Below are positions 1 through 64,000 of a DNA stretch of 64,000 nucleotides, piece after piece. Position 1 is the first letter of the stretch. Each line of letters begins with the position of its first letter. The stretch lies in NCBI GenBank assembly GCA_949879765.1, contig CATLBQ010000007.1:2266-66265 (forward strand), in the 5' to 3' direction. Both the position numbers and the translations under genes were made by a program. The stretch is from an uncultured Bacilli bacterium. GTDB taxonomy: Bacteria; Bacillota_I; Bacilli_A; ML615J-28; CAG-313. Under the pieces are notes generated by a model, which saw only the letters and a list, made by a program, of their open reading frames with translations, did no database searches and was not told the origin of the DNA.

Positions 1-3000
1 ACTTTCTAACTGATGTTGTGCATTATATGTATAATTGTACTGTTGATTGTTCGCATATATTCTTTTGGTTAAAAAGCTATCTTTTTGATATGTATTTTCT
101 TGCAATGTAGTATCTTGATTTTGAACAGACTGAATATTTCCAAAAGTATCATAGTCCATACTATATTGATGGGTTTGATTTTGTTGAACCCCTATGATAC
201 GCAATTGACTATCATAACCTATATTCTGAGTGATATTTTCAATTTGTTCATCTTGTATTCTCACATAGATGGTTTTGAGTTCATCGGTAATGCCATAAGT
301 ATTGCGAATAACCAGTTGATTAGGATAATTTACCACCGTAACTCTATCTCGCAAGTCATATTGATACGTGGTCGTTTGACCCATTGCATCCGTAGCACTT
401 ATCATATGATGATTTTCATCATATACATATTCTGCTTGCTTTTGCTTGATATTCGCATCTTCTATCCACTGTTTAGTTAAATCATTTTGTTCATTATATT
501 CATTTTGATACATCACCTTTTCATTGATGATTGTTTGAACCGCTCTATGATTGTCATCATATTGATAAATCATATGCTGAAGGGCTTGATCTACTTGTTT
601 GATACACTGATTATGTTCATCATATGTATATCGTTCATACCCATTTTTCCCTTGGATTTGAATAACATTTCCCCTTTAATCATATGCATATTCTAATAAC
701 TCTTCTTTCTTGACCAGTTCGATGGCCGCAACACGAATATCATAGATATGGTGTTGAAACACATGAAATTCAATATTTTGATAATCTACTGGTGCTTTCA
801 TTTTTACACTAACATATTGATATCCTTTAATATAAGGTGTTACTCGTATGTCATAAGGATAATCTCCTTCATCATTTGAAAAAGCAAAGAGAATTTGAGG
901 CATATCTTCTGCTGTACAATATGCTTGTATCAAAAAACGAAGGGTATAGTTATCCCCTTTTTTTCCTTCTACTCCCATCATATATGCCAAGGTTTTATTC
1001 CGATATTGATAAGGATTACATTGACTTACATTTTCAAGTAATAGACAATTGATTGGGCTAGAAAGAGGAAGGGTTGTTATAGGCTCAATCACATCACCTA
1101 CAGACTGTTGATAGAGCTCAAATCCTTTTAATTTTTGAATATCTGCTTGGAAAAAGTATCCTCCATGGATATAATTGGGTTGAAGGACTTCAGGAATATC
1201 CACTACACTTAAATCATCTATTCCAAGACTATAGCCTTCTCCAGAACAAGTGATTCGAATCGTATATATTGTTGTAATCTTATCTTGATAATATGCGTTT
1301 ACTTTAGGAAGCGTAAACTTTTGCCATGCTGTTTCTTGAATTGGTAACGTCGTCGCTGTTAGCGTTTCATTATACTGTACTAATTTTTGAACTGTTTCAT
1401 AAGTTCCACTTGCAACACCTGGTACTAGTACTTCTATATATTGACTATAAGTCCCTATTACTTCTATCTTAATCTCACAATTTATATTCTTTTTCATATG
1501 ATGGAGTCGGTAATATCCACTCAGCACAATTTCTTCATTGGCAGGATCTAATGCTACAGTTTGTTCTATCATTAACTTTTCTGTATCCTTTTTTTGAATA
1601 CGTAAGTATGTGCGATGTTCTTCTTTGATTCGTTCGACACGAGAGTTTTGCTTTCCTTTGATGATATAATCATTTAAAGTATCTTCATCAAAACTACCAT
1701 TTTCTATCCACTGTCTTTTGATACGATTTTGGCTTTGTGTAATCACTTGATGAAAATGAGTATGAGTAGATAAATGATATTGATTAGAACTAACGATATC
1801 ATCTGAATGGAATTGATAAAATGGTCTTCCCAAATGGTCATAATAGTGATATATATTTTTTTCTAAATAACTGATTTGGGTATCCCCTTCGTGGTAATCA
1901 TAATATTTTGGAGTAACATTAGATAATGTATATCCTATACCCACTGATTTTACTTGGTTGTCTTGATATTGTATCCACATTTTTTCTTTGGTTTGTTTGT
2001 GTGATATTATCATTTGATAATATGAATAGGTAATATCTAGTGTTCTATAGGTATAAGAATGAATGGTTTCACCTTGAACAAAATGATATTGATAGGTTAA
2101 ACTACTAAGATTTTGTTTACTATCATATGAAAGAGACAAGCTATCTTTTTGTCCTGTTGTATATAAGCGAATCATTGTTCCTGCTAAATCATAGGAATAA
2201 TGGATACTCTTGCTTTGATTGCTTACTTCTAATAACCTATGGTGCACATAATGAAAAGTAAGGGTTTGATTAGGATAAACAATCTTAACTAAATGGATTT
2301 GTCCATCTGTGTGCTCATAATACCATTTTTCTTGATTTACTTTTTCTACTCTATAACTTTGATTGGTTTTATCATAATACAGTTTATCTTGCGTTTCTAA
2401 ATTGATAAATTCTGCTTGGTTTTGACTGTTTTCAAGATAAAACGTATCTACATATCCTGTAGGATCCTCAATCGTAATTTCTATTTGATGATCTTGCAAT
2501 CGGTAATCATAACTATGTCTCATTTGATTTTTGGTTATTCCTTTTTGCACACCATAGTCTTGATAAATCAAGGATACACCAAAAGAAGATATGCCATCTT
2601 GAACGGTTAATCCTGGATAAAGAATATAAGCATCTTTAGTATACGTATTGACTTGTTGAATTAAAATATCTTTCCACATATTCGTATCTAATGCAAATCC
2701 TTTTCCAATTCCTTTTAGTGATTTGATATAGCCTGATAAATAAACTTTATTGGTAGCATCTGCTGTATAATCAAGTAAAAGAGTGGCATCTTTTGAACGA
2801 ATATGCATCAAAAAAGTCAAACTTTTGTGAGTAGGACTCATATAATCATTTACAAAATTGGTTAAGTCAAAGATAATATCTTTTGTATACCACGTGTTGG
2901 TTTGAATCAATTGCTTTTGAAAAATCGTTTTCCACGTTTGGATGTTTTGGTATAGTTGCATCAACTCTTCATTTGATTTTTCAAATGATATATCGATATC

Positions 3001-3291
3001 AAAATCACAATAGCGAATACTTTCATCATCTATGAGTTCTATTTGCGTATCTTGTTGAATATTGCGATTGCCATTCATTTGCCACTTTAAAATAGAAAAT
3101 CTTTCTTTTTCAGCATAGTTTGCTATGGTTATATTCACCAAAACATATTCGTCAACTTCTCCTGTTCCCTTTGCTTGGTAAATTTGACTTTGATCAATAT
3201 TGATTCTATTTCCTCTAATAAACACTCTTTTAAATCGTAAATTGATTCCTTTGGTTAAATCTACTCCATAATTGCTTTGTACATATCTCAT
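1..3291 (-). pseudogene. Rhs/YD-repeat (WapA-like) polymorphic toxin gene interrupted by an in-frame TAA at 676-678; continues past the left edge
   Basis: The 871 aa ORF ends ...EYAYD*. The same frame continues open for 225 codons to base 1 (RGNVIQ..YTYDEHNQ..YVYDENHHMISATDAMGQTTTYQYDLRDRV..YDTFGNI), which are classic YD repeats. The N-terminal part also has YD repeats (YSYDLAG, YYYDHLGR) and CBM-like NGSFD segments. Confidence 0.85.
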
Positions 3292-3308
3292 TGCTTCCCT
3301 CCTTTTTT

Positions 3309-4118
3309 CTATCTCTTATGGCTAAAGATACATATTCTTTCTTGGATGGCATCCTTGGAAAAAAATAGTGATTCTGATTGAAATATTTTAATGTCTACTG
3401 GTCTTCTACACATAGTGGTCAAATATTTTTTTAACTCTTGCAAATCACAATTGGCTAGGGTATCCACCATAATATCAATATCACTATATTCAGTTTGTTC
3501 TTCTCTTGCAAACGATCCATATAGCCACATATTTTGAATTGAAAATTCAGTTTGAATGACTTTTTGATTGGACTTCAATATTGTGATGAGTTCTTCTCTA
3601 GATAAAGACGCATAGACTTGATTGAAGAAAAGTGATTTTGCTTCACACAGAAATAAAATTTCTTCAATCGATGTATCGACTAGTCCTCTATTTATTTCAT
3701 ACTCAAGTTGCTCTAGCAGTCTATTTCCTATAATAAGTGGCAATTTTTGAAGTCTTAGACGATAGACATTATAAAAAATAGCTGCCATTTCTTTACTATA
3801 TTCACCAAATAGATGTTCTTGGATGATGGAACGAAAATATTGAATAGGGGTCATATCCGTTTCCAAAACCAAGGCGAATTGAGGACTATAGGCAATTTGA
3901 TATTTATCCCAAATACGATGGGATAGTATATTTGCTTGCACTAAATCGGCAAATAAACTAGATAATTGAAAAAAGAATACCTCGATTTCGTCTTCAGGTA
4001 TTCTTTTCCTTCTTAAAATGGAACGAAACTGAAGATATTTTTCTTCTCTTTGATAAAATGGTGCCATGGTATATAGCATTTTAAATATGATTTTGTCATT
4101 TATCTTCATCAGTTTCAT
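3309..4118 (-). CDS. Nucleotidyltransferase (MNT/pol-beta) domain protein with an N-terminal degenerate Fic-like helical domain
   Basis: C-terminal WLYGSFAREEQTEYSDIDIMVD...RPVDI is the GS-x-DxD..D MNT motif. N-terminal HLFGEYSKEMAAIFYN..LPLII aligns without gaps to the Fic motif region. The start may be 4109, 4118 or 4127. Confidence 0.75.
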   Translation of the reverse strand: MKLMKINDKIIFKMLYTMAPFYQREEKYLQFRSILRRKRIPEDEIEVFFFQLSSLFADLVQANILSHRIWDKYQIAYSPQFALVLETDMTPIQYFRSIIQEHLFGEYSKEMAAIFYNVYRLRLQKLPLIIGNRLLEQLEYEINRGLVDTSIEEILFLCEAKSLFFNQVYASLSREELITILKSNQKVIQTEFSIQNMWLYGSFAREEQTEYSDIDIMVDTLANCDLQELKKYLTTMCRRPVDIKIFQSESLFFSKDAIQERICIFSHKR

Positions 4119-4137
4119 CCCCCCCATTTTTTACCAT

Positions 4138-4166
4138 ATTTTAACATATTCTTTTTTTCTTTTCAA
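4138..4166 (-). promoter_or_regulatory. sigmaA-type promoter for the MNT-Rhs operon
   Basis: TTGAAA-17 nt-TAAAAT with an extended -10 TG. Confidence 0.55.
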
Positions 4167-4254
4167 GGGTTTATATTATTTTTTGATAAAAAATAAAAAC
4201 ATTCTAAATCTTTTACCGGAATGTTTTTTGATGTTGTCAAAAATTGTTGCATGA

Positions 4255-4453
4255 TGTAAAGGCTTTGAAGATTTATCATCAATATATCCAAAACAGTATT
4301 TGCACTTTTTGTGACAGGATATATCCGGCCTGCTTGATCCGCATCAGTCAATAGCCCTAGTTTTGACATATCTTGTTGGATGTCATTTTCTTGATAAACT
4401 GAAAGAATAGATTGAACAAATGGGTTATTATAATATTTTTCATTCTGCATCAC
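4255..4453 (-). pseudogene. Internal fragment of an HI0933/YhiN-family flavoprotein
   Basis: LGLLTDADQAGRIYPVTKSANTVLDIL matches the GRxFPxSxxAxxV motif; the N-terminal GxGxxG/GRCN motifs and the C-terminus are missing. Confidence 0.65.
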
Positions 4454-4732
4454 CTACTTTATTTTTATAACTATCAAAGAAAGCATCTTCTAATGCTCTT
4501 CCTTGCATGATATGAACTACTTCATCTCAAATAATCATCTTACCATTGTTGACAAAAAAGTGCCTTACATTTTATTAAAAAGATAAGGGCATAAAGCTGA
4601 GTATATCAGTTTATAAGAAATCCAAAAAGTCACGAAGTGGTGCTTTTTTTCTTATTTTACCTGAAATGTATACGATTTGACTGCATATATTAACTGCTAT
4701 ACTAAATTTTGTTATTAATCATCTTGTAGACA

Positions 4733-4770
4733 AAAAAGGACTACTATTTCATATTAACTAGTAGTCCCTT
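4733..4770 (-). terminator. Intrinsic terminator downstream of the immunity gene
   Basis: Inverted repeat ggactacta/tagtagtcc with a T-tract on the minus strand. Confidence 0.6.
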
Positions 4771-4845
4771 CTATCAACTCAAATTAAAATAACCTAATTT
4801 ACACACAAAAACTTCATTTATTAAGTTTTGTTTTTAACAACAAAA

Positions 4846-5736
4846 TCATTTCATTAAGTTATCAACCAATAAAATATTAAAAGGTTTGTATTCTCCACTA
4901 AAATCACATTTTACTATTCGATTATCAAAATAATGTAATATTTTCTCTTTATACAAGTCCTCAAATATAGCTTTAATATCTAATTCTTTTGATAAAAAAT
5001 CATTATAATCTTTTATTATCAACAAATATGAATTTCTTTTACTACTGGTAAAATCAAACCGGTGATCCCACGCAATTATATAAAAAGAATGATGCTTAAC
5101 ATCTTTATAATAATGGTCGACTGAATATTTTTTTTCTAACTCATGAATATAATCTTTCCATTTTTTACATTTTTTTCCATCAATTTCTATACAAAAAGCT
5201 TCTTTAAATTTATTTTTATATTCTTCCAATTCATTAAAATGAATATGATATATTTTGTTTTCAAATAAACAAGGATCAACTTTTAACTCTATTTGTTTAA
5301 TTTTAGGACCTTCATACAAATTCATTAAAGCCTCTTCAATATCATTACCTAAAAAGTAAAGGACTATATCAAGTCCCGCATATATTTTTCCAGACAATGA
5401 CATCATAAATATATAATGAAAACTATTGCTACCAATCATAACTAGTTTTTCATCTATTGTATTTTCGTATACTTTTTCTCTTCCTTTTTCTATTTCATTA
5501 ATTTTAATACAATCCAAAGTTATAATATCAATTGGATTCTTTTCATATTTTTCTAAATACTTTACAGGGTATTTAAGTTGATGACCATCAAATATTTCTA
5601 AATACTCTAATAATTTATCAAATACTGGCAAATCCTTACTCTTTAAATAAGCAAGCACATTATTAATTTCTTGTTTTTTTTCAATATTAAATCCTTGATT
5701 TTTTAAATATTGCATTAATTTATAAGATATTCTCAT
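4846..5736 (-). CDS. Immunity protein: SUKH-3 domain fused to a barstar-like domain
   Basis: N-half LEYLEIFDG..MIGSNSFHYIFMMSLSGKIYAG..YFLGNDIEEALMNL is SUKH-3-like. C-half IEIDGKKCKKWKDYIHELEKKY..LLIIKDYNDFLS is barstar-like. The ATG at 5736 lies 5 nt after the toxin-tip stop. Confidence 0.7.
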   Translation of the reverse strand: MRISYKLMQYLKNQGFNIEKKQEINNVLAYLKSKDLPVFDKLLEYLEIFDGHQLKYPVKYLEKYEKNPIDIITLDCIKINEIEKGREKVYENTIDEKLVMIGSNSFHYIFMMSLSGKIYAGLDIVLYFLGNDIEEALMNLYEGPKIKQIELKVDPCLFENKIYHIHFNELEEYKNKFKEAFCIEIDGKKCKKWKDYIHELEKKYSVDHYYKDVKHHSFYIIAWDHRFDFTSSKRNSYLLIIKDYNDFLSKELDIKAIFEDLYKEKILHYFDNRIVKCDFSGEYKPFNILLVDNLMK

Positions 5737-5741
5737 TTTAA

Positions 5742-6307
5742 TTATCCACTTACAACGAGTAGAACTCCTTTCATAGTTATTTGACAATTTCTACACATTA
5801 CAGCCATTGTAAAATTTGAAACACGCACAGTAGTAACAACTAAATCTTCCATCTTCGCACCACTATTGAGCGCTGAATTTACTGCATTAAATTCAGCACA
5901 ATTTGCAACTTTTCATATGAGTATATGGTTCCAATAGTTCATTGATATTATTGGCAATGTGACTAGACTCTCCACGATATACTTTTCCAGTTGTCTTGTC
6001 AACAGCAGCAGAAACCATCGTAGGTCTATTTTTTTCATTGATTGTCATTCCTTAACGTGCTTAGTGCAGTTTGCTTAGAAATGTTCGCAAATTTTATTCT
6101 ATTTGCTTTTTGAATTGTATGCGAAATACGAAGACAAGTACTTAATATTGCAAAAAATCCAGTAATAGCAGCAACTCTAATATTAAATATACCTACAATA
6201 ATGATTACTGCAACCATCATTAAACCTATCGCCAATCTTTTCCCATGTGACTTGCCAAAACTTTTTCCACTTAATTTATTCATCAGCAGCATACGTGATT
6301 TCTTCAA
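5742..6307 (-). pseudogene. Frameshifted orphan toxin tip: hydrophobic pre-toxin linker plus YwqJ-like deaminase
   Basis: Joining three frames gives ..AIGLMMVAVIIIVG..//MTINEKNRPTMVSAAVDKTTGKVYRGES..//KVANCAEFNAVNSALNSGAKMEDL..MCRNCQITMKGVLLVVSG*, with CAE and CxxC Zn-deaminase motifs. Confidence 0.75.
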
Positions 6308-6435
6308 ATGTTTCCTATGTATATGTATTATATACTAAATGAACTAGATTCTCAATAGTTAAACTATACAAATTCAAATTATCCTATTAGTATTTCTTGT
6401 CTTACATCTTTTTTATACTGATAAGAAATTGTCTT

Positions 6436-6540
6436 TCAATAAAAGGGAATAAGTAGATTACACTCATCTACAATTGCTTTGAACACAACATCCAAATGCG
6501 TTTTTGGAAAATCCATTACTAGTTTTATTCTACTATTCAT
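6436..6540 (-). other. Small ORF (34 aa) or 5' gene remnant with a strong RBS
   Basis: AGGAGGGAAA directly before ATG; MNSRIKLVMDFPKTHLDVVFKAIVDECNLLIPFY*; the frame stays open 18 more codons after the TGA. Confidence 0.3.
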
Positions 6541-6795
6541 TTTCCCTCCTTTCATGAAAGATGTATATATTTTATAATATTTTTCATTTTATTTTAAATC
6601 TTGTCAATTATTTTTTTTGTACAATAATATTGAATTTTGATAAAAAACATTCAGTTTTGTGAACATTTTATATGCTAAATATATTTCTTAAAAAATTTAC
6701 AAACATTTTATAATATTCACTCGATTTTGATTCCTTTATATTTTTCTAATGCTTTAACAATCTTTTTTCAAGAATTTATATTTTTTTTAAAAATC

Positions 6796-6828
6796 AAAAA
6801 CATCCTGATTTCACAATCAGGATGTTTT
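6796..6828 (-). terminator. Intrinsic terminator of the GHL10-rsuA operon
   Basis: Perfect 14-bp stem aaaacatcctgatt/aatcaggatgtttt. Confidence 0.85.
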
Positions 6829-6829
6829 C

Positions 6830-7525
6830 TTATATTGCAAAGAAATGTTGAATCTTTTCTACTGAAAGTTCTAGGTAATGTCCAACTTCTAAGTTTTTAG
6901 GTAACATAACTGAGCCGATTTGTACTCTTTTTAGTGCAGTTACTTTCCCCCCTAAATAAGCAATGATGCGTTTGACCTCATGAAACTTTCCTTCTGTTAA
7001 AGTCATATATAGATTTTGGTTATCAATTGGTTCTATTTGAGGTGGCAAAAAAGTAGTGCCATCTTTTAAAACAATAGGTTCACCTTGATATGATTTTAAC
7101 ATACCTTCATAGGTCACTAGATACCTTTTCTCAATATGCAAGTGAGGACTAGTTAGTCGATGGGCAAAATCACCATCATTGGTCACTATGAGCATACCTT
7201 CTGTATCTATATCCAATCTACCAACAGGAAATAAAGTTTGAACCAATAGAGGGGGTAAATCTTGAAATAAAGCAAGAATTGTGGGTTGATAGTTATCTTG
7301 AGTTGCACTCACATACCCTTTGGGTTTGTTAAGCAAAAAATAGTGGTAAACTTGATAATGCAATACCTTGTCTTGAAATGAAACTTGATCGTTTATTTCA
7401 TCAACTGCATATTCTGCGTCTTTTACTACAATCCCATTGACTTTGATCTTTTTTTCTTTAATCCAACCCCTTACTTCTTTTCTACTTCCAATATAACAAC
7501 TTGTTAAATATTTATCGAGCCGCAT
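6830..7525 (-). CDS. rsuA: 16S rRNA pseudouridine synthase, RsuA family
   Basis: MRLDKYL S4 domain, NKPKGYVS, PVGRLDIDTEG, EGKFHEVKR. Confidence 0.9.
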   Translation of the reverse strand: MRLDKYLTSCYIGSRKEVRGWIKEKKIKVNGIVVKDAEYAVDEINDQVSFQDKVLHYQVYHYFLLNKPKGYVSATQDNYQPTILALFQDLPPLLVQTLFPVGRLDIDTEGMLIVTNDGDFAHRLTSPHLHIEKRYLVTYEGMLKSYQGEPIVLKDGTTFLPPQIEPIDNQNLYMTLTEGKFHEVKRIIAYLGGKVTALKRVQIGSVMLPKNLEVGHYLELSVEKIQHFFAI

Positions 7526-10500
7526 ATTTTTTGAAAACTACATATGCGATGCTTGCAATAACAGTAATATATATCCACATCACTACTGAACCATTGCAAT
7601 TGCTACATCCTTGAGCAGGTGGCGTAGGTACTATATCTGGGGTTTCTTGATGAATGGACTGAACGATTTTCTTGAAATCGGTAAAGAACTGTTCCATACT
7701 ATCTACATAATGATAGGTATCTATTTGAGCAAATATTTTTTCTTTTTCTAGACCAATACGATCCAATTCTTCTTGAGGATACGCAAGACTCTTGATATAG
7801 TTTGTAATTTTATCCTTGATTTCTTGTCGTTTTGGTACAATCCACTCCTCTACTTCTTGTTGGAATGCAGTATACGCTTGTTGCACTTCTTGAATGATTT
7901 GAGCCCCTTGAATGGCTTCATCTGCTTGTTGAATCGCTTGATTGATGGCATCTTGATAGATATAATCCATGGTTACATTCCATTTATCTAAGGCTTTCAA
8001 GGTATTTTCCTTTTCAAGTGTCAATTTTTCATGATATTGGGTATTGAAACTAGATAAGATATCTTCTACTTCTGATACTGTTTTTGCCTTGGCAAGTTGT
8101 TGTTTGGCCTTGGCAATCCATTCGGTAACTGTTGCATCTGTTGGCATTTCCTTTTGACTGATTTGTGCAATAGCTTGATTGATTGCCTCAGTAATCGCTT
8201 GAATGTATACTTGAACACTATGCTGACAGGCTTCTTGTAGTGCGATGACTTCTTGCTTTGTGCCACAAAGCAAGATATTCGCTACTGTTTTGTCAATCAT
8301 TTGTCCAATATATTCATTTTGAGCATCCGTATACCACTGTTCTTGTAACTGCGATAATGCTACTTGGGCATCTGCTTTGGCTTGTTCTAAAGCATCATGT
8401 GTGGATTCCACTTGTTGGATAAACACAGTTGGATAAGCCCGAATCACTTCAATATCTGCCATTTCATCAATTATAGCTATAGCGTCTTGTTGAGCCTGAC
8501 GAATAATGATTAGTTCTGCTTCATTGTAAGTTAAACCATCAATGAACTTTTGAATGCTTGTTTTAGCCTGATTTTGGGCATTTTCTAGATTTTCAAAGTA
8601 CTCATTAAAGGTAGCAACGACTCTTGTCCAAATGTATTCAATATCAGATACTGAAATAGCCTGGCGAATTTGCTTTTTAAACGCCTCACCTTGTTGAATG
8701 AGTTCTTGATTAATGGCGTCTGAAACATCGTAACTATTGATGAGCGTATCTATTTTTTGAATATAGGTTGTTTGGGCTTGTTCTAACTGTTCTTTGAGCT
8801 TTGTCAAGGTACGAATCGCTTCAAATAATTGATCTTGATTGGTCACTAGTGCTTGATTGGATGGACTCAGTGATTCATATTGGCGTTGTATTGATAGAAT
8901 CAGCTCTTCTTGATCAAATGTAATCGATGTAGGAATTTGATTGATTTGTTCGATGATGTCTTTTACTTCTTGTGGAATCTCAGGCACACCTGATTCTTGG
9001 TCAATATATGCCTTTGTCCCTACTGCTAATTTGGTTGCTGGAACAAATGGAGACCCATTGATTAGACCATCTAAATAACGTGTAATCACAATCGCATCGC
9101 CTGGTGCTAGTGTAATGGTTTGATTTGTATCAAAACCAGTTTGTACTTCTTTTATCTTTTCATTAGAAATAATAAAATAACCATCCGCAGACCCACTTTT
9201 CGATTCATAGGCATCGGTTAATTTCATAGTTAGGGTTTGTTGGGTTTTATTGACATAAACACCTGCGGCAGATATATGAATACAGCGTTCAATTTGAGTA
9301 GGATTGGTAATTTCATGATAATTTGTACCATTCTCATTTCCTGTAATATAAAGCACATATCGGTCCACAATCACACGATGACCTGACCAACCAATGTATC
9401 CACTCGAACCAGGACGATAATTTCCTTTATCTTCTGCACCTATTGCGCTTGGGTCATTGCGATAAAACAACCCTTCTTGATCCATTCTCGTTAATCCTAC
9501 ATTGACTTCAAAAGATTGGCTAACGGTTTTACCACTATGTTCTAATGTAGCAATTAAACCAATTTTCGTTGTGGCTAAATAGTTCTTATATCTAACCCCA
9601 GTTTGTAAATCATACACTTGTTGATCTGATGCATTTTGATAAGATAACTGAATATAGTCTGGTGTAGGTAATATCCGATCTGTTTGAATTTCTTTATCTA
9701 AGTGTTGAATATAATCATTCAAAGTAGCCTCTAAATCAGCAAACGCAGCGAGTTGTGCTTCTGCATCTACCAATTTTTGATAATTGGTTACACTTGCTTG
9801 TTCTGATGGACTTAATAAATTATAAACCATTCGAATATGTTCAATTTGACTTTTATGTTCTAGCGTGATGGTTTGAGGAATTTGCTCAATTAACGCCATT
9901 ACTTCTTCTACTTCTAAAGCAATGGGAACCAAAGCCCCATCACTTATTTCATTTGCTAAATTGACACTAGCTACATAATAATCATATCCAGGGTCTTGTG
10001 CTAAATTGATGGTTGTTTGTTGAGTATACGCATAAACTTGTGAAATATTTTCTTTATTTAACCGACTTCCCTTTGGCACTTGATATACCATATATCCTCT
10101 TGTTTGTTCCACTGGATGCCATGAAAGGGTATGGCTCGTCTTATTATACGTGATTCCTGTTGGATCTACTTCGTCTAATAAAGGTGCATAGTAAGGAACA
10201 ACTGCTCCTGGTATTTTGACTTTCCAGTAATCATTAGAGATGGTATCTACAGCATGAGCAATTGTGGCATTAGAAGTATTGAGTAACGTACTATATTTAT
10301 AAAAACTAGCCCCTTTAAACTCTTTATATTGCCCAGAAATCAATAGTTGCAATTGAACCTCATTTACATTCTTTTTCCAATAAATATTAGACTCTAATGT
10401 CATATATATACCAATACCCGTATATAGATTAACTTTTTTATAGCGTACAGCCCAACTCCACCATCTCACGAGTTCTGCATAACTTGCGGCCTCTTGCTCA

Positions 10501-11552
10501 ATCGGATGATAACATTGTGGCATGATATAGTCAATCCATTCATGATTGATCCAGTTGAGGGTATCAGAATACAAATAATCACCATAGTGAGCAAAACCTG
10601 CGGTATTAGAATACGTTGGACTAATCAAAGTTCCATTAGCATCATATGTAGGTGATGCAGTATATCCACCATTACGGTATACATTAGATGGTGAAATTCC
10701 AATTTGTACACATGTATTATGTTGCGCATTATAAGCACGAATCTCTTGTGACAAACTTTCAATGAATAAATCCACTTGCTTTCTTCTAAAATCAGCAATA
10801 GATAAATTTTCTGTATTGTATTTGGCACGGGTTTTTTCATCATTTGCCCCACTAATATAAAAATAATCATCAAAATGGATAGCATCGATATCATAATTTT
10901 CTACTAGTTCCATACAAGTGTCTACAATAAAATCACGTACTTCTGGAATACCTGGGTCAAAAATAATATTATTTCCTACTGTTATCAAGTTATCTGGATT
11001 ATTGGCTGGATTCACAGCAGGTAATGGTTCTGCTGAAAACGATGGATTTTGACCATTGGTTGCAATACGATAGGGATTCAACCAAGCATGAAATTCGATA
11101 CCTCTACGATGGCATTCTTCAATTAACCATTCTAGTGGATCAAATTGATCAAAATTTACCCCACTCCACCAACTTGCTAAAGGGTTCAGTTCGGATTTAT
11201 ACATAGCATTATTGTGGGTACGCACATGATAAATGATAGCATTCATCCCCATGTTTTGCATATTATCTAATACTTCATTCATCATTGACTTATACTGTGA
11301 TTCACTAGAATACCCAGCAATGTCTCCCGCAAATACCGTTACCCAAGCTGCTCGCAATTGGCTTGTTGGATAATTGTATTCTTCTAATCGGTACACTTTT
11401 TCATTACTATTTCGGTAAGTCAAGTCTGTACCATCGGATGCTTTGACGACAACTAAGTTACTTGCTTCGATATGTTTCATTTGAAATAAAAGACCTAAGC
11501 AAATAGAAATGGTTGTCATCAATAGAATCATTGTTTTTTTCATATATTTCAT
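7512..11552 (-). CDS. Secreted, membrane-anchored GHL10 (DUF187/YddW-DigH-like) glycoside hydrolase with FN3-like segment, helical stalk repeats and C-terminal TM anchor
   Basis: Signal peptide; LRAAWV, FDPLEWLIEECHRRGIEFHAWLNPYR, YDIDAIHFDDYFY, WIDYIMPQ; VTNYQKLVDAE-type and GA/DUF1542-like helical repeats; C-terminal TM followed by KK. Confidence 0.85.
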   Translation of the reverse strand: MKYMKKTMILLMTTISICLGLLFQMKHIEASNLVVVKASDGTDLTYRNSNEKVYRLEEYNYPTSQLRAAWVTVFAGDIAGYSSESQYKSMMNEVLDNMQNMGMNAIIYHVRTHNNAMYKSELNPLASWWSGVNFDQFDPLEWLIEECHRRGIEFHAWLNPYRIATNGQNPSFSAEPLPAVNPANNPDNLITVGNNIIFDPGIPEVRDFIVDTCMELVENYDIDAIHFDDYFYISGANDEKTRAKYNTENLSIADFRRKQVDLFIESLSQEIRAYNAQHNTCVQIGISPSNVYRNGGYTASPTYDANGTLISPTYSNTAGFAHYGDYLYSDTLNWINHEWIDYIMPQCYHPIEQEAASYAELVRWWSWAVRYKKVNLYTGIGIYMTLESNIYWKKNVNEVQLQLLISGQYKEFKGASFYKYSTLLNTSNATIAHAVDTISNDYWKVKIPGAVVPYYAPLLDEVDPTGITYNKTSHTLSWHPVEQTRGYMVYQVPKGSRLNKENISQVYAYTQQTTINLAQDPGYDYYVASVNLANEISDGALVPIALEVEEVMALIEQIPQTITLEHKSQIEHIRMVYNLLSPSEQASVTNYQKLVDAEAQLAAFADLEATLNDYIQHLDKEIQTDRILPTPDYIQLSYQNASDQQVYDLQTGVRYKNYLATTKIGLIATLEHSGKTVSQSFEVNVGLTRMDQEGLFYRNDPSAIGAEDKGNYRPGSSGYIGWSGHRVIVDRYVLYITGNENGTNYHEITNPTQIERCIHISAAGVYVNKTQQTLTMKLTDAYESKSGSADGYFIISNEKIKEVQTGFDTNQTITLAPGDAIVITRYLDGLINGSPFVPATKLAVGTKAYIDQESGVPEIPQEVKDIIEQINQIPTSITFDQEELILSIQRQYESLSPSNQALVTNQDQLFEAIRTLTKLKEQLEQAQTTYIQKIDTLINSYDVSDAINQELIQQGEAFKKQIRQAISVSDIEYIWTRVVATFNEYFENLENAQNQAKTSIQKFIDGLTYNEAELIIIRQAQQDAIAIIDEMADIEVIRAYPTVFIQQVESTHDALEQAKADAQVALSQLQEQWYTDAQNEYIGQMIDKTVANILLCGTKQEVIALQEACQHSVQVYIQAITEAINQAIAQISQKEMPTDATVTEWIAKAKQQLAKAKTVSEVEDILSSFNTQYHEKLTLEKENTLKALDKWNVTMDYIYQDAINQAIQQADEAIQGAQIIQEVQQAYTAFQQEVEEWIVPKRQEIKDKITNYIKSLAYPQEELDRIGLEKEKIFAQIDTYHYVDSMEQFFTDFKKIVQSIHQETPDIVPTPPAQGCSNCNGSVVMWIYITVIASIAYVVFKKYAAR

Positions 11553-11708
11553 ACTTGTATACCTCTTTTCTTTCTATTTGAATCATTATATCATAAAAAT
11601 GATTTATCCCAAAGGGTTTTGCAAGCGTTTTTATAGTAAGTTATGGAAGTTTGTATATATTTACATATTTTTGAAAATGATACATATAATGAGATTGAGG
11701 TATATATT

Positions 11709-12173
11709 ATGAAATGGTTAAAACGAATTTTATTATTTTTATTTGTCTTGTTTTTATTTATTCTTCCTACACTCCTCTTTAAACCTGATTTAGAATTTTA
11801 TCATAGTTTGAAAGGACCTAAATTACCAAGTATCGTCTTCCCCATTGTGTGGAGTATCATTGATGTTTGTATGAGTATCTTTTTTGTTTATCATTTTGAA
11901 AAAAGAAAAAGTTACCATCCAAAAGATTGTGCGCGTGTCCTTCTTTTCTACACCCTAACGTACTTATCCTATTTCATGTTTCCTTATTTCTTTTTCGTTA
12001 AACAGAGTTTATTTTTAGGATATGTATTTACCCTCCTTAATTTTCTTTTTGCAACTTTGACCCTTTTAGAGTCTTTATTGCTAAACAAAAAAGCAAGTTT
12101 ATGGGTACTGCCTTATGTACTTTGGGGAATCATTGCCACTGTATTATCCATTATTGTTTATCTGAACAACTGA
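11709..12173 (+). CDS. tspO: TspO/MBR family tryptophan-rich sensory membrane protein
   Basis: FYHSLKGPKLPSIVFPIVWSI and LPYVLWGIIATVLS motifs; five hydrophobic helices. Confidence 0.8.
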   Translation: MKWLKRILLFLFVLFLFILPTLLFKPDLEFYHSLKGPKLPSIVFPIVWSIIDVCMSIFFVYHFEKRKSYHPKDCARVLLFYTLTYLSYFMFPYFFFVKQSLFLGYVFTLLNFLFATLTLLESLLLNKKASLWVLPYVLWGIIATVLSIIVYLNN

Positions 12174-12184
12174 TTGATGTATAT

Positions 12185-12229
12185 AAAAAAGTAGCCAACA
12201 ATCTTTTTGATTTGCTTGCTACTTTTTTT
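12185..12229. terminator. Bidirectional terminator between convergent genes
   Basis: aaaaaagtagc...gctactttttt. Confidence 0.7.
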
Positions 12230-12233
12230 CATT

Positions 12234-13400
12234 TTATCGATCATTTGAAATAAAACAACCATGTACATTATAATAACCCAGTTCTTGGTGGTTTCCATCA
12301 TATAACCTAGCATAGTCATCGACTTGATATTCACTTCTTATTCCTTGTTCATCATATAAGTATCCCATATTGCCCCTTGTATATCTTTTATTTCCAATCG
12401 TATAATAGGTTGTAGAACCCGTTAGTTGTTGGCTATTGGCCAAATGGCCTAGTGCATCAGCCACATGTATGAAACTCAAATCATTTTGATCCGCATATCC
12501 ATCAGAATAATAGACTTCTCGGTTTTCTAATCGTTCTTTTTCTTCTGCATAATAGGTTTCATACTTTTCCCACAAAGCATCATAGGTATCTTGGTATTTC
12601 TCTTGACTACTTGGAGAAAGGGATACATAGAGTTTGTCATATGTTGACATCGTTTGATTGGCTAGCCGAAGATCACTCATTCCCATCACATTATCCAAAA
12701 TAGCCATAGCATAAAACCGGGTTGCTGTAAGCTTTAATTCGTCATCTGTACAATATTGCATAGCGAGTTGATAAGATGTCCTAAAGGCTTGTCGGTCTGA
12801 GTCATCTCCCCATATATAATATCCCAATACACAAATCAAATGGGCATGACCATACAAACTTTCCCAAGTCATTTGATCATAAAAAGGATGATACGTCTCA
12901 TACTCTTTTAACATGTCATCTGAACCCGTTTGTCTTAATCTCAGTACTTCTTTTAAATAAGTTACTGATTTTTTCATGCTATCATAGACCATCTCTTGAT
13001 TTATATATCCTTCTACATAGCTATCTAAATGACATTTTGCTCGGTACAATTGAAACAATCCATCTTTGATTTGAGGATGCGTGATACAAAAATGACATAA
13101 TGCCTCATATTCTTCTAATTCTTCTAAAAGCATCGCATACATGCCATAAGCATATGTATTTCCTAATGCACAGGCTTGTTCTAGACATTGTCGATAAGTT
13201 TGAATATCTTGTTCAGATTTTGGCACAACATGAGTTTGTAAACAAAGTAGTGCTTTACAAAACATGGCTCTTGCATTTTTAGCATCTGCTACTTGACAAA
13301 CTTTACGATAACATGTCTCATATGCTTGATGTTGATAATCCGCCAATGCCTCTTGTAATAATTGATTTTGCGGATTATTTTTTTTGTGAAATAACCCCAT
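12234..13400 (-). CDS. Sel1/TPR-like helical repeat protein with a small beta-rich C-terminal domain
   Basis: Sel1-like KNARAMFCKA and LEQACALGNTYAYG segments; C-terminal YLYDEQG..LYDGNHQELGYY repeats. Confidence 0.5.
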   Translation of the reverse strand: MGLFHKKNNPQNQLLQEALADYQHQAYETCYRKVCQVADAKNARAMFCKALLCLQTHVVPKSEQDIQTYRQCLEQACALGNTYAYGMYAMLLEELEEYEALCHFCITHPQIKDGLFQLYRAKCHLDSYVEGYINQEMVYDSMKKSVTYLKEVLRLRQTGSDDMLKEYETYHPFYDQMTWESLYGHAHLICVLGYYIWGDDSDRQAFRTSYQLAMQYCTDDELKLTATRFYAMAILDNVMGMSDLRLANQTMSTYDKLYVSLSPSSQEKYQDTYDALWEKYETYYAEEKERLENREVYYSDGYADQNDLSFIHVADALGHLANSQQLTGSTTYYTIGNKRYTRGNMGYLYDEQGIRSEYQVDDYARLYDGNHQELGYYNVHGCFISNDR

Positions 13401-13402
13401 AA

Positions 13403-13789
13403 CTATTTGATTTTTTGTACTACAGTTGGATTCAATAAATCCTGATTATTGTCCTGTTTGCTGATTAACACAATCACAACTTTAAATAAATAATAAAATC
13501 GCGCTGTAGAAAGTACCTTTTTAATTAACTTTTGTTCTTCTTTTGTAGTATTACCCTTTTTCCATTTAGCACCAACGGCATTAACTTTTTTGAATTCTCC
13601 ACCACGCATTGCTAAGTATCCTGCAACAAGTGCCACATTCATTGGTGTTTTAGACATTTTTCCTTTGGTACATTGCAATACTTCTTGTGTGTCTTTTAAC
13701 AGTTGGTCTTGTTCTATCCCACTAAATGTGGTGTAATCCGTTTGGGATAAATCAATAAACTTATAATTTTTTTTGTCAAACTGTTTCAT
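13403..13789 (-). CDS. Hypothetical protein, co-transcribed with the Sel1-like gene
   Basis: 128 aa ORF, strong RBS (AGAGGAG), 2 nt gap to the next gene. Confidence 0.7.
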   Translation of the reverse strand: MKQFDKKNYKFIDLSQTDYTTFSGIEQDQLLKDTQEVLQCTKGKMSKTPMNVALVAGYLAMRGGEFKKVNAVGAKWKKGNTTKEEQKLIKKVLSTARFYYLFKVVIVLISKQDNNQDLLNPTVVQKIK

Positions 13790-13870
13790 TATTTCTTCTC
13801 CTCTTTTATTTTTTTTAATTATATCATAGAGGGTGCTAATAAAGTGCTAATTATCAAGGCACAGACGTCA

Positions 13871-13910
13871 AAAAAAGACTGAAAAAGCCCATATCCTCTT
13901 TCAGTCTTTT
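13871..13910 (-). terminator. Intrinsic terminator of the OB-fold lipoprotein gene
   Basis: aaaagactgaaa...tttcagtctttt. Confidence 0.75.
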
Positions 13911-13922
13911 GATATCATTTGA

Positions 13923-16736
13923 TTATTCTACAACTGTATAGTTAGCAATCACATATGTATATTGTGTTTTATACCAATTGTAGGCAATCAAGGTAACTCG
14001 AATGGTTTTTCCATTGAATGCTTCTAATGCTTGATAATTTTCAGCATAATAATTGGCATTGGTATAATTGTATAATTCGATTTCATCATTACCTACAGAT
14101 AAGTAAGCTCTTTGACTTGTCCCTTCTACATGGATTGTCGCAACTACATCTTGATATACAACTGCACCTAATTTTGCATCTTCTCCTGCTAAACTCGCCG
14201 CAGCCAAATTAGCAAATAAAATATCTTGAATAAACGAGTTATTAGGTACTGCATTTCCTTTAGAAACTACTGTAATGGTTGCACCTGCGGCAAATTGTGG
14301 TAAGCCATAATACAAATCCATATTTCCTTTTAAGATGACTTGATCACCCACTTCAACAGTACCTAGAGTTTTGCAATATAGTGTGCCAGTTTCATCAGTA
14401 ACAAAGAATCCCCAAGAAGTAGCACCTTTGGATTTCACAACGGCACTAACAATGCCTTCAACGATAACAGTTGAACCATTTCTTTGGGCTTGTTCTCTGA
14501 ATGCTGCAACCGTAATACTTTCAGCTTTGACAATTTTGAAAGAAACTTCAATGGTTGTTTGATAGTTACCATATGCAAAATCAAGCGCCAATGTTACATC
14601 TTCAGTTTGGGTAGGAGAAGCAATTGTAAGTGTAAATTCTTGACCTACTTGTGATGCACTTACTTGTTTAGAACTACAGTTGTCAAGAGATAACGTAGCT
14701 CCTTGTGGTACATTGTATGTGATGGTGGCTTCATTCGCATATTCTGATGCAAATAAATGTTCAATGGTTGATGTTTCAAAGTAACCAACTAACTGGTCTG
14801 GTGTTGCAACTTCGCCTAATACTTGTAATACGCCTGCTTTCCAAACGAACTTTTTACTAGATACTGCACCAATACGAAGTGTAACATACGCTTCAACGCA
14901 TTTACCTGCATATGGTTCTAACCATGCATATTCGCCTGGACCATTTTTACCTGAATTTTGTGAATACACAATCATACTAAGTGATGGATCATTGAGATCA
15001 TGAATATAATAATTTACATAAGAACCAGTTGTTCTTTCTATATACATTGTTGTTTTGAAGACCATATTGCTGATATTATTATCAGATGGATTTTGAATAA
15101 GGCTAGCAAGATCTTTTTCTTCAATCTGATCTACTGGTAATTCATGTTCTTGCCAATCATGATACAAAACTTCTGCTTGATTTAAACGAATAGAACCAGT
15201 ATGATTATGGTCTTCTCTTGGTTGATATAAATCCCCAAAACCAGTTACATATACATATTCACCTACTTTTAATTTGGTGATATCTGTTTTTGTATCTACC
15301 GCAGTCGATACAAATACCGCAATTGAACTGGTTTCATCGATGATTTCAAAACCAGCTGGAGTGGTTGCACCTTTTAAATATAAGAAACCTACAATATATC
15401 CTTGAATCGTCACTTGTTCACCTACTGGTGCTTTTCTTGCTTCTTCAATCGTGATGGTTTCAATATCAGGTTTAGCAATAGCACCTTCAAAAGAAACTGT
15501 TCTTGTTGCAACTAAATCGTTATATTGAAGTGTGATTTCTACTTCCATCTTTACTAATTCTGCACCAAAGTCTAGTGATATTTCATATCCTTCTTCTTTT
15601 TGAATCAAGGTTACCCCATCGGATACAGATGTATAACTTACCTTTGCTCCTGCTAATTGATTATCTGTTGTTGCAAGAGTAAATGTACAAGGATTATCAT
15701 ATGTTGCGCTAAACTGCGTAGCTAAACGATCTAATGCATACTCCATATAAGTTTTATCATCCACATTCACCTCATCTAAAATTTGAATAGGTACAATACG
15801 CCAGAAATTACCACTTGCGGAAAGTTTACAATTGTGTACAGCTATGATGCATTCTCTTACACTGCCATCATATGCTTCAAGCCAAGCAAGATCTTTCCCA
15901 TTTGCCGTTGTATAAGCATAGTAACTATTGACACCATTTAAGTCATTAAAGTAATAATTGACAAAACCATTTCCTACTGATTTATGAATCTTTGCAACAA
16001 CTTTATAGACATTAGATGTAATATTTTCTGATACAGGAATTTTGCATAAATCAGCAATTGATGTTTCTTGAATACAGGATGTAGGCACAGGATGAATTTG
16101 GTTATCATTGGTAAGGGTTGTTGGAATAATTTGTTTTGCCCCTGTATAGCCTGCTTTTTCAGCTGATGTTGTACTGTTAGCATCAATATACTTAGTAAAT
16201 TCACCTTGAATTTGAACAAGATTACCTACTTTTACTGTTTCTGCATAACTTGAACTATGTACATAAATCGCATCGGTCTCATCAAATATATAGAATCCAA
16301 CAGGTACATTCTTTTCTGTTCCATAAACAACGTAAGCTACAATTCCCTCAACTACAACAGCTTCTTTGTCATTGTATTGCTTTACTTCTTGGATGGTTGT
16401 TTTACCTTTTGCGATAACTGTCACCACATAGACTTTCTTTTCACTATAATCGTCTTTTGTGAATGTGACCGTAATTTCTACAGTTACATTCTCAGTTTGT
16501 CGATTGACTACACCTTCGTTAGAAATAACATTTTCATTCGAAGACACATAACTGAGTGTAACCTCACCAAGTTTGGTTTTAAATTCGAGATTCGCTTCTA
16601 CTTTTGACAAATCAACGTCTTTAAAACATTCAACCATCGCATCTTTGACTGCAGTTTGTGCATTATTTTGAACTACACAAGCACTCATACCTAAAGATGC
16701 CAAGACTAAAGCTAGAAAAACAAATACTTTTTTCAT
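13923..16736 (-). CDS. Lipoprotein with Ig-like domains and three repeated OB-fold modules
   Basis: Lipobox LGMSAC; Ig-like SSNENVISNEGVVNRQ..VTVEITVT; three repeats of TI.E...V.VEGIV...GF.I.DET..I.V...KVG..V...G. Confidence 0.75.
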   Translation of the reverse strand: MKKVFVFLALVLASLGMSACVVQNNAQTAVKDAMVECFKDVDLSKVEANLEFKTKLGEVTLSYVSSNENVISNEGVVNRQTENVTVEITVTFTKDDYSEKKVYVVTVIAKGKTTIQEVKQYNDKEAVVVEGIVAYVVYGTEKNVPVGFYIFDETDAIYVHSSSYAETVKVGNLVQIQGEFTKYIDANSTTSAEKAGYTGAKQIIPTTLTNDNQIHPVPTSCIQETSIADLCKIPVSENITSNVYKVVAKIHKSVGNGFVNYYFNDLNGVNSYYAYTTANGKDLAWLEAYDGSVRECIIAVHNCKLSASGNFWRIVPIQILDEVNVDDKTYMEYALDRLATQFSATYDNPCTFTLATTDNQLAGAKVSYTSVSDGVTLIQKEEGYEISLDFGAELVKMEVEITLQYNDLVATRTVSFEGAIAKPDIETITIEEARKAPVGEQVTIQGYIVGFLYLKGATTPAGFEIIDETSSIAVFVSTAVDTKTDITKLKVGEYVYVTGFGDLYQPREDHNHTGSIRLNQAEVLYHDWQEHELPVDQIEEKDLASLIQNPSDNNISNMVFKTTMYIERTTGSYVNYYIHDLNDPSLSMIVYSQNSGKNGPGEYAWLEPYAGKCVEAYVTLRIGAVSSKKFVWKAGVLQVLGEVATPDQLVGYFETSTIEHLFASEYANEATITYNVPQGATLSLDNCSSKQVSASQVGQEFTLTIASPTQTEDVTLALDFAYGNYQTTIEVSFKIVKAESITVAAFREQAQRNGSTVIVEGIVSAVVKSKGATSWGFFVTDETGTLYCKTLGTVEVGDQVILKGNMDLYYGLPQFAAGATITVVSKGNAVPNNSFIQDILFANLAAASLAGEDAKLGAVVYQDVVATIHVEGTSQRAYLSVGNDEIELYNYTNANYYAENYQALEAFNGKTIRVTLIAYNWYKTQYTYVIANYTVVE

Positions 16737-16863
16737 CTTTTTTTAATTTTCCTTTTCTTCAAATTTTTGGGGGGAGATGTAATCTCAATCATATTATATC
16801 TTTCTTCTTTCTTTTTTACAAGAAAAGACAATTAGAAAGCGTTGTCAAAAAAAGCGTATGAAA

Positions 16864-16906
16864 AAAAAGATAAAGGCTTGGCATCTTTCTCTAACCTTTA
16901 TCTTTT
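16864..16906 (-). terminator. Terminator of the ABC-F/aminopeptidase operon
   Basis: aaaagataaagg...cctttatctttt. Confidence 0.7.
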
Positions 16907-17031
16907 GATTTTGGTTTCGTTTTTAGTCTTTTTTTATACTCTAACGCTATCCACTGAACATCAAATCATATTTTCAATGTCTGAATGGATACAAAAACGA
17001 ATGCTTATTTTTTTGTTTTCATAGGAAATTT

Positions 17032-18318
17032 TTATTGAGTGATTTTTGTAGATAATTTGAAAATTGCTTGGCTTTTTTCCTTTTGAATCGACGTTTCATA
17101 AAATTGTTGAAATACCCGTTTCATATATATCACATCCTGAGTTCCTGCCGTTTCATAACAAGAATGCATAGCGAGTTGGGCAAGACCAACATCTACGCTA
17201 GGAATGCTCAAATGAGATTGCGCAATAGCACCCAATGTACTTCCACCTCTTACATCACTGCGATTGGTATAATCTTGATAAGGGACTTGCGCCATTTGAC
17301 ATAGTTTCTTAAAAATAGCCTCACTATATCCATCTGTAGTATAACTTAATCCCGCCTGATGTTTGATTACAATTCCTTTATTCATATATACCGCATTGCT
17401 TGTATCACTTTTTTCAGGATGGTTTGGATGTACTGCGTGTGCATTATCAGCTGATACCATAAAAGATTGGGCCATCAAAGCATAAAAATCGAGTGATAAA
17501 GTTTGGGCAATTCTTGTCAACACATCCATTAGAAAACTAGAATCAGCACCATTAGAAGATCTGCTGCCTACTTCTTCATTGTTAAAAATGGCTGCTATGG
17601 CAATACTAGATGGTGTTGCATTGACTAAGGCATCTATAGATAAATAAGCACATTCTAAATCATCTAGTCTACCTGATAATATATATTCTTGATTGGCTCC
17701 TCCTAAACACGCCTCTTCTTTATTATATAAGAATAAATCATGAGATAGAATCGTTTTGCCTTTGGCATACAAAGACAATGTTTCTTCAAATGTTGTCGCA
17801 GATTCTGCAAAGATTGGCAAAAGATCGACTTGTGGATTGGGTGAAAACTCACTACTTCTATTCATATGAATAGCCACACTTGGAATTACCAATGTTTGGT
17901 CTAGTTCAACTAGTTGTTCACTGATGCTATCCCCTTCTTCAGTGAATATTCTTCCTGCAACGCCAAGAGGTCTATCTAACCATGTATAGTGTAACATGCC
18001 CCCATAAGGCTCGGTATTTAGACGCGTATAATGGTTGCGCATATCTTGAAGGGTCATATTGGGTTTCAATTTATAACAAGGTGAGTCACTATGACTCGCA
18101 ATAATGGCACATGTAGGTTGATTGACTTCTTTTGGAATTTGAAAAGCAATGATACTTGATCCATTTTTAATGACATAGTATTTTCCACCTGCATCAATTG
18201 ACCACTGATTTTCTTCATATAACTGGATAAATCCTGCTTGTTCTAACTTGATTTGAAGTTGACGAACAGCATGAAAACAAGTATAGGACTGATTTAAAAA
18301 TGACATCAATGCTTTCAT
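17032..18318 (-). CDS. apeB: M18 family aspartyl aminopeptidase
   Basis: SHSDSP, WLDRPL, GRLDDL, NEEVGS, SADNAHAVHPN, GGSTLG, LAMHS. Confidence 0.9.
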   Translation of the reverse strand: MKALMSFLNQSYTCFHAVRQLQIKLEQAGFIQLYEENQWSIDAGGKYYVIKNGSSIIAFQIPKEVNQPTCAIIASHSDSPCYKLKPNMTLQDMRNHYTRLNTEPYGGMLHYTWLDRPLGVAGRIFTEEGDSISEQLVELDQTLVIPSVAIHMNRSSEFSPNPQVDLLPIFAESATTFEETLSLYAKGKTILSHDLFLYNKEEACLGGANQEYILSGRLDDLECAYLSIDALVNATPSSIAIAAIFNNEEVGSRSSNGADSSFLMDVLTRIAQTLSLDFYALMAQSFMVSADNAHAVHPNHPEKSDTSNAVYMNKGIVIKHQAGLSYTTDGYSEAIFKKLCQMAQVPYQDYTNRSDVRGGSTLGAIAQSHLSIPSVDVGLAQLAMHSCYETAGTQDVIYMKRVFQQFYETSIQKEKSQAIFKLSTKITQ

Positions 18319-19556
18319 TAGAATACAAAATTCCCTTCTTTAAAAATAGTGATTTTTTCTCCATCATGAGTAGTACCTACAATTTCCATATCAGCAGAAC
18401 CAAACATAAAATCTACATGTGTTAAGGATACATTATACCCTAGCTGAACCAGTTCTTCTTCTGACATCGTTGTACCCCCTACCACATTCATTGCATACGC
18501 ATTACCTAGCGCCAAATGACAAGAAGCATTCTCATCAAATAACGTATCATTGAATAAAATATTTAAATTGGATATCGGTGAATCATGGGATATGAGTGCC
18601 ACCTCACCGAGTCTAGAAGAACCTTCATCTAGTTCAATCAAACTCTTTAGGGCTTCTTTTCCAACTTTTGCATCATACTCTACAACTTTACCATCTTGAA
18701 AGATAAAATAAAAATCTTGAATCAATTGTCCTCGATAATTGAGTGATTTCGTACTAACTACTTTACCATTGACTTTGTCTTTATGTGGCATCGTGAATAC
18801 TTCTTCAGTAGGGATATTGGGTACAAAATAAACACCATTGCCGCCCATTTCTCCTCCACCTGCCCAAAGGTGATTTTCAACAAGTTCAATCGTTAAATCT
18901 GTACCTAAACTATTTTTGAAATGTAAACTTTGAAAGCGATAATCATTCATTTTCGCACTATGGGCTTCTAATGCTTGGGTATGTGCTTTCCAATCTACTA
19001 CTGGATCATTTTCTAAACCAATTCTAGACGTATACATAATAGCATCAAATAACTTATCCCACGCTTCGTCTGGTTCTACATCTGGGAAAACGGTTTGACA
19101 CCATGCTTGATTGGGGTAAGCTACTATGGTCCATTGGGATTTACTTGCACTATAGTGATTGTGGAAAAAAGCTGTTTTTGGACCAATGGCACGTTCTGCT
19201 AGCATCAATCTAGACATATCAACGCCTTGCATACCCTGAGGATTTCTAGAGTCAATTGCAATGCGACAAGCATTTTGATCAACAAAGTACTGCATTCGCT
19301 CAATTTGCCATGTTGGTATTTCTTGTAAGGTTTCGTCTGTCGCATAAGTATAGTAGTTTCGATTTAATTCATCATCACTCCAGTCAATATATACCTTTTT
19401 GGCTCCGACTTGATAGGCTTCTTTTTGAATCAGCTTGGCAAGTGGAGCTGCCTCTAAGGTAGATGCAACAACAACAATTTGTCCTTTTTGGACATTGGCG
19501 CCCACTTTTACAGCGAGACTCGCTAATTTTTCTAATAAGATTTGTTTTTTATTCAC
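18318..19556 (-). CDS. ampS: M29 family aminopeptidase (AmpS/PepS)
   Basis: NIPTEEVFT, LGEVAL, LFDENASCHLALG, HVDFMFG. Confidence 0.92.
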   Translation of the reverse strand: MNKKQILLEKLASLAVKVGANVQKGQIVVVASTLEAAPLAKLIQKEAYQVGAKKVYIDWSDDELNRNYYTYATDETLQEIPTWQIERMQYFVDQNACRIAIDSRNPQGMQGVDMSRLMLAERAIGPKTAFFHNHYSASKSQWTIVAYPNQAWCQTVFPDVEPDEAWDKLFDAIMYTSRIGLENDPVVDWKAHTQALEAHSAKMNDYRFQSLHFKNSLGTDLTIELVENHLWAGGGEMGGNGVYFVPNIPTEEVFTMPHKDKVNGKVVSTKSLNYRGQLIQDFYFIFQDGKVVEYDAKVGKEALKSLIELDEGSSRLGEVALISHDSPISNLNILFNDTLFDENASCHLALGNAYAMNVVGGTTMSEEELVQLGYNVSLTHVDFMFGSADMEIVGTTHDGEKITIFKEGNFVF

Positions 19557-21333
19557 TTTTATATTTCTCCTTTTGATATGCTATTATTTTTTCATGAATA
19601 GCATGTAAATATGTATAACGTTGATACAATTGTTCAAGCTTAACTTGTACTTGCGCAATAGTTTCGTTTAAAGACAACAATTTTTGATAATCACTACCAC
19701 AAAGAAAGGTTTCTTTTTGGAGTTGTTCTAGTCGCTCTTCTTCTGTCATAATCTTTTCTTCAATGGAATCAAACTCTTTTTTTTCTTGTGAGGTAAACCG
19801 TGGTATATCTTCTTTGGGTAAGAATCCTTTGGTCTTGGTTTCTTTATGTTTGGTGATAGCCTCTGTTACATAATCACTAATCAAACCAGTATATTCTACC
19901 AATTGTGTATTCTGGTAGATAAAACTGTGTTGTATCACTTTATCTAAAAAATAGCGATCATGGGAAATGACAATGACTGCTCCTTTGAACTTTTCTAAAT
20001 AATCCTCTAATAGTTCAATGGTATATAAATCCAAATCATTGGTTGGTTCATCTAAAAATAAGACATTGGGATTTTGAATCAAAATCGTAAGCAGTTGTAA
20101 TCTTCTTTTTTCTCCACCTGATAAACAAGATACACTCATATACTGCATTGTCTTGGTAAAAAGAAAATTTTCTAATAACTGACTTGCGGTGAGCGTTCCT
20201 TCTGTGGTTTCGATTTCTTCTCCAAATTGTTTTACATAATCAATTATTTTCATAGAAGTAGTCGCAATGGAATCCTCTTGTTTGAAGTACCCCACTTTTA
20301 CAGTATCCCCGATAATAATACTTCCAGTATCTGGCGAAATTTCGCCTAATATGGTCTTAAATAAAGTCGTTTTACCAATACCATTCATTCCGACAATACC
20401 CAAACGATCAAAACGTTTCACGAGATATGAAAAATTTTGAAACAGTACCTTTCCTCCAATAGATTTAGAAAGGTTGGATATTTCAATTGTTTTTTTACCC
20501 AATCTTGTATTTTTACTAGACAAACGAAGAGTTGAATTAGATTCATCGATTTGTTTTTGATTTTGCTTGGTTTGTTCTTCTAATGCATAAAAGCGAGATA
20601 ATCGTTCCTTAGATTTGGTTGAACGCGCCTGGGGATTCAATGAAGCCCATACCGCCTCTTGTTTTAAAAGGGCTTTTAATTTCCGATTTGTAGCCAGTTG
20701 ATGTTCTAAACGTTCTGCTTTCAATTGTAAGTATGCAGAATAATTGGCCTCATATAGATATACGTTTCCTGATTCTAAATCCATCGTTTGATGAGTGATT
20801 CGCTCTAGAAAATAGCGGTCATGGGTTACCAACAAGAGTGCTTTATTCCATTTGATTAAAAATTTTTCTAACCAATTGATCATCCAAATATCCAAATGGT
20901 TAGTTGGCTCATCTAGTATCAATAAATCGCAAGGTTGGACTAGCGTAATTGCAAGTGCCAATCTTCTTCTTTCTCCACCTGATAATTGATGAACCAATTG
21001 ATCGTCTTTTTCTAGCCCCAATTTGGAAAGCATCGATTTGATTTCATACTCATTTTCGACTTGTGAGCGTTTTTTGGCTATTTCTAGGACTGTATCGGTT
21101 TCTTCAAACGTAGGCATTTGAGAAAGATATGCGATACGAATCCCATTCTTTTTGTAAATGGTTCCAGTCAATGCCTCTTTCTCTCCTATTATTGTTTTAA
21201 GCAAGGTTGATTTTCCTACTCCATTGGGTCCAACAAGGCCAATTTTATCCGTATCATTAATAGTAAAAGAAACATGATTCAATAGATACTTATCTGTATA
21301 ACTGACCGAGACATCATGAAATGTAATTAACAT
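19549..21333 (-). CDS. ABC-F family ATP-binding protein (Uup/YfmR-like)
   Basis: Two ABC domains (GPNGVGKST, LSGGE, LDEPTNHLD; GMNGIGKTT, LDEPTNDLD), ARSTK linker, C-terminal coiled coil, no TM. Confidence 0.9.
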   Translation of the reverse strand: MLITFHDVSVSYTDKYLLNHVSFTINDTDKIGLVGPNGVGKSTLLKTIIGEKEALTGTIYKKNGIRIAYLSQMPTFEETDTVLEIAKKRSQVENEYEIKSMLSKLGLEKDDQLVHQLSGGERRRLALAITLVQPCDLLILDEPTNHLDIWMINWLEKFLIKWNKALLLVTHDRYFLERITHQTMDLESGNVYLYEANYSAYLQLKAERLEHQLATNRKLKALLKQEAVWASLNPQARSTKSKERLSRFYALEEQTKQNQKQIDESNSTLRLSSKNTRLGKKTIEISNLSKSIGGKVLFQNFSYLVKRFDRLGIVGMNGIGKTTLFKTILGEISPDTGSIIIGDTVKVGYFKQEDSIATTSMKIIDYVKQFGEEIETTEGTLTASQLLENFLFTKTMQYMSVSCLSGGEKRRLQLLTILIQNPNVLFLDEPTNDLDLYTIELLEDYLEKFKGAVIVISHDRYFLDKVIQHSFIYQNTQLVEYTGLISDYVTEAITKHKETKTKGFLPKEDIPRFTSQEKKEFDSIEEKIMTEEERLEQLQKETFLCGSDYQKLLSLNETIAQVQVKLEQLYQRYTYLHAIHEKIIAYQKEKYKSE

Positions 21334-21405
21334 ATCCACCACCCTTTCTTTTGTCTATTGATTGTATTATACCATATTTTTCCGATTTCAATTCTTTTGT
21401 TGCAA

Positions 21406-21449
21406 AGAAAAACACGTAAGGTGCATACACACTCCTACGTGTTCTTTTT
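21406..21449 (-). terminator. Terminator after rpmE
   Basis: aacacgta...tacgtgtt stem with T-tract. Confidence 0.6.
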
Positions 21450-21451
21450 CA

Positions 21452-21667
21452 TTAATTCTTTTTTTGAGCTTGGGCAGCACGTTTATTGAAACGATCAATT
21501 CTACCAGCAGCTTGAACGAATTTTTGTTCACCTGTGTAAAATGGATGACATTTTGAACAAGTATCTACACGAATTTCTCCTTTTGTAGATCCAGTTTCAA
21601 ATGTTGAACCACAAGATACACAAGTTACTGTTACCTTTTGATACTTTGGATGAATTCCTTCACGCAT
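21452..21667 (-). CDS. rpmE: 50S ribosomal protein L31 (Zn-binding type)
   Basis: [32 protein letters not shown]; RBS GAAGGAG. Confidence 0.97.
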
Positions 21668-21675
21668 ATTGTTTA

Positions 21676-21725
21676 CACTCCTTCCGCCATGATTTGGTTG
21701 TCTATCAATCATAGTAAGTTATTAA
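21676..21725 (-). promoter_or_regulatory. Candidate L31 ribosomal-protein leader RNA
   Basis: 5' UTR hairpin CTATGATT..AATCATGG followed by GGCGGAAGGAG overlapping the SD. Confidence 0.45.
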
Positions 21726-21733
21726 CCTTTCTT

Positions 21734-21762
21734 ATTATATCAAATATTTTGATAAAAGTCAA
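21734..21762 (-). promoter_or_regulatory. sigmaA promoter of rpmE
   Basis: TTGACT-17 nt-TATAAT with extended TG. Confidence 0.75.
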
Positions 21763-21793
21763 ATGTTTTAGATAAAAGGATGAAAAGAAAGAA

Positions 21794-21830
21794 AAAAATA
21801 AGGTAGACCCCGAAAGGTTTACCTTATTTT
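21794..21830 (-). terminator. Terminator of the giant protein gene
   Basis: AAAATAAGGTAAACC-TTTCG-GGGTCTACCTTATTTTTTT on the minus strand. Confidence 0.85.
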
Positions 21831-21834
21831 GTTT

Positions 21835-24800
21835 TTAAAGTGCATTGGCTCTCGCAATGATACTTGCAAATTGTTGTACTTTTGCATCAGTCCAATATGC
21901 TTCATTATATACATATGTTCCATTGACATATGAATCATACTCAGCTTGGAATTCTGTATCTAATAATCCAGATGCTTCAAGTTGTTGTTGTACAGTAGTG
22001 TTTTCTTCAATCACGTTGAAGACAATACACATAACAGCCGTTCTTACAGCAACACATTCATTGATTGTTGTGAAGAATTCTTTCAACTGTGTTTCATCTT
22101 GACAAGCATATACATCATTATAATCAAATGTTGAACCAGATGTAGTTTCAAATGCCATCATTTGATCCAATACATCCATAATTTGATATGCCTCATCATT
22201 CCAATCTCTATCATCTGTTGTATCAATACTTACCTTTGCATTATTCGGGAAGTTAAAGAAACCTCTATTATAGAAACGAGTTAACCAAAGTTGTGGTCTA
22301 GATGTTACAGTATATAAACCCTCTTCTTGATGTTCTCTTGTTCCAAACATCAAAACCATAATGTCTTTGGCGTCTTGGAGAGCAATTTCTTTACTTGTAC
22401 CATACCCTACTTCTTGTAATTTGCTATATGCTACAAATAACTTCTCAAATTCACTAGCCCACTTATCAGGAGTAAATCCTGGATCAGTGAAGTCCACAAT
22501 ATCACGATAATCTTCATTGCCAAGCATTGGTTCTACCTTATCCATATAGAATTGTGGTAAGAATTGTTGTCCAACAATAGATTGACTCATTGCGTCAACG
22601 ACTTTGACAAATTGTGCTTGAACTGCTTTATCTTCTAATGCACTTGAAGATACATTATTGATATCCATAAGTTTACTTAAAGATACAAGTTCTTTTAAGG
22701 CATCCATTAATACAACTTGTTCAGCTGTCCAATCTTGAACTGCATCAAAGTCAAATGTATATGCTTTTAAGGCATCCACACGTTTTACAACAGCATGGAG
22801 TAATGTTGCTTCTAAGCCTTTGGTATACTCTAGTGCGAAGAATTCTTCTGCAAGTGTAAGGATTGGATCTAAATAATTATAATCTAATCCACCTTCAAAA
22901 TAGCCTAGGTCAACTACTGCTTTTAAGATATCGGAAATACGAGCATAGTCACTCATCAATTTATCATCAGTGTATGAAGTTTGATATAAATGATTGATAT
23001 ATTGATTGAATCGATCGCCAAATAATTTTTGAGATAATTTTTCAGCAAATTGTCTTGCTACTAGTGGAAGAATTGTTGAATTTTCCATATGAGGTGTAGC
23101 ATTTGCTACAGCATCTAAGAAGGCATTATTCTTCATTGTAGATTTGTCATGAATATCAATTGTTGGTAATACGTTTTCTACTTCACGAAGGGCACTTGCT
23201 AATCCTTGATATTCCATCTCCCAGTTGACACTAGAGAAATCAACATCACGAATATCTATACCTACTACATAACAAGCATATTGCATCAATTGATCTAAGT
23301 ATGGTGCAAAACTTGTACTATGAACAGCTATATCAGCCAAATCAATGATACCTTGAGCATTCTTATAATCGATTGTCTTCTTGAATAATCCTAATACATT
23401 TGCTTTTTCTACAATGTTAAATACATCTGGTAAGAATGTATTGACAAATGTCTGGCTATCCATATGTTCTAAAATGGTAATTTCAACGATATCTTTTGTA
23501 AAGATACGTACGATGCCATCCGCAATTGGAGTTGAAATCTGTTCAAGTACTTTCGATTCAAATGCTTGATTTACTAAAGCAGTAACTTCGTTTTGGAAAG
23601 TTTGATCGTCAAACAATTCATATTTTTCTGTCTTCAATTGATCACCATAACGAGTGATGATATCAAGAGCTTTCATCATCGCACGATAGATTGCTTTTAA
23701 TTCTACTTTCAGACTACCCTCAGGATATACCAAATCCACTTTACCTAGTACATACATATTCTTCTTTAACTTATTGATTGGTGTCATTGTCTTATCTGAT
23801 AAATCAAATACATTTGTGAATACACCAAATAAGCGGTCTGTATTTTCTGTGTTAGTGAAATCAATACCATTATTACTGAAAGCACCCATATCAAGTAAAG
23901 CGTCTAGTACAACACCGAATTCTTGACAAAGCGGTTCAATTGAATTTTCATCAATACCTAATCGATGAGCAAGATTTGCATTTTCAAGTTTTGGTAATAC
24001 ATATTTTTCATATCCCCAACTTGAAATGGCTTTGAACACATTTGTATCTAATGCACCTTGATATAATGCCACAACTGCGCTCATCAGTTCTGTGTTACCG
24101 ACATGTTGAAGTTTAACTTTGAGTAATCCTGTTTGAGCAACAATCGTTAAGATTTCTTTTGCATATGCGGAAAGAACCTTACCATCACTCGCTAAATCAA
24201 CACCGGTTAAATCAAGATCACTCATATCTATTTCACCAACAAAAGTGTTAGCAAAACGAACAAGTTCTTGTTTCTTTTGATCTACAAAATTTAGCGCAAA
24301 GACTTCTTCAATGATTGTTTGTGCAGGGATTATGCACTCATCTTTAGACACATTGTCTTTGATACTTCCAGGAACAGCATCCATTTGAGCTACTGCTCTT
24401 GTAATACGTGCAACACGTGCCATATCTTCGTCTAAATCAGCTACTGTGTATGTATCTAAATTACCTAATTCACCAAGTGATACAGGTAAACGATGATATA
24501 CAAATCTATTGTATAGAGGTTTAAATAATTGATTAAAGGCATCAGATAAATCTAATGTTTCCATCACTACTGCTAAACTGTCTGTATCAGCAAGTCTAGC
24601 CATAGCTTTTATTTCAGATTGAATATTAGTTCTATTGAGAGATTTGATATAAGCATATACTTCTTTTACTGTATGCCAGCCACATGATGCAAATACATCA
24701 ATACCTTCTGTAATTAATGTACGTAAATATGCAAATTCATAATCCCAATTTACACCACTTAAATCTATTTCATTGGTGATTACACCCAATGTTTCTAAAG

Positions 24801-27800
24801 CTTCTAGAAGAACTTCACTTCTATCCGCTAAGCAGTGCAATGCTTCAAGATAATCTACAATGCTATTCAAGGCTTCTGTTCTTGTCATTTCTGTTGTTTG
24901 AGCATTTAATGTTGAAGTGATAGTTCCAGTAAATGGAATATCTTTATTCTTAACAACATCAATGATACCAAAGTCAACAAGAGTTCGAACTAACGTTGCG
25001 GAAAGAAGAGCATCTTCTTTGATTTGTTCGAAAGTAAGTCCATCAAAGGATACTGCAGCAACTACACCACGATATTTTTCAGGAACTTTTGTTTCTACAA
25101 ACTCTTTTAATTCAGGAAGCAACAATTGATAAGTTGTTGTTTGAACAAATTTATCATAAGCATCCACAAATTGATATCTATATTGGTTTGTACCGCTTAA
25201 CATATCTCTAGTGATATTGAATCCACTATTCATAAAGGCACGAATATCTTGATATGTAGGGAATGGGTTGTATTTGCTTGTCAAATAAGGCACTAAGTCT
25301 TTATACATTTGTGCAAATACATTCATATCACCAGCAAAATCAAATTCGCTTGCATGTAATGCTTGAATACTGAATGGTAAAATAGAACGTCTATCTACAA
25401 AGTCAATGATTTGATCCATATGATACTTGAAGTAATTCATATCAGCTAGACTTGACAATATAGCCTCAACTGCATCCACATTTGCGTAATCAATATTTTG
25501 ATTATTTAAAATAGATACAATGTCTAATTGATGAAGTGCTTTAACTACTGATGTAGCAAGCGCTAAATCTTCCATAAATTCTTCATTTGTATACATACTT
25601 ACATCACTAGCATGACCTAAAGTTAATGAATATTGTTCAATATATGGTGTAATGATATTATTCATCATTGCCAATCCATTTTCTTGTACAAGGGTCATAC
25701 GAGTTAAGGCATCCATTATGTTTTCCATCATAATCCAATTTGCTTCTTGACTTAAGAAGGCTTTGATACCTGCTTTATTCATCAATTGTTGGATATAGGC
25801 TTTTGCATCTGCTATATTGTTGATATGTTCTCTAGCAAATAAATCATATAACTCATTCATCACTAGTTTCATATCTTCTTTATCTAACGCAAATACAGTT
25901 GTTTCAAACTTGAATGCATCTTCTGCGATTTCAAATCCAGCAATCTTCTTACCATTGATGAAGTCTTTAGCAACCAATGTAAGTACAGCTTCCATATGTC
26001 CATTTAACATATCTAATGCAACTACATCATCAAATATACGAGTTACCATTTCACGCATTTGTTCTGTAAAGTATGCTTTATTTTCAATTGTTGTAGTTAA
26101 ATCCATTTCTTTCATGGCAAAGACAATGTCTTCTAAGTATGGAATATCATGTTCTACAACATCTAAAGTCAAGTGTTCTAAGTCAAGTGCTTCATAATAT
26201 TGAGGTGCGAACTTCTTCATCAAAGGAAGAGATACTAATAAAATAGCAGGTCCTGTCTTTTCATAAATCGTCGTATCCATATAAGTTAAGATGAAGTCTA
26301 ATGCATTTTCATAGAAACTTGCTTGTCCAAGTAATTGCATATTGAAGTTGTTGTTCTTCACATCTGCATTGCTATTGATTGTCCAATATTTGTTTCGTGT
26401 AATGTTATAGAAATAACTATACATTTCAATTATCTTAGGTGCATCTGCTTTTAAGTTTACACCATCAGCAGTAATATCACTTAAGTCTTGTGAAACTAAT
26501 CCATCTACAGCTTTGATTACAGCATCTAGTCTACCATCATTATTGAAATAGTATAGACCAAATAAATGGTTGACTACTGTTTCAACAACATCTGAACGAT
26601 CAAATGGATATGGTGCATCTTCTTTAACAATTTGATATAAATCTAATGTACGAATAGATTCAATTGTTGTAGCCAATGCACTTAAATCGGCTGTAAATTC
26701 TTGTGGATGATTATAAATTTGGTGAATACCAATTAAATCAAATAATTTATTATTCTCTTTTACATATTTTTCTGAAATAGGGAAAGCAATTGCTTCTACT
26801 AATTCTGATTCACTACATAACTTAGCTAAATCTATCATTGCATCTAGATAAGTATCTGTTTGTTCGTTGACTTTCCATAATTCTTGAGCAAATTCTTTCG
26901 TGAATAATGCTTTGATTTGAGAAAGTGTATCTGCTTGTTTTGCATTGAAAATGCGATATGCAATACGAACAACTTCATTGATTTCAGCCCAAGTTTGTTG
27001 ATAATCAATTGTACTTAGAGCCATTGCAGTTGTATCAATACCTAATTTATCAAATAACGCTGTTAATAGATTTTGTTCATTATGATTCATGCAATGTAGT
27101 GTTTGCATCTTATTGATTGCAGCATTGATTACATCTGCTGTAGATACATCAATGGCACCACCAAACAACATGAATTCAAGCATACCATAATCTAATAATT
27201 CACGGCTTATAGAAGCAAGTGTATGTACATCTGCTACTAATTCTTCTGTTGTTGCATCGATGAATAAATATTCCATTGCAAAGCCTTTTTGGCCAGTAAA
27301 TTTAGCCATATGCATTGCAAATGTTGGAAGTAATACTTGAAGTGTTTTTACCTCAACGGCTTGATCAACACCATTTACAAAGGCATTTACTACATTACGA
27401 TTTAGTGTAGCTTCATCTTGGTATGTCTTATTCTTGAAGATACCTAAAATATCTTTTACGGTTAAGACATTCGATGCTACATAAGCTGCTTTAAATTCTT
27501 CTAATGCTTGAATAAGTTGTGGAGCTTCATCTTTGAAGACGATACCTTCAAATAAACTTGCTTCTACTGTATCACTTGATTTTAATGCTTCTAAGATTTT
27601 GTTTGTTGCAAGTGCTGCTATATCTGCCCACTTCTTATTCAAAATATGAAGTTCGCTTGCTGCTGCTACGATTTCTTCGTAATCGTTGAAATGAAGTGAT
27701 ATATCTTCAATCTTAGTGCCAAATATAACATCTATAATTTCTGCTCTATCCATTGGTGCTACTGCCAACAAGATTTGTCTTGCATCTTGTACCAATTCTT

Positions 27801-30800
27801 CTTTGGTGAATGCACCTTTTAAGAAACTTACATCTACACCTTTTACTTGATCTACCCCATAATTGAATACATCTGGTAATAAGAAGGCAACAGTTTCTAA
27901 ATCCAATACTTCACGTGCGAATTCCACTAATGCATCTAAAGTTGCCCCTTTATAGAATGCTTTATATTGATAATCTTTGTTATTGACAATCTTCATTACA
28001 TCTTTTAAAGAAGTATATTCTAAACTATCCATCAATGGACGAACCGCTACAATTGCTTCAGCAAGAGATGCAAATTCGTTTTGATATTGGATGGTTTCGA
28101 AATCTGCTAATGTTACATCAAATGAAATGACTACTTTCTTTGTTGCCAATTGGAATAGTTCATACATTAGATTTGGTGCATGTTTTTGAATCATATGGAA
28201 ATCATATAATCCTTCTACCATTTCAGCTATTTTTTCAACATTTAAGTTTTGAATGTCTTGTGTAGTCACATATTCTAATGCGCCTACTGTTACAGCATCT
28301 TTTAAGTATGCTACTAACAATTTAGCATCTTGTACTAATTCTAATTGATTCAAGTCATCTAATATGAATACGAAATCTTTTGTTGCATTATTTTTAGTTA
28401 ATTGATCACGACCTACACGAGCAGCAGTTGGTAATACGGCTTGAATAGTTTGTGTATCAAGTAATGCATCTAATGCATCTAGTAATGGATTGACTACAGC
28501 TTCGTTTGCATATTTTGCATCTTTATATGCTTTATATTGCATAATATCGATGGCATCTTTTACTTTTACAATCGCTGCATTTTCAAAGGATTGTTGTGCA
28601 GCTTGAATTGCTTGAACAAGACTAGATACTTCATCTTTAAAACGAATACCTTCAAATAGACTAGTTTCTACACGATCTTCTACTTTTAATGCACCTAAGA
28701 CTTGGTTGGTTGCAAGTGTTGCAACATCGGCCCATTTGTGATTTAAAAGATGTAAATCACCTAAAACAAGAACCATTTCTGAATAGATATCCATATGAAG
28801 TGGTAATTCTTTGACATCTAATCCAAATACCAATTGAATAAGTTCAGCTTGAATAGCCGGAACAATTAACTTCGCAGCAGTACGAATATCTTCTACCCAT
28901 TCTTCTTTTGTTAATGTACCTTTTAAGAAAGATAAATCCACTTTCTGAACTTGAGTAGCAACTAAATCAATCACATCTACAAGTACCAATTGAAGAATTT
29001 GAGAATCTACTACTTGTACTACCATATCTGAAAGAATTTCACCCATTTCAACATCATAGAAAGCTTCTTTCTTATAGGTATCTCCGCTTATAAATGCTTG
29101 AATATCAGTTATCGAACGTAAATCTTGTTTGTCTAATACTCTTTGTGCATTTCGAATGATTTGTGCAAGAAGAGTGAATTCTTGTTTTACATCAATTGTC
29201 TTCACTTGTGAATCTGTTACATATAGGGTATCATTCCACTTGTCATTGATTAATTTTAATCCATAGTTAATGGCATTAAATAATAATTCACTTTCATTTG
29301 CTTGTACAACATGTAAATCATACATCTGTTCCACGATATTTGCAGCTTGATTTAAATCAACCATTTGGATGTTCTTGGTTCTCAAGTATTCCATAGCACC
29401 AAATGAGATGGCTTCATCAAGAATATTCGCTAATGTACCTAAATCTTCCATCAATGCCTCTTTAGAAACTTGAGATAAATAATCGATAGAGAATGGAACT
29501 TTGCCTGAACGGTTAGCCAAATCAACTATATATTTAAAGCCTTTTTCAATGATATTACCTACCAATTGAGATTGTTGTAATGTTCTAAGTGCTTCTGTAG
29601 CCACATAACCTACACCATCTGTCAATACAGTTGGATATGTATACCATTTATCTTTAAAGAAATTGGTTAGAGCATACATGGTTTGAACATTAGCCGTTTC
29701 AAAGAAATCGTATCCTAATGCAAGAAGTGCTTTAATAATTTCTTTTTCACTTGCCCAATCAATATTTCTAAAATCGAAATCGTCTTTACTGAGTTCAAAT
29801 ACTTGATCTTGTGCATAAAGTGCAATCAATTTATCATATACAACTTCTGCTAAACGACCATTGGCACATTGTACCATATTCAAAGCATATATATCATCTA
29901 CAAGCGAAAGCACTACAGATTCATCTGGTAAAGCCATTTCGCCTTTTTCTCTATCTAGATAGTAATCTACGATATGTGCATCTTCTACTAATTTATGATC
30001 AATTGTTACTAAACTACGGAAATCATCAACCAATTGTTCATTGGTAAGTTCATAGATATAATCCAATTGAATGCCTTGTTCACCAAGGAATTTTACACCA
30101 CACTTGATACCTAACGGAATAATCGCATCAATAACTTCTACATCCGCAATCTTATCTATGATATTTAATATACTTGTGGCATTGGCATCTGTTACATATG
30201 TGTCATACTCATGATTTCCTTTTAGAATGCCTTGAATAATTTCAATGGCGGCATTGACATCAGTCACTTGATTTTCTTTGAATAAAGCAACAATATCGGT
30301 AATGATGTTTTTGTATACTGCCTTTTGGCCTTGCCAATCTACATTCGAGAAATCTTCATTGATTGCACCTAATTCAATCTTCAATAATGATGCAATATAA
30401 TTTACTCCCCAAGATAATGTAGCTTCTTCATGACCATGGAATAACTCCATATCATGTAATGCATCTATAATATTGCAAAGAGCATCACTCAATTGATCAT
30501 TGATAGCAATATTGCCTCCTTTGGTCAAGAAGGATTGAGCATCTACAGCAACAAGTTGGTCTAACACATATACCAAACAACGTAAATCGTGGACTAGCGT
30601 TTGTCCACTTGCATTGGTTAAATCTAACTCTTCTACAATGCTCTTGAAATCTTCTGGAATGATATCTTTAGCTTCTACATAAGTATCATAAATTGTAGGA
30701 AGTAAAACTTCAATTAATTTTGATCCACTTGCATTTGCGTCTTCATATGTACCAAATAATACTTTTACACCATCAACTAAAGTTTGTGCATTTTCATTTT

Positions 30801-33800
30801 CTGCCCAGAAATTTAAATCCAAAATCAATTGATTTTTTTCATTAAAGAGTGAGAATGATTCATCTTGTAATACGTCACTAATTTCATCAATGAAAGATAA
30901 TAAGATATCTTTTTCACCAGTATAATCTAACGCAACCAATTGATTGTATACATCACCATCTTTTTCAATATCTAAAAGACCAGAGACTTTTAGTAATAAA
31001 CGAATGATTCTACCTTCAAAACCTTGGATGATTTTTGAATCAAAAATACCAGACACAATCGTCTTCATAGCATCTACTTGTTCTAAAGCAAGTGCATGTA
31101 ATCCATCATTTTTGATATCTAATACATTTAAATCCACAACGGCTTTTACAACATCAACCAATTGAATAACTTCATTCACCAATTCTTCGGAAGAAATATG
31201 ATCTAAAATATCTCGAATCAAAGCACTGTCATCTATTGTTTCTAATTTTTCAATTTGTGGTACTAAATATTTGTCTAAAACATTTGGCAATATCGCCAAT
31301 ACCACTTGAGATTCAACTATATTTTCAAGTGCTTCTACTACATAATCTAAGAAAGTATCATTTTCTAATAATTGTTCAATATTCTGACTCAAACTAGACA
31401 AATCATAGATATCAAATCCTTCTACATCAATCAATTTTGCATAGGTATCAATCAAACTCAATAAAACAAGCGTTTCATGATTCCAATCTACATTTTGGAA
31501 AGCTTCTTCTTCTAAAGCTTCAATCCAACCAAATTGTCTCATTGAAGCAAGAACAAGTTTGTTTTTCAATTGATTGTCACCAAGAAGATGTAATCCCAAT
31601 GCTTTTTCTACAATCAATTTTAAATTTGCAATTGCTTGATCACTTGTAAGATCTAGATTTTGGTAAACAAAAGGATTTAAATTTTCTAATACTTTGATTT
31701 CATTGGTTGCTTTAGCAATATCCAAGATATCTTTTAAATCGTCTTTCCATTCTTCACTTGTCATACCACTAACATCTACAATGTCATCAAATTCATTTGC
31801 TTTTTGATCAATCCATTCATCTAAGAATTTTTGCATTGTTGGTGTACCTGCAAGTTGATACAATTGTAAGTCAACCAATTGACTAGCAAAAGTATTTGCA
31901 GATTCAAATTTATCCGTATGCTCTAAAATATCTTGAACAATATCTACCCAATTTTTAGTTTGGAATTCTTCAACAGATTCAAAACCAAATGTAAGGAATG
32001 TTTCATACAAACTAACCAATTGTCCAAATTCTTTTTGCCATTCTACTTTGCTGAAGTCCACATTGTCTAAAGCATGTTTGGTAATATCTTGAACTTTCTC
32101 TATAGAAACGCCAACTGCTACAGCAATATTAACAATATCATGCATCTTTTTCGTTGAAAATAATTTGTTTACTACACTACGTAAAATAGTTGCATCTAAA
32201 TGAAGATAATCTGCTGTTACTCGGTCTGGAAATTCTTTGAAATTAGCCAAATTAGCAGCTTCTCTAACAGCACTGACAATTTGCTTCAAATCGTCTGTAG
32301 TCAGTTCCCCTTTTAACTTTTCAACAGCTTCTAATTGGTTGGCATCTTCTAATAATTTTCGAATTTGCTCTTGACGAAGTGCATAGTCAAGTCCTACTGG
32401 AACTACTACTTTGTCCGCAATTTGAAGAGATAGAATGTGGTGTACCATCACCAATACATCGTCCAAACGGTTCGAATCATTGAGAATATCGTGCAAAATA
32501 CTATTGTAATTTTCTTTTACATTTTCAATAGTTTTCAAATCAAATTTTTGTACTTCTTCGTAAATGTTCACTATATCATGGAATTCTTGTTTCCAATTGA
32601 TGCCTTTAAAATCAATTTGATCTAATGCATCGCCCACGATTTCTTTGACTTGAGCTTGATTAAGCCCTATCGCAAGACCAATTTTTACAACATCATATAA
32701 ACTTGAAGTTTGAGTTTCTTTATCTAATGTTGAAAAAATTTGATCAACAACAGCATGCAAAATAGCTACATCTAAATTCAAATAATCCACTTCAATCGTT
32801 GGATAATTTGAAAAATCAATTAATGGTAATGCCGTTTTGATGGCAGCTACAACTGCTTTTAAGTCTTCAATCGTCATATCAAAACGAAGACTACTAAATG
32901 CATTAAATTGATCTGCATCTTCTAAAAGTTTTTTGAATCCTTCGATATTAGAAGCATATTCAATTCCAGAAGGTACTGCAATTTGTTTGAGTAATTCTAC
33001 TTCTAATGCTTGATTGATGATTTCAAACAATGTTTCTGTTTTACCTGCATTGTTTAAAATATCTTTGATGAATGCATTGGTATCTAACCCTTCAAACGTG
33101 GTAACACCAAAGGTTTGGAAATTAGCATACATATCCACAAGGATATTCAATTCCTTTTTCCAATCGATGTCTTCAATACCACTGACAAATTGATAACCTA
33201 TCCATTCTACAACCTTTTCATGAGATAACCCTGTATTGATTGCAATTGGAAGAATTTTTTGAATCAATTCTGTTTTTGCCAGTACATTCACTACATTTCT
33301 CAGTTGTTCTGCATTCATTGTCAAATAGTTGAATTGATCAAGTGGGAAAATGCCCAATTGGTATGCTTCTACAACAGCATCCAAAATAGCATCTAAATCT
33401 TTGCCCCAGTTGATATAACGCAGACTCAAATAATCTGAGTCTTGATACGCATTGTTAAGTGCTTCTTGAATAACTGGTATTTCATATCCATATTCAATCG
33501 CTACAGGCATACCTTCAACCAATAACTTTGATTTTTTCAATGCATTTAAGGCATTTTGCAATTCTTCAATTGACCATTTTTCGGGATTGGATTTGCCATT
33601 TAATGCATTTGCAGCTTTGATAAAAGTGATTAATTCTTCACTTACACTAATGTTTTGGTTTTTTGTTTCAATTCTTAGCAAATCATCAAACAAACTTTCA
33701 CTAAATGATTTACCAAAGAAATAACTTGATGCATTTGCAAATTTACCTAAACCACTTTCGTCATAGGCTTTTGCAAAGTCAAAAATCATTTCAATGGGAT

Positions 33801-34578
33801 CATCTGTGGAAGTTGTTTGTTGTTCTTTACCATTCACCAAATCGGAAATCATTCCTCTGGTTTCTGGAGTAGCTGTGTTAAGAACTGTACAAATCCCAGA
33901 AAGTGGCACACAAACCAAAATAACTACAAAGACACCTTTCAATGATCCAGCAAGAGCACCCCACCAGCGTTTTTTGCCAGCAGGCTTTTTGACCAACTCA
34001 TTGGCTTCTTTTGTTACTACAGCTTCTTCGACACTTTCTTCGCCAGTAGAAATTAAAACTTGTTCCTTTTCAGAAACAGCGGTTTCACTGGCTGCTTGTT
34101 CTATAGGTTTTTTCTGCTTTGCTGCACGGATAATCAACTCAATCATATGTGTAATCAAACGAATGATTGGAGAAATGATTAATACAACTACTGTGCCAGC
34201 AAGTAATCCGACTGCGCGGAAGATGGTACCAACCACACTATAGAAAAGCGTGTACGTTTCCTTTCCTTCAACTAGTAAATCCTCTCCATTAGGAACAACG
34301 CTTCTAGCATATACTAAAATCGCATCCCAAATAGTAGAGATAGAATCATCTTGGACCCCTAGTATTTCAGCAACTCGTTGACCGGCCTTTACATTGAGTA
34401 AAGTGGCTTGATCACCAAATACTAGCCAAGATAAAACTAGTAAAACTATGAAAACGGCTACGCACCTAAGTTCTCTTTTTAGTCCACCTAAAAAGCCCCA
34501 AAGTGCGAAAAGTAATACTATTACTAGCAATCCCAAACCAGCAAATAGTAAGATTTGATTAAAATCCATCATTTTCAC
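21835..34578 (-). CDS. Giant (4247 aa) membrane-anchored alpha-helical repeat protein with a CvpA-like N-terminal TM domain
   Basis: Uninterrupted 12.7 kb ORF; N-terminal TM helices (WGFLGGLKREL; RWWGALAGSLKG); about 20 recurrences of a [IV]DWxxE motif alternating with LTxEELxxD; acidic. Confidence 0.85.
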   Translation of the reverse strand: MKMMDFNQILLFAGLGLLVIVLLFALWGFLGGLKRELRCVAVFIVLLVLSWLVFGDQATLLNVKAGQRVAEILGVQDDSISTIWDAILVYARSVVPNGEDLLVEGKETYTLFYSVVGTIFRAVGLLAGTVVVLIISPIIRLITHMIELIIRAAKQKKPIEQAASETAVSEKEQVLISTGEESVEEAVVTKEANELVKKPAGKKRWWGALAGSLKGVFVVILVCVPLSGICTVLNTATPETRGMISDLVNGKEQQTTSTDDPIEMIFDFAKAYDESGLGKFANASSYFFGKSFSESLFDDLLRIETKNQNISVSEELITFIKAANALNGKSNPEKWSIEELQNALNALKKSKLLVEGMPVAIEYGYEIPVIQEALNNAYQDSDYLSLRYINWGKDLDAILDAVVEAYQLGIFPLDQFNYLTMNAEQLRNVVNVLAKTELIQKILPIAINTGLSHEKVVEWIGYQFVSGIEDIDWKKELNILVDMYANFQTFGVTTFEGLDTNAFIKDILNNAGKTETLFEIINQALEVELLKQIAVPSGIEYASNIEGFKKLLEDADQFNAFSSLRFDMTIEDLKAVVAAIKTALPLIDFSNYPTIEVDYLNLDVAILHAVVDQIFSTLDKETQTSSLYDVVKIGLAIGLNQAQVKEIVGDALDQIDFKGINWKQEFHDIVNIYEEVQKFDLKTIENVKENYNSILHDILNDSNRLDDVLVMVHHILSLQIADKVVVPVGLDYALRQEQIRKLLEDANQLEAVEKLKGELTTDDLKQIVSAVREAANLANFKEFPDRVTADYLHLDATILRSVVNKLFSTKKMHDIVNIAVAVGVSIEKVQDITKHALDNVDFSKVEWQKEFGQLVSLYETFLTFGFESVEEFQTKNWVDIVQDILEHTDKFESANTFASQLVDLQLYQLAGTPTMQKFLDEWIDQKANEFDDIVDVSGMTSEEWKDDLKDILDIAKATNEIKVLENLNPFVYQNLDLTSDQAIANLKLIVEKALGLHLLGDNQLKNKLVLASMRQFGWIEALEEEAFQNVDWNHETLVLLSLIDTYAKLIDVEGFDIYDLSSLSQNIEQLLENDTFLDYVVEALENIVESQVVLAILPNVLDKYLVPQIEKLETIDDSALIRDILDHISSEELVNEVIQLVDVVKAVVDLNVLDIKNDGLHALALEQVDAMKTIVSGIFDSKIIQGFEGRIIRLLLKVSGLLDIEKDGDVYNQLVALDYTGEKDILLSFIDEISDVLQDESFSLFNEKNQLILDLNFWAENENAQTLVDGVKVLFGTYEDANASGSKLIEVLLPTIYDTYVEAKDIIPEDFKSIVEELDLTNASGQTLVHDLRCLVYVLDQLVAVDAQSFLTKGGNIAINDQLSDALCNIIDALHDMELFHGHEEATLSWGVNYIASLLKIELGAINEDFSNVDWQGQKAVYKNIITDIVALFKENQVTDVNAAIEIIQGILKGNHEYDTYVTDANATSILNIIDKIADVEVIDAIIPLGIKCGVKFLGEQGIQLDYIYELTNEQLVDDFRSLVTIDHKLVEDAHIVDYYLDREKGEMALPDESVVLSLVDDIYALNMVQCANGRLAEVVYDKLIALYAQDQVFELSKDDFDFRNIDWASEKEIIKALLALGYDFFETANVQTMYALTNFFKDKWYTYPTVLTDGVGYVATEALRTLQQSQLVGNIIEKGFKYIVDLANRSGKVPFSIDYLSQVSKEALMEDLGTLANILDEAISFGAMEYLRTKNIQMVDLNQAANIVEQMYDLHVVQANESELLFNAINYGLKLINDKWNDTLYVTDSQVKTIDVKQEFTLLAQIIRNAQRVLDKQDLRSITDIQAFISGDTYKKEAFYDVEMGEILSDMVVQVVDSQILQLVLVDVIDLVATQVQKVDLSFLKGTLTKEEWVEDIRTAAKLIVPAIQAELIQLVFGLDVKELPLHMDIYSEMVLVLGDLHLLNHKWADVATLATNQVLGALKVEDRVETSLFEGIRFKDEVSSLVQAIQAAQQSFENAAIVKVKDAIDIMQYKAYKDAKYANEAVVNPLLDALDALLDTQTIQAVLPTAARVGRDQLTKNNATKDFVFILDDLNQLELVQDAKLLVAYLKDAVTVGALEYVTTQDIQNLNVEKIAEMVEGLYDFHMIQKHAPNLMYELFQLATKKVVISFDVTLADFETIQYQNEFASLAEAIVAVRPLMDSLEYTSLKDVMKIVNNKDYQYKAFYKGATLDALVEFAREVLDLETVAFLLPDVFNYGVDQVKGVDVSFLKGAFTKEELVQDARQILLAVAPMDRAEIIDVIFGTKIEDISLHFNDYEEIVAAASELHILNKKWADIAALATNKILEALKSSDTVEASLFEGIVFKDEAPQLIQALEEFKAAYVASNVLTVKDILGIFKNKTYQDEATLNRNVVNAFVNGVDQAVEVKTLQVLLPTFAMHMAKFTGQKGFAMEYLFIDATTEELVADVHTLASISRELLDYGMLEFMLFGGAIDVSTADVINAAINKMQTLHCMNHNEQNLLTALFDKLGIDTTAMALSTIDYQQTWAEINEVVRIAYRIFNAKQADTLSQIKALFTKEFAQELWKVNEQTDTYLDAMIDLAKLCSESELVEAIAFPISEKYVKENNKLFDLIGIHQIYNHPQEFTADLSALATTIESIRTLDLYQIVKEDAPYPFDRSDVVETVVNHLFGLYYFNNDGRLDAVIKAVDGLVSQDLSDITADGVNLKADAPKIIEMYSYFYNITRNKYWTINSNADVKNNNFNMQLLGQASFYENALDFILTYMDTTIYEKTGPAILLVSLPLMKKFAPQYYEALDLEHLTLDVVEHDIPYLEDIVFAMKEMDLTTTIENKAYFTEQMREMVTRIFDDVVALDMLNGHMEAVLTLVAKDFINGKKIAGFEIAEDAFKFETTVFALDKEDMKLVMNELYDLFAREHINNIADAKAYIQQLMNKAGIKAFLSQEANWIMMENIMDALTRMTLVQENGLAMMNNIITPYIEQYSLTLGHASDVSMYTNEEFMEDLALATSVVKALHQLDIVSILNNQNIDYANVDAVEAILSSLADMNYFKYHMDQIIDFVDRRSILPFSIQALHASEFDFAGDMNVFAQMYKDLVPYLTSKYNPFPTYQDIRAFMNSGFNITRDMLSGTNQYRYQFVDAYDKFVQTTTYQLLLPELKEFVETKVPEKYRGVVAAVSFDGLTFEQIKEDALLSATLVRTLVDFGIIDVVKNKDIPFTGTITSTLNAQTTEMTRTEALNSIVDYLEALHCLADRSEVLLEALETLGVITNEIDLSGVNWDYEFAYLRTLITEGIDVFASCGWHTVKEVYAYIKSLNRTNIQSEIKAMARLADTDSLAVVMETLDLSDAFNQLFKPLYNRFVYHRLPVSLGELGNLDTYTVADLDEDMARVARITRAVAQMDAVPGSIKDNVSKDECIIPAQTIIEEVFALNFVDQKKQELVRFANTFVGEIDMSDLDLTGVDLASDGKVLSAYAKEILTIVAQTGLLKVKLQHVGNTELMSAVVALYQGALDTNVFKAISSWGYEKYVLPKLENANLAHRLGIDENSIEPLCQEFGVVLDALLDMGAFSNNGIDFTNTENTDRLFGVFTNVFDLSDKTMTPINKLKKNMYVLGKVDLVYPEGSLKVELKAIYRAMMKALDIITRYGDQLKTEKYELFDDQTFQNEVTALVNQAFESKVLEQISTPIADGIVRIFTKDIVEITILEHMDSQTFVNTFLPDVFNIVEKANVLGLFKKTIDYKNAQGIIDLADIAVHSTSFAPYLDQLMQYACYVVGIDIRDVDFSSVNWEMEYQGLASALREVENVLPTIDIHDKSTMKNNAFLDAVANATPHMENSTILPLVARQFAEKLSQKLFGDRFNQYINHLYQTSYTDDKLMSDYARISDILKAVVDLGYFEGGLDYNYLDPILTLAEEFFALEYTKGLEATLLHAVVKRVDALKAYTFDFDAVQDWTAEQVVLMDALKELVSLSKLMDINNVSSSALEDKAVQAQFVKVVDAMSQSIVGQQFLPQFYMDKVEPMLGNEDYRDIVDFTDPGFTPDKWASEFEKLFVAYSKLQEVGYGTSKEIALQDAKDIMVLMFGTREHQEEGLYTVTSRPQLWLTRFYNRGFFNFPNNAKVSIDTTDDRDWNDEAYQIMDVLDQMMAFETTSGSTFDYNDVYACQDETQLKEFFTTINECVAVRTAVMCIVFNVIEENTTVQQQLEASGLLDTEFQAEYDSYVNGTYVYNEAYWTDAKVQQFASIIARANAL

Positions 34579-34605
34579 CTCTTTTTTTCATGACTTTACT
34601 CACTT

Positions 34606-34634
34606 ATTTTACCAAATTTTTATTTTTTTTGCAA
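34606..34634 (-). promoter_or_regulatory. sigmaA promoter of the giant gene
   Basis: TTGCAA-17 nt-TAAAAT with extended TG. Confidence 0.6.
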
Positions 34635-34768
34635 GTGTTTTTAACTAATTAGAATGTTTTTACATTTTTTTCGTTTTTACCTTTATATTTTATTTCCTTT
34701 TATTGTGAAATATTCCAATTTGTTACAAGCATATATACTAGGAATTTTTTGTTTGAATTTTAGATGAT

Positions 34769-34802
34769 AAAAAAGAATCCAAATCCATAGATTTGAATTC
34801 TT
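34769..34802 (-). terminator. Terminator after the 1001 aa paralog
   Basis: AAGAATTCAAATC-TATG-GATTTGGATTCTTTTTT. Confidence 0.8.
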
Positions 34803-34813
34803 ACTTGGGCTAT

Positions 34814-37800
34814 TTATAATATCTCTAAATAAGTTAAAACAGCAGTAATCACAGCACTTTCTTCTACTTGAGTAGCTAGTTCTGGATAATCTTGTATATT
34901 AAATTCTTCTTGTTGGCTTATGGCTTCTTGGTACGTTGTGAGTGCAGCTGTTAGTGTAGCGGCTTCTTTTGTCCAATCGACATGTTCATCTATTTCTAAC
35001 CCTTCATTTCCAACAAGTTGTGATAGCATATCTTGAGTTAAAGTTGTGCTATTTTCTATTTGATTTAAGGCAGAAAAAGCAGTAGACAAACGCTGGATGT
35101 TTTCATCCGTAATGTGATGCTTATCGGTATCTTGAATTGCTTGAGCAACATCAATCATATGTCCTATGGTTTTAGCATACATCTGTAGCGATTCTGGGTG
35201 CGTAAAATCATACTTGGGTTGTTGCGTGATATCATCTATTGGCAAAATATGCATTCCCTTTTCACCTAAAGCGTCATTTAAAAGTTGCCCTACTACTTTA
35301 GATGCAAGAATAGATGTACTCGATTGCCTCATGATTTGTTCAACTGCACCACCTTGAATAGCACTGGTTTGGAATTGACCTGTTAAGGCATCTTTTAAGA
35401 ATATATTTTTACTACTTTCTAACACCCTCACTAACACCCCTAGCTCTTGAACCATGGTGTGTTGCATCATTGTTTCTTTTTCTTGTGGTGTAAGCGTCAC
35501 TGTAAATCCAGTTTGTTGTAATAAACAATCCAAAAGTGTAAATGTATATGGATTCATGATATGAGAAACATACATATCATCAAAGAAACCACCCACTTTT
35601 TGAGCGATATCTAACGCATTGTCTAACGTAGAGATATCTTGTTCTAGGAAAGACAAATCTGTACTCAAATCAATGATATCAAATAACACCTGTTTGAGCA
35701 AAGGTTGTTCTTCATTCCAATCGGTTGGTGTACTTGGTGCTACATAACTTATATATTGATTCATACCACTTAAATCTAAGAATAGTTGTACCAATTGTTG
35801 TTCATTCTTTTGTAACAACTGTAAACTGAGTAAACAATCTAACATTTGCTCGACTTGAGCTTTGACTTTTTCATCGGTTAAATCCAGTTGATATGCCTGA
35901 TTTGCATCAAAATGGTCTTTCAGCCGAATCTCTTGAGCAATTCGATATGCGGTAAAGAACGATTCCACATCAGTTGAAAAATCTTGTTGGAGATACTCCA
36001 CTTGAATCAAATCGACGATGGGCGCAAATTCTGAATGGCGTGTAGCTTGTTGTAACATTTGAATGACTGCTGGCAAATAATATGTTGTAGAAAGGGTAGA
36101 ACGATTCAAGTCTTCTACTATGGTTTGAATGATGCTTGGCGTATGCTCATTTTCTAATAATTTGGATAAATCATTTCGGTCAAAAGGACAAGTGAGTACC
36201 AATTCATATGCATCTATACAAATGTCCAATAGAATTTCGGTTTCTTTTGACCAGTCTACTTCTTCTTTGATAAAGGCATCTATATCGATGCCATATTCAC
36301 TCACATCAAAACTTTTTTGAATTTGATTGGCCATCTTCTCTAGAATAGATGGGTAATTATCCTTTAATAAATAAACAGACAAAATATGGCGTTTGGCTTG
36401 TTGTAATTGAGTTTTTAATTCCTCAGTAAAGATATATGTACCTTCTACTTTTCGGATATAATCCAATACTTTGGTTTCCTTTAACAATTGGTATGCCTCA
36501 ACTATTTCTTTTACATCCTTTGCTAAATAGGTTTGAATATATATCTCATTGATCCAATCTGTTACAAATGCATAGTCAGTCTCTCGCAAATAATCCTGTA
36601 AATAAAAATAAGATACTTTCGTAAAACATTCTTCAAACAATTCAACGGCCATTGCCTTAGTTAACGCATCACTAAAGTCATTTGCAAATGTATCACTTTC
36701 TAATAGCTGTTCTGTTTGAAAATCATCTAAATTGATATGTTGAAGCAGTTGATAAACAGATTTTAAAAACGGTTCTGTTTCTGAAAAATTTTGGTTAATA
36801 TCTAATTGTGATAAACGATCAAAATCTAAATTCCATTTTTGAATATCTAACTTTTCTTGTTCAGTTTGTAAATAACCAATGATATATGGATAAAAGGCTT
36901 CAATGACTCTACTATCTCCTAAATATGTACAAAGTAAGTGAATATCTTCTTCTGTGAGTAAATCTAACTTTTCGTTGTTTGAAATATCTTGTGATGCACC
37001 TTCTACAATCTGTAAAATGCGTGGTAGCATAGGTGATAGTGCATCTATTTCTGTGACAAAATTAATAGTTACACCATTGGTTTTGATTTGAAATACATTG
37101 CCCAAACGCTTGGCGGCTAAACCAAAAGAACCATTTTCTTTTTTCCCTAATGTCTTGGTTGTCTTTAATATAAAAGATGAAGACACAATTTCATTAAAAT
37201 TCTCTGATTGTTCTATATAACTTTCATCTTGTTTTGCTACTTCTTCTAATGCTTTTTGTGTCACTTCTACAGCACCATATAACGGCAAAACAAAAATATA
37301 AAACATAAATATAAATCCGACAAAAGCAATACCTGCACCCAGTAGTCGGTCTAACAAGAACCGGTGTTTTTTCTTTCTAATTCCAGGAAGGACTAAAAAG
37401 AAAATAAATCGCAATAATGGCGCTCCAATCAATAGCCATACAATAGCAAAAGCAAGACAAATGACAAAACGACCTACCGAAATGGCCATATCTTCAATCA
37501 ATATATCCATTTTGGCTTCCTTTAATTTATTCATATCCCCTTCAAAACATTGATCGGCAACACCTTCTTCAATCCATGTATATAGTGAGGTTTCTTCTTC
37601 TGTAAAAATGTGATTTTCCATATAGATGACTTTTTGGGCTGCTCTTCCCGCAAAAATAAAACAAAGTATCAGTGGAACAATTTTAATAGTTACAATAATT
37701 CCTGTTCGAAGCGTCCCTTTGGTAAAACCTTTTAATAGTGCGATTAAACCAATCAATAATACAAAAATATCAATTCCTAATACGATTATTCTGAATGTCT

Positions 37801-37819
37801 CATTACTCATCATTGACAT
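34814..37819 (-). CDS. Membrane-anchored helical repeat protein with CvpA-like N-terminus; shorter paralog of the 4247 aa protein
   Basis: LKGFTKG and LLDRLLGAGIAFVG TM motifs; VDWSKE, TDWNEE and VDWTKE repeats. Confidence 0.8.
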   Translation of the reverse strand: MSMMSNETFRIIVLGIDIFVLLIGLIALLKGFTKGTLRTGIIVTIKIVPLILCFIFAGRAAQKVIYMENHIFTEEETSLYTWIEEGVADQCFEGDMNKLKEAKMDILIEDMAISVGRFVICLAFAIVWLLIGAPLLRFIFFLVLPGIRKKKHRFLLDRLLGAGIAFVGFIFMFYIFVLPLYGAVEVTQKALEEVAKQDESYIEQSENFNEIVSSSFILKTTKTLGKKENGSFGLAAKRLGNVFQIKTNGVTINFVTEIDALSPMLPRILQIVEGASQDISNNEKLDLLTEEDIHLLCTYLGDSRVIEAFYPYIIGYLQTEQEKLDIQKWNLDFDRLSQLDINQNFSETEPFLKSVYQLLQHINLDDFQTEQLLESDTFANDFSDALTKAMAVELFEECFTKVSYFYLQDYLRETDYAFVTDWINEIYIQTYLAKDVKEIVEAYQLLKETKVLDYIRKVEGTYIFTEELKTQLQQAKRHILSVYLLKDNYPSILEKMANQIQKSFDVSEYGIDIDAFIKEEVDWSKETEILLDICIDAYELVLTCPFDRNDLSKLLENEHTPSIIQTIVEDLNRSTLSTTYYLPAVIQMLQQATRHSEFAPIVDLIQVEYLQQDFSTDVESFFTAYRIAQEIRLKDHFDANQAYQLDLTDEKVKAQVEQMLDCLLSLQLLQKNEQQLVQLFLDLSGMNQYISYVAPSTPTDWNEEQPLLKQVLFDIIDLSTDLSFLEQDISTLDNALDIAQKVGGFFDDMYVSHIMNPYTFTLLDCLLQQTGFTVTLTPQEKETMMQHTMVQELGVLVRVLESSKNIFLKDALTGQFQTSAIQGGAVEQIMRQSSTSILASKVVGQLLNDALGEKGMHILPIDDITQQPKYDFTHPESLQMYAKTIGHMIDVAQAIQDTDKHHITDENIQRLSTAFSALNQIENSTTLTQDMLSQLVGNEGLEIDEHVDWTKEAATLTAALTTYQEAISQQEEFNIQDYPELATQVEESAVITAVLTYLEIL

Positions 37820-37845
37820 CCTCCTTATTTCTTACATTCTGCTAT

Positions 37846-37874
37846 ATTATACTACAAATCTATGCTTTATTCAA
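37846..37874 (-). promoter_or_regulatory. sigmaA promoter of the 1001 aa gene
   Basis: TTGAAT-17 nt-TATAAT. Confidence 0.65.
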
Positions 37875-37886
37875 GTGTTTCTGCCA

Positions 37887-39152
37887 TTATCTTTCATTTT
37901 CTAAAATTTGGATTGAGACGCCAATGGATTTCAATTTAGGGATAATTTGTTCATATCCTCTCAGTATAATTTGCGCATTTTCAATGATTGTGGTGTTGTT
38001 TGCTATTGCTGCTAATACAATACAAGCAAAACCACATCGTAAGTCATAGGCCTGTATCGTTGTCCCCATTAATGTCGAAGGAAAAATATGGAGTACCTCT
38101 TCTTCTATTGTCATTTTCCCACCCATTTTCTTAATAGCTTCTATTTGAGAAAACCGGTTCGGATAGACCAAATCCTTTATCCTAGAAGGTGAAGTAACAC
38201 TCAAACAAACCACAGATAAGATTTGTTGCAAATCAGTTGGAAAATGAGGATATATATCTACTATAGTTGTTGTACCTATCAGTGGTACATCATTGATAAT
38301 TTCTATTTCATTATCCCCAATGCGCATCTGAAGTCCCATATCCTGTAATGTATGGATGACTTCTTCTATATACCGAATATCTACATTTTGTAGCGTTACA
38401 TGCGCATGCGGGATGGCACTAGCCAAAAGCAAATAACTTCCTGCTTCAATCCGGTCACTCATGATGGTAAAGCTAGCCCCTTTTAATCTTCTTACCCCTT
38501 CAATATGAATGGTATCTTGCAACACCTCAATTCGTGCTCCCATTTGCTTCAACAATGCAATGACCTCTAAGACCTCAGGTTCAGTAGAAGCATTGGATAT
38601 ACTGACTTTGCCTTTTCGCTTGGTACTTGCTAATAAAATATTAATAGTCGTGCCAACTGATTTTTGGGGTAGATAGATATGGATATCTTCTTTTTTCTGA
38701 TTCTTTGGTCTTTGAAATATCAATTTACCAGATACTTCACGAATCTGATACCCCAGTTTCTCAAAAGCATCGATATGGTAGTCAATCGGACGTCTTGAGA
38801 AATTACATCCTCCAGGATATACGGTTTCAAAAGAAACATGGCAACCAACTAGGGCACCCATAATATAATACGAAGCCCGAATTTGCCGAATCAAATCCAT
38901 AGATAAATCGGTTTTAATTTGTTTTTTAGTTAAAATCATTTTTTGTTCATCAGGGGTATATTGGATTTCTACACCGATAGATGCTAAAATGTCTTTCATA
39001 CAAAGGGTATCTGTAATATCGGGAAAATGAGACAAACAAATAGGCTCATGGGTAAGAAGGGAGCAAGCCATAAGAGGTAAACTTGCATTCTTAGATCCAC
39101 TAATCGATAGGGTTCCTTTTAATTGCTCGACGTGACAAATTTTTAATTTCAT
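37887..39152 (-). CDS. murA: UDP-N-acetylglucosamine 1-carboxyvinyltransferase
   Basis: GSKNASLP, RAS, PGGCNFSRRPIDYH (catalytic Cys), SDRIEAG, FPTDLQ, DLR, RGYE. Confidence 0.93.
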   Translation of the reverse strand: MKLKICHVEQLKGTLSISGSKNASLPLMACSLLTHEPICLSHFPDITDTLCMKDILASIGVEIQYTPDEQKMILTKKQIKTDLSMDLIRQIRASYYIMGALVGCHVSFETVYPGGCNFSRRPIDYHIDAFEKLGYQIREVSGKLIFQRPKNQKKEDIHIYLPQKSVGTTINILLASTKRKGKVSISNASTEPEVLEVIALLKQMGARIEVLQDTIHIEGVRRLKGASFTIMSDRIEAGSYLLLASAIPHAHVTLQNVDIRYIEEVIHTLQDMGLQMRIGDNEIEIINDVPLIGTTTIVDIYPHFPTDLQQILSVVCLSVTSPSRIKDLVYPNRFSQIEAIKKMGGKMTIEEEVLHIFPSTLMGTTIQAYDLRCGFACIVLAAIANNTTIIENAQIILRGYEQIIPKLKSIGVSIQILENER

Positions 39153-39291
39153 TTTTATATCACCTTATATCATTTTATGTGAAAAAATCATTTCTAGTAT
39201 TTGAATTTTAAAATTGCATTTATTTTTATTTGAAAAAAAATAAAAAGTATGGTATCATATATGAGAATAAAAAATTCCAGAGGAGAAAAAA

Positions 39292-40719
39292 ATGAGATAC
39301 CGTATAGAACGAGACTCTTTAGGTGAAAGACAAGTACCGGCGGAAGCATATTATGGTATTGAAACCTTAAGAGGAAAAGAAAATTTTGAAATCACAAAAA
39401 GAGGCATTTGTAGACAATTGATTAAAGCGCTTGCTATCGTTAAAAAGTCTGCCGCAAAAGCCAATATAGATGCTGGAAACATTGATGAAAAAGTGGGCAA
39501 AGCAATTATGCTAGCTTGCGATGAAATCCTCAATGGTAGACTACATGGCCAATTTGTCACAGACCTTATCCAAGGTGGGGCAGGTACTAGTATCAATATG
39601 AACGCCAATGAAGTAATTGCCAATCGTGCGAATGAATTGATGGGTGGAAAAAAAGGTGTTTACGACTTTGTTCATCCGAATGATCATGTTAATTTTGGCC
39701 AATCTACCAACGATGTCATTCAAACTGCAGGTAAAATTGCGGTTGTCAAACAGCTGAAAAAATTACAAGTTGAATTGAAAAAACTATATAATTCTTATTT
39801 AGATAAGGCAAAAGAGTTTGAAAACATCATCAAAATGGGTAGAACCCATTTACAAGAAGCACTGCCTATTCGCCTAGGACAAGAGTTTGAGGCCTATGCT
39901 AGTGCACTTTCTCGAGATATGAAACGAATTGATACCACAATTGATGCTTTATTAGAAGTCAATATGGGAGCTACCGCGATTGGTACAGGATTAAATGCCA
40001 ATGAAAAATACATTAAAAAAGTCATTCTACACTTATCTAAATTTTCTGGTGAATCCGTTAAGCAAGCTAAAAATTTAATCGATGCCACTAGAAATCTAGA
40101 CGTATTAGGACAAACTAGTTCTGTTCTGAAACTTCTTGCTACTAACTTATCTAAAACAGCGAGCGATTTACGTTTAATGGCAAGTACGGGTATGAATGGT
40201 TATAGCGAAATTCTATTGCCAAACGTACAACCTGGTTCATCCATTATGCCCGGTAAATACAATCCCGTTATTCCTGAAATGGTCAATCAAGTTTGTTTTT
40301 ATGTGATGGGATTAGATGTAACCATTACCAAGGCTATTGAAGCAGGTCAATTGGAACTCAATGTATTTGAGCCCATTATTTTAATGTCCTTATTTGAACA
40401 AATCACCACACTTCGTAGAGCAGCCAGAACATTTAATAATTTAGCCATTACAGATATGAAAGCAAGCCATCATGTGGCTCATTTCCGAACTGAAAATAGC
40501 ATTTTCTTTATCACTGCCTTATCCCCCCATATTGGACACGATATGGCTTGTAACATCATCAATGAAGCTTTAAGTTCAGGAAAGACCATTAAAGAAATTG
40601 TGATGGAAAAAGCGCTGCTTTCTGAAGATGTAATTGATGCCATTTTGGATGTTAAAAATATGACTACTCCTGGTATTGTTGGAGAAGATTTATTAAAGAA
40701 AAAATCAGAGAAAGCCTAA
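39292..40719 (+). CDS. aspA: Aspartate ammonia-lyase
   Basis: RIERDSLG, QGGAGTSINMNANEV, QSTND, GRTHLQ, GSSIMPGKYNP. Confidence 0.88.
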   Translation: MRYRIERDSLGERQVPAEAYYGIETLRGKENFEITKRGICRQLIKALAIVKKSAAKANIDAGNIDEKVGKAIMLACDEILNGRLHGQFVTDLIQGGAGTSINMNANEVIANRANELMGGKKGVYDFVHPNDHVNFGQSTNDVIQTAGKIAVVKQLKKLQVELKKLYNSYLDKAKEFENIIKMGRTHLQEALPIRLGQEFEAYASALSRDMKRIDTTIDALLEVNMGATAIGTGLNANEKYIKKVILHLSKFSGESVKQAKNLIDATRNLDVLGQTSSVLKLLATNLSKTASDLRLMASTGMNGYSEILLPNVQPGSSIMPGKYNPVIPEMVNQVCFYVMGLDVTITKAIEAGQLELNVFEPIILMSLFEQITTLRRAARTFNNLAITDMKASHHVAHFRTENSIFFITALSPHIGHDMACNIINEALSSGKTIKEIVMEKALLSEDVIDAILDVKNMTTPGIVGEDLLKKKSEKA

Positions 40720-40751
40720 AAAATAAGCTATAATCATAGCTTATTTTTTTC
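40719..40751. terminator. Bidirectional terminator between aspA and degV
   Basis: aaaaataagcta-taatca-tagcttattttt. Confidence 0.8.
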
Positions 40752-40756
40752 ATTTT

Positions 40757-41590
40757 TTATACGCGCTCAATATAGGCTACTCCATACCCACCAGGACCGA
40801 TATGACAACCAATGACTGGTGCAATGTGATCAACTTGAATGATGCGTTTTTGAAGATTTGTATCAGTGAACAATTGATATAAGGCATCATAATTGTCTTT
40901 ATCTTTGCTATATAATCCATAGATCGGATACTGTTCATCGGGCAAATGGTGCATCATATAGTCGACAATATATTGCATGGCTTGTTTTTTTCCTCTTCTT
41001 TTAGAAAATACCACCACTTTTCCATCTGATATACCAATAATGGGTTTTAAGCCGATGATTGTACCTATAACAGATGAAGTTTTACTTAATCTTCCCCCTC
41101 TATGTAAATATTCTAGTGTGTCAATTCCCGCAATAATTCGAATTCTTTTGCGAAGACGCATGAGTTTTTGGATAATTACATCTAGTGATTCATCTTGATA
41201 GCGCAAAGCCTCTGCGATTAAAAAACGAAGGCCACTGACAGTCGTCAGTCCATCGATAATTTGAACATTTTGATGGTCTTCAAAAAGGGCCTGCATTGTG
41301 GCATAGGAACCTGATATTTCTTTTGATAAAGGAAAAATAAGAATGGTGTATCCTTCCTCTTCATATTTTTTGACTTGTTCTTCTAATTGATATAAGTTGG
41401 GGAGGGAGGTTTTGGGGAAAACAGGACTTGTCACTAACTTTTCATAAAAAGCTTCACTTGTGATGTCTACTCCATCCAAATATTCTTCCTCATCAAAACT
41501 GAACCGAAGTGGAAATACTTCTATCCCCATTGTTGTTGCTTCTTCTTTTGTAATACCAGAAGAAGAATCGACCATTATTTTTAATTTCAT
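40757..41590 (-). CDS. DegV family fatty-acid binding protein (FakB-like)
   Basis: VDSS, PKTSLP, ISGSY, LEYLHRGGRL, IGCHIGPG. Confidence 0.92.
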   Translation of the reverse strand: MKLKIMVDSSSGITKEEATTMGIEVFPLRFSFDEEEYLDGVDITSEAFYEKLVTSPVFPKTSLPNLYQLEEQVKKYEEEGYTILIFPLSKEISGSYATMQALFEDHQNVQIIDGLTTVSGLRFLIAEALRYQDESLDVIIQKLMRLRKRIRIIAGIDTLEYLHRGGRLSKTSSVIGTIIGLKPIIGISDGKVVVFSKRRGKKQAMQYIVDYMMHHLPDEQYPIYGLYSKDKDNYDALYQLFTDTNLQKRIIQVDHIAPVIGCHIGPGGYGVAYIERV

Positions 41591-41620
41591 GATTATTCTC
41601 CTTGATTATGAATGATAAAT

Positions 41621-41670
41621 ATGATACAATTTGTATCATATGGTATTATATCATAGAATATATGATACAA
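41621..41670. promoter_or_regulatory. Probable TetR operator between divergent degV and tetR
   Basis: Perfect palindrome ATGATACAA-T-TTGTATCAT (41621-41639) plus an extra half-site ATGATACAA at 41662. Confidence 0.7.
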
Positions 41671-41688
41671 ACAAGTGGGGTTTTGTCT

Positions 41689-42198
41689 ATGGATAAAAGA
41701 AAAGAATTAAATCAAATTGTAAAAGAATCTATTGCACAAAGTGTTTTTCTCCTAATGGAAGAAAAGCCATTTTCAGACATCACCATCACAGAGATTATCC
41801 AAAAAGCAGGTGTAGCAAGAGCTTCGTTTTATCGTAACTTTTCGTATAAAGAAGAGGCGATTCGCTATTATTTAGTCGAAAAGATGAAACAGTTTAAATT
41901 ACAACATAAACAAAGTGGTATTAAATTATATCACTATGAAGCCATTTTGAATACGATGCAATTTGTTATCAATTATAAACACGAATTAAAAAGTTTATTT
42001 ACTGCTGGACTATCCCAAATATTACTAGAAGCAATCAATACCTATTTATTTGATGTTTATCCCGTTGAAACGCACAAAGCAGCAGAAAAATATATTTTAT
42101 ATTCTTATGGTGGATCATTATTCAATATCATATATCACTGGGTCTCTTCTGGACTACAAGAGTCCCCAGAAGAAATTGCCCATCTCATTTGTGCATAA
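41689..42198 (+). CDS. TetR/AcrR family transcriptional regulator
   Basis: ITITEIIQKAGVARASFYRNF HTH; C-terminal WVSSGLQESPEEIA. Confidence 0.9.
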   Translation: MDKRKELNQIVKESIAQSVFLLMEEKPFSDITITEIIQKAGVARASFYRNFSYKEEAIRYYLVEKMKQFKLQHKQSGIKLYHYEAILNTMQFVINYKHELKSLFTAGLSQILLEAINTYLFDVYPVETHKAAEKYILYSYGGSLFNIIYHWVSSGLQESPEEIAHLICA

Positions 42199-42247
42199 TG
42201 CTAAAAACAAGCAGTATGGTCAATTTCTTATTCCTTATATAATAAAC

Positions 42248-42281
42248 AAAAAGTTACAGCCTAATTAGGCTGTAACTTTTT
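42248..42281. terminator. Bidirectional terminator between tetR and the subtilase gene
   Basis: Perfect palindrome aaaaagttacagcctaattaggctgtaacttttt. Confidence 0.85.
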
Positions 42282-42406
42282 GTTTAGACTGTTTTTTTAT
42301 TTCATATCCAAGATATGAAGCGTTTGGTCCCCTTTTATAAACTGGTGTTTTTTTTGCTAAAATATAATTACAATGTTTATTCTTTGCCTATATTTTTTTC
42401 TCGTTT

Positions 42407-44134
42407 CTAAAAAACTGCATAAGCAAGTGCTAATAAATCGCCTTCTTCACTCACTCTATCAGAAAACATAGTTATTCGTATAACATATGTCGTAGTCTCT
42501 TCCACAAGATATGAAAATAATTCTACATTAGAATCAGAGCATTGTGAAGAAAGAATAATTTGACCATCAGGTAAAAATAACCTTAAGTCATAATCCCCCG
42601 TAACTGTTCCATTCTTTTTTCCATTCGCTTTTGCTAACCAAGCAAGTGACGCCCGAAGTGTTTGACCTTTTTCCAAATCAATACGATGTTCTATTACAAG
42701 TGCATCACCACTATTTACTGGATTTACCGTAGAGCATGCCATATAAGCATTATACACATTTTTAATTGCATTCCCCAAATGCAATTTACCTGCCCCATAA
42801 CCTGATGCTAGAGGCTGAAATGTTTGCGGTGCGCCAAAATTCCCCAATTGTTGCGCATTCGCACACAATATAGCAGTTACTAATTGAGGGTAACATTTCA
42901 AATATGGGCGTTTTTCCATAAGAAGCGCAATAGAACCACTCGTAATCGCACAAGAAAAACTTGTACCATAATAGTTTTTATTAAAACCATCTACATAAAC
43001 AGTTGTTCCTCTTGCTAGTAATGTTGGCTTCTCTGGTGCTCCATTTTTATATAAATAATTGGAAAAATAAGCATAATTTGTACCTTCTTCGTTGTGTGCA
43101 CCAACACTAATTACATTGTATCCTAAAGCAAGTGTATTGATATTGCCACCTTCATTTCCCGCCGCTACCACAATGGTAACTCGGTAGGTATATACAATAT
43201 AATCTAAGTATGCCGATTTTGCATCATAATATCCATCTGATACAGCATCGCCACAGGATAAATTAATGATATCTGCACCTTTACTTAGTAACCAGTCTAT
43301 TTCATTACTAGGACTACCATATAAATATGAAGTTAAAATGGTAGCATTTGGTGCCATTCCTCCATGACCTGCTATAATAGCTGCCACTGCGGTCGTGTGT
43401 TCAACAACGGTATTCGCATGCAAAAATTGTTTGTGTGTAACAACATTGGTTCCTACTAAAGAAGCATGATCTTTATCCGCTATACCTAGTTCTAGTACCC
43501 CCACTTTTACACCATCACCAGTTAGCTCTCTACTTTCAAATAATTGCCCTGCCCCCATACCATAAAAAGCATTACACACTTTTTGCTCTATACTCATTTC
43601 ATTAGTGCGTCTTACATATACGGTTTTAACAAAAGCTGTATTCGATAATTTAGATAATAGTTTTTGTTTGCATTGTTCAAATGTTTCTATCTCAAAGATA
43701 TATTCAATATACGGCATATAATGCGATATATATTTATCCATATATCCTTCTATTTCTAACAATTCATCTAATACCTTATTTTCTTCTAAATGGTATTGTC
43801 TAATAGCTTCTCTTGCATATCCACGAATCTCATTGACCTCTCTATTCGTCATATCTTCTGTGACTTCAATGGGATTGATGGATGCCTCAATATTTTGCAA
43901 TACGTTTTTGTTATGTTGGTTGTAATCTAATTCAATTTCTAAAATGATGGCATCATTTGTGGATTCTTCTTCAGTAGTGTTATTATCACTAGTTAAACTT
44001 TCTGATGTTTTTGCTTCTGTTTTATACTTTAGGTCATCTCGATATATAATCTTTTGATTATCTATACCATAAGTAATTAAAAAAGATCCCAAAATAATGA
44101 CAATAGCTACCCCCATTACTGCTATTTTTTTCAT
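42407..44134 (-). CDS. Secreted S8 subtilisin-like serine protease (Glu variant) with a C-terminal beta domain
   Basis: N-terminal signal/TM; VGVLELG, HTTAVAAIIAG, AAGN, GTSFS. Confidence 0.85.
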   Translation of the reverse strand: MKKIAVMGVAIVIILGSFLITYGIDNQKIIYRDDLKYKTEAKTSESLTSDNNTTEEESTNDAIILEIELDYNQHNKNVLQNIEASINPIEVTEDMTNREVNEIRGYAREAIRQYHLEENKVLDELLEIEGYMDKYISHYMPYIEYIFEIETFEQCKQKLLSKLSNTAFVKTVYVRRTNEMSIEQKVCNAFYGMGAGQLFESRELTGDGVKVGVLELGIADKDHASLVGTNVVTHKQFLHANTVVEHTTAVAAIIAGHGGMAPNATILTSYLYGSPSNEIDWLLSKGADIINLSCGDAVSDGYYDAKSAYLDYIVYTYRVTIVVAAGNEGGNINTLALGYNVISVGAHNEEGTNYAYFSNYLYKNGAPEKPTLLARGTTVYVDGFNKNYYGTSFSCAITSGSIALLMEKRPYLKCYPQLVTAILCANAQQLGNFGAPQTFQPLASGYGAGKLHLGNAIKNVYNAYMACSTVNPVNSGDALVIEHRIDLEKGQTLRASLAWLAKANGKKNGTVTGDYDLRLFLPDGQIILSSQCSDSNVELFSYLVEETTTYVIRITMFSDRVSEEGDLLALAYAVF

Positions 44135-44277
44135 TTTATTGCTGCTTTTCCTCCCTTATTATTACCCTTGTGTTTGATATTTTCGCAAACACCATCTATA
44201 TATACTACAAACTAGTCAAAATCGCCCCAAATTCTTTATAATTTGTCAAACTTTTTTTCTTATTTCCAAATTGCAAC

Positions 44278-44304
44278 AAAAAAAGGGATACAATTATCCC
44301 TTTT
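44278..44304 (-). terminator. Terminator after the sigma/anti-sigma pair
   Basis: aaaagggata-caat-tatccctttt. Confidence 0.7.
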
Positions 44305-44893
44305 AATCCATTATAGTATATTCTTTAGATAGTCCGTCTACATTAATTATAAACTGCAATGCTTCTCCTTTTTCTATAGATACTCTTGACAAGTGGCCAC
44401 AAGATGTCTCGGATATACTGACTGCTTGAGCATTTATTAAAATGGTAATAGGCTCATTTCTTGTATGTTCAAAATGAACAATATAAAAATAATCAGAAAT
44501 TTGCTCTTTTACATCTACACCTTTATATATATACATTGATACATTATCATTGATACGTATGTTACATTGGTACTGTCTATTTACATTTTGATTGATAGAA
44601 ATCATATAATCATAATATTCATCTGTTAAATATATATCACCCATTTCTTTATTTGTGAGATGTAACTGCCTATATACTAAACCAATTACACCAAATAAAA
44701 GAACGATAGACATAATCGCTGATAATCTAAAAGACAATTTATATTGTTTTAGTGCTTTGTTATTTTTTGCACATTGCTCTTTCAAGTCTATATTGAAATA
44801 CTCTGTTTTCTCCATTACATCAGAAGCCTTTAACTTAGGCTGGTATGTTTTTTCAAAATCTTCTTTAAGCATCATTTTAATTGTTTTTTTCAT
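44303..44893 (-). CDS. Putative single-TM anti-sigma factor
   Basis: ATGA overlap with the ECF gene; cytoplasmic N-terminus, one TM (LSAIMSIVLLFGVIGLVY), extracytoplasmic C-terminal domain. Confidence 0.6.
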   Translation of the reverse strand: MKKTIKMMLKEDFEKTYQPKLKASDVMEKTEYFNIDLKEQCAKNNKALKQYKLSFRLSAIMSIVLLFGVIGLVYRQLHLTNKEMGDIYLTDEYYDYMISINQNVNRQYQCNIRINDNVSMYIYKGVDVKEQISDYFYIVHFEHTRNEPITILINAQAVSISETSCGHLSRVSIEKGEALQFIINVDGLSKEYTIMD

Positions 44894-45420
44894 TTCTCTG
44901 TTCCCCCCTTAATGAATCTTTTTACTTTTCCATGAGAATTATAGTAAATGTGTTTTACTTTACTAATTGTCATATTGCTTTCTTCCGCAATATCTGAAAA
45001 TTTCATTCTTAACCCATCTTTCATATATAAAATACGATATGCTTCTTCCCCAATATATCGTTCTACCTCTGATAACATAATGAGATTATCTTGATTAGTT
45101 ATGCAATGTGCACTTTCTACATGTTGATTATTTATAGATAGAACATGACTTCTTGATTCTTTTACCTTTATTATGTCTTTTAAATGGTTATTAGCAATGG
45201 TAAACATCCAGGTTTCAAAACTTGCCTTTTTTTCATCATATGTATGAATGTGATCTAATACTTTAATAAATATTTCTTGCACAGCGTCTTCTGCATCTTC
45301 TACGTTGTGTGTATATTTTAAAGCATAGTAGAATAATATTTTGTTATACTTTTCAAATAATTGTTCAAAAGCAACTTCATCTTTTTCAATGATTCCTTTT
45401 ATAATTTTTTTATCCATCAT
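44890..45420 (-). CDS. ECF-family RNA polymerase sigma factor
   Basis: AFEQLFEKY..DAEDAVQEIFIK..FETWMFTIANN; region 4 FSDIAEESNMTISKVK. Confidence 0.9.
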   Translation of the reverse strand: MMDKKIIKGIIEKDEVAFEQLFEKYNKILFYYALKYTHNVEDAEDAVQEIFIKVLDHIHTYDEKKASFETWMFTIANNHLKDIIKVKESRSHVLSINNQHVESAHCITNQDNLIMLSEVERYIGEEAYRILYMKDGLRMKFSDIAEESNMTISKVKHIYYNSHGKVKRFIKGGTEK

Positions 45421-45518
45421 ACCTATTACATTTCCCTGCCCTATCCTATAGCCAATATTTTCTCCATTTTTCCATAATTTTAATTGATTATATATTTTTG
45501 ATGCGTAACTTTAGATGT

Positions 45519-45550
45519 AAAAACATGCCCGGAATGAACCAGGCATAATA
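45519..45550 (-). terminator. Terminator after tRNA-Gly
   Basis: ATGCCTGG-TTCATT-CCGGGCAT-GTTTTT. Confidence 0.7.
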
Positions 45551-45557
45551 TCTCTTT

Positions 45558-45632
45558 TGGAGCAGGTAACCGGAATCGAACCGGCATCTTCGCCATGGCA
45601 AGGCGGTATAATAGCCGTTATACTATACCTGC
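45558..45632 (-). tRNA. tRNA-Gly(GCC)
   Basis: GCAGGTA/TACCTGC acceptor stem, anticodon loop TTGCCAT, GGTTCGATTCC T-arm, U73 discriminator, encoded CCA; 75 nt. Confidence 0.95.
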
Positions 45633-45648
45633 AATTAATTGCACTAAT

Positions 45649-45677
45649 ATTATAGCAAAACTTGCCTATTAATGCAA
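45649..45677 (-). promoter_or_regulatory. tRNA promoter
   Basis: TTGCAT-17 nt-TATAAT with extended TG. Confidence 0.7.
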
Positions 45678-45689
45678 CTCATTTGATTA

Positions 45690-46439
45690 TTATTCTTCGT
45701 CTGATTCAACTAGATCTAAACCAACAACATTGTGATATACATCTTGAACATCATCATCTTCTTCAAGTAAATCAAGAAGACGTTGTAATTGTTCTTTTTC
45801 CTTATCTGTTGCAAGTTCTACTGGATTAAGTGGAAGCCAAGCGACAGTATCTTCTAAAAATTCTTTTCCTTCTGGAAGTACTTCTCTTAAAGCTTCTCTA
45901 ATTTTACCATATTCTGTACTAGGTGCAGTAATTGTGACTACATCTTCGTCAGAAGAAATATCTTCTACATCACAATCTGCTAAAAGTAATGTTTCAAGTA
46001 CTTCTTCTTCACCCATAAAATCAATGGAGAAAATGGCTGTATTTTTAAACATATGTGTTACACTACCACTTCCCGCAATCTTACCACCACAACGTTGCAA
46101 TGCCACTTTTACTGCTGTTTGGGTACGATTGTGATTATCTGTTAAACATTCAATGACAAACATTGAATTTCCAGGTCCAAAGCCTTCTAATGTCATTGGA
46201 TCATAAGATTCTTGATTGGCTCCTTTGGCCTTATCAATTGCTCTTTTGATAACATCCGCAGTGACTTGTTCTCTTTTTGCTTTTTCGATTTCCTTCTTTA
46301 AGTTTTGGTTTAAATCTGGATCAGGCACACCGGATTTCGCAGCCATATATATGATACGGCTCCATTTGTTATTTAATTTTGATTTTGCTGCGGCCGTTTT
46401 AGCCATTGATGCAGCACGAACTTCATGTGCTCTACCCAT
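45690..46439 (-). CDS. yebC: YebC/PmpR family protein
   Basis: MGRAHEVR, PDPDLN, EGFGPG..IECLTDNHNRT, LEEDDDVQDVYHN. Confidence 0.93.
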   Translation of the reverse strand: MGRAHEVRAASMAKTAAAKSKLNNKWSRIIYMAAKSGVPDPDLNQNLKKEIEKAKREQVTADVIKRAIDKAKGANQESYDPMTLEGFGPGNSMFVIECLTDNHNRTQTAVKVALQRCGGKIAGSGSVTHMFKNTAIFSIDFMGEEEVLETLLLADCDVEDISSDEDVVTITAPSTEYGKIREALREVLPEGKEFLEDTVAWLPLNPVELATDKEKEQLQRLLDLLEEDDDVQDVYHNVVGLDLVESDEE

Positions 46440-46550
46440 AAATAATCTCCTTTACTGATTGATTCGACTTATTATACCACTATTGGTAAAAATTTGAAAG
46501 TAATTTGAAAATTTTTATATCCTATGGTATCACCTAGATCAATAGATTTC

Positions 46551-47732
46551 TTATTGAAAGGTGACCACAAGTCCATTATTTTCAATATACGTTTCTATGG
46601 TTTTGATGCGTGATCGATTTTCTTCTGATAGCTCAGTTAATTTTAAAATATTGTGTTTGGAACAACGCACCTCAATATTTTTTCGGTTCAATTGATGATC
46701 TACAATGGCACGAAGTCCTTTATAAAGCGCCTTATACATAGCAGTCAATAACTCCTGTGGTGTATTGGCATAAGAACCGCCACTATTACTATAATCACTA
46801 TTCTCAATACTATATTTCCATGCAAAAGTATCACTATCTTTGATGGCTATAGGTTGAATGGATAATACGACTGTTGCATTTGTTCCCATAGAAAGATCTA
46901 CTTTTGTATCTACTAGTTTCGATAACACCCGTTTTAACTTACGATATTCACCAATAGATATCTCATTGACATATTCAACTAAATTGTTATTGGGATTGGC
47001 TACATCTAATACCATGTAGTTTTTCTTCACTTGATTATTAGGATCAACACCTAGTTTTTGATAAATATCTTTTGATACTTCTATTTTTTTGCCTTTCATC
47101 AATTCATCTAAAGCCTTGATAAAAGCATGAAGATAGTCTTCATAACGATTGTCTTTAAAGTAGGTATTGAGTGCATAATACAAAATAATTTCTATGATAT
47201 ATCCTGAAATATGAATATGTTGCTCTTCCTTATAATACTGAATGATTTTTACAGCATTTCTAAAATAAGTATAGTCTCGATTGGCTAATTCTGTAAATTG
47301 AATTTGTAGTTCGTCTGTCGTTGCAAGATAAGCTTCTTGCGTATAACGAATCAAAAGGTGAATGATATAATTTCTCCATCGAATGGTGATACTATTTCTA
47401 GAAACATTTCTTGTAATATCACTTAATTTTTGCACTTCCTTTGCGTAAATAAAGGCATTGACAATTTCATTGCATATGGCTTCATTTTCTAATGCAAATG
47501 GAGTCTCACCGGTTGGTTTTACAATTACCATGATGTCTAATTCCTCAGCATCATTAAGTAAGGTTCCTTTCGCCCATGATCCTGCTTTTTTAATCTCTTG
47601 AATATGGGTATGTGTTGTCACATTTTTTTCAATGATTGTACGAATTTGTAATAATTTTTCATTGAGAGCATCTCTTTCATCTGCTAAGATTTCTACATCG
47701 GTGACTAATCTTCTAAATTCTTTTTCGGTCAT
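46551..47732 (-). CDS. SMODS/CD-NTase/OAS-like nucleotidyltransferase-fold protein (degenerate) with a C-terminal RNase H-like domain
   Basis: AGSWAKGTLL..EELDIMV, ISGYIIEII, VLDVANPNNNL; C-terminal AMYKALYKGLRAI..NIEVRCS. Confidence 0.65.
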   Translation of the reverse strand: MTEKEFRRLVTDVEILADERDALNEKLLQIRTIIEKNVTTHTHIQEIKKAGSWAKGTLLNDAEELDIMVIVKPTGETPFALENEAICNEIVNAFIYAKEVQKLSDITRNVSRNSITIRWRNYIIHLLIRYTQEAYLATTDELQIQFTELANRDYTYFRNAVKIIQYYKEEQHIHISGYIIEIILYYALNTYFKDNRYEDYLHAFIKALDELMKGKKIEVSKDIYQKLGVDPNNQVKKNYMVLDVANPNNNLVEYVNEISIGEYRKLKRVLSKLVDTKVDLSMGTNATVVLSIQPIAIKDSDTFAWKYSIENSDYSNSGGSYANTPQELLTAMYKALYKGLRAIVDHQLNRKNIEVRCSKHNILKLTELSEENRSRIKTIETYIENNGLVVTFQ

Positions 47733-48541
47733 AAATCCTCCTGATTGATGGGATATTGATATTCTTTGCGCTCTATATAATAAACTAGATGATCAAAACC
47801 ACAAGATTGAATCAAACGCATATAATGGGGAAATGAAGATTCATATCGCTCTACGCTATGCGCATCACTCGATAAAGTCAAACGCTTTCCACCTACTTGT
47901 TGATAGAGGCGTAATAAGTAAAGCGTATGTTGATCATCATCAATGGCTTCTTGAACCTTTGTATTGATTTCTAGTGCTTTACCATAGGCAATCAAGTTTT
48001 GATACACTTGTTTGATTTGGTCTTCATAGGTAGATATGTTTAATGTTTTATCCATCAAGTACGCTGTTTTAAAAGCATAATCAATATGTGATAATACATT
48101 ATAATTGGTGAAATGAGAAGTTGCCTCAATCATTTCATCAAAATAAGCCGTTAACAAGGTATGAATACCATATTGTTTGAAATACTTTGGCCAGTAAAAG
48201 TCAGCATCATCATTTTCATGGATGCTTAGATTGACTACATCATACGATTCACTATTGATTTGGGCATGGATTTGATCTATATGACCTTTTCGATACCCTA
48301 CTTCAATACCCAATAAAAAAGAAATCTGGGGATATTGCAATCGCAATTGTTGTTGTTCTTGTTTTAAACGAGCAAAATCTACGGTCCAGTCCACTTGTCC
48401 TTCCACCATATCTAAATCGAAATGTTCTGTTGTTACCACATAGGAACACCCTAGTTCAATGGCTTTTTGAACATAGGATTCTAACTGTTCAGTTGAATCC
48501 ACCGAGTACATTGAATGAACGTGTTGATCATGTAATTTCAT
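47729..48541 (-). CDS. PHP-family phosphatase (HisJ/HisK histidinol-phosphatase-like)
   Basis: DQHVHSMYSVDS, TTEH, GIEVG, SIH, SHIDY, LEINT, SSDAH. Confidence 0.88.
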   Translation of the reverse strand: MKLHDQHVHSMYSVDSTEQLESYVQKAIELGCSYVVTTEHFDLDMVEGQVDWTVDFARLKQEQQQLRLQYPQISFLLGIEVGYRKGHIDQIHAQINSESYDVVNLSIHENDDADFYWPKYFKQYGIHTLLTAYFDEMIEATSHFTNYNVLSHIDYAFKTAYLMDKTLNISTYEDQIKQVYQNLIAYGKALEINTKVQEAIDDDQHTLYLLRLYQQVGGKRLTLSSDAHSVERYESSFPHYMRLIQSCGFDHLVYYIERKEYQYPINQEDL

Positions 48542-48662
48542 ATCTATCGCCTCGAATCAGTTCATTATACCATATTTTGTAAATAAAGTAAAGTTACAAG
48601 TGATGAAGCATTTTATCAATTTTTCTGATTTTGATTTATTTAACCGAAATAATCTTGATTTA

Positions 48663-49106
48663 CTAGATACACTCTTCTAAAATAAATCCTTTTACCTTAT
48701 GAATAATGACACCATAATCATCGATGACTTCAATAATTTTGTCTTTCAATCCTGTGGCAAGTTCCTTATTTTCTTCTAAGAATTTCAGTGCACTTATAAG
48801 ACCCATATTTGTCGATTTGATAGCATTGATACAAATCGTAAATGCATCATGAAACACCTTCATCTTTTCTTTATAAACCCCCATAATCCCTGCTGCGGTG
48901 AGGCTACTTGTTGGCTCTTCATTGAATTCTTGAATCAATGAACGAATCCCCTCTTCATGTTTTTTAAACATTTCCATAATTTCAACAATTAAATGACTCA
49001 GTTTTTCTTCTTTTAATCTTTGGGCTTCATCATAATAAATACGATAAATGCTATTGCCCATATGTACATAAGATAAAAATTTATTTAATTCATTTGTTTT
49101 TTCCAT
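48663..49106 (-). CDS. Ferritin-like four-helix protein (DUF2383-like)
   Basis: ELNKFLSYVHMG..Y..KKHEE..NMG helical pattern; RBS GAGGAT. Confidence 0.55.
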   Translation of the reverse strand: MEKTNELNKFLSYVHMGNSIYRIYYDEAQRLKEEKLSHLIVEIMEMFKKHEEGIRSLIQEFNEEPTSSLTAAGIMGVYKEKMKVFHDAFTICINAIKSTNMGLISALKFLEENKELATGLKDKIIEVIDDYGVIIHKVKGFILEECI

Positions 49107-49395
49107 AAAACAATCCTCCTTTTTCTATAGTATTTACTATAAATGAAAAGATTATGATTTTATTTTTCATTATAGCCTAGGAAATAATCAATTGAATTAA
49201 ATGTTTTTTGAATGTGAAAAAAAACTCCCCTTTTCATAGAGGGTATTTTTTTTATTGATATTTTGTTGAATAGATAATGCCATACAAACAAAACTGACTT
49301 GAAGCAAAATTATAGTTTCATGAGTTGCACTGATTTGTCTTGACAAGTAAAAAAGAATATATTTTATGTATATTCTTCCTTTTGATTTGATTCAA

Positions 49396-50457
49396 TTATA
49401 TATTGGCAGTTGATGTAAGAAAATCAATATATGCAACGATATCAATCACTGCTTGGTGGTATATACCCTGATTTTTTTGTAGATTCACATTGAAATGAAC
49501 TTCTACTCCCTCTTCTGTGAAGTGATATTGTCTAGTACATAAAACATCTTGATAATCGTATATTGGTACTTCTAAACATCTACATAGATAATTCCACTGT
49601 TTGAATGCTTTTAACTCTTGATCATTTAAAATAGTGGTACTAATATAACAATTGTCTTGATAAATCACATGGCCCAATGACTGTGTACTAAAATATAAAT
49701 CTAGCCAATCATAAATATAATTTTGATAGGACTCAAATACAAACGCTGAAGTTGGATGTACTTCATGATTGATATCTATGACGTAACGCCCCTCTAATGG
49801 ATATAGTGCTTCATTATCAATTCTTACATATTTTTTATGGTCATCGATAATATAATGATTTTTATCCTTTTGCACATCCATTGCATTATCCCGATCCCTT
49901 TTATAGATATCTACATTAGATTCAATATGTACCCTTTGATTTAACCCGTTCTTTTGTAACCACTCTAGTTTTTGAGATAATGCCTGCTTATCATGCTCAC
50001 TATGCGCACCAATCAATTGACTTGGATAGCGCCCCAATATCAATTCACCAGATACTGCTAATATTTTCATCGTTGGTTCACTAATCCATGGAAGAGCTTC
50101 TTCTGTCCACATTTTACTATAAGTTTGTATCGTACTTTCATTCTTACGCAAAAATAACGCTTCTTCTAAATAACATATTCCCTCTTTATCTTCTGCTGTA
50201 GGGATATTGATTTGATAAACTACCTTTACAGAACTAAATGCATATATCGCTTTAGGCCAAAAAATAGTTGTGAAATCCAACCCTACTCCTACTGGTTGTT
50301 CTGTATCATTTATTTTTTGAATTTGACAAGAAACATTCCAGTCAAAATATTGTGAAAAATTATCTGAAGTAATGGTCTTCCTTTCTGCATCTTGTTGAGG
50401 AATGCACCCCACTAACATCATCAGTATAATAAAACTGATGACAATTCTCCTTTTCAT
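49396..50457 (-). CDS. Hypothetical lipoprotein
   Basis: MKRR..IILMMLVGC lipobox; RBS AAGGGGG. Confidence 0.7.
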   Translation of the reverse strand: MKRRIVISFIILMMLVGCIPQQDAERKTITSDNFSQYFDWNVSCQIQKINDTEQPVGVGLDFTTIFWPKAIYAFSSVKVVYQINIPTAEDKEGICYLEEALFLRKNESTIQTYSKMWTEEALPWISEPTMKILAVSGELILGRYPSQLIGAHSEHDKQALSQKLEWLQKNGLNQRVHIESNVDIYKRDRDNAMDVQKDKNHYIIDDHKKYVRIDNEALYPLEGRYVIDINHEVHPTSAFVFESYQNYIYDWLDLYFSTQSLGHVIYQDNCYISTTILNDQELKAFKQWNYLCRCLEVPIYDYQDVLCTRQYHFTEEGVEVHFNVNLQKNQGIYHQAVIDIVAYIDFLTSTANI

Positions 50458-50727
50458 ATATATATTCCCCCCTTTATTTGAATATTGCAATTGTAATTTG
50501 TTTTCCTGTGGTATCTTGTTTTTTTGTTTGGCTATGTTCACCTTCTTGTATTGATATTTTGAAAAATGATGATGCTACTCATCTTTTTTTCATTTTGTTA
50601 TTATACTCCAAAAAAAAGTCGAAATATGAAAAAATATGACGATATCCATCAAATAAAAAAGGTTTTTAAAAAACATACACACATCCTGCAAAGTGATAAA
50701 AACTGTCACCAAACAAAAATAAAACAA

Positions 50728-50758
50728 AATAGGATGTGAAATCCCTTCACATCCTATT
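50728..50758 (-). terminator. Terminator
   Basis: aataggatgtgaa-atccc-ttcacatcctatt. Confidence 0.8.
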
Positions 50759-50792
50759 CTATCTTGTTTTAAAAATAATATCCATTTTCTCT

Positions 50793-51281
50793 TTATTTGG
50801 ATTTGACTGCTCTAAGTTCAATATATCCCCGTGTGCTGCGTGGTTCTAATTGAATACGGGGATGCTCATCATCCCACTCGTATCCAATTAGGTTTGGATG
50901 ATACTGTTCTATTGCTTGTTGTACAAGACAAATGGCATCACCATAATCCTTTTCCTCAAAAGGTAATCCTTGAAACATCAAATAGTCACAAGCAGGAAGA
51001 CAAATGGTATCAAAACCTTCTGGCACGCTTCTTTGATCATCAAATGCAACCTCAATACCTTGTACATATGTGGAAGTGTTTGGTGTTTTGTATTGTTCAG
51101 GTAACCATAAGCATACTGGTTCACCACAAAGAGACTCCATACTTGAAAGTATTGTCCAGATATTACACCCTACTTCTTCACAATAAGAAACATATTCTTT
51201 CGCTTTTATTCCTCGTTTACAAATTACCTTGCGCTTAGGTTTATGTACAATTGAAATCGCAATGTGATTAGAATTTTTCAT
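50793..51281 (-). CDS. Stand-alone GyrI-like effector-binding protein (AraC C-terminal type, no HTH)
   Basis: YCEEVGCNIW, YVQGIEV, LPACDYLMFQG, PRIQLEP..RGYIELRAV. Confidence 0.7.
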   Translation of the reverse strand: MKNSNHIAISIVHKPKRKVICKRGIKAKEYVSYCEEVGCNIWTILSSMESLCGEPVCLWLPEQYKTPNTSTYVQGIEVAFDDQRSVPEGFDTICLPACDYLMFQGLPFEEKDYGDAICLVQQAIEQYHPNLIGYEWDDEHPRIQLEPRSTRGYIELRAVKSK

Positions 51282-51344
51282 CGCTGCATGCTCCTTTTTT
51301 AAAAGTTTACTTCACTTGATTTGATCTATAAAAAGAAAAAATCA

Positions 51345-53168
51345 TTAGTGTTTTTTTATTTTAGTCGCATCAAATTTTTTCCGTTCCACAGTATCTAAAA
51401 TCAATTTACGTAAACGAATCGTTTTAGGGGTTACTTCTACCAGTTCATCATCATCAATAAAGGACAAATAGTTTTCTAAACTAAATACACGTGGTTTTTT
51501 TAATACAACGGTTGTATCCTTTGTTGCACTTCTTTGATTGGTCATTTGCTTTTCGCGTGTAATATTTACTGCTAAATCTTCTTCCCGATTACAAATACCC
51601 ACAATCATCCCCTCATATACATTCGCACCTGGTTCAATTAATAATTCGCCTCGATCTTCTACCCCACCACAAGCATAAGCCGTTGCCATGCCTTGATTGA
51701 TAGAAACCAAAACACCCAATTTTCTACCTGTAAATACATCTGGTTGAATCGGTCTATAGTCTAAAAAGGTGTGATTAATGATACCATAACCATGTGTTGC
51801 GGTTAAGAAATCTGTCATAAAACCAATGAGTCCTTTCGAAGGTATGGTATAAATTAATCGGGTTTGACCATCTTGGCTATGCATGTTTTCTAGTATGCCT
51901 CTACGATTGCCTAGCATTTCAATCGCAGCACCTACATATTCATCAGGTACATCTACTTGAACATATTCATAGGGTTCACAAGTAACGCCATCTATTTCTT
52001 TTAAAATAACCCTTGGTCTAGATACTTGGAACTCAAAGCCTTCTCGTCTGAGATTTTCCATTAGAATAGAAAGATGTAACTCCCCTCTTCCCGATACAAT
52101 CCATTCTTCTTTATTGTCTACCCGTTCGATTTTTAAACTGACATCACGCTGGGTTTCTCTAAAGAGACGATCTTCTATTTTTCTACCTGTAACATGTGTG
52201 CCTTCTTTTCCCGAAAAAGGAGAAGTATTGGTGCCAAAGTTCATTTGAACAGTTGGTTCTGAAACCCGAATTAAAGGTAGGGCTTCTTCACATCCTTCTT
52301 TACAAACCGTTTCTCCAACATATATATCATCTAGTCCCGCAATAGCAACGATATCTCCTGCTTGGGCAGTTTCTACTTCTATTTTTTTTAGTCCTAAAAA
52401 ACTATATAGTTTTTGGATGCGAAATTTTTGAATTTTTCCATCAACACGAATGCAAGAGACCATCTCATTGAGACGCATGGTTCCTCTTTGAATGCGGCCA
52501 ATACCAATTCGCCCTACATAATCATTATAATCTAATAAGGCAGGTTGAAACTGAAGGGGTGCTTCATCATCATATTCAGGATCAGGAATTTCTTTTAAAA
52601 TCATATCCAAAAGAGGTATCATGCCAGGTTCTTGCGTGGCAGGATCTTCTGATAAACTACAGGTTCCATTGACCGCAGAAGCATAAACTACTGGAAACTC
52701 TAATTGATCATCATCTGCACCTAAATCAATAAACAAATCCAATACTTCATCAATGACCACCGCAGGACGTGCAGAAGGTTTATCAATTTTATTAATAACA
52801 ACGATGGCTTTGTGATGATATTCTAAGGCCTTTTTCAATACAAAGCGAGTTTGAGGCATCGTTCCTTCATACGCATCTACTACCAAGAGTACGCCATCAA
52901 CCATTCCCATAATCCGTTCGACTTCACCAGAGAAGTCGGCATGTCCTGGTGTATCTAAGATATTGATTTTATAATCTTGATAATGTACCGCCGTGGTTTT
53001 TGCCAAAATGGTAATCCCTCTTTCACGTTCAATATCATTTGAATCCATGACACAAGTTTCTACCATTTCGTTTGTACGAAATGTTTCTGTTGATTTTAGC
53101 AATTGATCAACAAGTGTTGTTTTTCCATGGTCGACATGGGCAATAATGGCTATATTTTTAATTTTCAT
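51345..53168 (-). CDS. typA: Translational GTPase TypA/BipA
   Basis: [40 protein letters not shown]. Confidence 0.97.
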
Positions 53169-53212
53169 ATGTATACCTTCTTTTTTCCTTACCTATTTTA
53201 CAAAAAGATAAC

Positions 53213-54148
53213 TTATTTGTCAAAAAACAGACTTTCTAAAACGATTACACTTTTTTGGTAGGTATCGATTCTAACCTTGACACCAAGAGGTACATTGACA
53301 AATGGACGACTATGCCCAGTTGGAAAACCAAACAAGACTGGACAAGTTAAATCTTTTGTATAATCCTTTAATACATCTTGTAAACGCTGGGTACCATCTT
53401 CTTCTTTTCGCTCACAATCAGTAAAATACCCAAGTACAATTGCTTTTGCATCTTGTAATTTATGGGCAAGTTGAAGAGTACACAAGTAACGATCAATGGT
53501 GTAAGGTTCTTCTGTAACGTCTTCTAATAAAAGAATTTTATCTTTGGTATCAATTTCATAAGGTGTACCCATTAAACTCGCCACAAGGCATAGATTCCCT
53601 CCTACAATTTCTCCTTCAACAATGCCTTCATTTTGGAAAACGACACCTTCATGTTTTAACAATAACTCCCTCGGTGCAACACCCAATAAAGTATCGATAA
53701 GGTGGGCAAATGAGATATCTTCTTTTTCTAACATTGTTTCTCGAAAGACACAGCCCATTTCACCATGTAATGTCGGTAGACCTGTTTTTTGATAAATGGC
53801 ATTCAACAATACCGTTACATCACTAAAACCTACCAACAGTTTCGGATGTTTTTTGATTTGCTCATAGTCAATTTGGTCTAAAAACCGAGCTGCACCATAA
53901 CCACCCCGAAAGCATAAAATCGCATCAATTGCATCGTCTTGAAAAAATTGATTGAGATCATCTGCCCGAAGCCTATCTGAACCCGCCAAATAGCCTTCCT
54001 TGGCAAACATCGATTTTCCAAGTTGATAGGAAAATCCCTTTTGAGTCAAATATTGTAAAAACCATGCTAATGTTTCAGGTTCTTTCATTTTAGAAGAAGG
54101 GCACATGATACCAAATGTGGCACCTTTTTGTATTCTTTTACATTTCAT
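53213..54148 (-). CDS. ldcA: S66 family LD-carboxypeptidase (muramoyltetrapeptide carboxypeptidase)
   Basis: RGGYG, GFSD (Ser), GGNL, LEDV (Glu), PTGH (His). Confidence 0.88.
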   Translation of the reverse strand: MKCKRIQKGATFGIMCPSSKMKEPETLAWFLQYLTQKGFSYQLGKSMFAKEGYLAGSDRLRADDLNQFFQDDAIDAILCFRGGYGAARFLDQIDYEQIKKHPKLLVGFSDVTVLLNAIYQKTGLPTLHGEMGCVFRETMLEKEDISFAHLIDTLLGVAPRELLLKHEGVVFQNEGIVEGEIVGGNLCLVASLMGTPYEIDTKDKILLLEDVTEEPYTIDRYLCTLQLAHKLQDAKAIVLGYFTDCERKEEDGTQRLQDVLKDYTKDLTCPVLFGFPTGHSRPFVNVPLGVKVRIDTYQKSVIVLESLFFDK

Positions 54149-54156
54149 AAACCGCT

Positions 54157-54477
54157 CTATAGCTGATTGTATTTGGTGCTTTTTCCATAGCACTTTTCCA
54201 CAGGATATTTGGCTTCATTTTTAGCCATTTTATGATTCACGATGGTATCCATATCAAAATGGTATTTTTCACATAAGTAGGTCGCATAAACCAGCACATC
54301 AGCTAACTCATCTTGTAATGCTTCGATATCGGTTGGTTCATCTTGCCATAAAAAGAGCTCTAAGACTTCTGCAGCTTCTATCGATAACCCTTTGGCCAAA
54401 TTGGCACCTGTATGAAATTGTTCCCAGTTTCTATCTTTGGTAAATTGTTCAATCCGCTTGATGGTTTCTATCTTCAT
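54157..54477 (-). CDS. MazG-like nucleotide pyrophosphohydrolase
   Basis: RNWEQFH..NLA..IEAAE..DELADV..KMAKNEAKYP. Confidence 0.9.
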   Translation of the reverse strand: MKIETIKRIEQFTKDRNWEQFHTGANLAKGLSIEAAEVLELFLWQDEPTDIEALQDELADVLVYATYLCEKYHFDMDTIVNHKMAKNEAKYPVEKCYGKSTKYNQL

Positions 54478-55573
54478 ATCTCAATACCTCCTGTAACACT
54501 CCTTCTTGTAATGTTGTAATGCCTGATGGTCGGTAAGTATACTTTGCGCCATTACACATACAAATATAACCATAATGGTCATCAAAAAACATAAAACTTC
54601 TCAGTCCATATGCACTTCCTGTATGCCCATAAAGTCTTGGCCCATAGTCATCTAAAATAAGCAATTGCAATCCTTTTTGTTGATATAATCCCACTCGCTG
54701 ATTGGTATGCCAGTGGATTTGCTTCATCAGCTGAACTGTTGTTGATTTTAGATACTGTTTTCCTTCAAAGGTTCCTTCATTCATCAACATTCTCATAATT
54801 TTAGATAAATCTAAAGGACTAATAAATAATCCCCCCGCAGGCCCTCTAAAATTGTTACCTAGTGGATACTTCGGAAAGCAAACTTCTCTAAATCGTTTGG
54901 CATCACGAATCAATACCCAAGCGTCATTTTCATATTCATATAAACTCGCAATGCGTTCTTGATGTTGAATATCTTCTACCCTAAAACTAGCATCTAATCC
55001 CATTGGAATAAACAGACGTTGTCTTACAAAATCAGTAAAATACATCCCCGTTACTTTTTCAATGATGCAAGCCAAAATACCACATCCAAAGTTAGAGTAA
55101 CAATATGTTGTGCCTGGTTTTTCTTGTAAATATGTCTTTGAAGTATAATAAGCATAGCCTGGATTGGTCAGTAATTGTTCTAAGTCAACAAAAAATGTGG
55201 GACCATTTACACCATCATAGCCATAAATTTGATCTTCTCCATCACATATACTAGAAGTTTGTGTCATTAACATGCGCAGTGTAATAGAGTCATTAGGAAA
55301 ATAAGGGTTTCTCACATGATAGCCCAAATATTTACTAATATCTTCGTAGATATCGACTACCCCCTCATCATAAAGCATCATGATACAAGTTGCTACAATC
55401 ACTTTAGAAATAGAAGCAATTCGGTAAATGGTATGGATATCTGTAGGTTTTTGTTCTTCTAGTGATGCATATCCATATGTAAACTGCTCCATAACACTGC
55501 TTGGATTGGCAATCAAGACGTTTAATCCGACAGCTTGGCTTTCATTAAAAATGGCATTTAATTTTTGTTTCAT
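54449..55573 (-). CDS. Beta-lactamase-fold serine hydrolase (AmpC/AmiE-like)
   Basis: IASISK (SxxK), YSN, PAGGL, GHTG; no signal peptide. Confidence 0.85.
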   Translation of the reverse strand: MKQKLNAIFNESQAVGLNVLIANPSSVMEQFTYGYASLEEQKPTDIHTIYRIASISKVIVATCIMMLYDEGVVDIYEDISKYLGYHVRNPYFPNDSITLRMLMTQTSSICDGEDQIYGYDGVNGPTFFVDLEQLLTNPGYAYYTSKTYLQEKPGTTYCYSNFGCGILACIIEKVTGMYFTDFVRQRLFIPMGLDASFRVEDIQHQERIASLYEYENDAWVLIRDAKRFREVCFPKYPLGNNFRGPAGGLFISPLDLSKIMRMLMNEGTFEGKQYLKSTTVQLMKQIHWHTNQRVGLYQQKGLQLLILDDYGPRLYGHTGSAYGLRSFMFFDDHYGYICMCNGAKYTYRPSGITTLQEGVLQEVLRYEDRNHQAD

Positions 55574-55662
55574 ATTCTTACTCCTTCTTCCTTTTTTTGA
55601 ATAGATATTGTGGTTTTTTGTTTTATATGTATTATACCACAGGTATTTCAAAATCACTATCA

Positions 55663-55690
55663 AAAAGAAGTACTTTTGAAAAAGTACTTC
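55663..55690 (-). terminator. Terminator after the amidase gene
   Basis: gaagtactttt/aaaagtacttc inverted repeat with T-tract. Confidence 0.55.
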
Positions 55691-55692
55691 AT

Positions 55693-56718
55693 CTATTGGG
55701 ATATCACTGTTGTATAAAATGTCCTACACTCTCGTTTTGTTCCCTTTTGGATACAAATTTGGTAAGCCACTTGTTCTTTTTGGGTTATTCTTCCATTGGG
55801 TAGAATATGACTACTTAAGGGGATACAAGTGATTGCATAACCTTCTTGGGTAAAACCTAACATATGAGATTCTACTGCCACCAAGTTTAAAAAGTGATTC
55901 CATAAGTGATTTCTTCTTAATGTTTCTGGACAGTCTTTACCACTAAAATAATGGTGTTGCTTGATATTTTCTAAGGTGAGATGATAGTGGTCCATCAAGT
56001 AAGCTACAAGTTTTGCGGCAAGCTGAAAGGTGTAATATATATCCGTTTGTTGACATACACACATTTCAATACCAATCCCATTGTTATTTCCACCTCGGTT
56101 AGCCACACGATGATAGGTTTCATTATAATACGTTTCACCAATATAATACTTTCCTTGGATGGATTGACAAAGAATACCTAAATCATTGATGTTTTCAGTA
56201 GTACCTCCAAGAGGAGCTTGGATAGTTGTTGCGATGCCATTGATTGCATAGGTTCCATCTTGGATGGTAATATGTGGCAAAGCCTCTCCTACTACACCAG
56301 TATCATATAAGGTATAATCATATTGGGTACTATCTCCCGCATGATAGGCTATTTCATCATCTGGAATGTTATGATAAATGCCATCATTGCCAACTACATA
56401 TTGAAAACTAGCTCCATAAGGTTTGCCTTCATTTTGTTCTGTCCAAACCACTTGATTCCAAAACTGAGCATTTCGATGAGCTGCGGTATCTCCTGTATCA
56501 TGAATGACAATATAGTATTTGGGTTTGATGCATCCATCCCGATTTTGATTGGTAATCGGAGCTAGATGTTCTTGAATGTCTAAAGGCTCAAATAGATAGG
56601 GAATGACACTAGATATTAGTTCGGTTTCAAATTGTTCTTCCCACCCGTACACTTGAATGATTTTTGCAAAGGGATGCTGCTGTTGCAATGATTCGATATA
56701 ACGCCATACTTTTTCCAT
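55693..56718 (-). CDS. N-acetylmuramoyl-L-alanine amidase (Amidase_2)
   Basis: IVIHDT, AYHAGD, GIGIEMC, QHHYFSGKDCP. Confidence 0.85.
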   Translation of the reverse strand: MEKVWRYIESLQQQHPFAKIIQVYGWEEQFETELISSVIPYLFEPLDIQEHLAPITNQNRDGCIKPKYYIVIHDTGDTAAHRNAQFWNQVVWTEQNEGKPYGASFQYVVGNDGIYHNIPDDEIAYHAGDSTQYDYTLYDTGVVGEALPHITIQDGTYAINGIATTIQAPLGGTTENINDLGILCQSIQGKYYIGETYYNETYHRVANRGGNNNGIGIEMCVCQQTDIYYTFQLAAKLVAYLMDHYHLTLENIKQHHYFSGKDCPETLRRNHLWNHFLNLVAVESHMLGFTQEGYAITCIPLSSHILPNGRITQKEQVAYQICIQKGTKRECRTFYTTVISQ

Positions 56719-56726
56719 TGTTACAC

Positions 56727-58277
56727 CTACTTTTTCCATGTATGCGGATGGAATAAGATAAGAACAGGCAGAATCTCTAACCGGCCAATCAACATTGCAA
56801 GGGTCAATATGATTTTTGAAAAACCACTATACATAGCAAAACTACTATAAGGCCCTACAGCTTCTAGTCCTGGTCCAATATTAGAAAGACAAGAAATCGT
56901 TGCACTAAAGTTGGTCATGATTCCATGCTCTACTGCGATACCATCAATGGTATGTATTACCCCATTACAAGGATCAAAAGCCAAAATAATAGTAATCACA
57001 AAAGCAAGTAATCCATACATTGTCAAAAAAGCAAATACATCATCAATGGTACTTGTTTCTAATGATTTTCCTTCAAATTTAGTTTTAGCTACATATCTTG
57101 GATTGATGAGTTTTCGAATTCTTAAACCAATTCCTTTTACAGCAATCACCAGTCGTGAAACTTTAATACCACCACCAGTAGATCCCGCCATAGCCCCACA
57201 AACCATCAAAATAAGTATAACGGTTTTGGCTAAAACGGGCCAATAGGCATCATAATTTATCGTTGAAAAACCAGTTGTTGTGATGATAGAAGCCACTTGA
57301 AAATACGCATGCCTAAAGGTTTCTTCTAATAATCCTGGTGTGAGTTCTTGTAAAGAATGGATTTGATTACTGATAACATTGAATACAATCAAAGCAATGG
57401 CGACTACAATAATGGTTAAATATGTACGTAATTCTTCACTTTTGAAAATTTCTTTGACTTTTCCAATTAACAAGATATAGTATAAGCTAAAATTGATACC
57501 AAAAATAATGAGGAAGGTAGCAATTACATATTGCGTATATGGACTAAAATATTCCATACTGTTTGCTACAAAGCCAAATCCACCAGTACCAGCACTTCCA
57601 AAAGAGGCCAATAGTGCATTGAATACATCCATCTTATACACTGTACCATCAGGTCCAATATGCTCTGGACTAAATAACAATAAAATCACTTCAAGAATCG
57701 TTAATCCTAGATAAATCAAATATAAGATTCTTGTGGTTATCTTCATTTTCGAAGCGATTTTACCGACTTGTGGACCTGGAGATTCTGCTTTTAATAAGTG
57801 AAGCGAGGAGCCGTCGTCACTTTCAGGAATGAAAATGAGAATGAACACCAAGATACCCATACCCCCAATCCAGTGGGTAAAGCTACGCCAAAATAATGAA
57901 CTATGGGATAAAGCTGTCACATCGGTGACAATACTTGCACCAGTTGTTGTAAAACCAGACATCGTTTCAAATAATGCATCAATATAATTGGGAATATCTT
58001 GATTGATAACAAAAGGAATTGCTCCAAAAATAGTCATAATAAGCCATGCAATAGCACATAAAGCAAACCCTTCTTTTTGGTATAATCCCTTTCTTGAAGG
58101 TTGCAATAATTGTAACAAAAATCCTCCACCAATCAATACAACAATCGGAATAATAAATGAAAGGGTATATCTGACCTCTTCTTGATACAAAAGACAAACA
58201 ATTAAGGGAAAGCACATCAAAATGCCTTCTAAGACCATAATCTTTCCAATAATTTTACCTAGTAATTTGAGATTCAT
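56727..58277 (-). CDS. trkH: Trk system potassium uptake membrane protein
   Basis: SGFTTTG, WIGGMG, TTTGF, GSTGGGIK, NIGPG, GRLE. Confidence 0.95.
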   Translation of the reverse strand: MNLKLLGKIIGKIMVLEGILMCFPLIVCLLYQEEVRYTLSFIIPIVVLIGGGFLLQLLQPSRKGLYQKEGFALCAIAWLIMTIFGAIPFVINQDIPNYIDALFETMSGFTTTGASIVTDVTALSHSSLFWRSFTHWIGGMGILVFILIFIPESDDGSSLHLLKAESPGPQVGKIASKMKITTRILYLIYLGLTILEVILLLFSPEHIGPDGTVYKMDVFNALLASFGSAGTGGFGFVANSMEYFSPYTQYVIATFLIIFGINFSLYYILLIGKVKEIFKSEELRTYLTIIVVAIALIVFNVISNQIHSLQELTPGLLEETFRHAYFQVASIITTTGFSTINYDAYWPVLAKTVILILMVCGAMAGSTGGGIKVSRLVIAVKGIGLRIRKLINPRYVAKTKFEGKSLETSTIDDVFAFLTMYGLLAFVITIILAFDPCNGVIHTIDGIAVEHGIMTNFSATISCLSNIGPGLEAVGPYSSFAMYSGFSKIILTLAMLIGRLEILPVLILFHPHTWKK

Positions 58278-58285
58278 ATATACGC

Positions 58286-59641
58286 CTATTCAAAAGCATC
58301 CATCAAATCATCAAAGTTTTGATGGGTAGTCACAACCAATACGCTATCATTTAAAGTAATGCAATCATTTCCATTAGGGATAATGACTTTTCCTTCTCGA
58401 ATAATACAAGCTATCAAACAATCATGACGGATGTTTAAATCTTTAAGTGTTTTATCAAATATTTTTTCTTTCTTTTTAGCATGGAATTCAAGTGCTTCGA
58501 CTTGATTATTAACGAGTTTATATAATGTAAGTACATTACTGCCTTTTTTATTGGCCAATGCTCTAATATAACTGATGATACGATTGGCTACAATATCTTT
58601 AGGTGAAACAGTGTTGGCAATCCCTAAATCACTGACCATTCCCATAAAGCTACTTCTTTTGACCTTCGCAATGACTTTTTTTACTTTGAGTTTTTGAGCA
58701 TACATCGATACAATGATATTTTCTTCATCAATATTGGTTAAGGCAATACAAGCATCACTGCTTTCAATACCTTCTTCTAATAACAAATCATGATCTGTTC
58801 CATCACCATGGATAATGGTTGCTTTGGGTAAGAGTTCAGCCAAATCCTCTGCTCGTTGTGCATTGTTTTCAATCATTTTGACACTATAACGCTTATCGAG
58901 CAATTCTTTTGCGAGGTAATAACTTATTTTCCCTCCCCCTATAATTAAAATACGTTTTAAAGGTGTTTTGATTAAGTTTAATTCTTTTAAGAAATTGACT
59001 AAAGAACTTGCATCTGCGGTTAAGTTAATTCGGTCTCCTTTTTGAATTTTAAAGTTACCTGTTGGAATAATCACTTGATTATTTCGTTGTACAGCACAAA
59101 TCAATACCTTTGTTGTTAATTTTTTACTTAATGAGATGAGTGTTTCATCTTTCAATAAACTATCTTCATCCACTAATAATTCTATCAAGTTCACTTTTCC
59201 CTTTGCGAAAGGTTCTATTTTTAATAAAGATGGTAAATCGACCATACTGGTAATCTCATCTGCAGTTTCTTGTTCAGGATTAACTACCATAGAAAGACCC
59301 AATTCTTCTTGCATGATGATGGTTTGTCTAGAGTATTCTGGATTTCTCACCCGAGCGATTGTACTTTTTGCGCCTAATTTTTTGGCAACCATGCAAGCTA
59401 AAATATTAATCTCATCTTCTGGTGTTACCGCAATCACTAAATCAGTTCCTCTAACACCTGCTTCTTCTTGGATATCTAGACTTGCGCCATTACCAACTAC
59501 CCCTAGTACATCAAAATGTTCAATGAGAGCTTCAACTCGTTTTTTATCATCATCAATGATAACAAGATTATGTCCTTCTTTAGATACATGTTCAATAATG
59601 GTTCCACCAATTGTGCCACATCCAATAACTACGATTTTCAT
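58286..59641 (-). CDS. trkA: Trk system potassium uptake protein TrkA (two RCK domains)
   Basis: IGCGTIG and IGGGKIS Rossmann motifs, ARVRNPEY. Confidence 0.95.
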   Translation of the reverse strand: MKIVVIGCGTIGGTIIEHVSKEGHNLVIIDDDKKRVEALIEHFDVLGVVGNGASLDIQEEAGVRGTDLVIAVTPEDEINILACMVAKKLGAKSTIARVRNPEYSRQTIIMQEELGLSMVVNPEQETADEITSMVDLPSLLKIEPFAKGKVNLIELLVDEDSLLKDETLISLSKKLTTKVLICAVQRNNQVIIPTGNFKIQKGDRINLTADASSLVNFLKELNLIKTPLKRILIIGGGKISYYLAKELLDKRYSVKMIENNAQRAEDLAELLPKATIIHGDGTDHDLLLEEGIESSDACIALTNIDEENIIVSMYAQKLKVKKVIAKVKRSSFMGMVSDLGIANTVSPKDIVANRIISYIRALANKKGSNVLTLYKLVNNQVEALEFHAKKKEKIFDKTLKDLNIRHDCLIACIIREGKVIIPNGNDCITLNDSVLVVTTHQNFDDLMDAFE

Positions 59642-59726
59642 CTTTTCATCCTTTCCATAGGGTCAAGAAAAAAGTGGGAAGATATCCCATCATTTGACTC
59701 ATTGTACACATATATTTATGCTACTT

Positions 59727-59755
59727 ATTATATCACATCTCCTATAACGTGTCAA
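59727..59755 (-). promoter_or_regulatory. Perfect-consensus sigmaA promoter of trkAH
   Basis: TTGACA-17 nt-TATAAT with extended TG. Confidence 0.85.
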
Positions 59756-59773
59756 TTTTTATTGATTCTATCC

Positions 59774-59810
59774 AAAAGAAAAACTATTGAACAAAGTCAA
59801 TAGTCTTTTT
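59774..59810 (-). terminator. Terminator after glyA
   Basis: AAGACTATTGA-CTTTGT-TCAATAGTTTTTCTTTT. Confidence 0.75.
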
Positions 59811-59828
59811 AATGATATCTGTTTTATT

Positions 59829-61049
59829 TTATCTTACTGGAAATTGCTTAGTCAGTTGAAGAACCTCTGCTTTGATTTGCTCCAAACGCTCTTCATCATC
59901 AACAGATTGTAAGGCTTGATCAATCCAATCGGCAATTTGAATCATTTCTTGTTCCTTCATTCCTCTAGATGTCAAAGCAGGTGTACCTAAGCGGATGCCA
60001 CTTGTTACAAATGGGGATTCTGTATCATGCGGAATAGTATTTTTATTGCATGTAATATGGACCCGGTCTAATACTTCCTCTGCCTTTTTTCCTGTAATGT
60101 TGGCTCCTGCTTTGACATTGACCAACATCAAGTGGTTATCCGTTCCACCACTTACCAAAGGATATCCTTTTTGCATTAACGCATTAGCTAATACTTTGGC
60201 ATTTTGAACCACTTGTTTTTGATAAGTTTCAAAAGATGGGTCTAATGCTTCCTTGAAAGCGACAGCTTTTGCAGCAATAATATGCATAAGTGGACCACCT
60301 TGGATTCTTGGGAAAACAGCTTTGTCTATTTTTTTAGCCAGTTCAGCATCATTGGTTAAAATAATACCCCCTCTTGGTCCTCTTAAGGTTTTATGAGTTG
60401 TAGAAGTGGTAATATGGGCATAAGGAATAGGACTCATGTGTAGTTTTGCTGCAACCAGTCCCGCAATATGAGCCATATCTACCATCAAATAGGCTCCTAC
60501 TTCGTCCGCAATTTCTCGAAACTTTTGAAAATCAATTTCTCTAGGATAAGCACTTGCTCCAGTTACAATCAATTGAGGGTGTACTTCTTTGGCTATCTTT
60601 CTCACCTCATCATAATCAATATACCCTGCTTCATTCAAATAGTAGGGAACAAAATGATAATCTAATCCGGAAAAACTCAGTGCATGCCCATGGGTTAAAT
60701 GTCCCCCATCAGTAAGGGCTAATCCCATAACAGTATCCCCTTTTTCAATCATAGCCGCATAAGCTGCCATATTCGCTTGACTACCTGAATGGGGTTGAAC
60801 ATTCACATACTTAGCATCAAATAGCTTTTTCAGTCTTTCTTTAGCCACATTTTCAATTTTATCAACATATTCACATCCACCATAATATCGCTTTTTGGGG
60901 TATCCTTCTGCGTATTTATTGGTTAGTATTGAACCAGTTACAAAACGAACCTCTTCAGATGCATAATTTTCAGAAGCAATCAATTCTAAATGATCGTTTT
61001 GTCGCTTTTCTTCTTCTTCAATATAATGCCTAATTTCTAGGTCTTTCAT
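59829..61049 (-). CDS. glyA: Serine hydroxymethyltransferase
   Basis: [40 protein letters not shown]. Confidence 0.97.
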
Positions 61050-61263
61050 ATGGTATTCCCTCTTTCTGTTTTCGTTGTTCGAATAAAACGGTAAAAAATC
61101 CAAATCCAAATAAACCAGTAGATAGATATCCCAATAAAACAATCCAGTGCCTAAGGGATGGAACTTGCGCTTCTTGCACCAGACAAACAATGACATACAA
61201 ACTCAAAAATAATATGACACCCATCACCACACTTATATATCCAATGATTCGTTTATGCTTCAT
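61030..61263 (-). CDS. Small two-TM membrane protein
   Basis: 77 aa, two hydrophobic helices, overlaps both neighbours (translational coupling). Confidence 0.6.

Positions 61264-64000: not shown

Follow-up and report, generated by a model that had tools for sequence, protein, structure and literature searches.

To our knowledge, nearly all bacterial CD-NTases described are active enzymes that synthesise signals within mobile defence operons. In eukaryotes, the fold also has dead members that work by binding (OASL, NF45/NF90 and Mab21). OASL is catalytically dead and acts by binding, and the DZF domains of NF45/NF90 can still bind nucleotides with an inactive NTase fold. The combination of an NTase with a phosphoesterase also recurs, as in bacterial PolX and in the bacterial CCA-adding enzyme. 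We analysed a gene from an uncultured Bacilli bacterium, located in a 64-kb stretch of DNA (the window), whose product, NT-RNH, joins a CD-NTase/OAS-like domain to a pseudo-RNase H domain and whose neighbour encodes a PHP phosphoesterase. We found no description of this architecture in the literature searched, in which subscription journals were thinly covered. Taken jointly, our data are best explained by a domesticated pseudoenzyme that would act by binding, with the PHP protein as its putative partner, and we give this reading a probability of roughly 0.4. The features of the locus are collected in Table 1; an Rfam scan of the window recovered tRNA only and no other RNA.

Table 1. Features of the NT-RNH locus, with coordinates in the window.
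Feature	Coordinates	Strand	Basis
NT-RNH gene, 393 aa	46551..47732	(-)	ORF; stop codon 46551-46553
CD-NTase/OAS-like nucleotidyltransferase fold, aa 1-275	46908..47732	(-)	AF2, Foldseek, HMM matches, residue tallies
RNase H-like C-terminal domain, aa 284-393, without conserved nuclease acids	46554..46883	(-)	AF2, Foldseek, acid tally
HisJ-family PHP phosphoesterase, 270 aa	47729..48541	(-)	Pfam, TIGR01856, PDB 4gc3
Promoter-like site 5' of PHP: TTTACT, 17 nt, TATAAT and upstream TG	48564..48592	(-)	Site scan; site total not above shuffled controls
YebC/TACO1-family gene, directly downstream of NT-RNH	45690..46439	(-)	Pfam and NCBIfam matches
Promoter-like site of yebC, within the NT-yebC spacer	46471..46498	(-)	Site scan; TGnTATAAT 5' of yebC
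tRNA-Gly (GCC)	45558..45632	(-)	Rfam
Terminator-like hairpin after tRNA-Gly (GCC)	45524-45547		

The likeness of NT-RNH to the NTase superfamily is far above chance. The AF2 model of the NTase part (pLDDT 88.8) shows the bilobed NTase fold, the GS loop and the OAS-type C-lobe of the CD-NTase/OAS/Pol-beta superfamily, and the top Foldseek matches for aa 1-275 were CdnC, OASL, OAS1 and NF45/NF90, in line with the CD-NTase/OAS-like fold proposed in the initial annotation. CdnC (6u7b, 6p80) was matched with E values from 3e-11 to 4e-10 (best 3.4e-11) and target-normalised TM of 0.64-0.67, and the Foldseek probability was 1.00 for CdnC, OASL, OAS1, NF90, CdnB, Cid1, CdnE and the CCA-adding enzyme. 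The nearest structural and HMM matches taken together were the CBASS CD-NTases (CdnC, CdnD, CdnB, CdnE; SMODS PF18144), with E values of 7.9e-14 for the NCBIfam model CBASS_cyclase_a and 6.9e-11 for the best PADLOC cyclase model; NT-RNH shares with them the GS loop, the second Asp and the OAS-type C-lobe motifs. The motifs that had been quoted for the NTase core, GSWAKGT (aa 51-57), ELD (64-66), IHLLIR (124-129) and VKIIQYY (161-167), and for the C-lobe, SGYIIE (176-181) and DVANPNNN (243-250), are all present in the translation. Scaffold positions were retained in most of the 146 family sequences (G51 in 129, S/A52 in 126, K/R165 in 134, S176 in 117, D243 in 132 and N250 in 141).

NT-RNH also resembles the OAS-like domain of OASL and OAS1 in fold (4xq7, 4rwn) and C-lobe motifs, and in a profile alignment with OAS2 the F-x-E-L...K-x-(W/Y) and S-x-Y-x-L-E-L-L motifs line up; unlike OASL, it comes from a bacterium, lacks ubiquitin-like domains and ends in an RNase H-like tail. 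Of the Pfam models, DZF_N alone exceeded its cut-off on NT-RNH (27.7 bits against 27.1, over aa 24-133). DZF_C gave no Pfam match at E up to 1, the DZF family is eukaryotic, and the likeness is probably a shared superfamily signal. The Foldseek matches listed for the NTase part included PDB 4at8, 4at9 and 4atb, the ATP, UTP and CTP complexes of NF45/NF90.

The window protein reads G51 S52, E64, D66 and H125, the latter in place of the third catalytic Asp. ELD had been taken as an altered DxD; outgroup CD-NTases, like the intact relatives, all read E-D-D at the three catalytic positions, so E-x-D is normal and that claim does not stand. The loss of the third acid, also proposed, was confirmed: position 125 is acidic in only 13 of the 146 family sequences and lost in the other 133, with N in 91 of them. 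Position 66 is acidic in 132 sequences and position 64 in 75, the first acid being lost in 71 (about half of the family); various residues (N, K, H, S, T, Y) stand in for the lost acids. Both first-motif acids are kept in 63 sequences, and in the short relatives even D66 is gone. A complete three-acid catalytic set was present in 10 sequences, none of which belongs to the clade of the window protein, and incomplete in 136. The real catalytic losses, which set the family apart from CD-NTases, are the third acid and, in those 71 sequences, also the first.

With E64 and D66 present in the window protein, the GS loop and triphosphate-binding positions retained and both first-motif acids kept in part of the family, NT-RNH might still catalyse nucleotidyl transfer through a non-canonical metal site (E64/D66 with H125 or N125) and make a nucleotide product for the PHP protein to hydrolyse or process; histidine can bind metal, and NTase-phosphoesterase pairs are recurrent. 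We consider this improbable, given how often the first and third acids are gone and that the second is also lost in the short relatives; moreover, the varied substitutes are unlike a conserved alternative ligand. Having lost its catalytic residues, NT-RNH probably works by binding and not by catalysis.

The C-terminal 110 aa were modelled with high scores (pLDDT 94.1, pTM 0.87) and have a beta-beta-beta-alpha-beta-alpha-beta topology. In Foldseek this domain matched RNase HI (4e19_B, E 6.2e-4, TMq 0.63), the highest TM being that of 4h8k_A (TMq 0.68), with further matches to 3aly, 3u3g/4h8k, 3hst and reverse-transcriptase RNase H domains; of the 50 matches listed, nearly all were RNase H, RuvC or RNase H domains from reverse transcriptases. 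The topology is thus that of RNase HI, the best matches being archaeal and bacterial RNase HI and retroviral RNase H domains, whereas sequence similarity (no match to PDB chains, best E 0.23) and the conserved DEDD carboxylates of type 1 RNase H are lacking. Among the 132 of 146 family sequences in which the domain was found, 32 have an acidic residue at position 291, no more than 4 at any one position of the helix-A segment 328-336, and 0 and 10, respectively, at 357 and 358 at the end of beta-4, with the RNase H acid positions placed from secondary structure and not from a residue-level structural alignment. What is conserved instead is W305, G318, G319, K334, K338, D345, N349, E371, N372 and R375. 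These results agree with the RNase H-like tail devoid of acidic residues that had been described from the motifs AWKYSI (304-309), AMYKALYKGL (331-340) and IEVRCS (353-358), all of which were found in the translation. Median pI values are 8.84 for this domain, which is basic, and 5.66 for the acidic NTase part. No protein in the viral fold library joins both domains. Matches to the proteins P0171 (6096 aa) and P0174 (723 aa) had suggested a repeat of giant proteins; this was rejected, as the domain profile gave no significant match to P0171, P0174 or the 4247-aa ORF of the window.

The full architecture is common to 110 protein clusters, nearly all of 393-400 aa. The ORF is intact across these clusters at identities down to 39%, and an alignment of 38 sequences has 48 invariant columns; E3, K4, R7, E148, N151, D153, Y154, N159, K334, K338, E371, N372 and R375 are among the invariant residues. 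The dN/dS of the NT-RNH gene was 0.036 against the homologue in locus L001 and 0.044 against that in L002, indicating strong purifying selection with both domains constrained. Eight distant relatives keep the GS/ExD/D set together with the same C-terminal domain and are basal in the tree, where the fused clade has a support of 100/100 and the degenerate clade (39 rows) of 96/98. Since the intact EDD fused relatives branch basally, the dead form goes back to an ancestor that was active and already fused. A decaying CBASS remnant without function could likewise show lost catalytic acids and no nearby effector, and eight full-triad homologues do exist, which is one half of what that reading supposes, the other being Cap genes beside them; a dN/dS of about 0.04 and the intact, conserved ORFs contradict it, so that we find it scarcely credible. 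The proposal of a domesticated pseudo-enzyme is supported by the family-wide acid loss, purifying selection, fixed synteny, absence of effectors and basal position of the intact relatives.

Apart from catalysis, NT-RNH departs from CBASS in its extra RNase H-like domain, the absence of an effector gene and its fixed chromosomal, vertically inherited position outside defence islands. It also scored below the CBASS cut-offs (51.5 against 200 bits for CBASS_cyclase_a; 25.0 against 26.5 for SMODS), and neither an intact GS ... [DE]x[DE] ... [DE] set nor an adjacent Cap effector accompanied it. In agreement with the lack of CBASS effectors stated in the initial annotation, no Cap effector or other defence gene was detected near NT-RNH, either by PADLOC (NT-RNH, PHP, the upstream ORF and 18 flanking ORFs) or by Pfam (35 ORFs). 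Among 50,697 phage and 72,556 plasmid records there was no copy of the window protein or of P0131, one of the eight catalytically intact relatives. The deep, well-resolved protein tree and the same position across clades are as vertical descent on the chromosome predicts, the protein tree being read here without a species tree alongside.

These observations bear on the idea of an unrecognised anti-phage system, with NT-RNH as the sensor of phage nucleic acid and the PHP protein as the effector. NT-RNH descends from CD-NTases, and PHP domains occur in some defence systems, a preprint describing Ophion and ppl (bioRxiv 10.1101/2025.09.30.679545). We hold the idea to be highly improbable in view of the position amid housekeeping genes, which is fixed in 20 of 23 loci, the signs of vertical descent, the absence of a PADLOC match for the PHP protein and of defence genes in the flanks, and the absence from the phage and plasmid records; a dead sensor, besides, cannot signal by synthesis.

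The PHP neighbour appears to be an intact enzyme. The 270-aa protein matched Pfam PHP at 7.8e-24 and the L. lactis histidinol-phosphate phosphatase (PDB 4gc3) at 2.5e-25, and its score with TIGR01856 (104.4 bits, cut-off 90.2) places it in the HisJ family; equivalog models remained below their cut-offs. H7, H9, H40, E80, H108, H152, D226 and H228, which we take to be the metal ligands, are invariant in 17 of 17 PHP sequences. Pfam detected no his genes within the 64-kb window. The PHP-NT pair resembles bacterial PolX in bringing together an NTase-fold protein and a PHP phosphoesterase, but it consists of separate genes, its NTase is OAS-like and dead, and its PHP protein is of the small-molecule HisJ type.

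The PHP stop and the NT-RNH start overlap by 4 nt (ATGA, 47729-47732), and YebC and tRNA-Gly-GCC follow downstream on the same strand, an arrangement already described in the initial annotation; the site scan found no terminator-like site between PHP and NT-RNH in the window. We searched for the 14 neighbour genes of the window by tblastn in 23 related loci, with a Pfam scan of 5 proteins of L020, L022 and L023. The conserved block order was TypA ... PHP - NT - YebC. PHP adjoins NT in 20 of 23 loci, with a gap of -4 to +13 nt in 12 of 18, and the two genes are translationally coupled in the clade of the window. In five loci of another clade (L013-L017), PHP starts a few nucleotides past the typA stop and lies 114-147 nt from NT, with the promoter-like TGATATAAT in between and, in L013-L015, also a terminator-like hairpin and T-run 3' of PHP; PHP and NT are thus separate units there. 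A short NT adjoins yebC without PHP in L021 and L022, and in L020 a full NT lies next to a PnuC-like transporter with neither PHP nor YebC. No PHP-NT fusion was found among proteins of 216-688 aa. The proposed PHP linkage is therefore common among homologues and not universal, and the synteny of a vertically inherited block is by itself no proof of function. Gene position is the one observation that points to the PHP protein as a partner, which makes their working together a weaker suggestion than first proposed, while the domesticated pseudo-enzyme stands.

On the domesticated-pseudoenzyme reading with PHP as partner, NT-RNH descends from a catalytically intact NTase already fused to the same C-terminal domain, and its cGAS/OAS/CD-NTase fold has kept the nucleotide-binding scaffold with the metal-binding acids gone. 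It is now a vertically inherited chromosomal gene in a low-GC clade of gut Bacilli (Anaeroplasma, Acholeplasmatales and similar MAGs). Most probably it acts by binding: a nucleotide triphosphate would sit in the NTase cleft, and the basic RNase H-like domain would hold either a nucleic acid or a phosphorylated ligand. In the clade of the window, NT-RNH and the intact HisJ-type PHP phosphoesterase would be made from one bicistronic unit, and NT-RNH could be a regulatory or targeting subunit of that enzyme.

The most conserved segment of NT-RNH is the N-terminal MTEKEFRKLV..E, present even in forms without PHP, which favours a partner different from PHP. In 20 of 23 loci, PHP-less short forms included, NT is followed by YebC, and the TypA ... 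NT - YebC block is conserved, with PHP co-located with typA and not with NT in L013-L017. The YebC family comprises translation factors that, according to three reports, relieve polyproline stalling (PMC11990639, PMC12234827, PMC11381339). NT-RNH may accordingly be a pseudoenzyme independent of PHP, an RNA- or ribosome-associated binder tied to translation or another core process, and the PHP adjacency an inherited gene order. We regard this as possible, if on the unlikely side: the acidic NTase part speaks against an RNA or ribosome binder, both neighbours are missing in L020, and TGnTATAAT, an extended -10 of its own, precedes yebC in 19 of 19 loci examined, so that the NT-yebC pair is no obligate operon and the case for such an operon is weakened.

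Rather unlikely is a further reading, in which a cGAS/OAS-type immune synthase with an RNase H-like sensor domain would have become a dead core housekeeping protein that senses a nucleotide or RNA feature and controls PHP or the translation machinery (YebC/TypA), which would make it the equivalent, in bacteria, of OASL or NF45/NF90. With its about 110 protein clusters, the NT-RNH family offers a tractable case of the domestication of an immune enzyme into a non-catalytic cellular role: it repeats, in bacteria, the trajectory of the eukaryotic dead NTases, with catalytic acids lost, strong purifying selection and a fixed locus among translation-related genes, and its intact fused cousins survive. 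Finally, regarding the promoter-like sites, the total count of which in the window was not above that in shuffled controls, an extended -10 was found at a similar place 5' of PHP in 8 of 18 related loci.

We read NT, the 393-aa product of the gene under study, as a bacterial, chromosomally fixed, catalytically dead protein of the CD-NTase/OAS fold with a pseudo-RNase H domain. All the motifs quoted in the initial annotation were recovered in the translation of its ORF. Matches to CD-NTase profiles were weak and consistent: NCBIfam CBASS_cyclase_a (E 7.9e-14; 51.5 bits, cut-off 200), 13 PADLOC cyclase models (best E 6.9e-11), and Pfam DZF_N (27.7 bits, cut-off 27.1) and SMODS (25.0 bits, cut-off 26.5). 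The AlphaFold2 model, with 38 homologues as input, reached a mean pLDDT of 88.8, confidence being low in the linker at residues 276–283. The reference folds named in the initial annotation (CdnE/CdnC, OAS and the archaeal CCA-adding enzyme) were all among the best matches when this model was searched against the PDB with Foldseek: CdnC (6u7b, E 3.4e-11; 6p80, E 4.4e-10), the OAS-like domain of OASL (4xq7, E 1.5e-9), OAS1 (4rwn, E 1.3e-8), NF90/NF45 (4at8, E 2.7e-8), CdnB (7ljo, E 2.9e-8), Cid1 (4fhy, E 1.0e-7), CdnE (6e0k, E 1.3e-7) and the archaeal CCA-adding enzyme (3ova, E 7.6e-7).

The tail of NT (last 110 residues), modelled separately from 18 sequences (pLDDT 94.1, pTM 0.87), showed a beta-beta-beta-alpha-beta-alpha-beta topology. 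Its best Foldseek match was the type-1 RNase H 4e19 (E 6.2e-4), followed by 3aly, 3u3g/4h8k (TM up to 0.68) and 3hst; RuvC and the RNase H domains found in reverse transcriptases came lower down. The RNase H-like assignment is thus borne out at the fold level only, since a single RNase H-type match reached E <= 1e-3 and no sequence-level match was found among all PDB chains. Feature look-alikes of the tail in the ESM Atlas (0.85–0.89), which serve as leads only, also included RNase H clusters.

Residues were tallied in an alignment of 146 sequences of 250–450 aa, comprising the window protein and every match in this length range from the two database searches, to the exclusion of shorter fragments and of two giant proteins. 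The glycine at position 51 was kept in 129 of the 146 sequences, and position 52 was S in 96 and A in 30. At the acid positions, residue 64 was E in 59 sequences and D in 16 (the rest S, N, K, T, I and others), residue 66 was D in 123 and E in 9, and residue 125, a histidine in the window protein, was N in 91, K in 14, H in 12, D in 11 and S in 5. Only the first two acids were present in 63 sequences, only the second in 59, all three in 10 and other combinations in 14. The E-x-D of the window protein (ELD), read initially as an alteration, is not a defect, because outgroup CD-NTases and intact relatives have E, D and D, in that order, at these sites; the altered third position did stand. The defect of NT is therefore the missing third acid, joined in about half of the family by the first. 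The nucleotide-binding scaffold was retained: K/R165 in 134 of the 146 sequences (Q in the window protein, with K162 one turn before), S176 in 117, D243 in 132 and N250 in 141. By these residues, NT has kept the scaffold that holds the triphosphate and lost the metal ligands, and residual catalytic activity seems the less likely reading. The C-terminal domain was found in 132 of the 146 sequences and, as had been noted, lacks the acidic residues of RNase H: with the carboxylate sites assigned by secondary structure rather than by residue-level superposition, position 291 (end of beta-1) was N in 79, D in 30 and H in 13, positions 328–336 (start of helix A) held at most 4 acids each, and positions 357/358 (end of beta-4) held acids in 0 and 10 sequences.

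Eight distant relatives (P0130, P0131, P0140, P0142, P0144 and P0179–P0181; 23–28% identity, 418–435 aa) kept G-S, E-x-D and the third D together with a homologous C-terminal domain. In a maximum-likelihood tree of 55 rows, rooted with five ordinary CD-NTases of 276–295 aa, the tail-bearing proteins formed one clade (support 100/100), with the intact-triad forms as two basal groups whose mutual order was unsettled; the fusion thus preceded the loss of catalysis. The 39 degenerate rows, window protein included, formed a single clade (96/98), and six short tail-less rows (278–284 aa) were nested within it (100/100). By this topology, the window's clade lost catalysis a single time, at its base, and a three-row group lost it independently; some lines, as the nested tail-less rows show, then dropped the tail as well.

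The searches point to a small, coherent family, as a word-based search gave 110 clusters (39–99% identity, nearly all 393–400 aa) and an exhaustive search of 1.84 billion representatives gave 72 matches at E <= 1e-3. An alignment of 38 sequences had 48 invariant columns, including an N-terminal segment (M-T-E-K-x-F-R-x-L-V...E), columns in the helix-turn near 148–159 and, in the tail, W305, G318, G319, K334, K338, N349, E371, N372 and R375. Against two congeneric loci, dN/dS was 0.036 and 0.044 for NT, 0.071 and 0.070 for PHP (the phosphoesterase gene upstream) and about 0 and 0.018 for yebC; within NT, against L001, one of the related loci, it was 0.038 (NTase part) and 0.024 (tail). The NT gene is alive. 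These NT ratios and the uniform cluster lengths speak against a decaying CBASS copy, a less likely reading.

Features of the window
Feature	Coordinates	Strand	Remarks
871-aa ORF	676-3291	minus	no family
272-aa protein	3309-4127	minus	C-terminal PF18765
SUKH-3 immunity-like protein	4846-5787	minus
4247-aa ORF	21835-34578	minus	giant
1001-aa ORF	34814-37819	minus
S8 subtilase	42407-44134	minus	after 196-aa ORF
196-aa ORF	44303-44893	minus	no family
ECF-type sigma factor	44890-45420	minus	4-nt overlap with 196-aa ORF
Terminator-like hairpin		minus	after tRNA-Gly-GCC, last in order
tRNA-Gly-GCC	45558-45632	minus	after yebC
yebC	45690-46439	minus	downstream of NT
NT–yebC spacer	46440-46550		111 nt
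NT	46551-47732	minus	393 aa
PHP	47729-48541	minus	270 aa
147-aa ORF	48663-49106	minus	upstream of PHP
MazG-like nucleotide pyrophosphohydrolase	54157-54477	minus

The first 4 nt of NT (with its ATG) coincide with the last 4 nt of PHP (with its stop), and the pair lies upstream of yebC and tRNA-Gly, as first described. The surroundings are ordinary chromosome (aspartase, DegV, TetR, ECF sigma factor, subtilase, TypA, LD-carboxypeptidase, MazG-like, Trk, SHMT and others). In agreement with the reported lack of CBASS effectors, PADLOC found no effector or defence gene among 21 ORFs, about 12 kb on each side of NT. Neither the window protein nor an intact-triad relative had a tblastn match in 50,697 phage and 72,556 plasmid records. 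An NT–PHP defence system is accordingly graded less likely, and the PHP defence system of bioRxiv 10.1101/2025.09.30.679545 is unrelated to the pair.

A genome scan gave 23 loci (L001–L023), all from MAGs of gut Bacilli (labelled Anaeroplasma, Acholeplasmatales, Mollicutes, 'Staphylococcus sp. CAG:324' and similar), with two implausible bin names: L001 and L017, titled Prevotella sp. and Muribaculaceae despite their Bacilli-type gene block, are probably mis-binned contigs. PHP lay immediately upstream of NT in 20 of the 23 loci, yebC immediately downstream in 20 (two of the others stop just past NT) and typA upstream in 14. The distance from PHP stop to NT start, measured in 18 loci, fell between -4 and +13 nt in 12 of them and reached 84 nt in one. 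In another five (L013–L017) it was 114–147 nt; there, PHP starts a few nt past the typA stop and the PHP–NT spacer holds a TGATATAAT promoter-like site, with a GC hairpin and T-run seen by eye directly after PHP in L013–L015. L021 and L022 have short NT homologues before yebC without PHP, L023 has PHP and a short NT, and L020 (4567-6404) has a full-length degenerate homologue (377 aa) overlapping a PnuC-like NMN transporter (PF04973, E 1.4e-27) by 1 nt, with neither PHP nor yebC close by. A TGnTATAAT of its own precedes yebC in 19 of 19 loci. Given these gaps, arrangements and promoter-like sites, the PHP–NT–yebC block is a conserved gene order whose transcription units vary by clade: the proposed PHP linkage holds for most loci, but the two genes lie further apart in L013–L017 and no PHP lies near NT in L020–L022. 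Where the block varies is the typA–PHP stretch; the 147-aa ORF there, with a sub-threshold DUF2383 (ferritin-like) match, is present only in L001–L003 and L009. In L012 (2030-2845) the PHP frame stops early (243 aa) and its remainder lies, by eye, in another frame inside the 84-nt 'gap', a frameshift or assembly error. In the yebC spacer of the window and most of the 19 loci, a conserved CAAATTACTTT-like element was seen by eye about 15–20 nt upstream of TGnTATAAT; this element is a candidate -35 region or operator.

PHP scored 104.4 bits against TIGR01856 (HisJ family; cut-off 90.2), the best equivalog models staying below their own cut-offs. Among solved structures, the Lactococcus lactis histidinol-phosphate phosphatase 4gc3 is its closest relative (E 2.5e-25), and its presumed metal ligands (His, Asp and Glu residues) are the same in all 17 sequences compared; on these grounds PHP is very likely an active phosphoesterase. 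A scaffold without metal ligands is likewise the pattern of OASL and of NF45/NF90, the latter with crystal entries containing ATP, UTP and CTP. This likeness, together with a basic tail (median pI 8.84) and an acidic NTase part (5.66), suggests that NT would act as a binding module. Its partner in the window's clade would most likely be the PHP enzyme, since both are made from one coupled message. The main rival is a role of NT independent of PHP, possibly tied to translation by way of its YebC and TypA neighbours; YebC proteins are reported to relieve polyproline stalling (PMC11990639, PMC12234827, PMC11381339). A full-text literature search, mostly outside subscription journals, returned no description of the NT architecture or of the NT–PHP pairing, and an earlier mention is possible.

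Among the other genes of the window, the neighbouring 4247-aa and 1001-aa ORFs, which matched no Pfam family at E <= 1e-5, are probably surface proteins. The 196-aa ORF is possibly an anti-sigma factor, and the sigma factor, this ORF and the subtilase are kept together in L001 and L002. The MazG-like ORF shares about 37 nt with the start of the LD-carboxypeptidase ORF as listed, and the upstream GTG start of the latter is probably too early. The 272-aa protein, which carries a minimal Pol-beta nucleotidyltransferase domain at its C-terminus, adjoins the 871-aa ORF, with the SUKH-3 protein close by; these three genes may form a small island of conflict or toxin-immunity genes that has no connection with NT.
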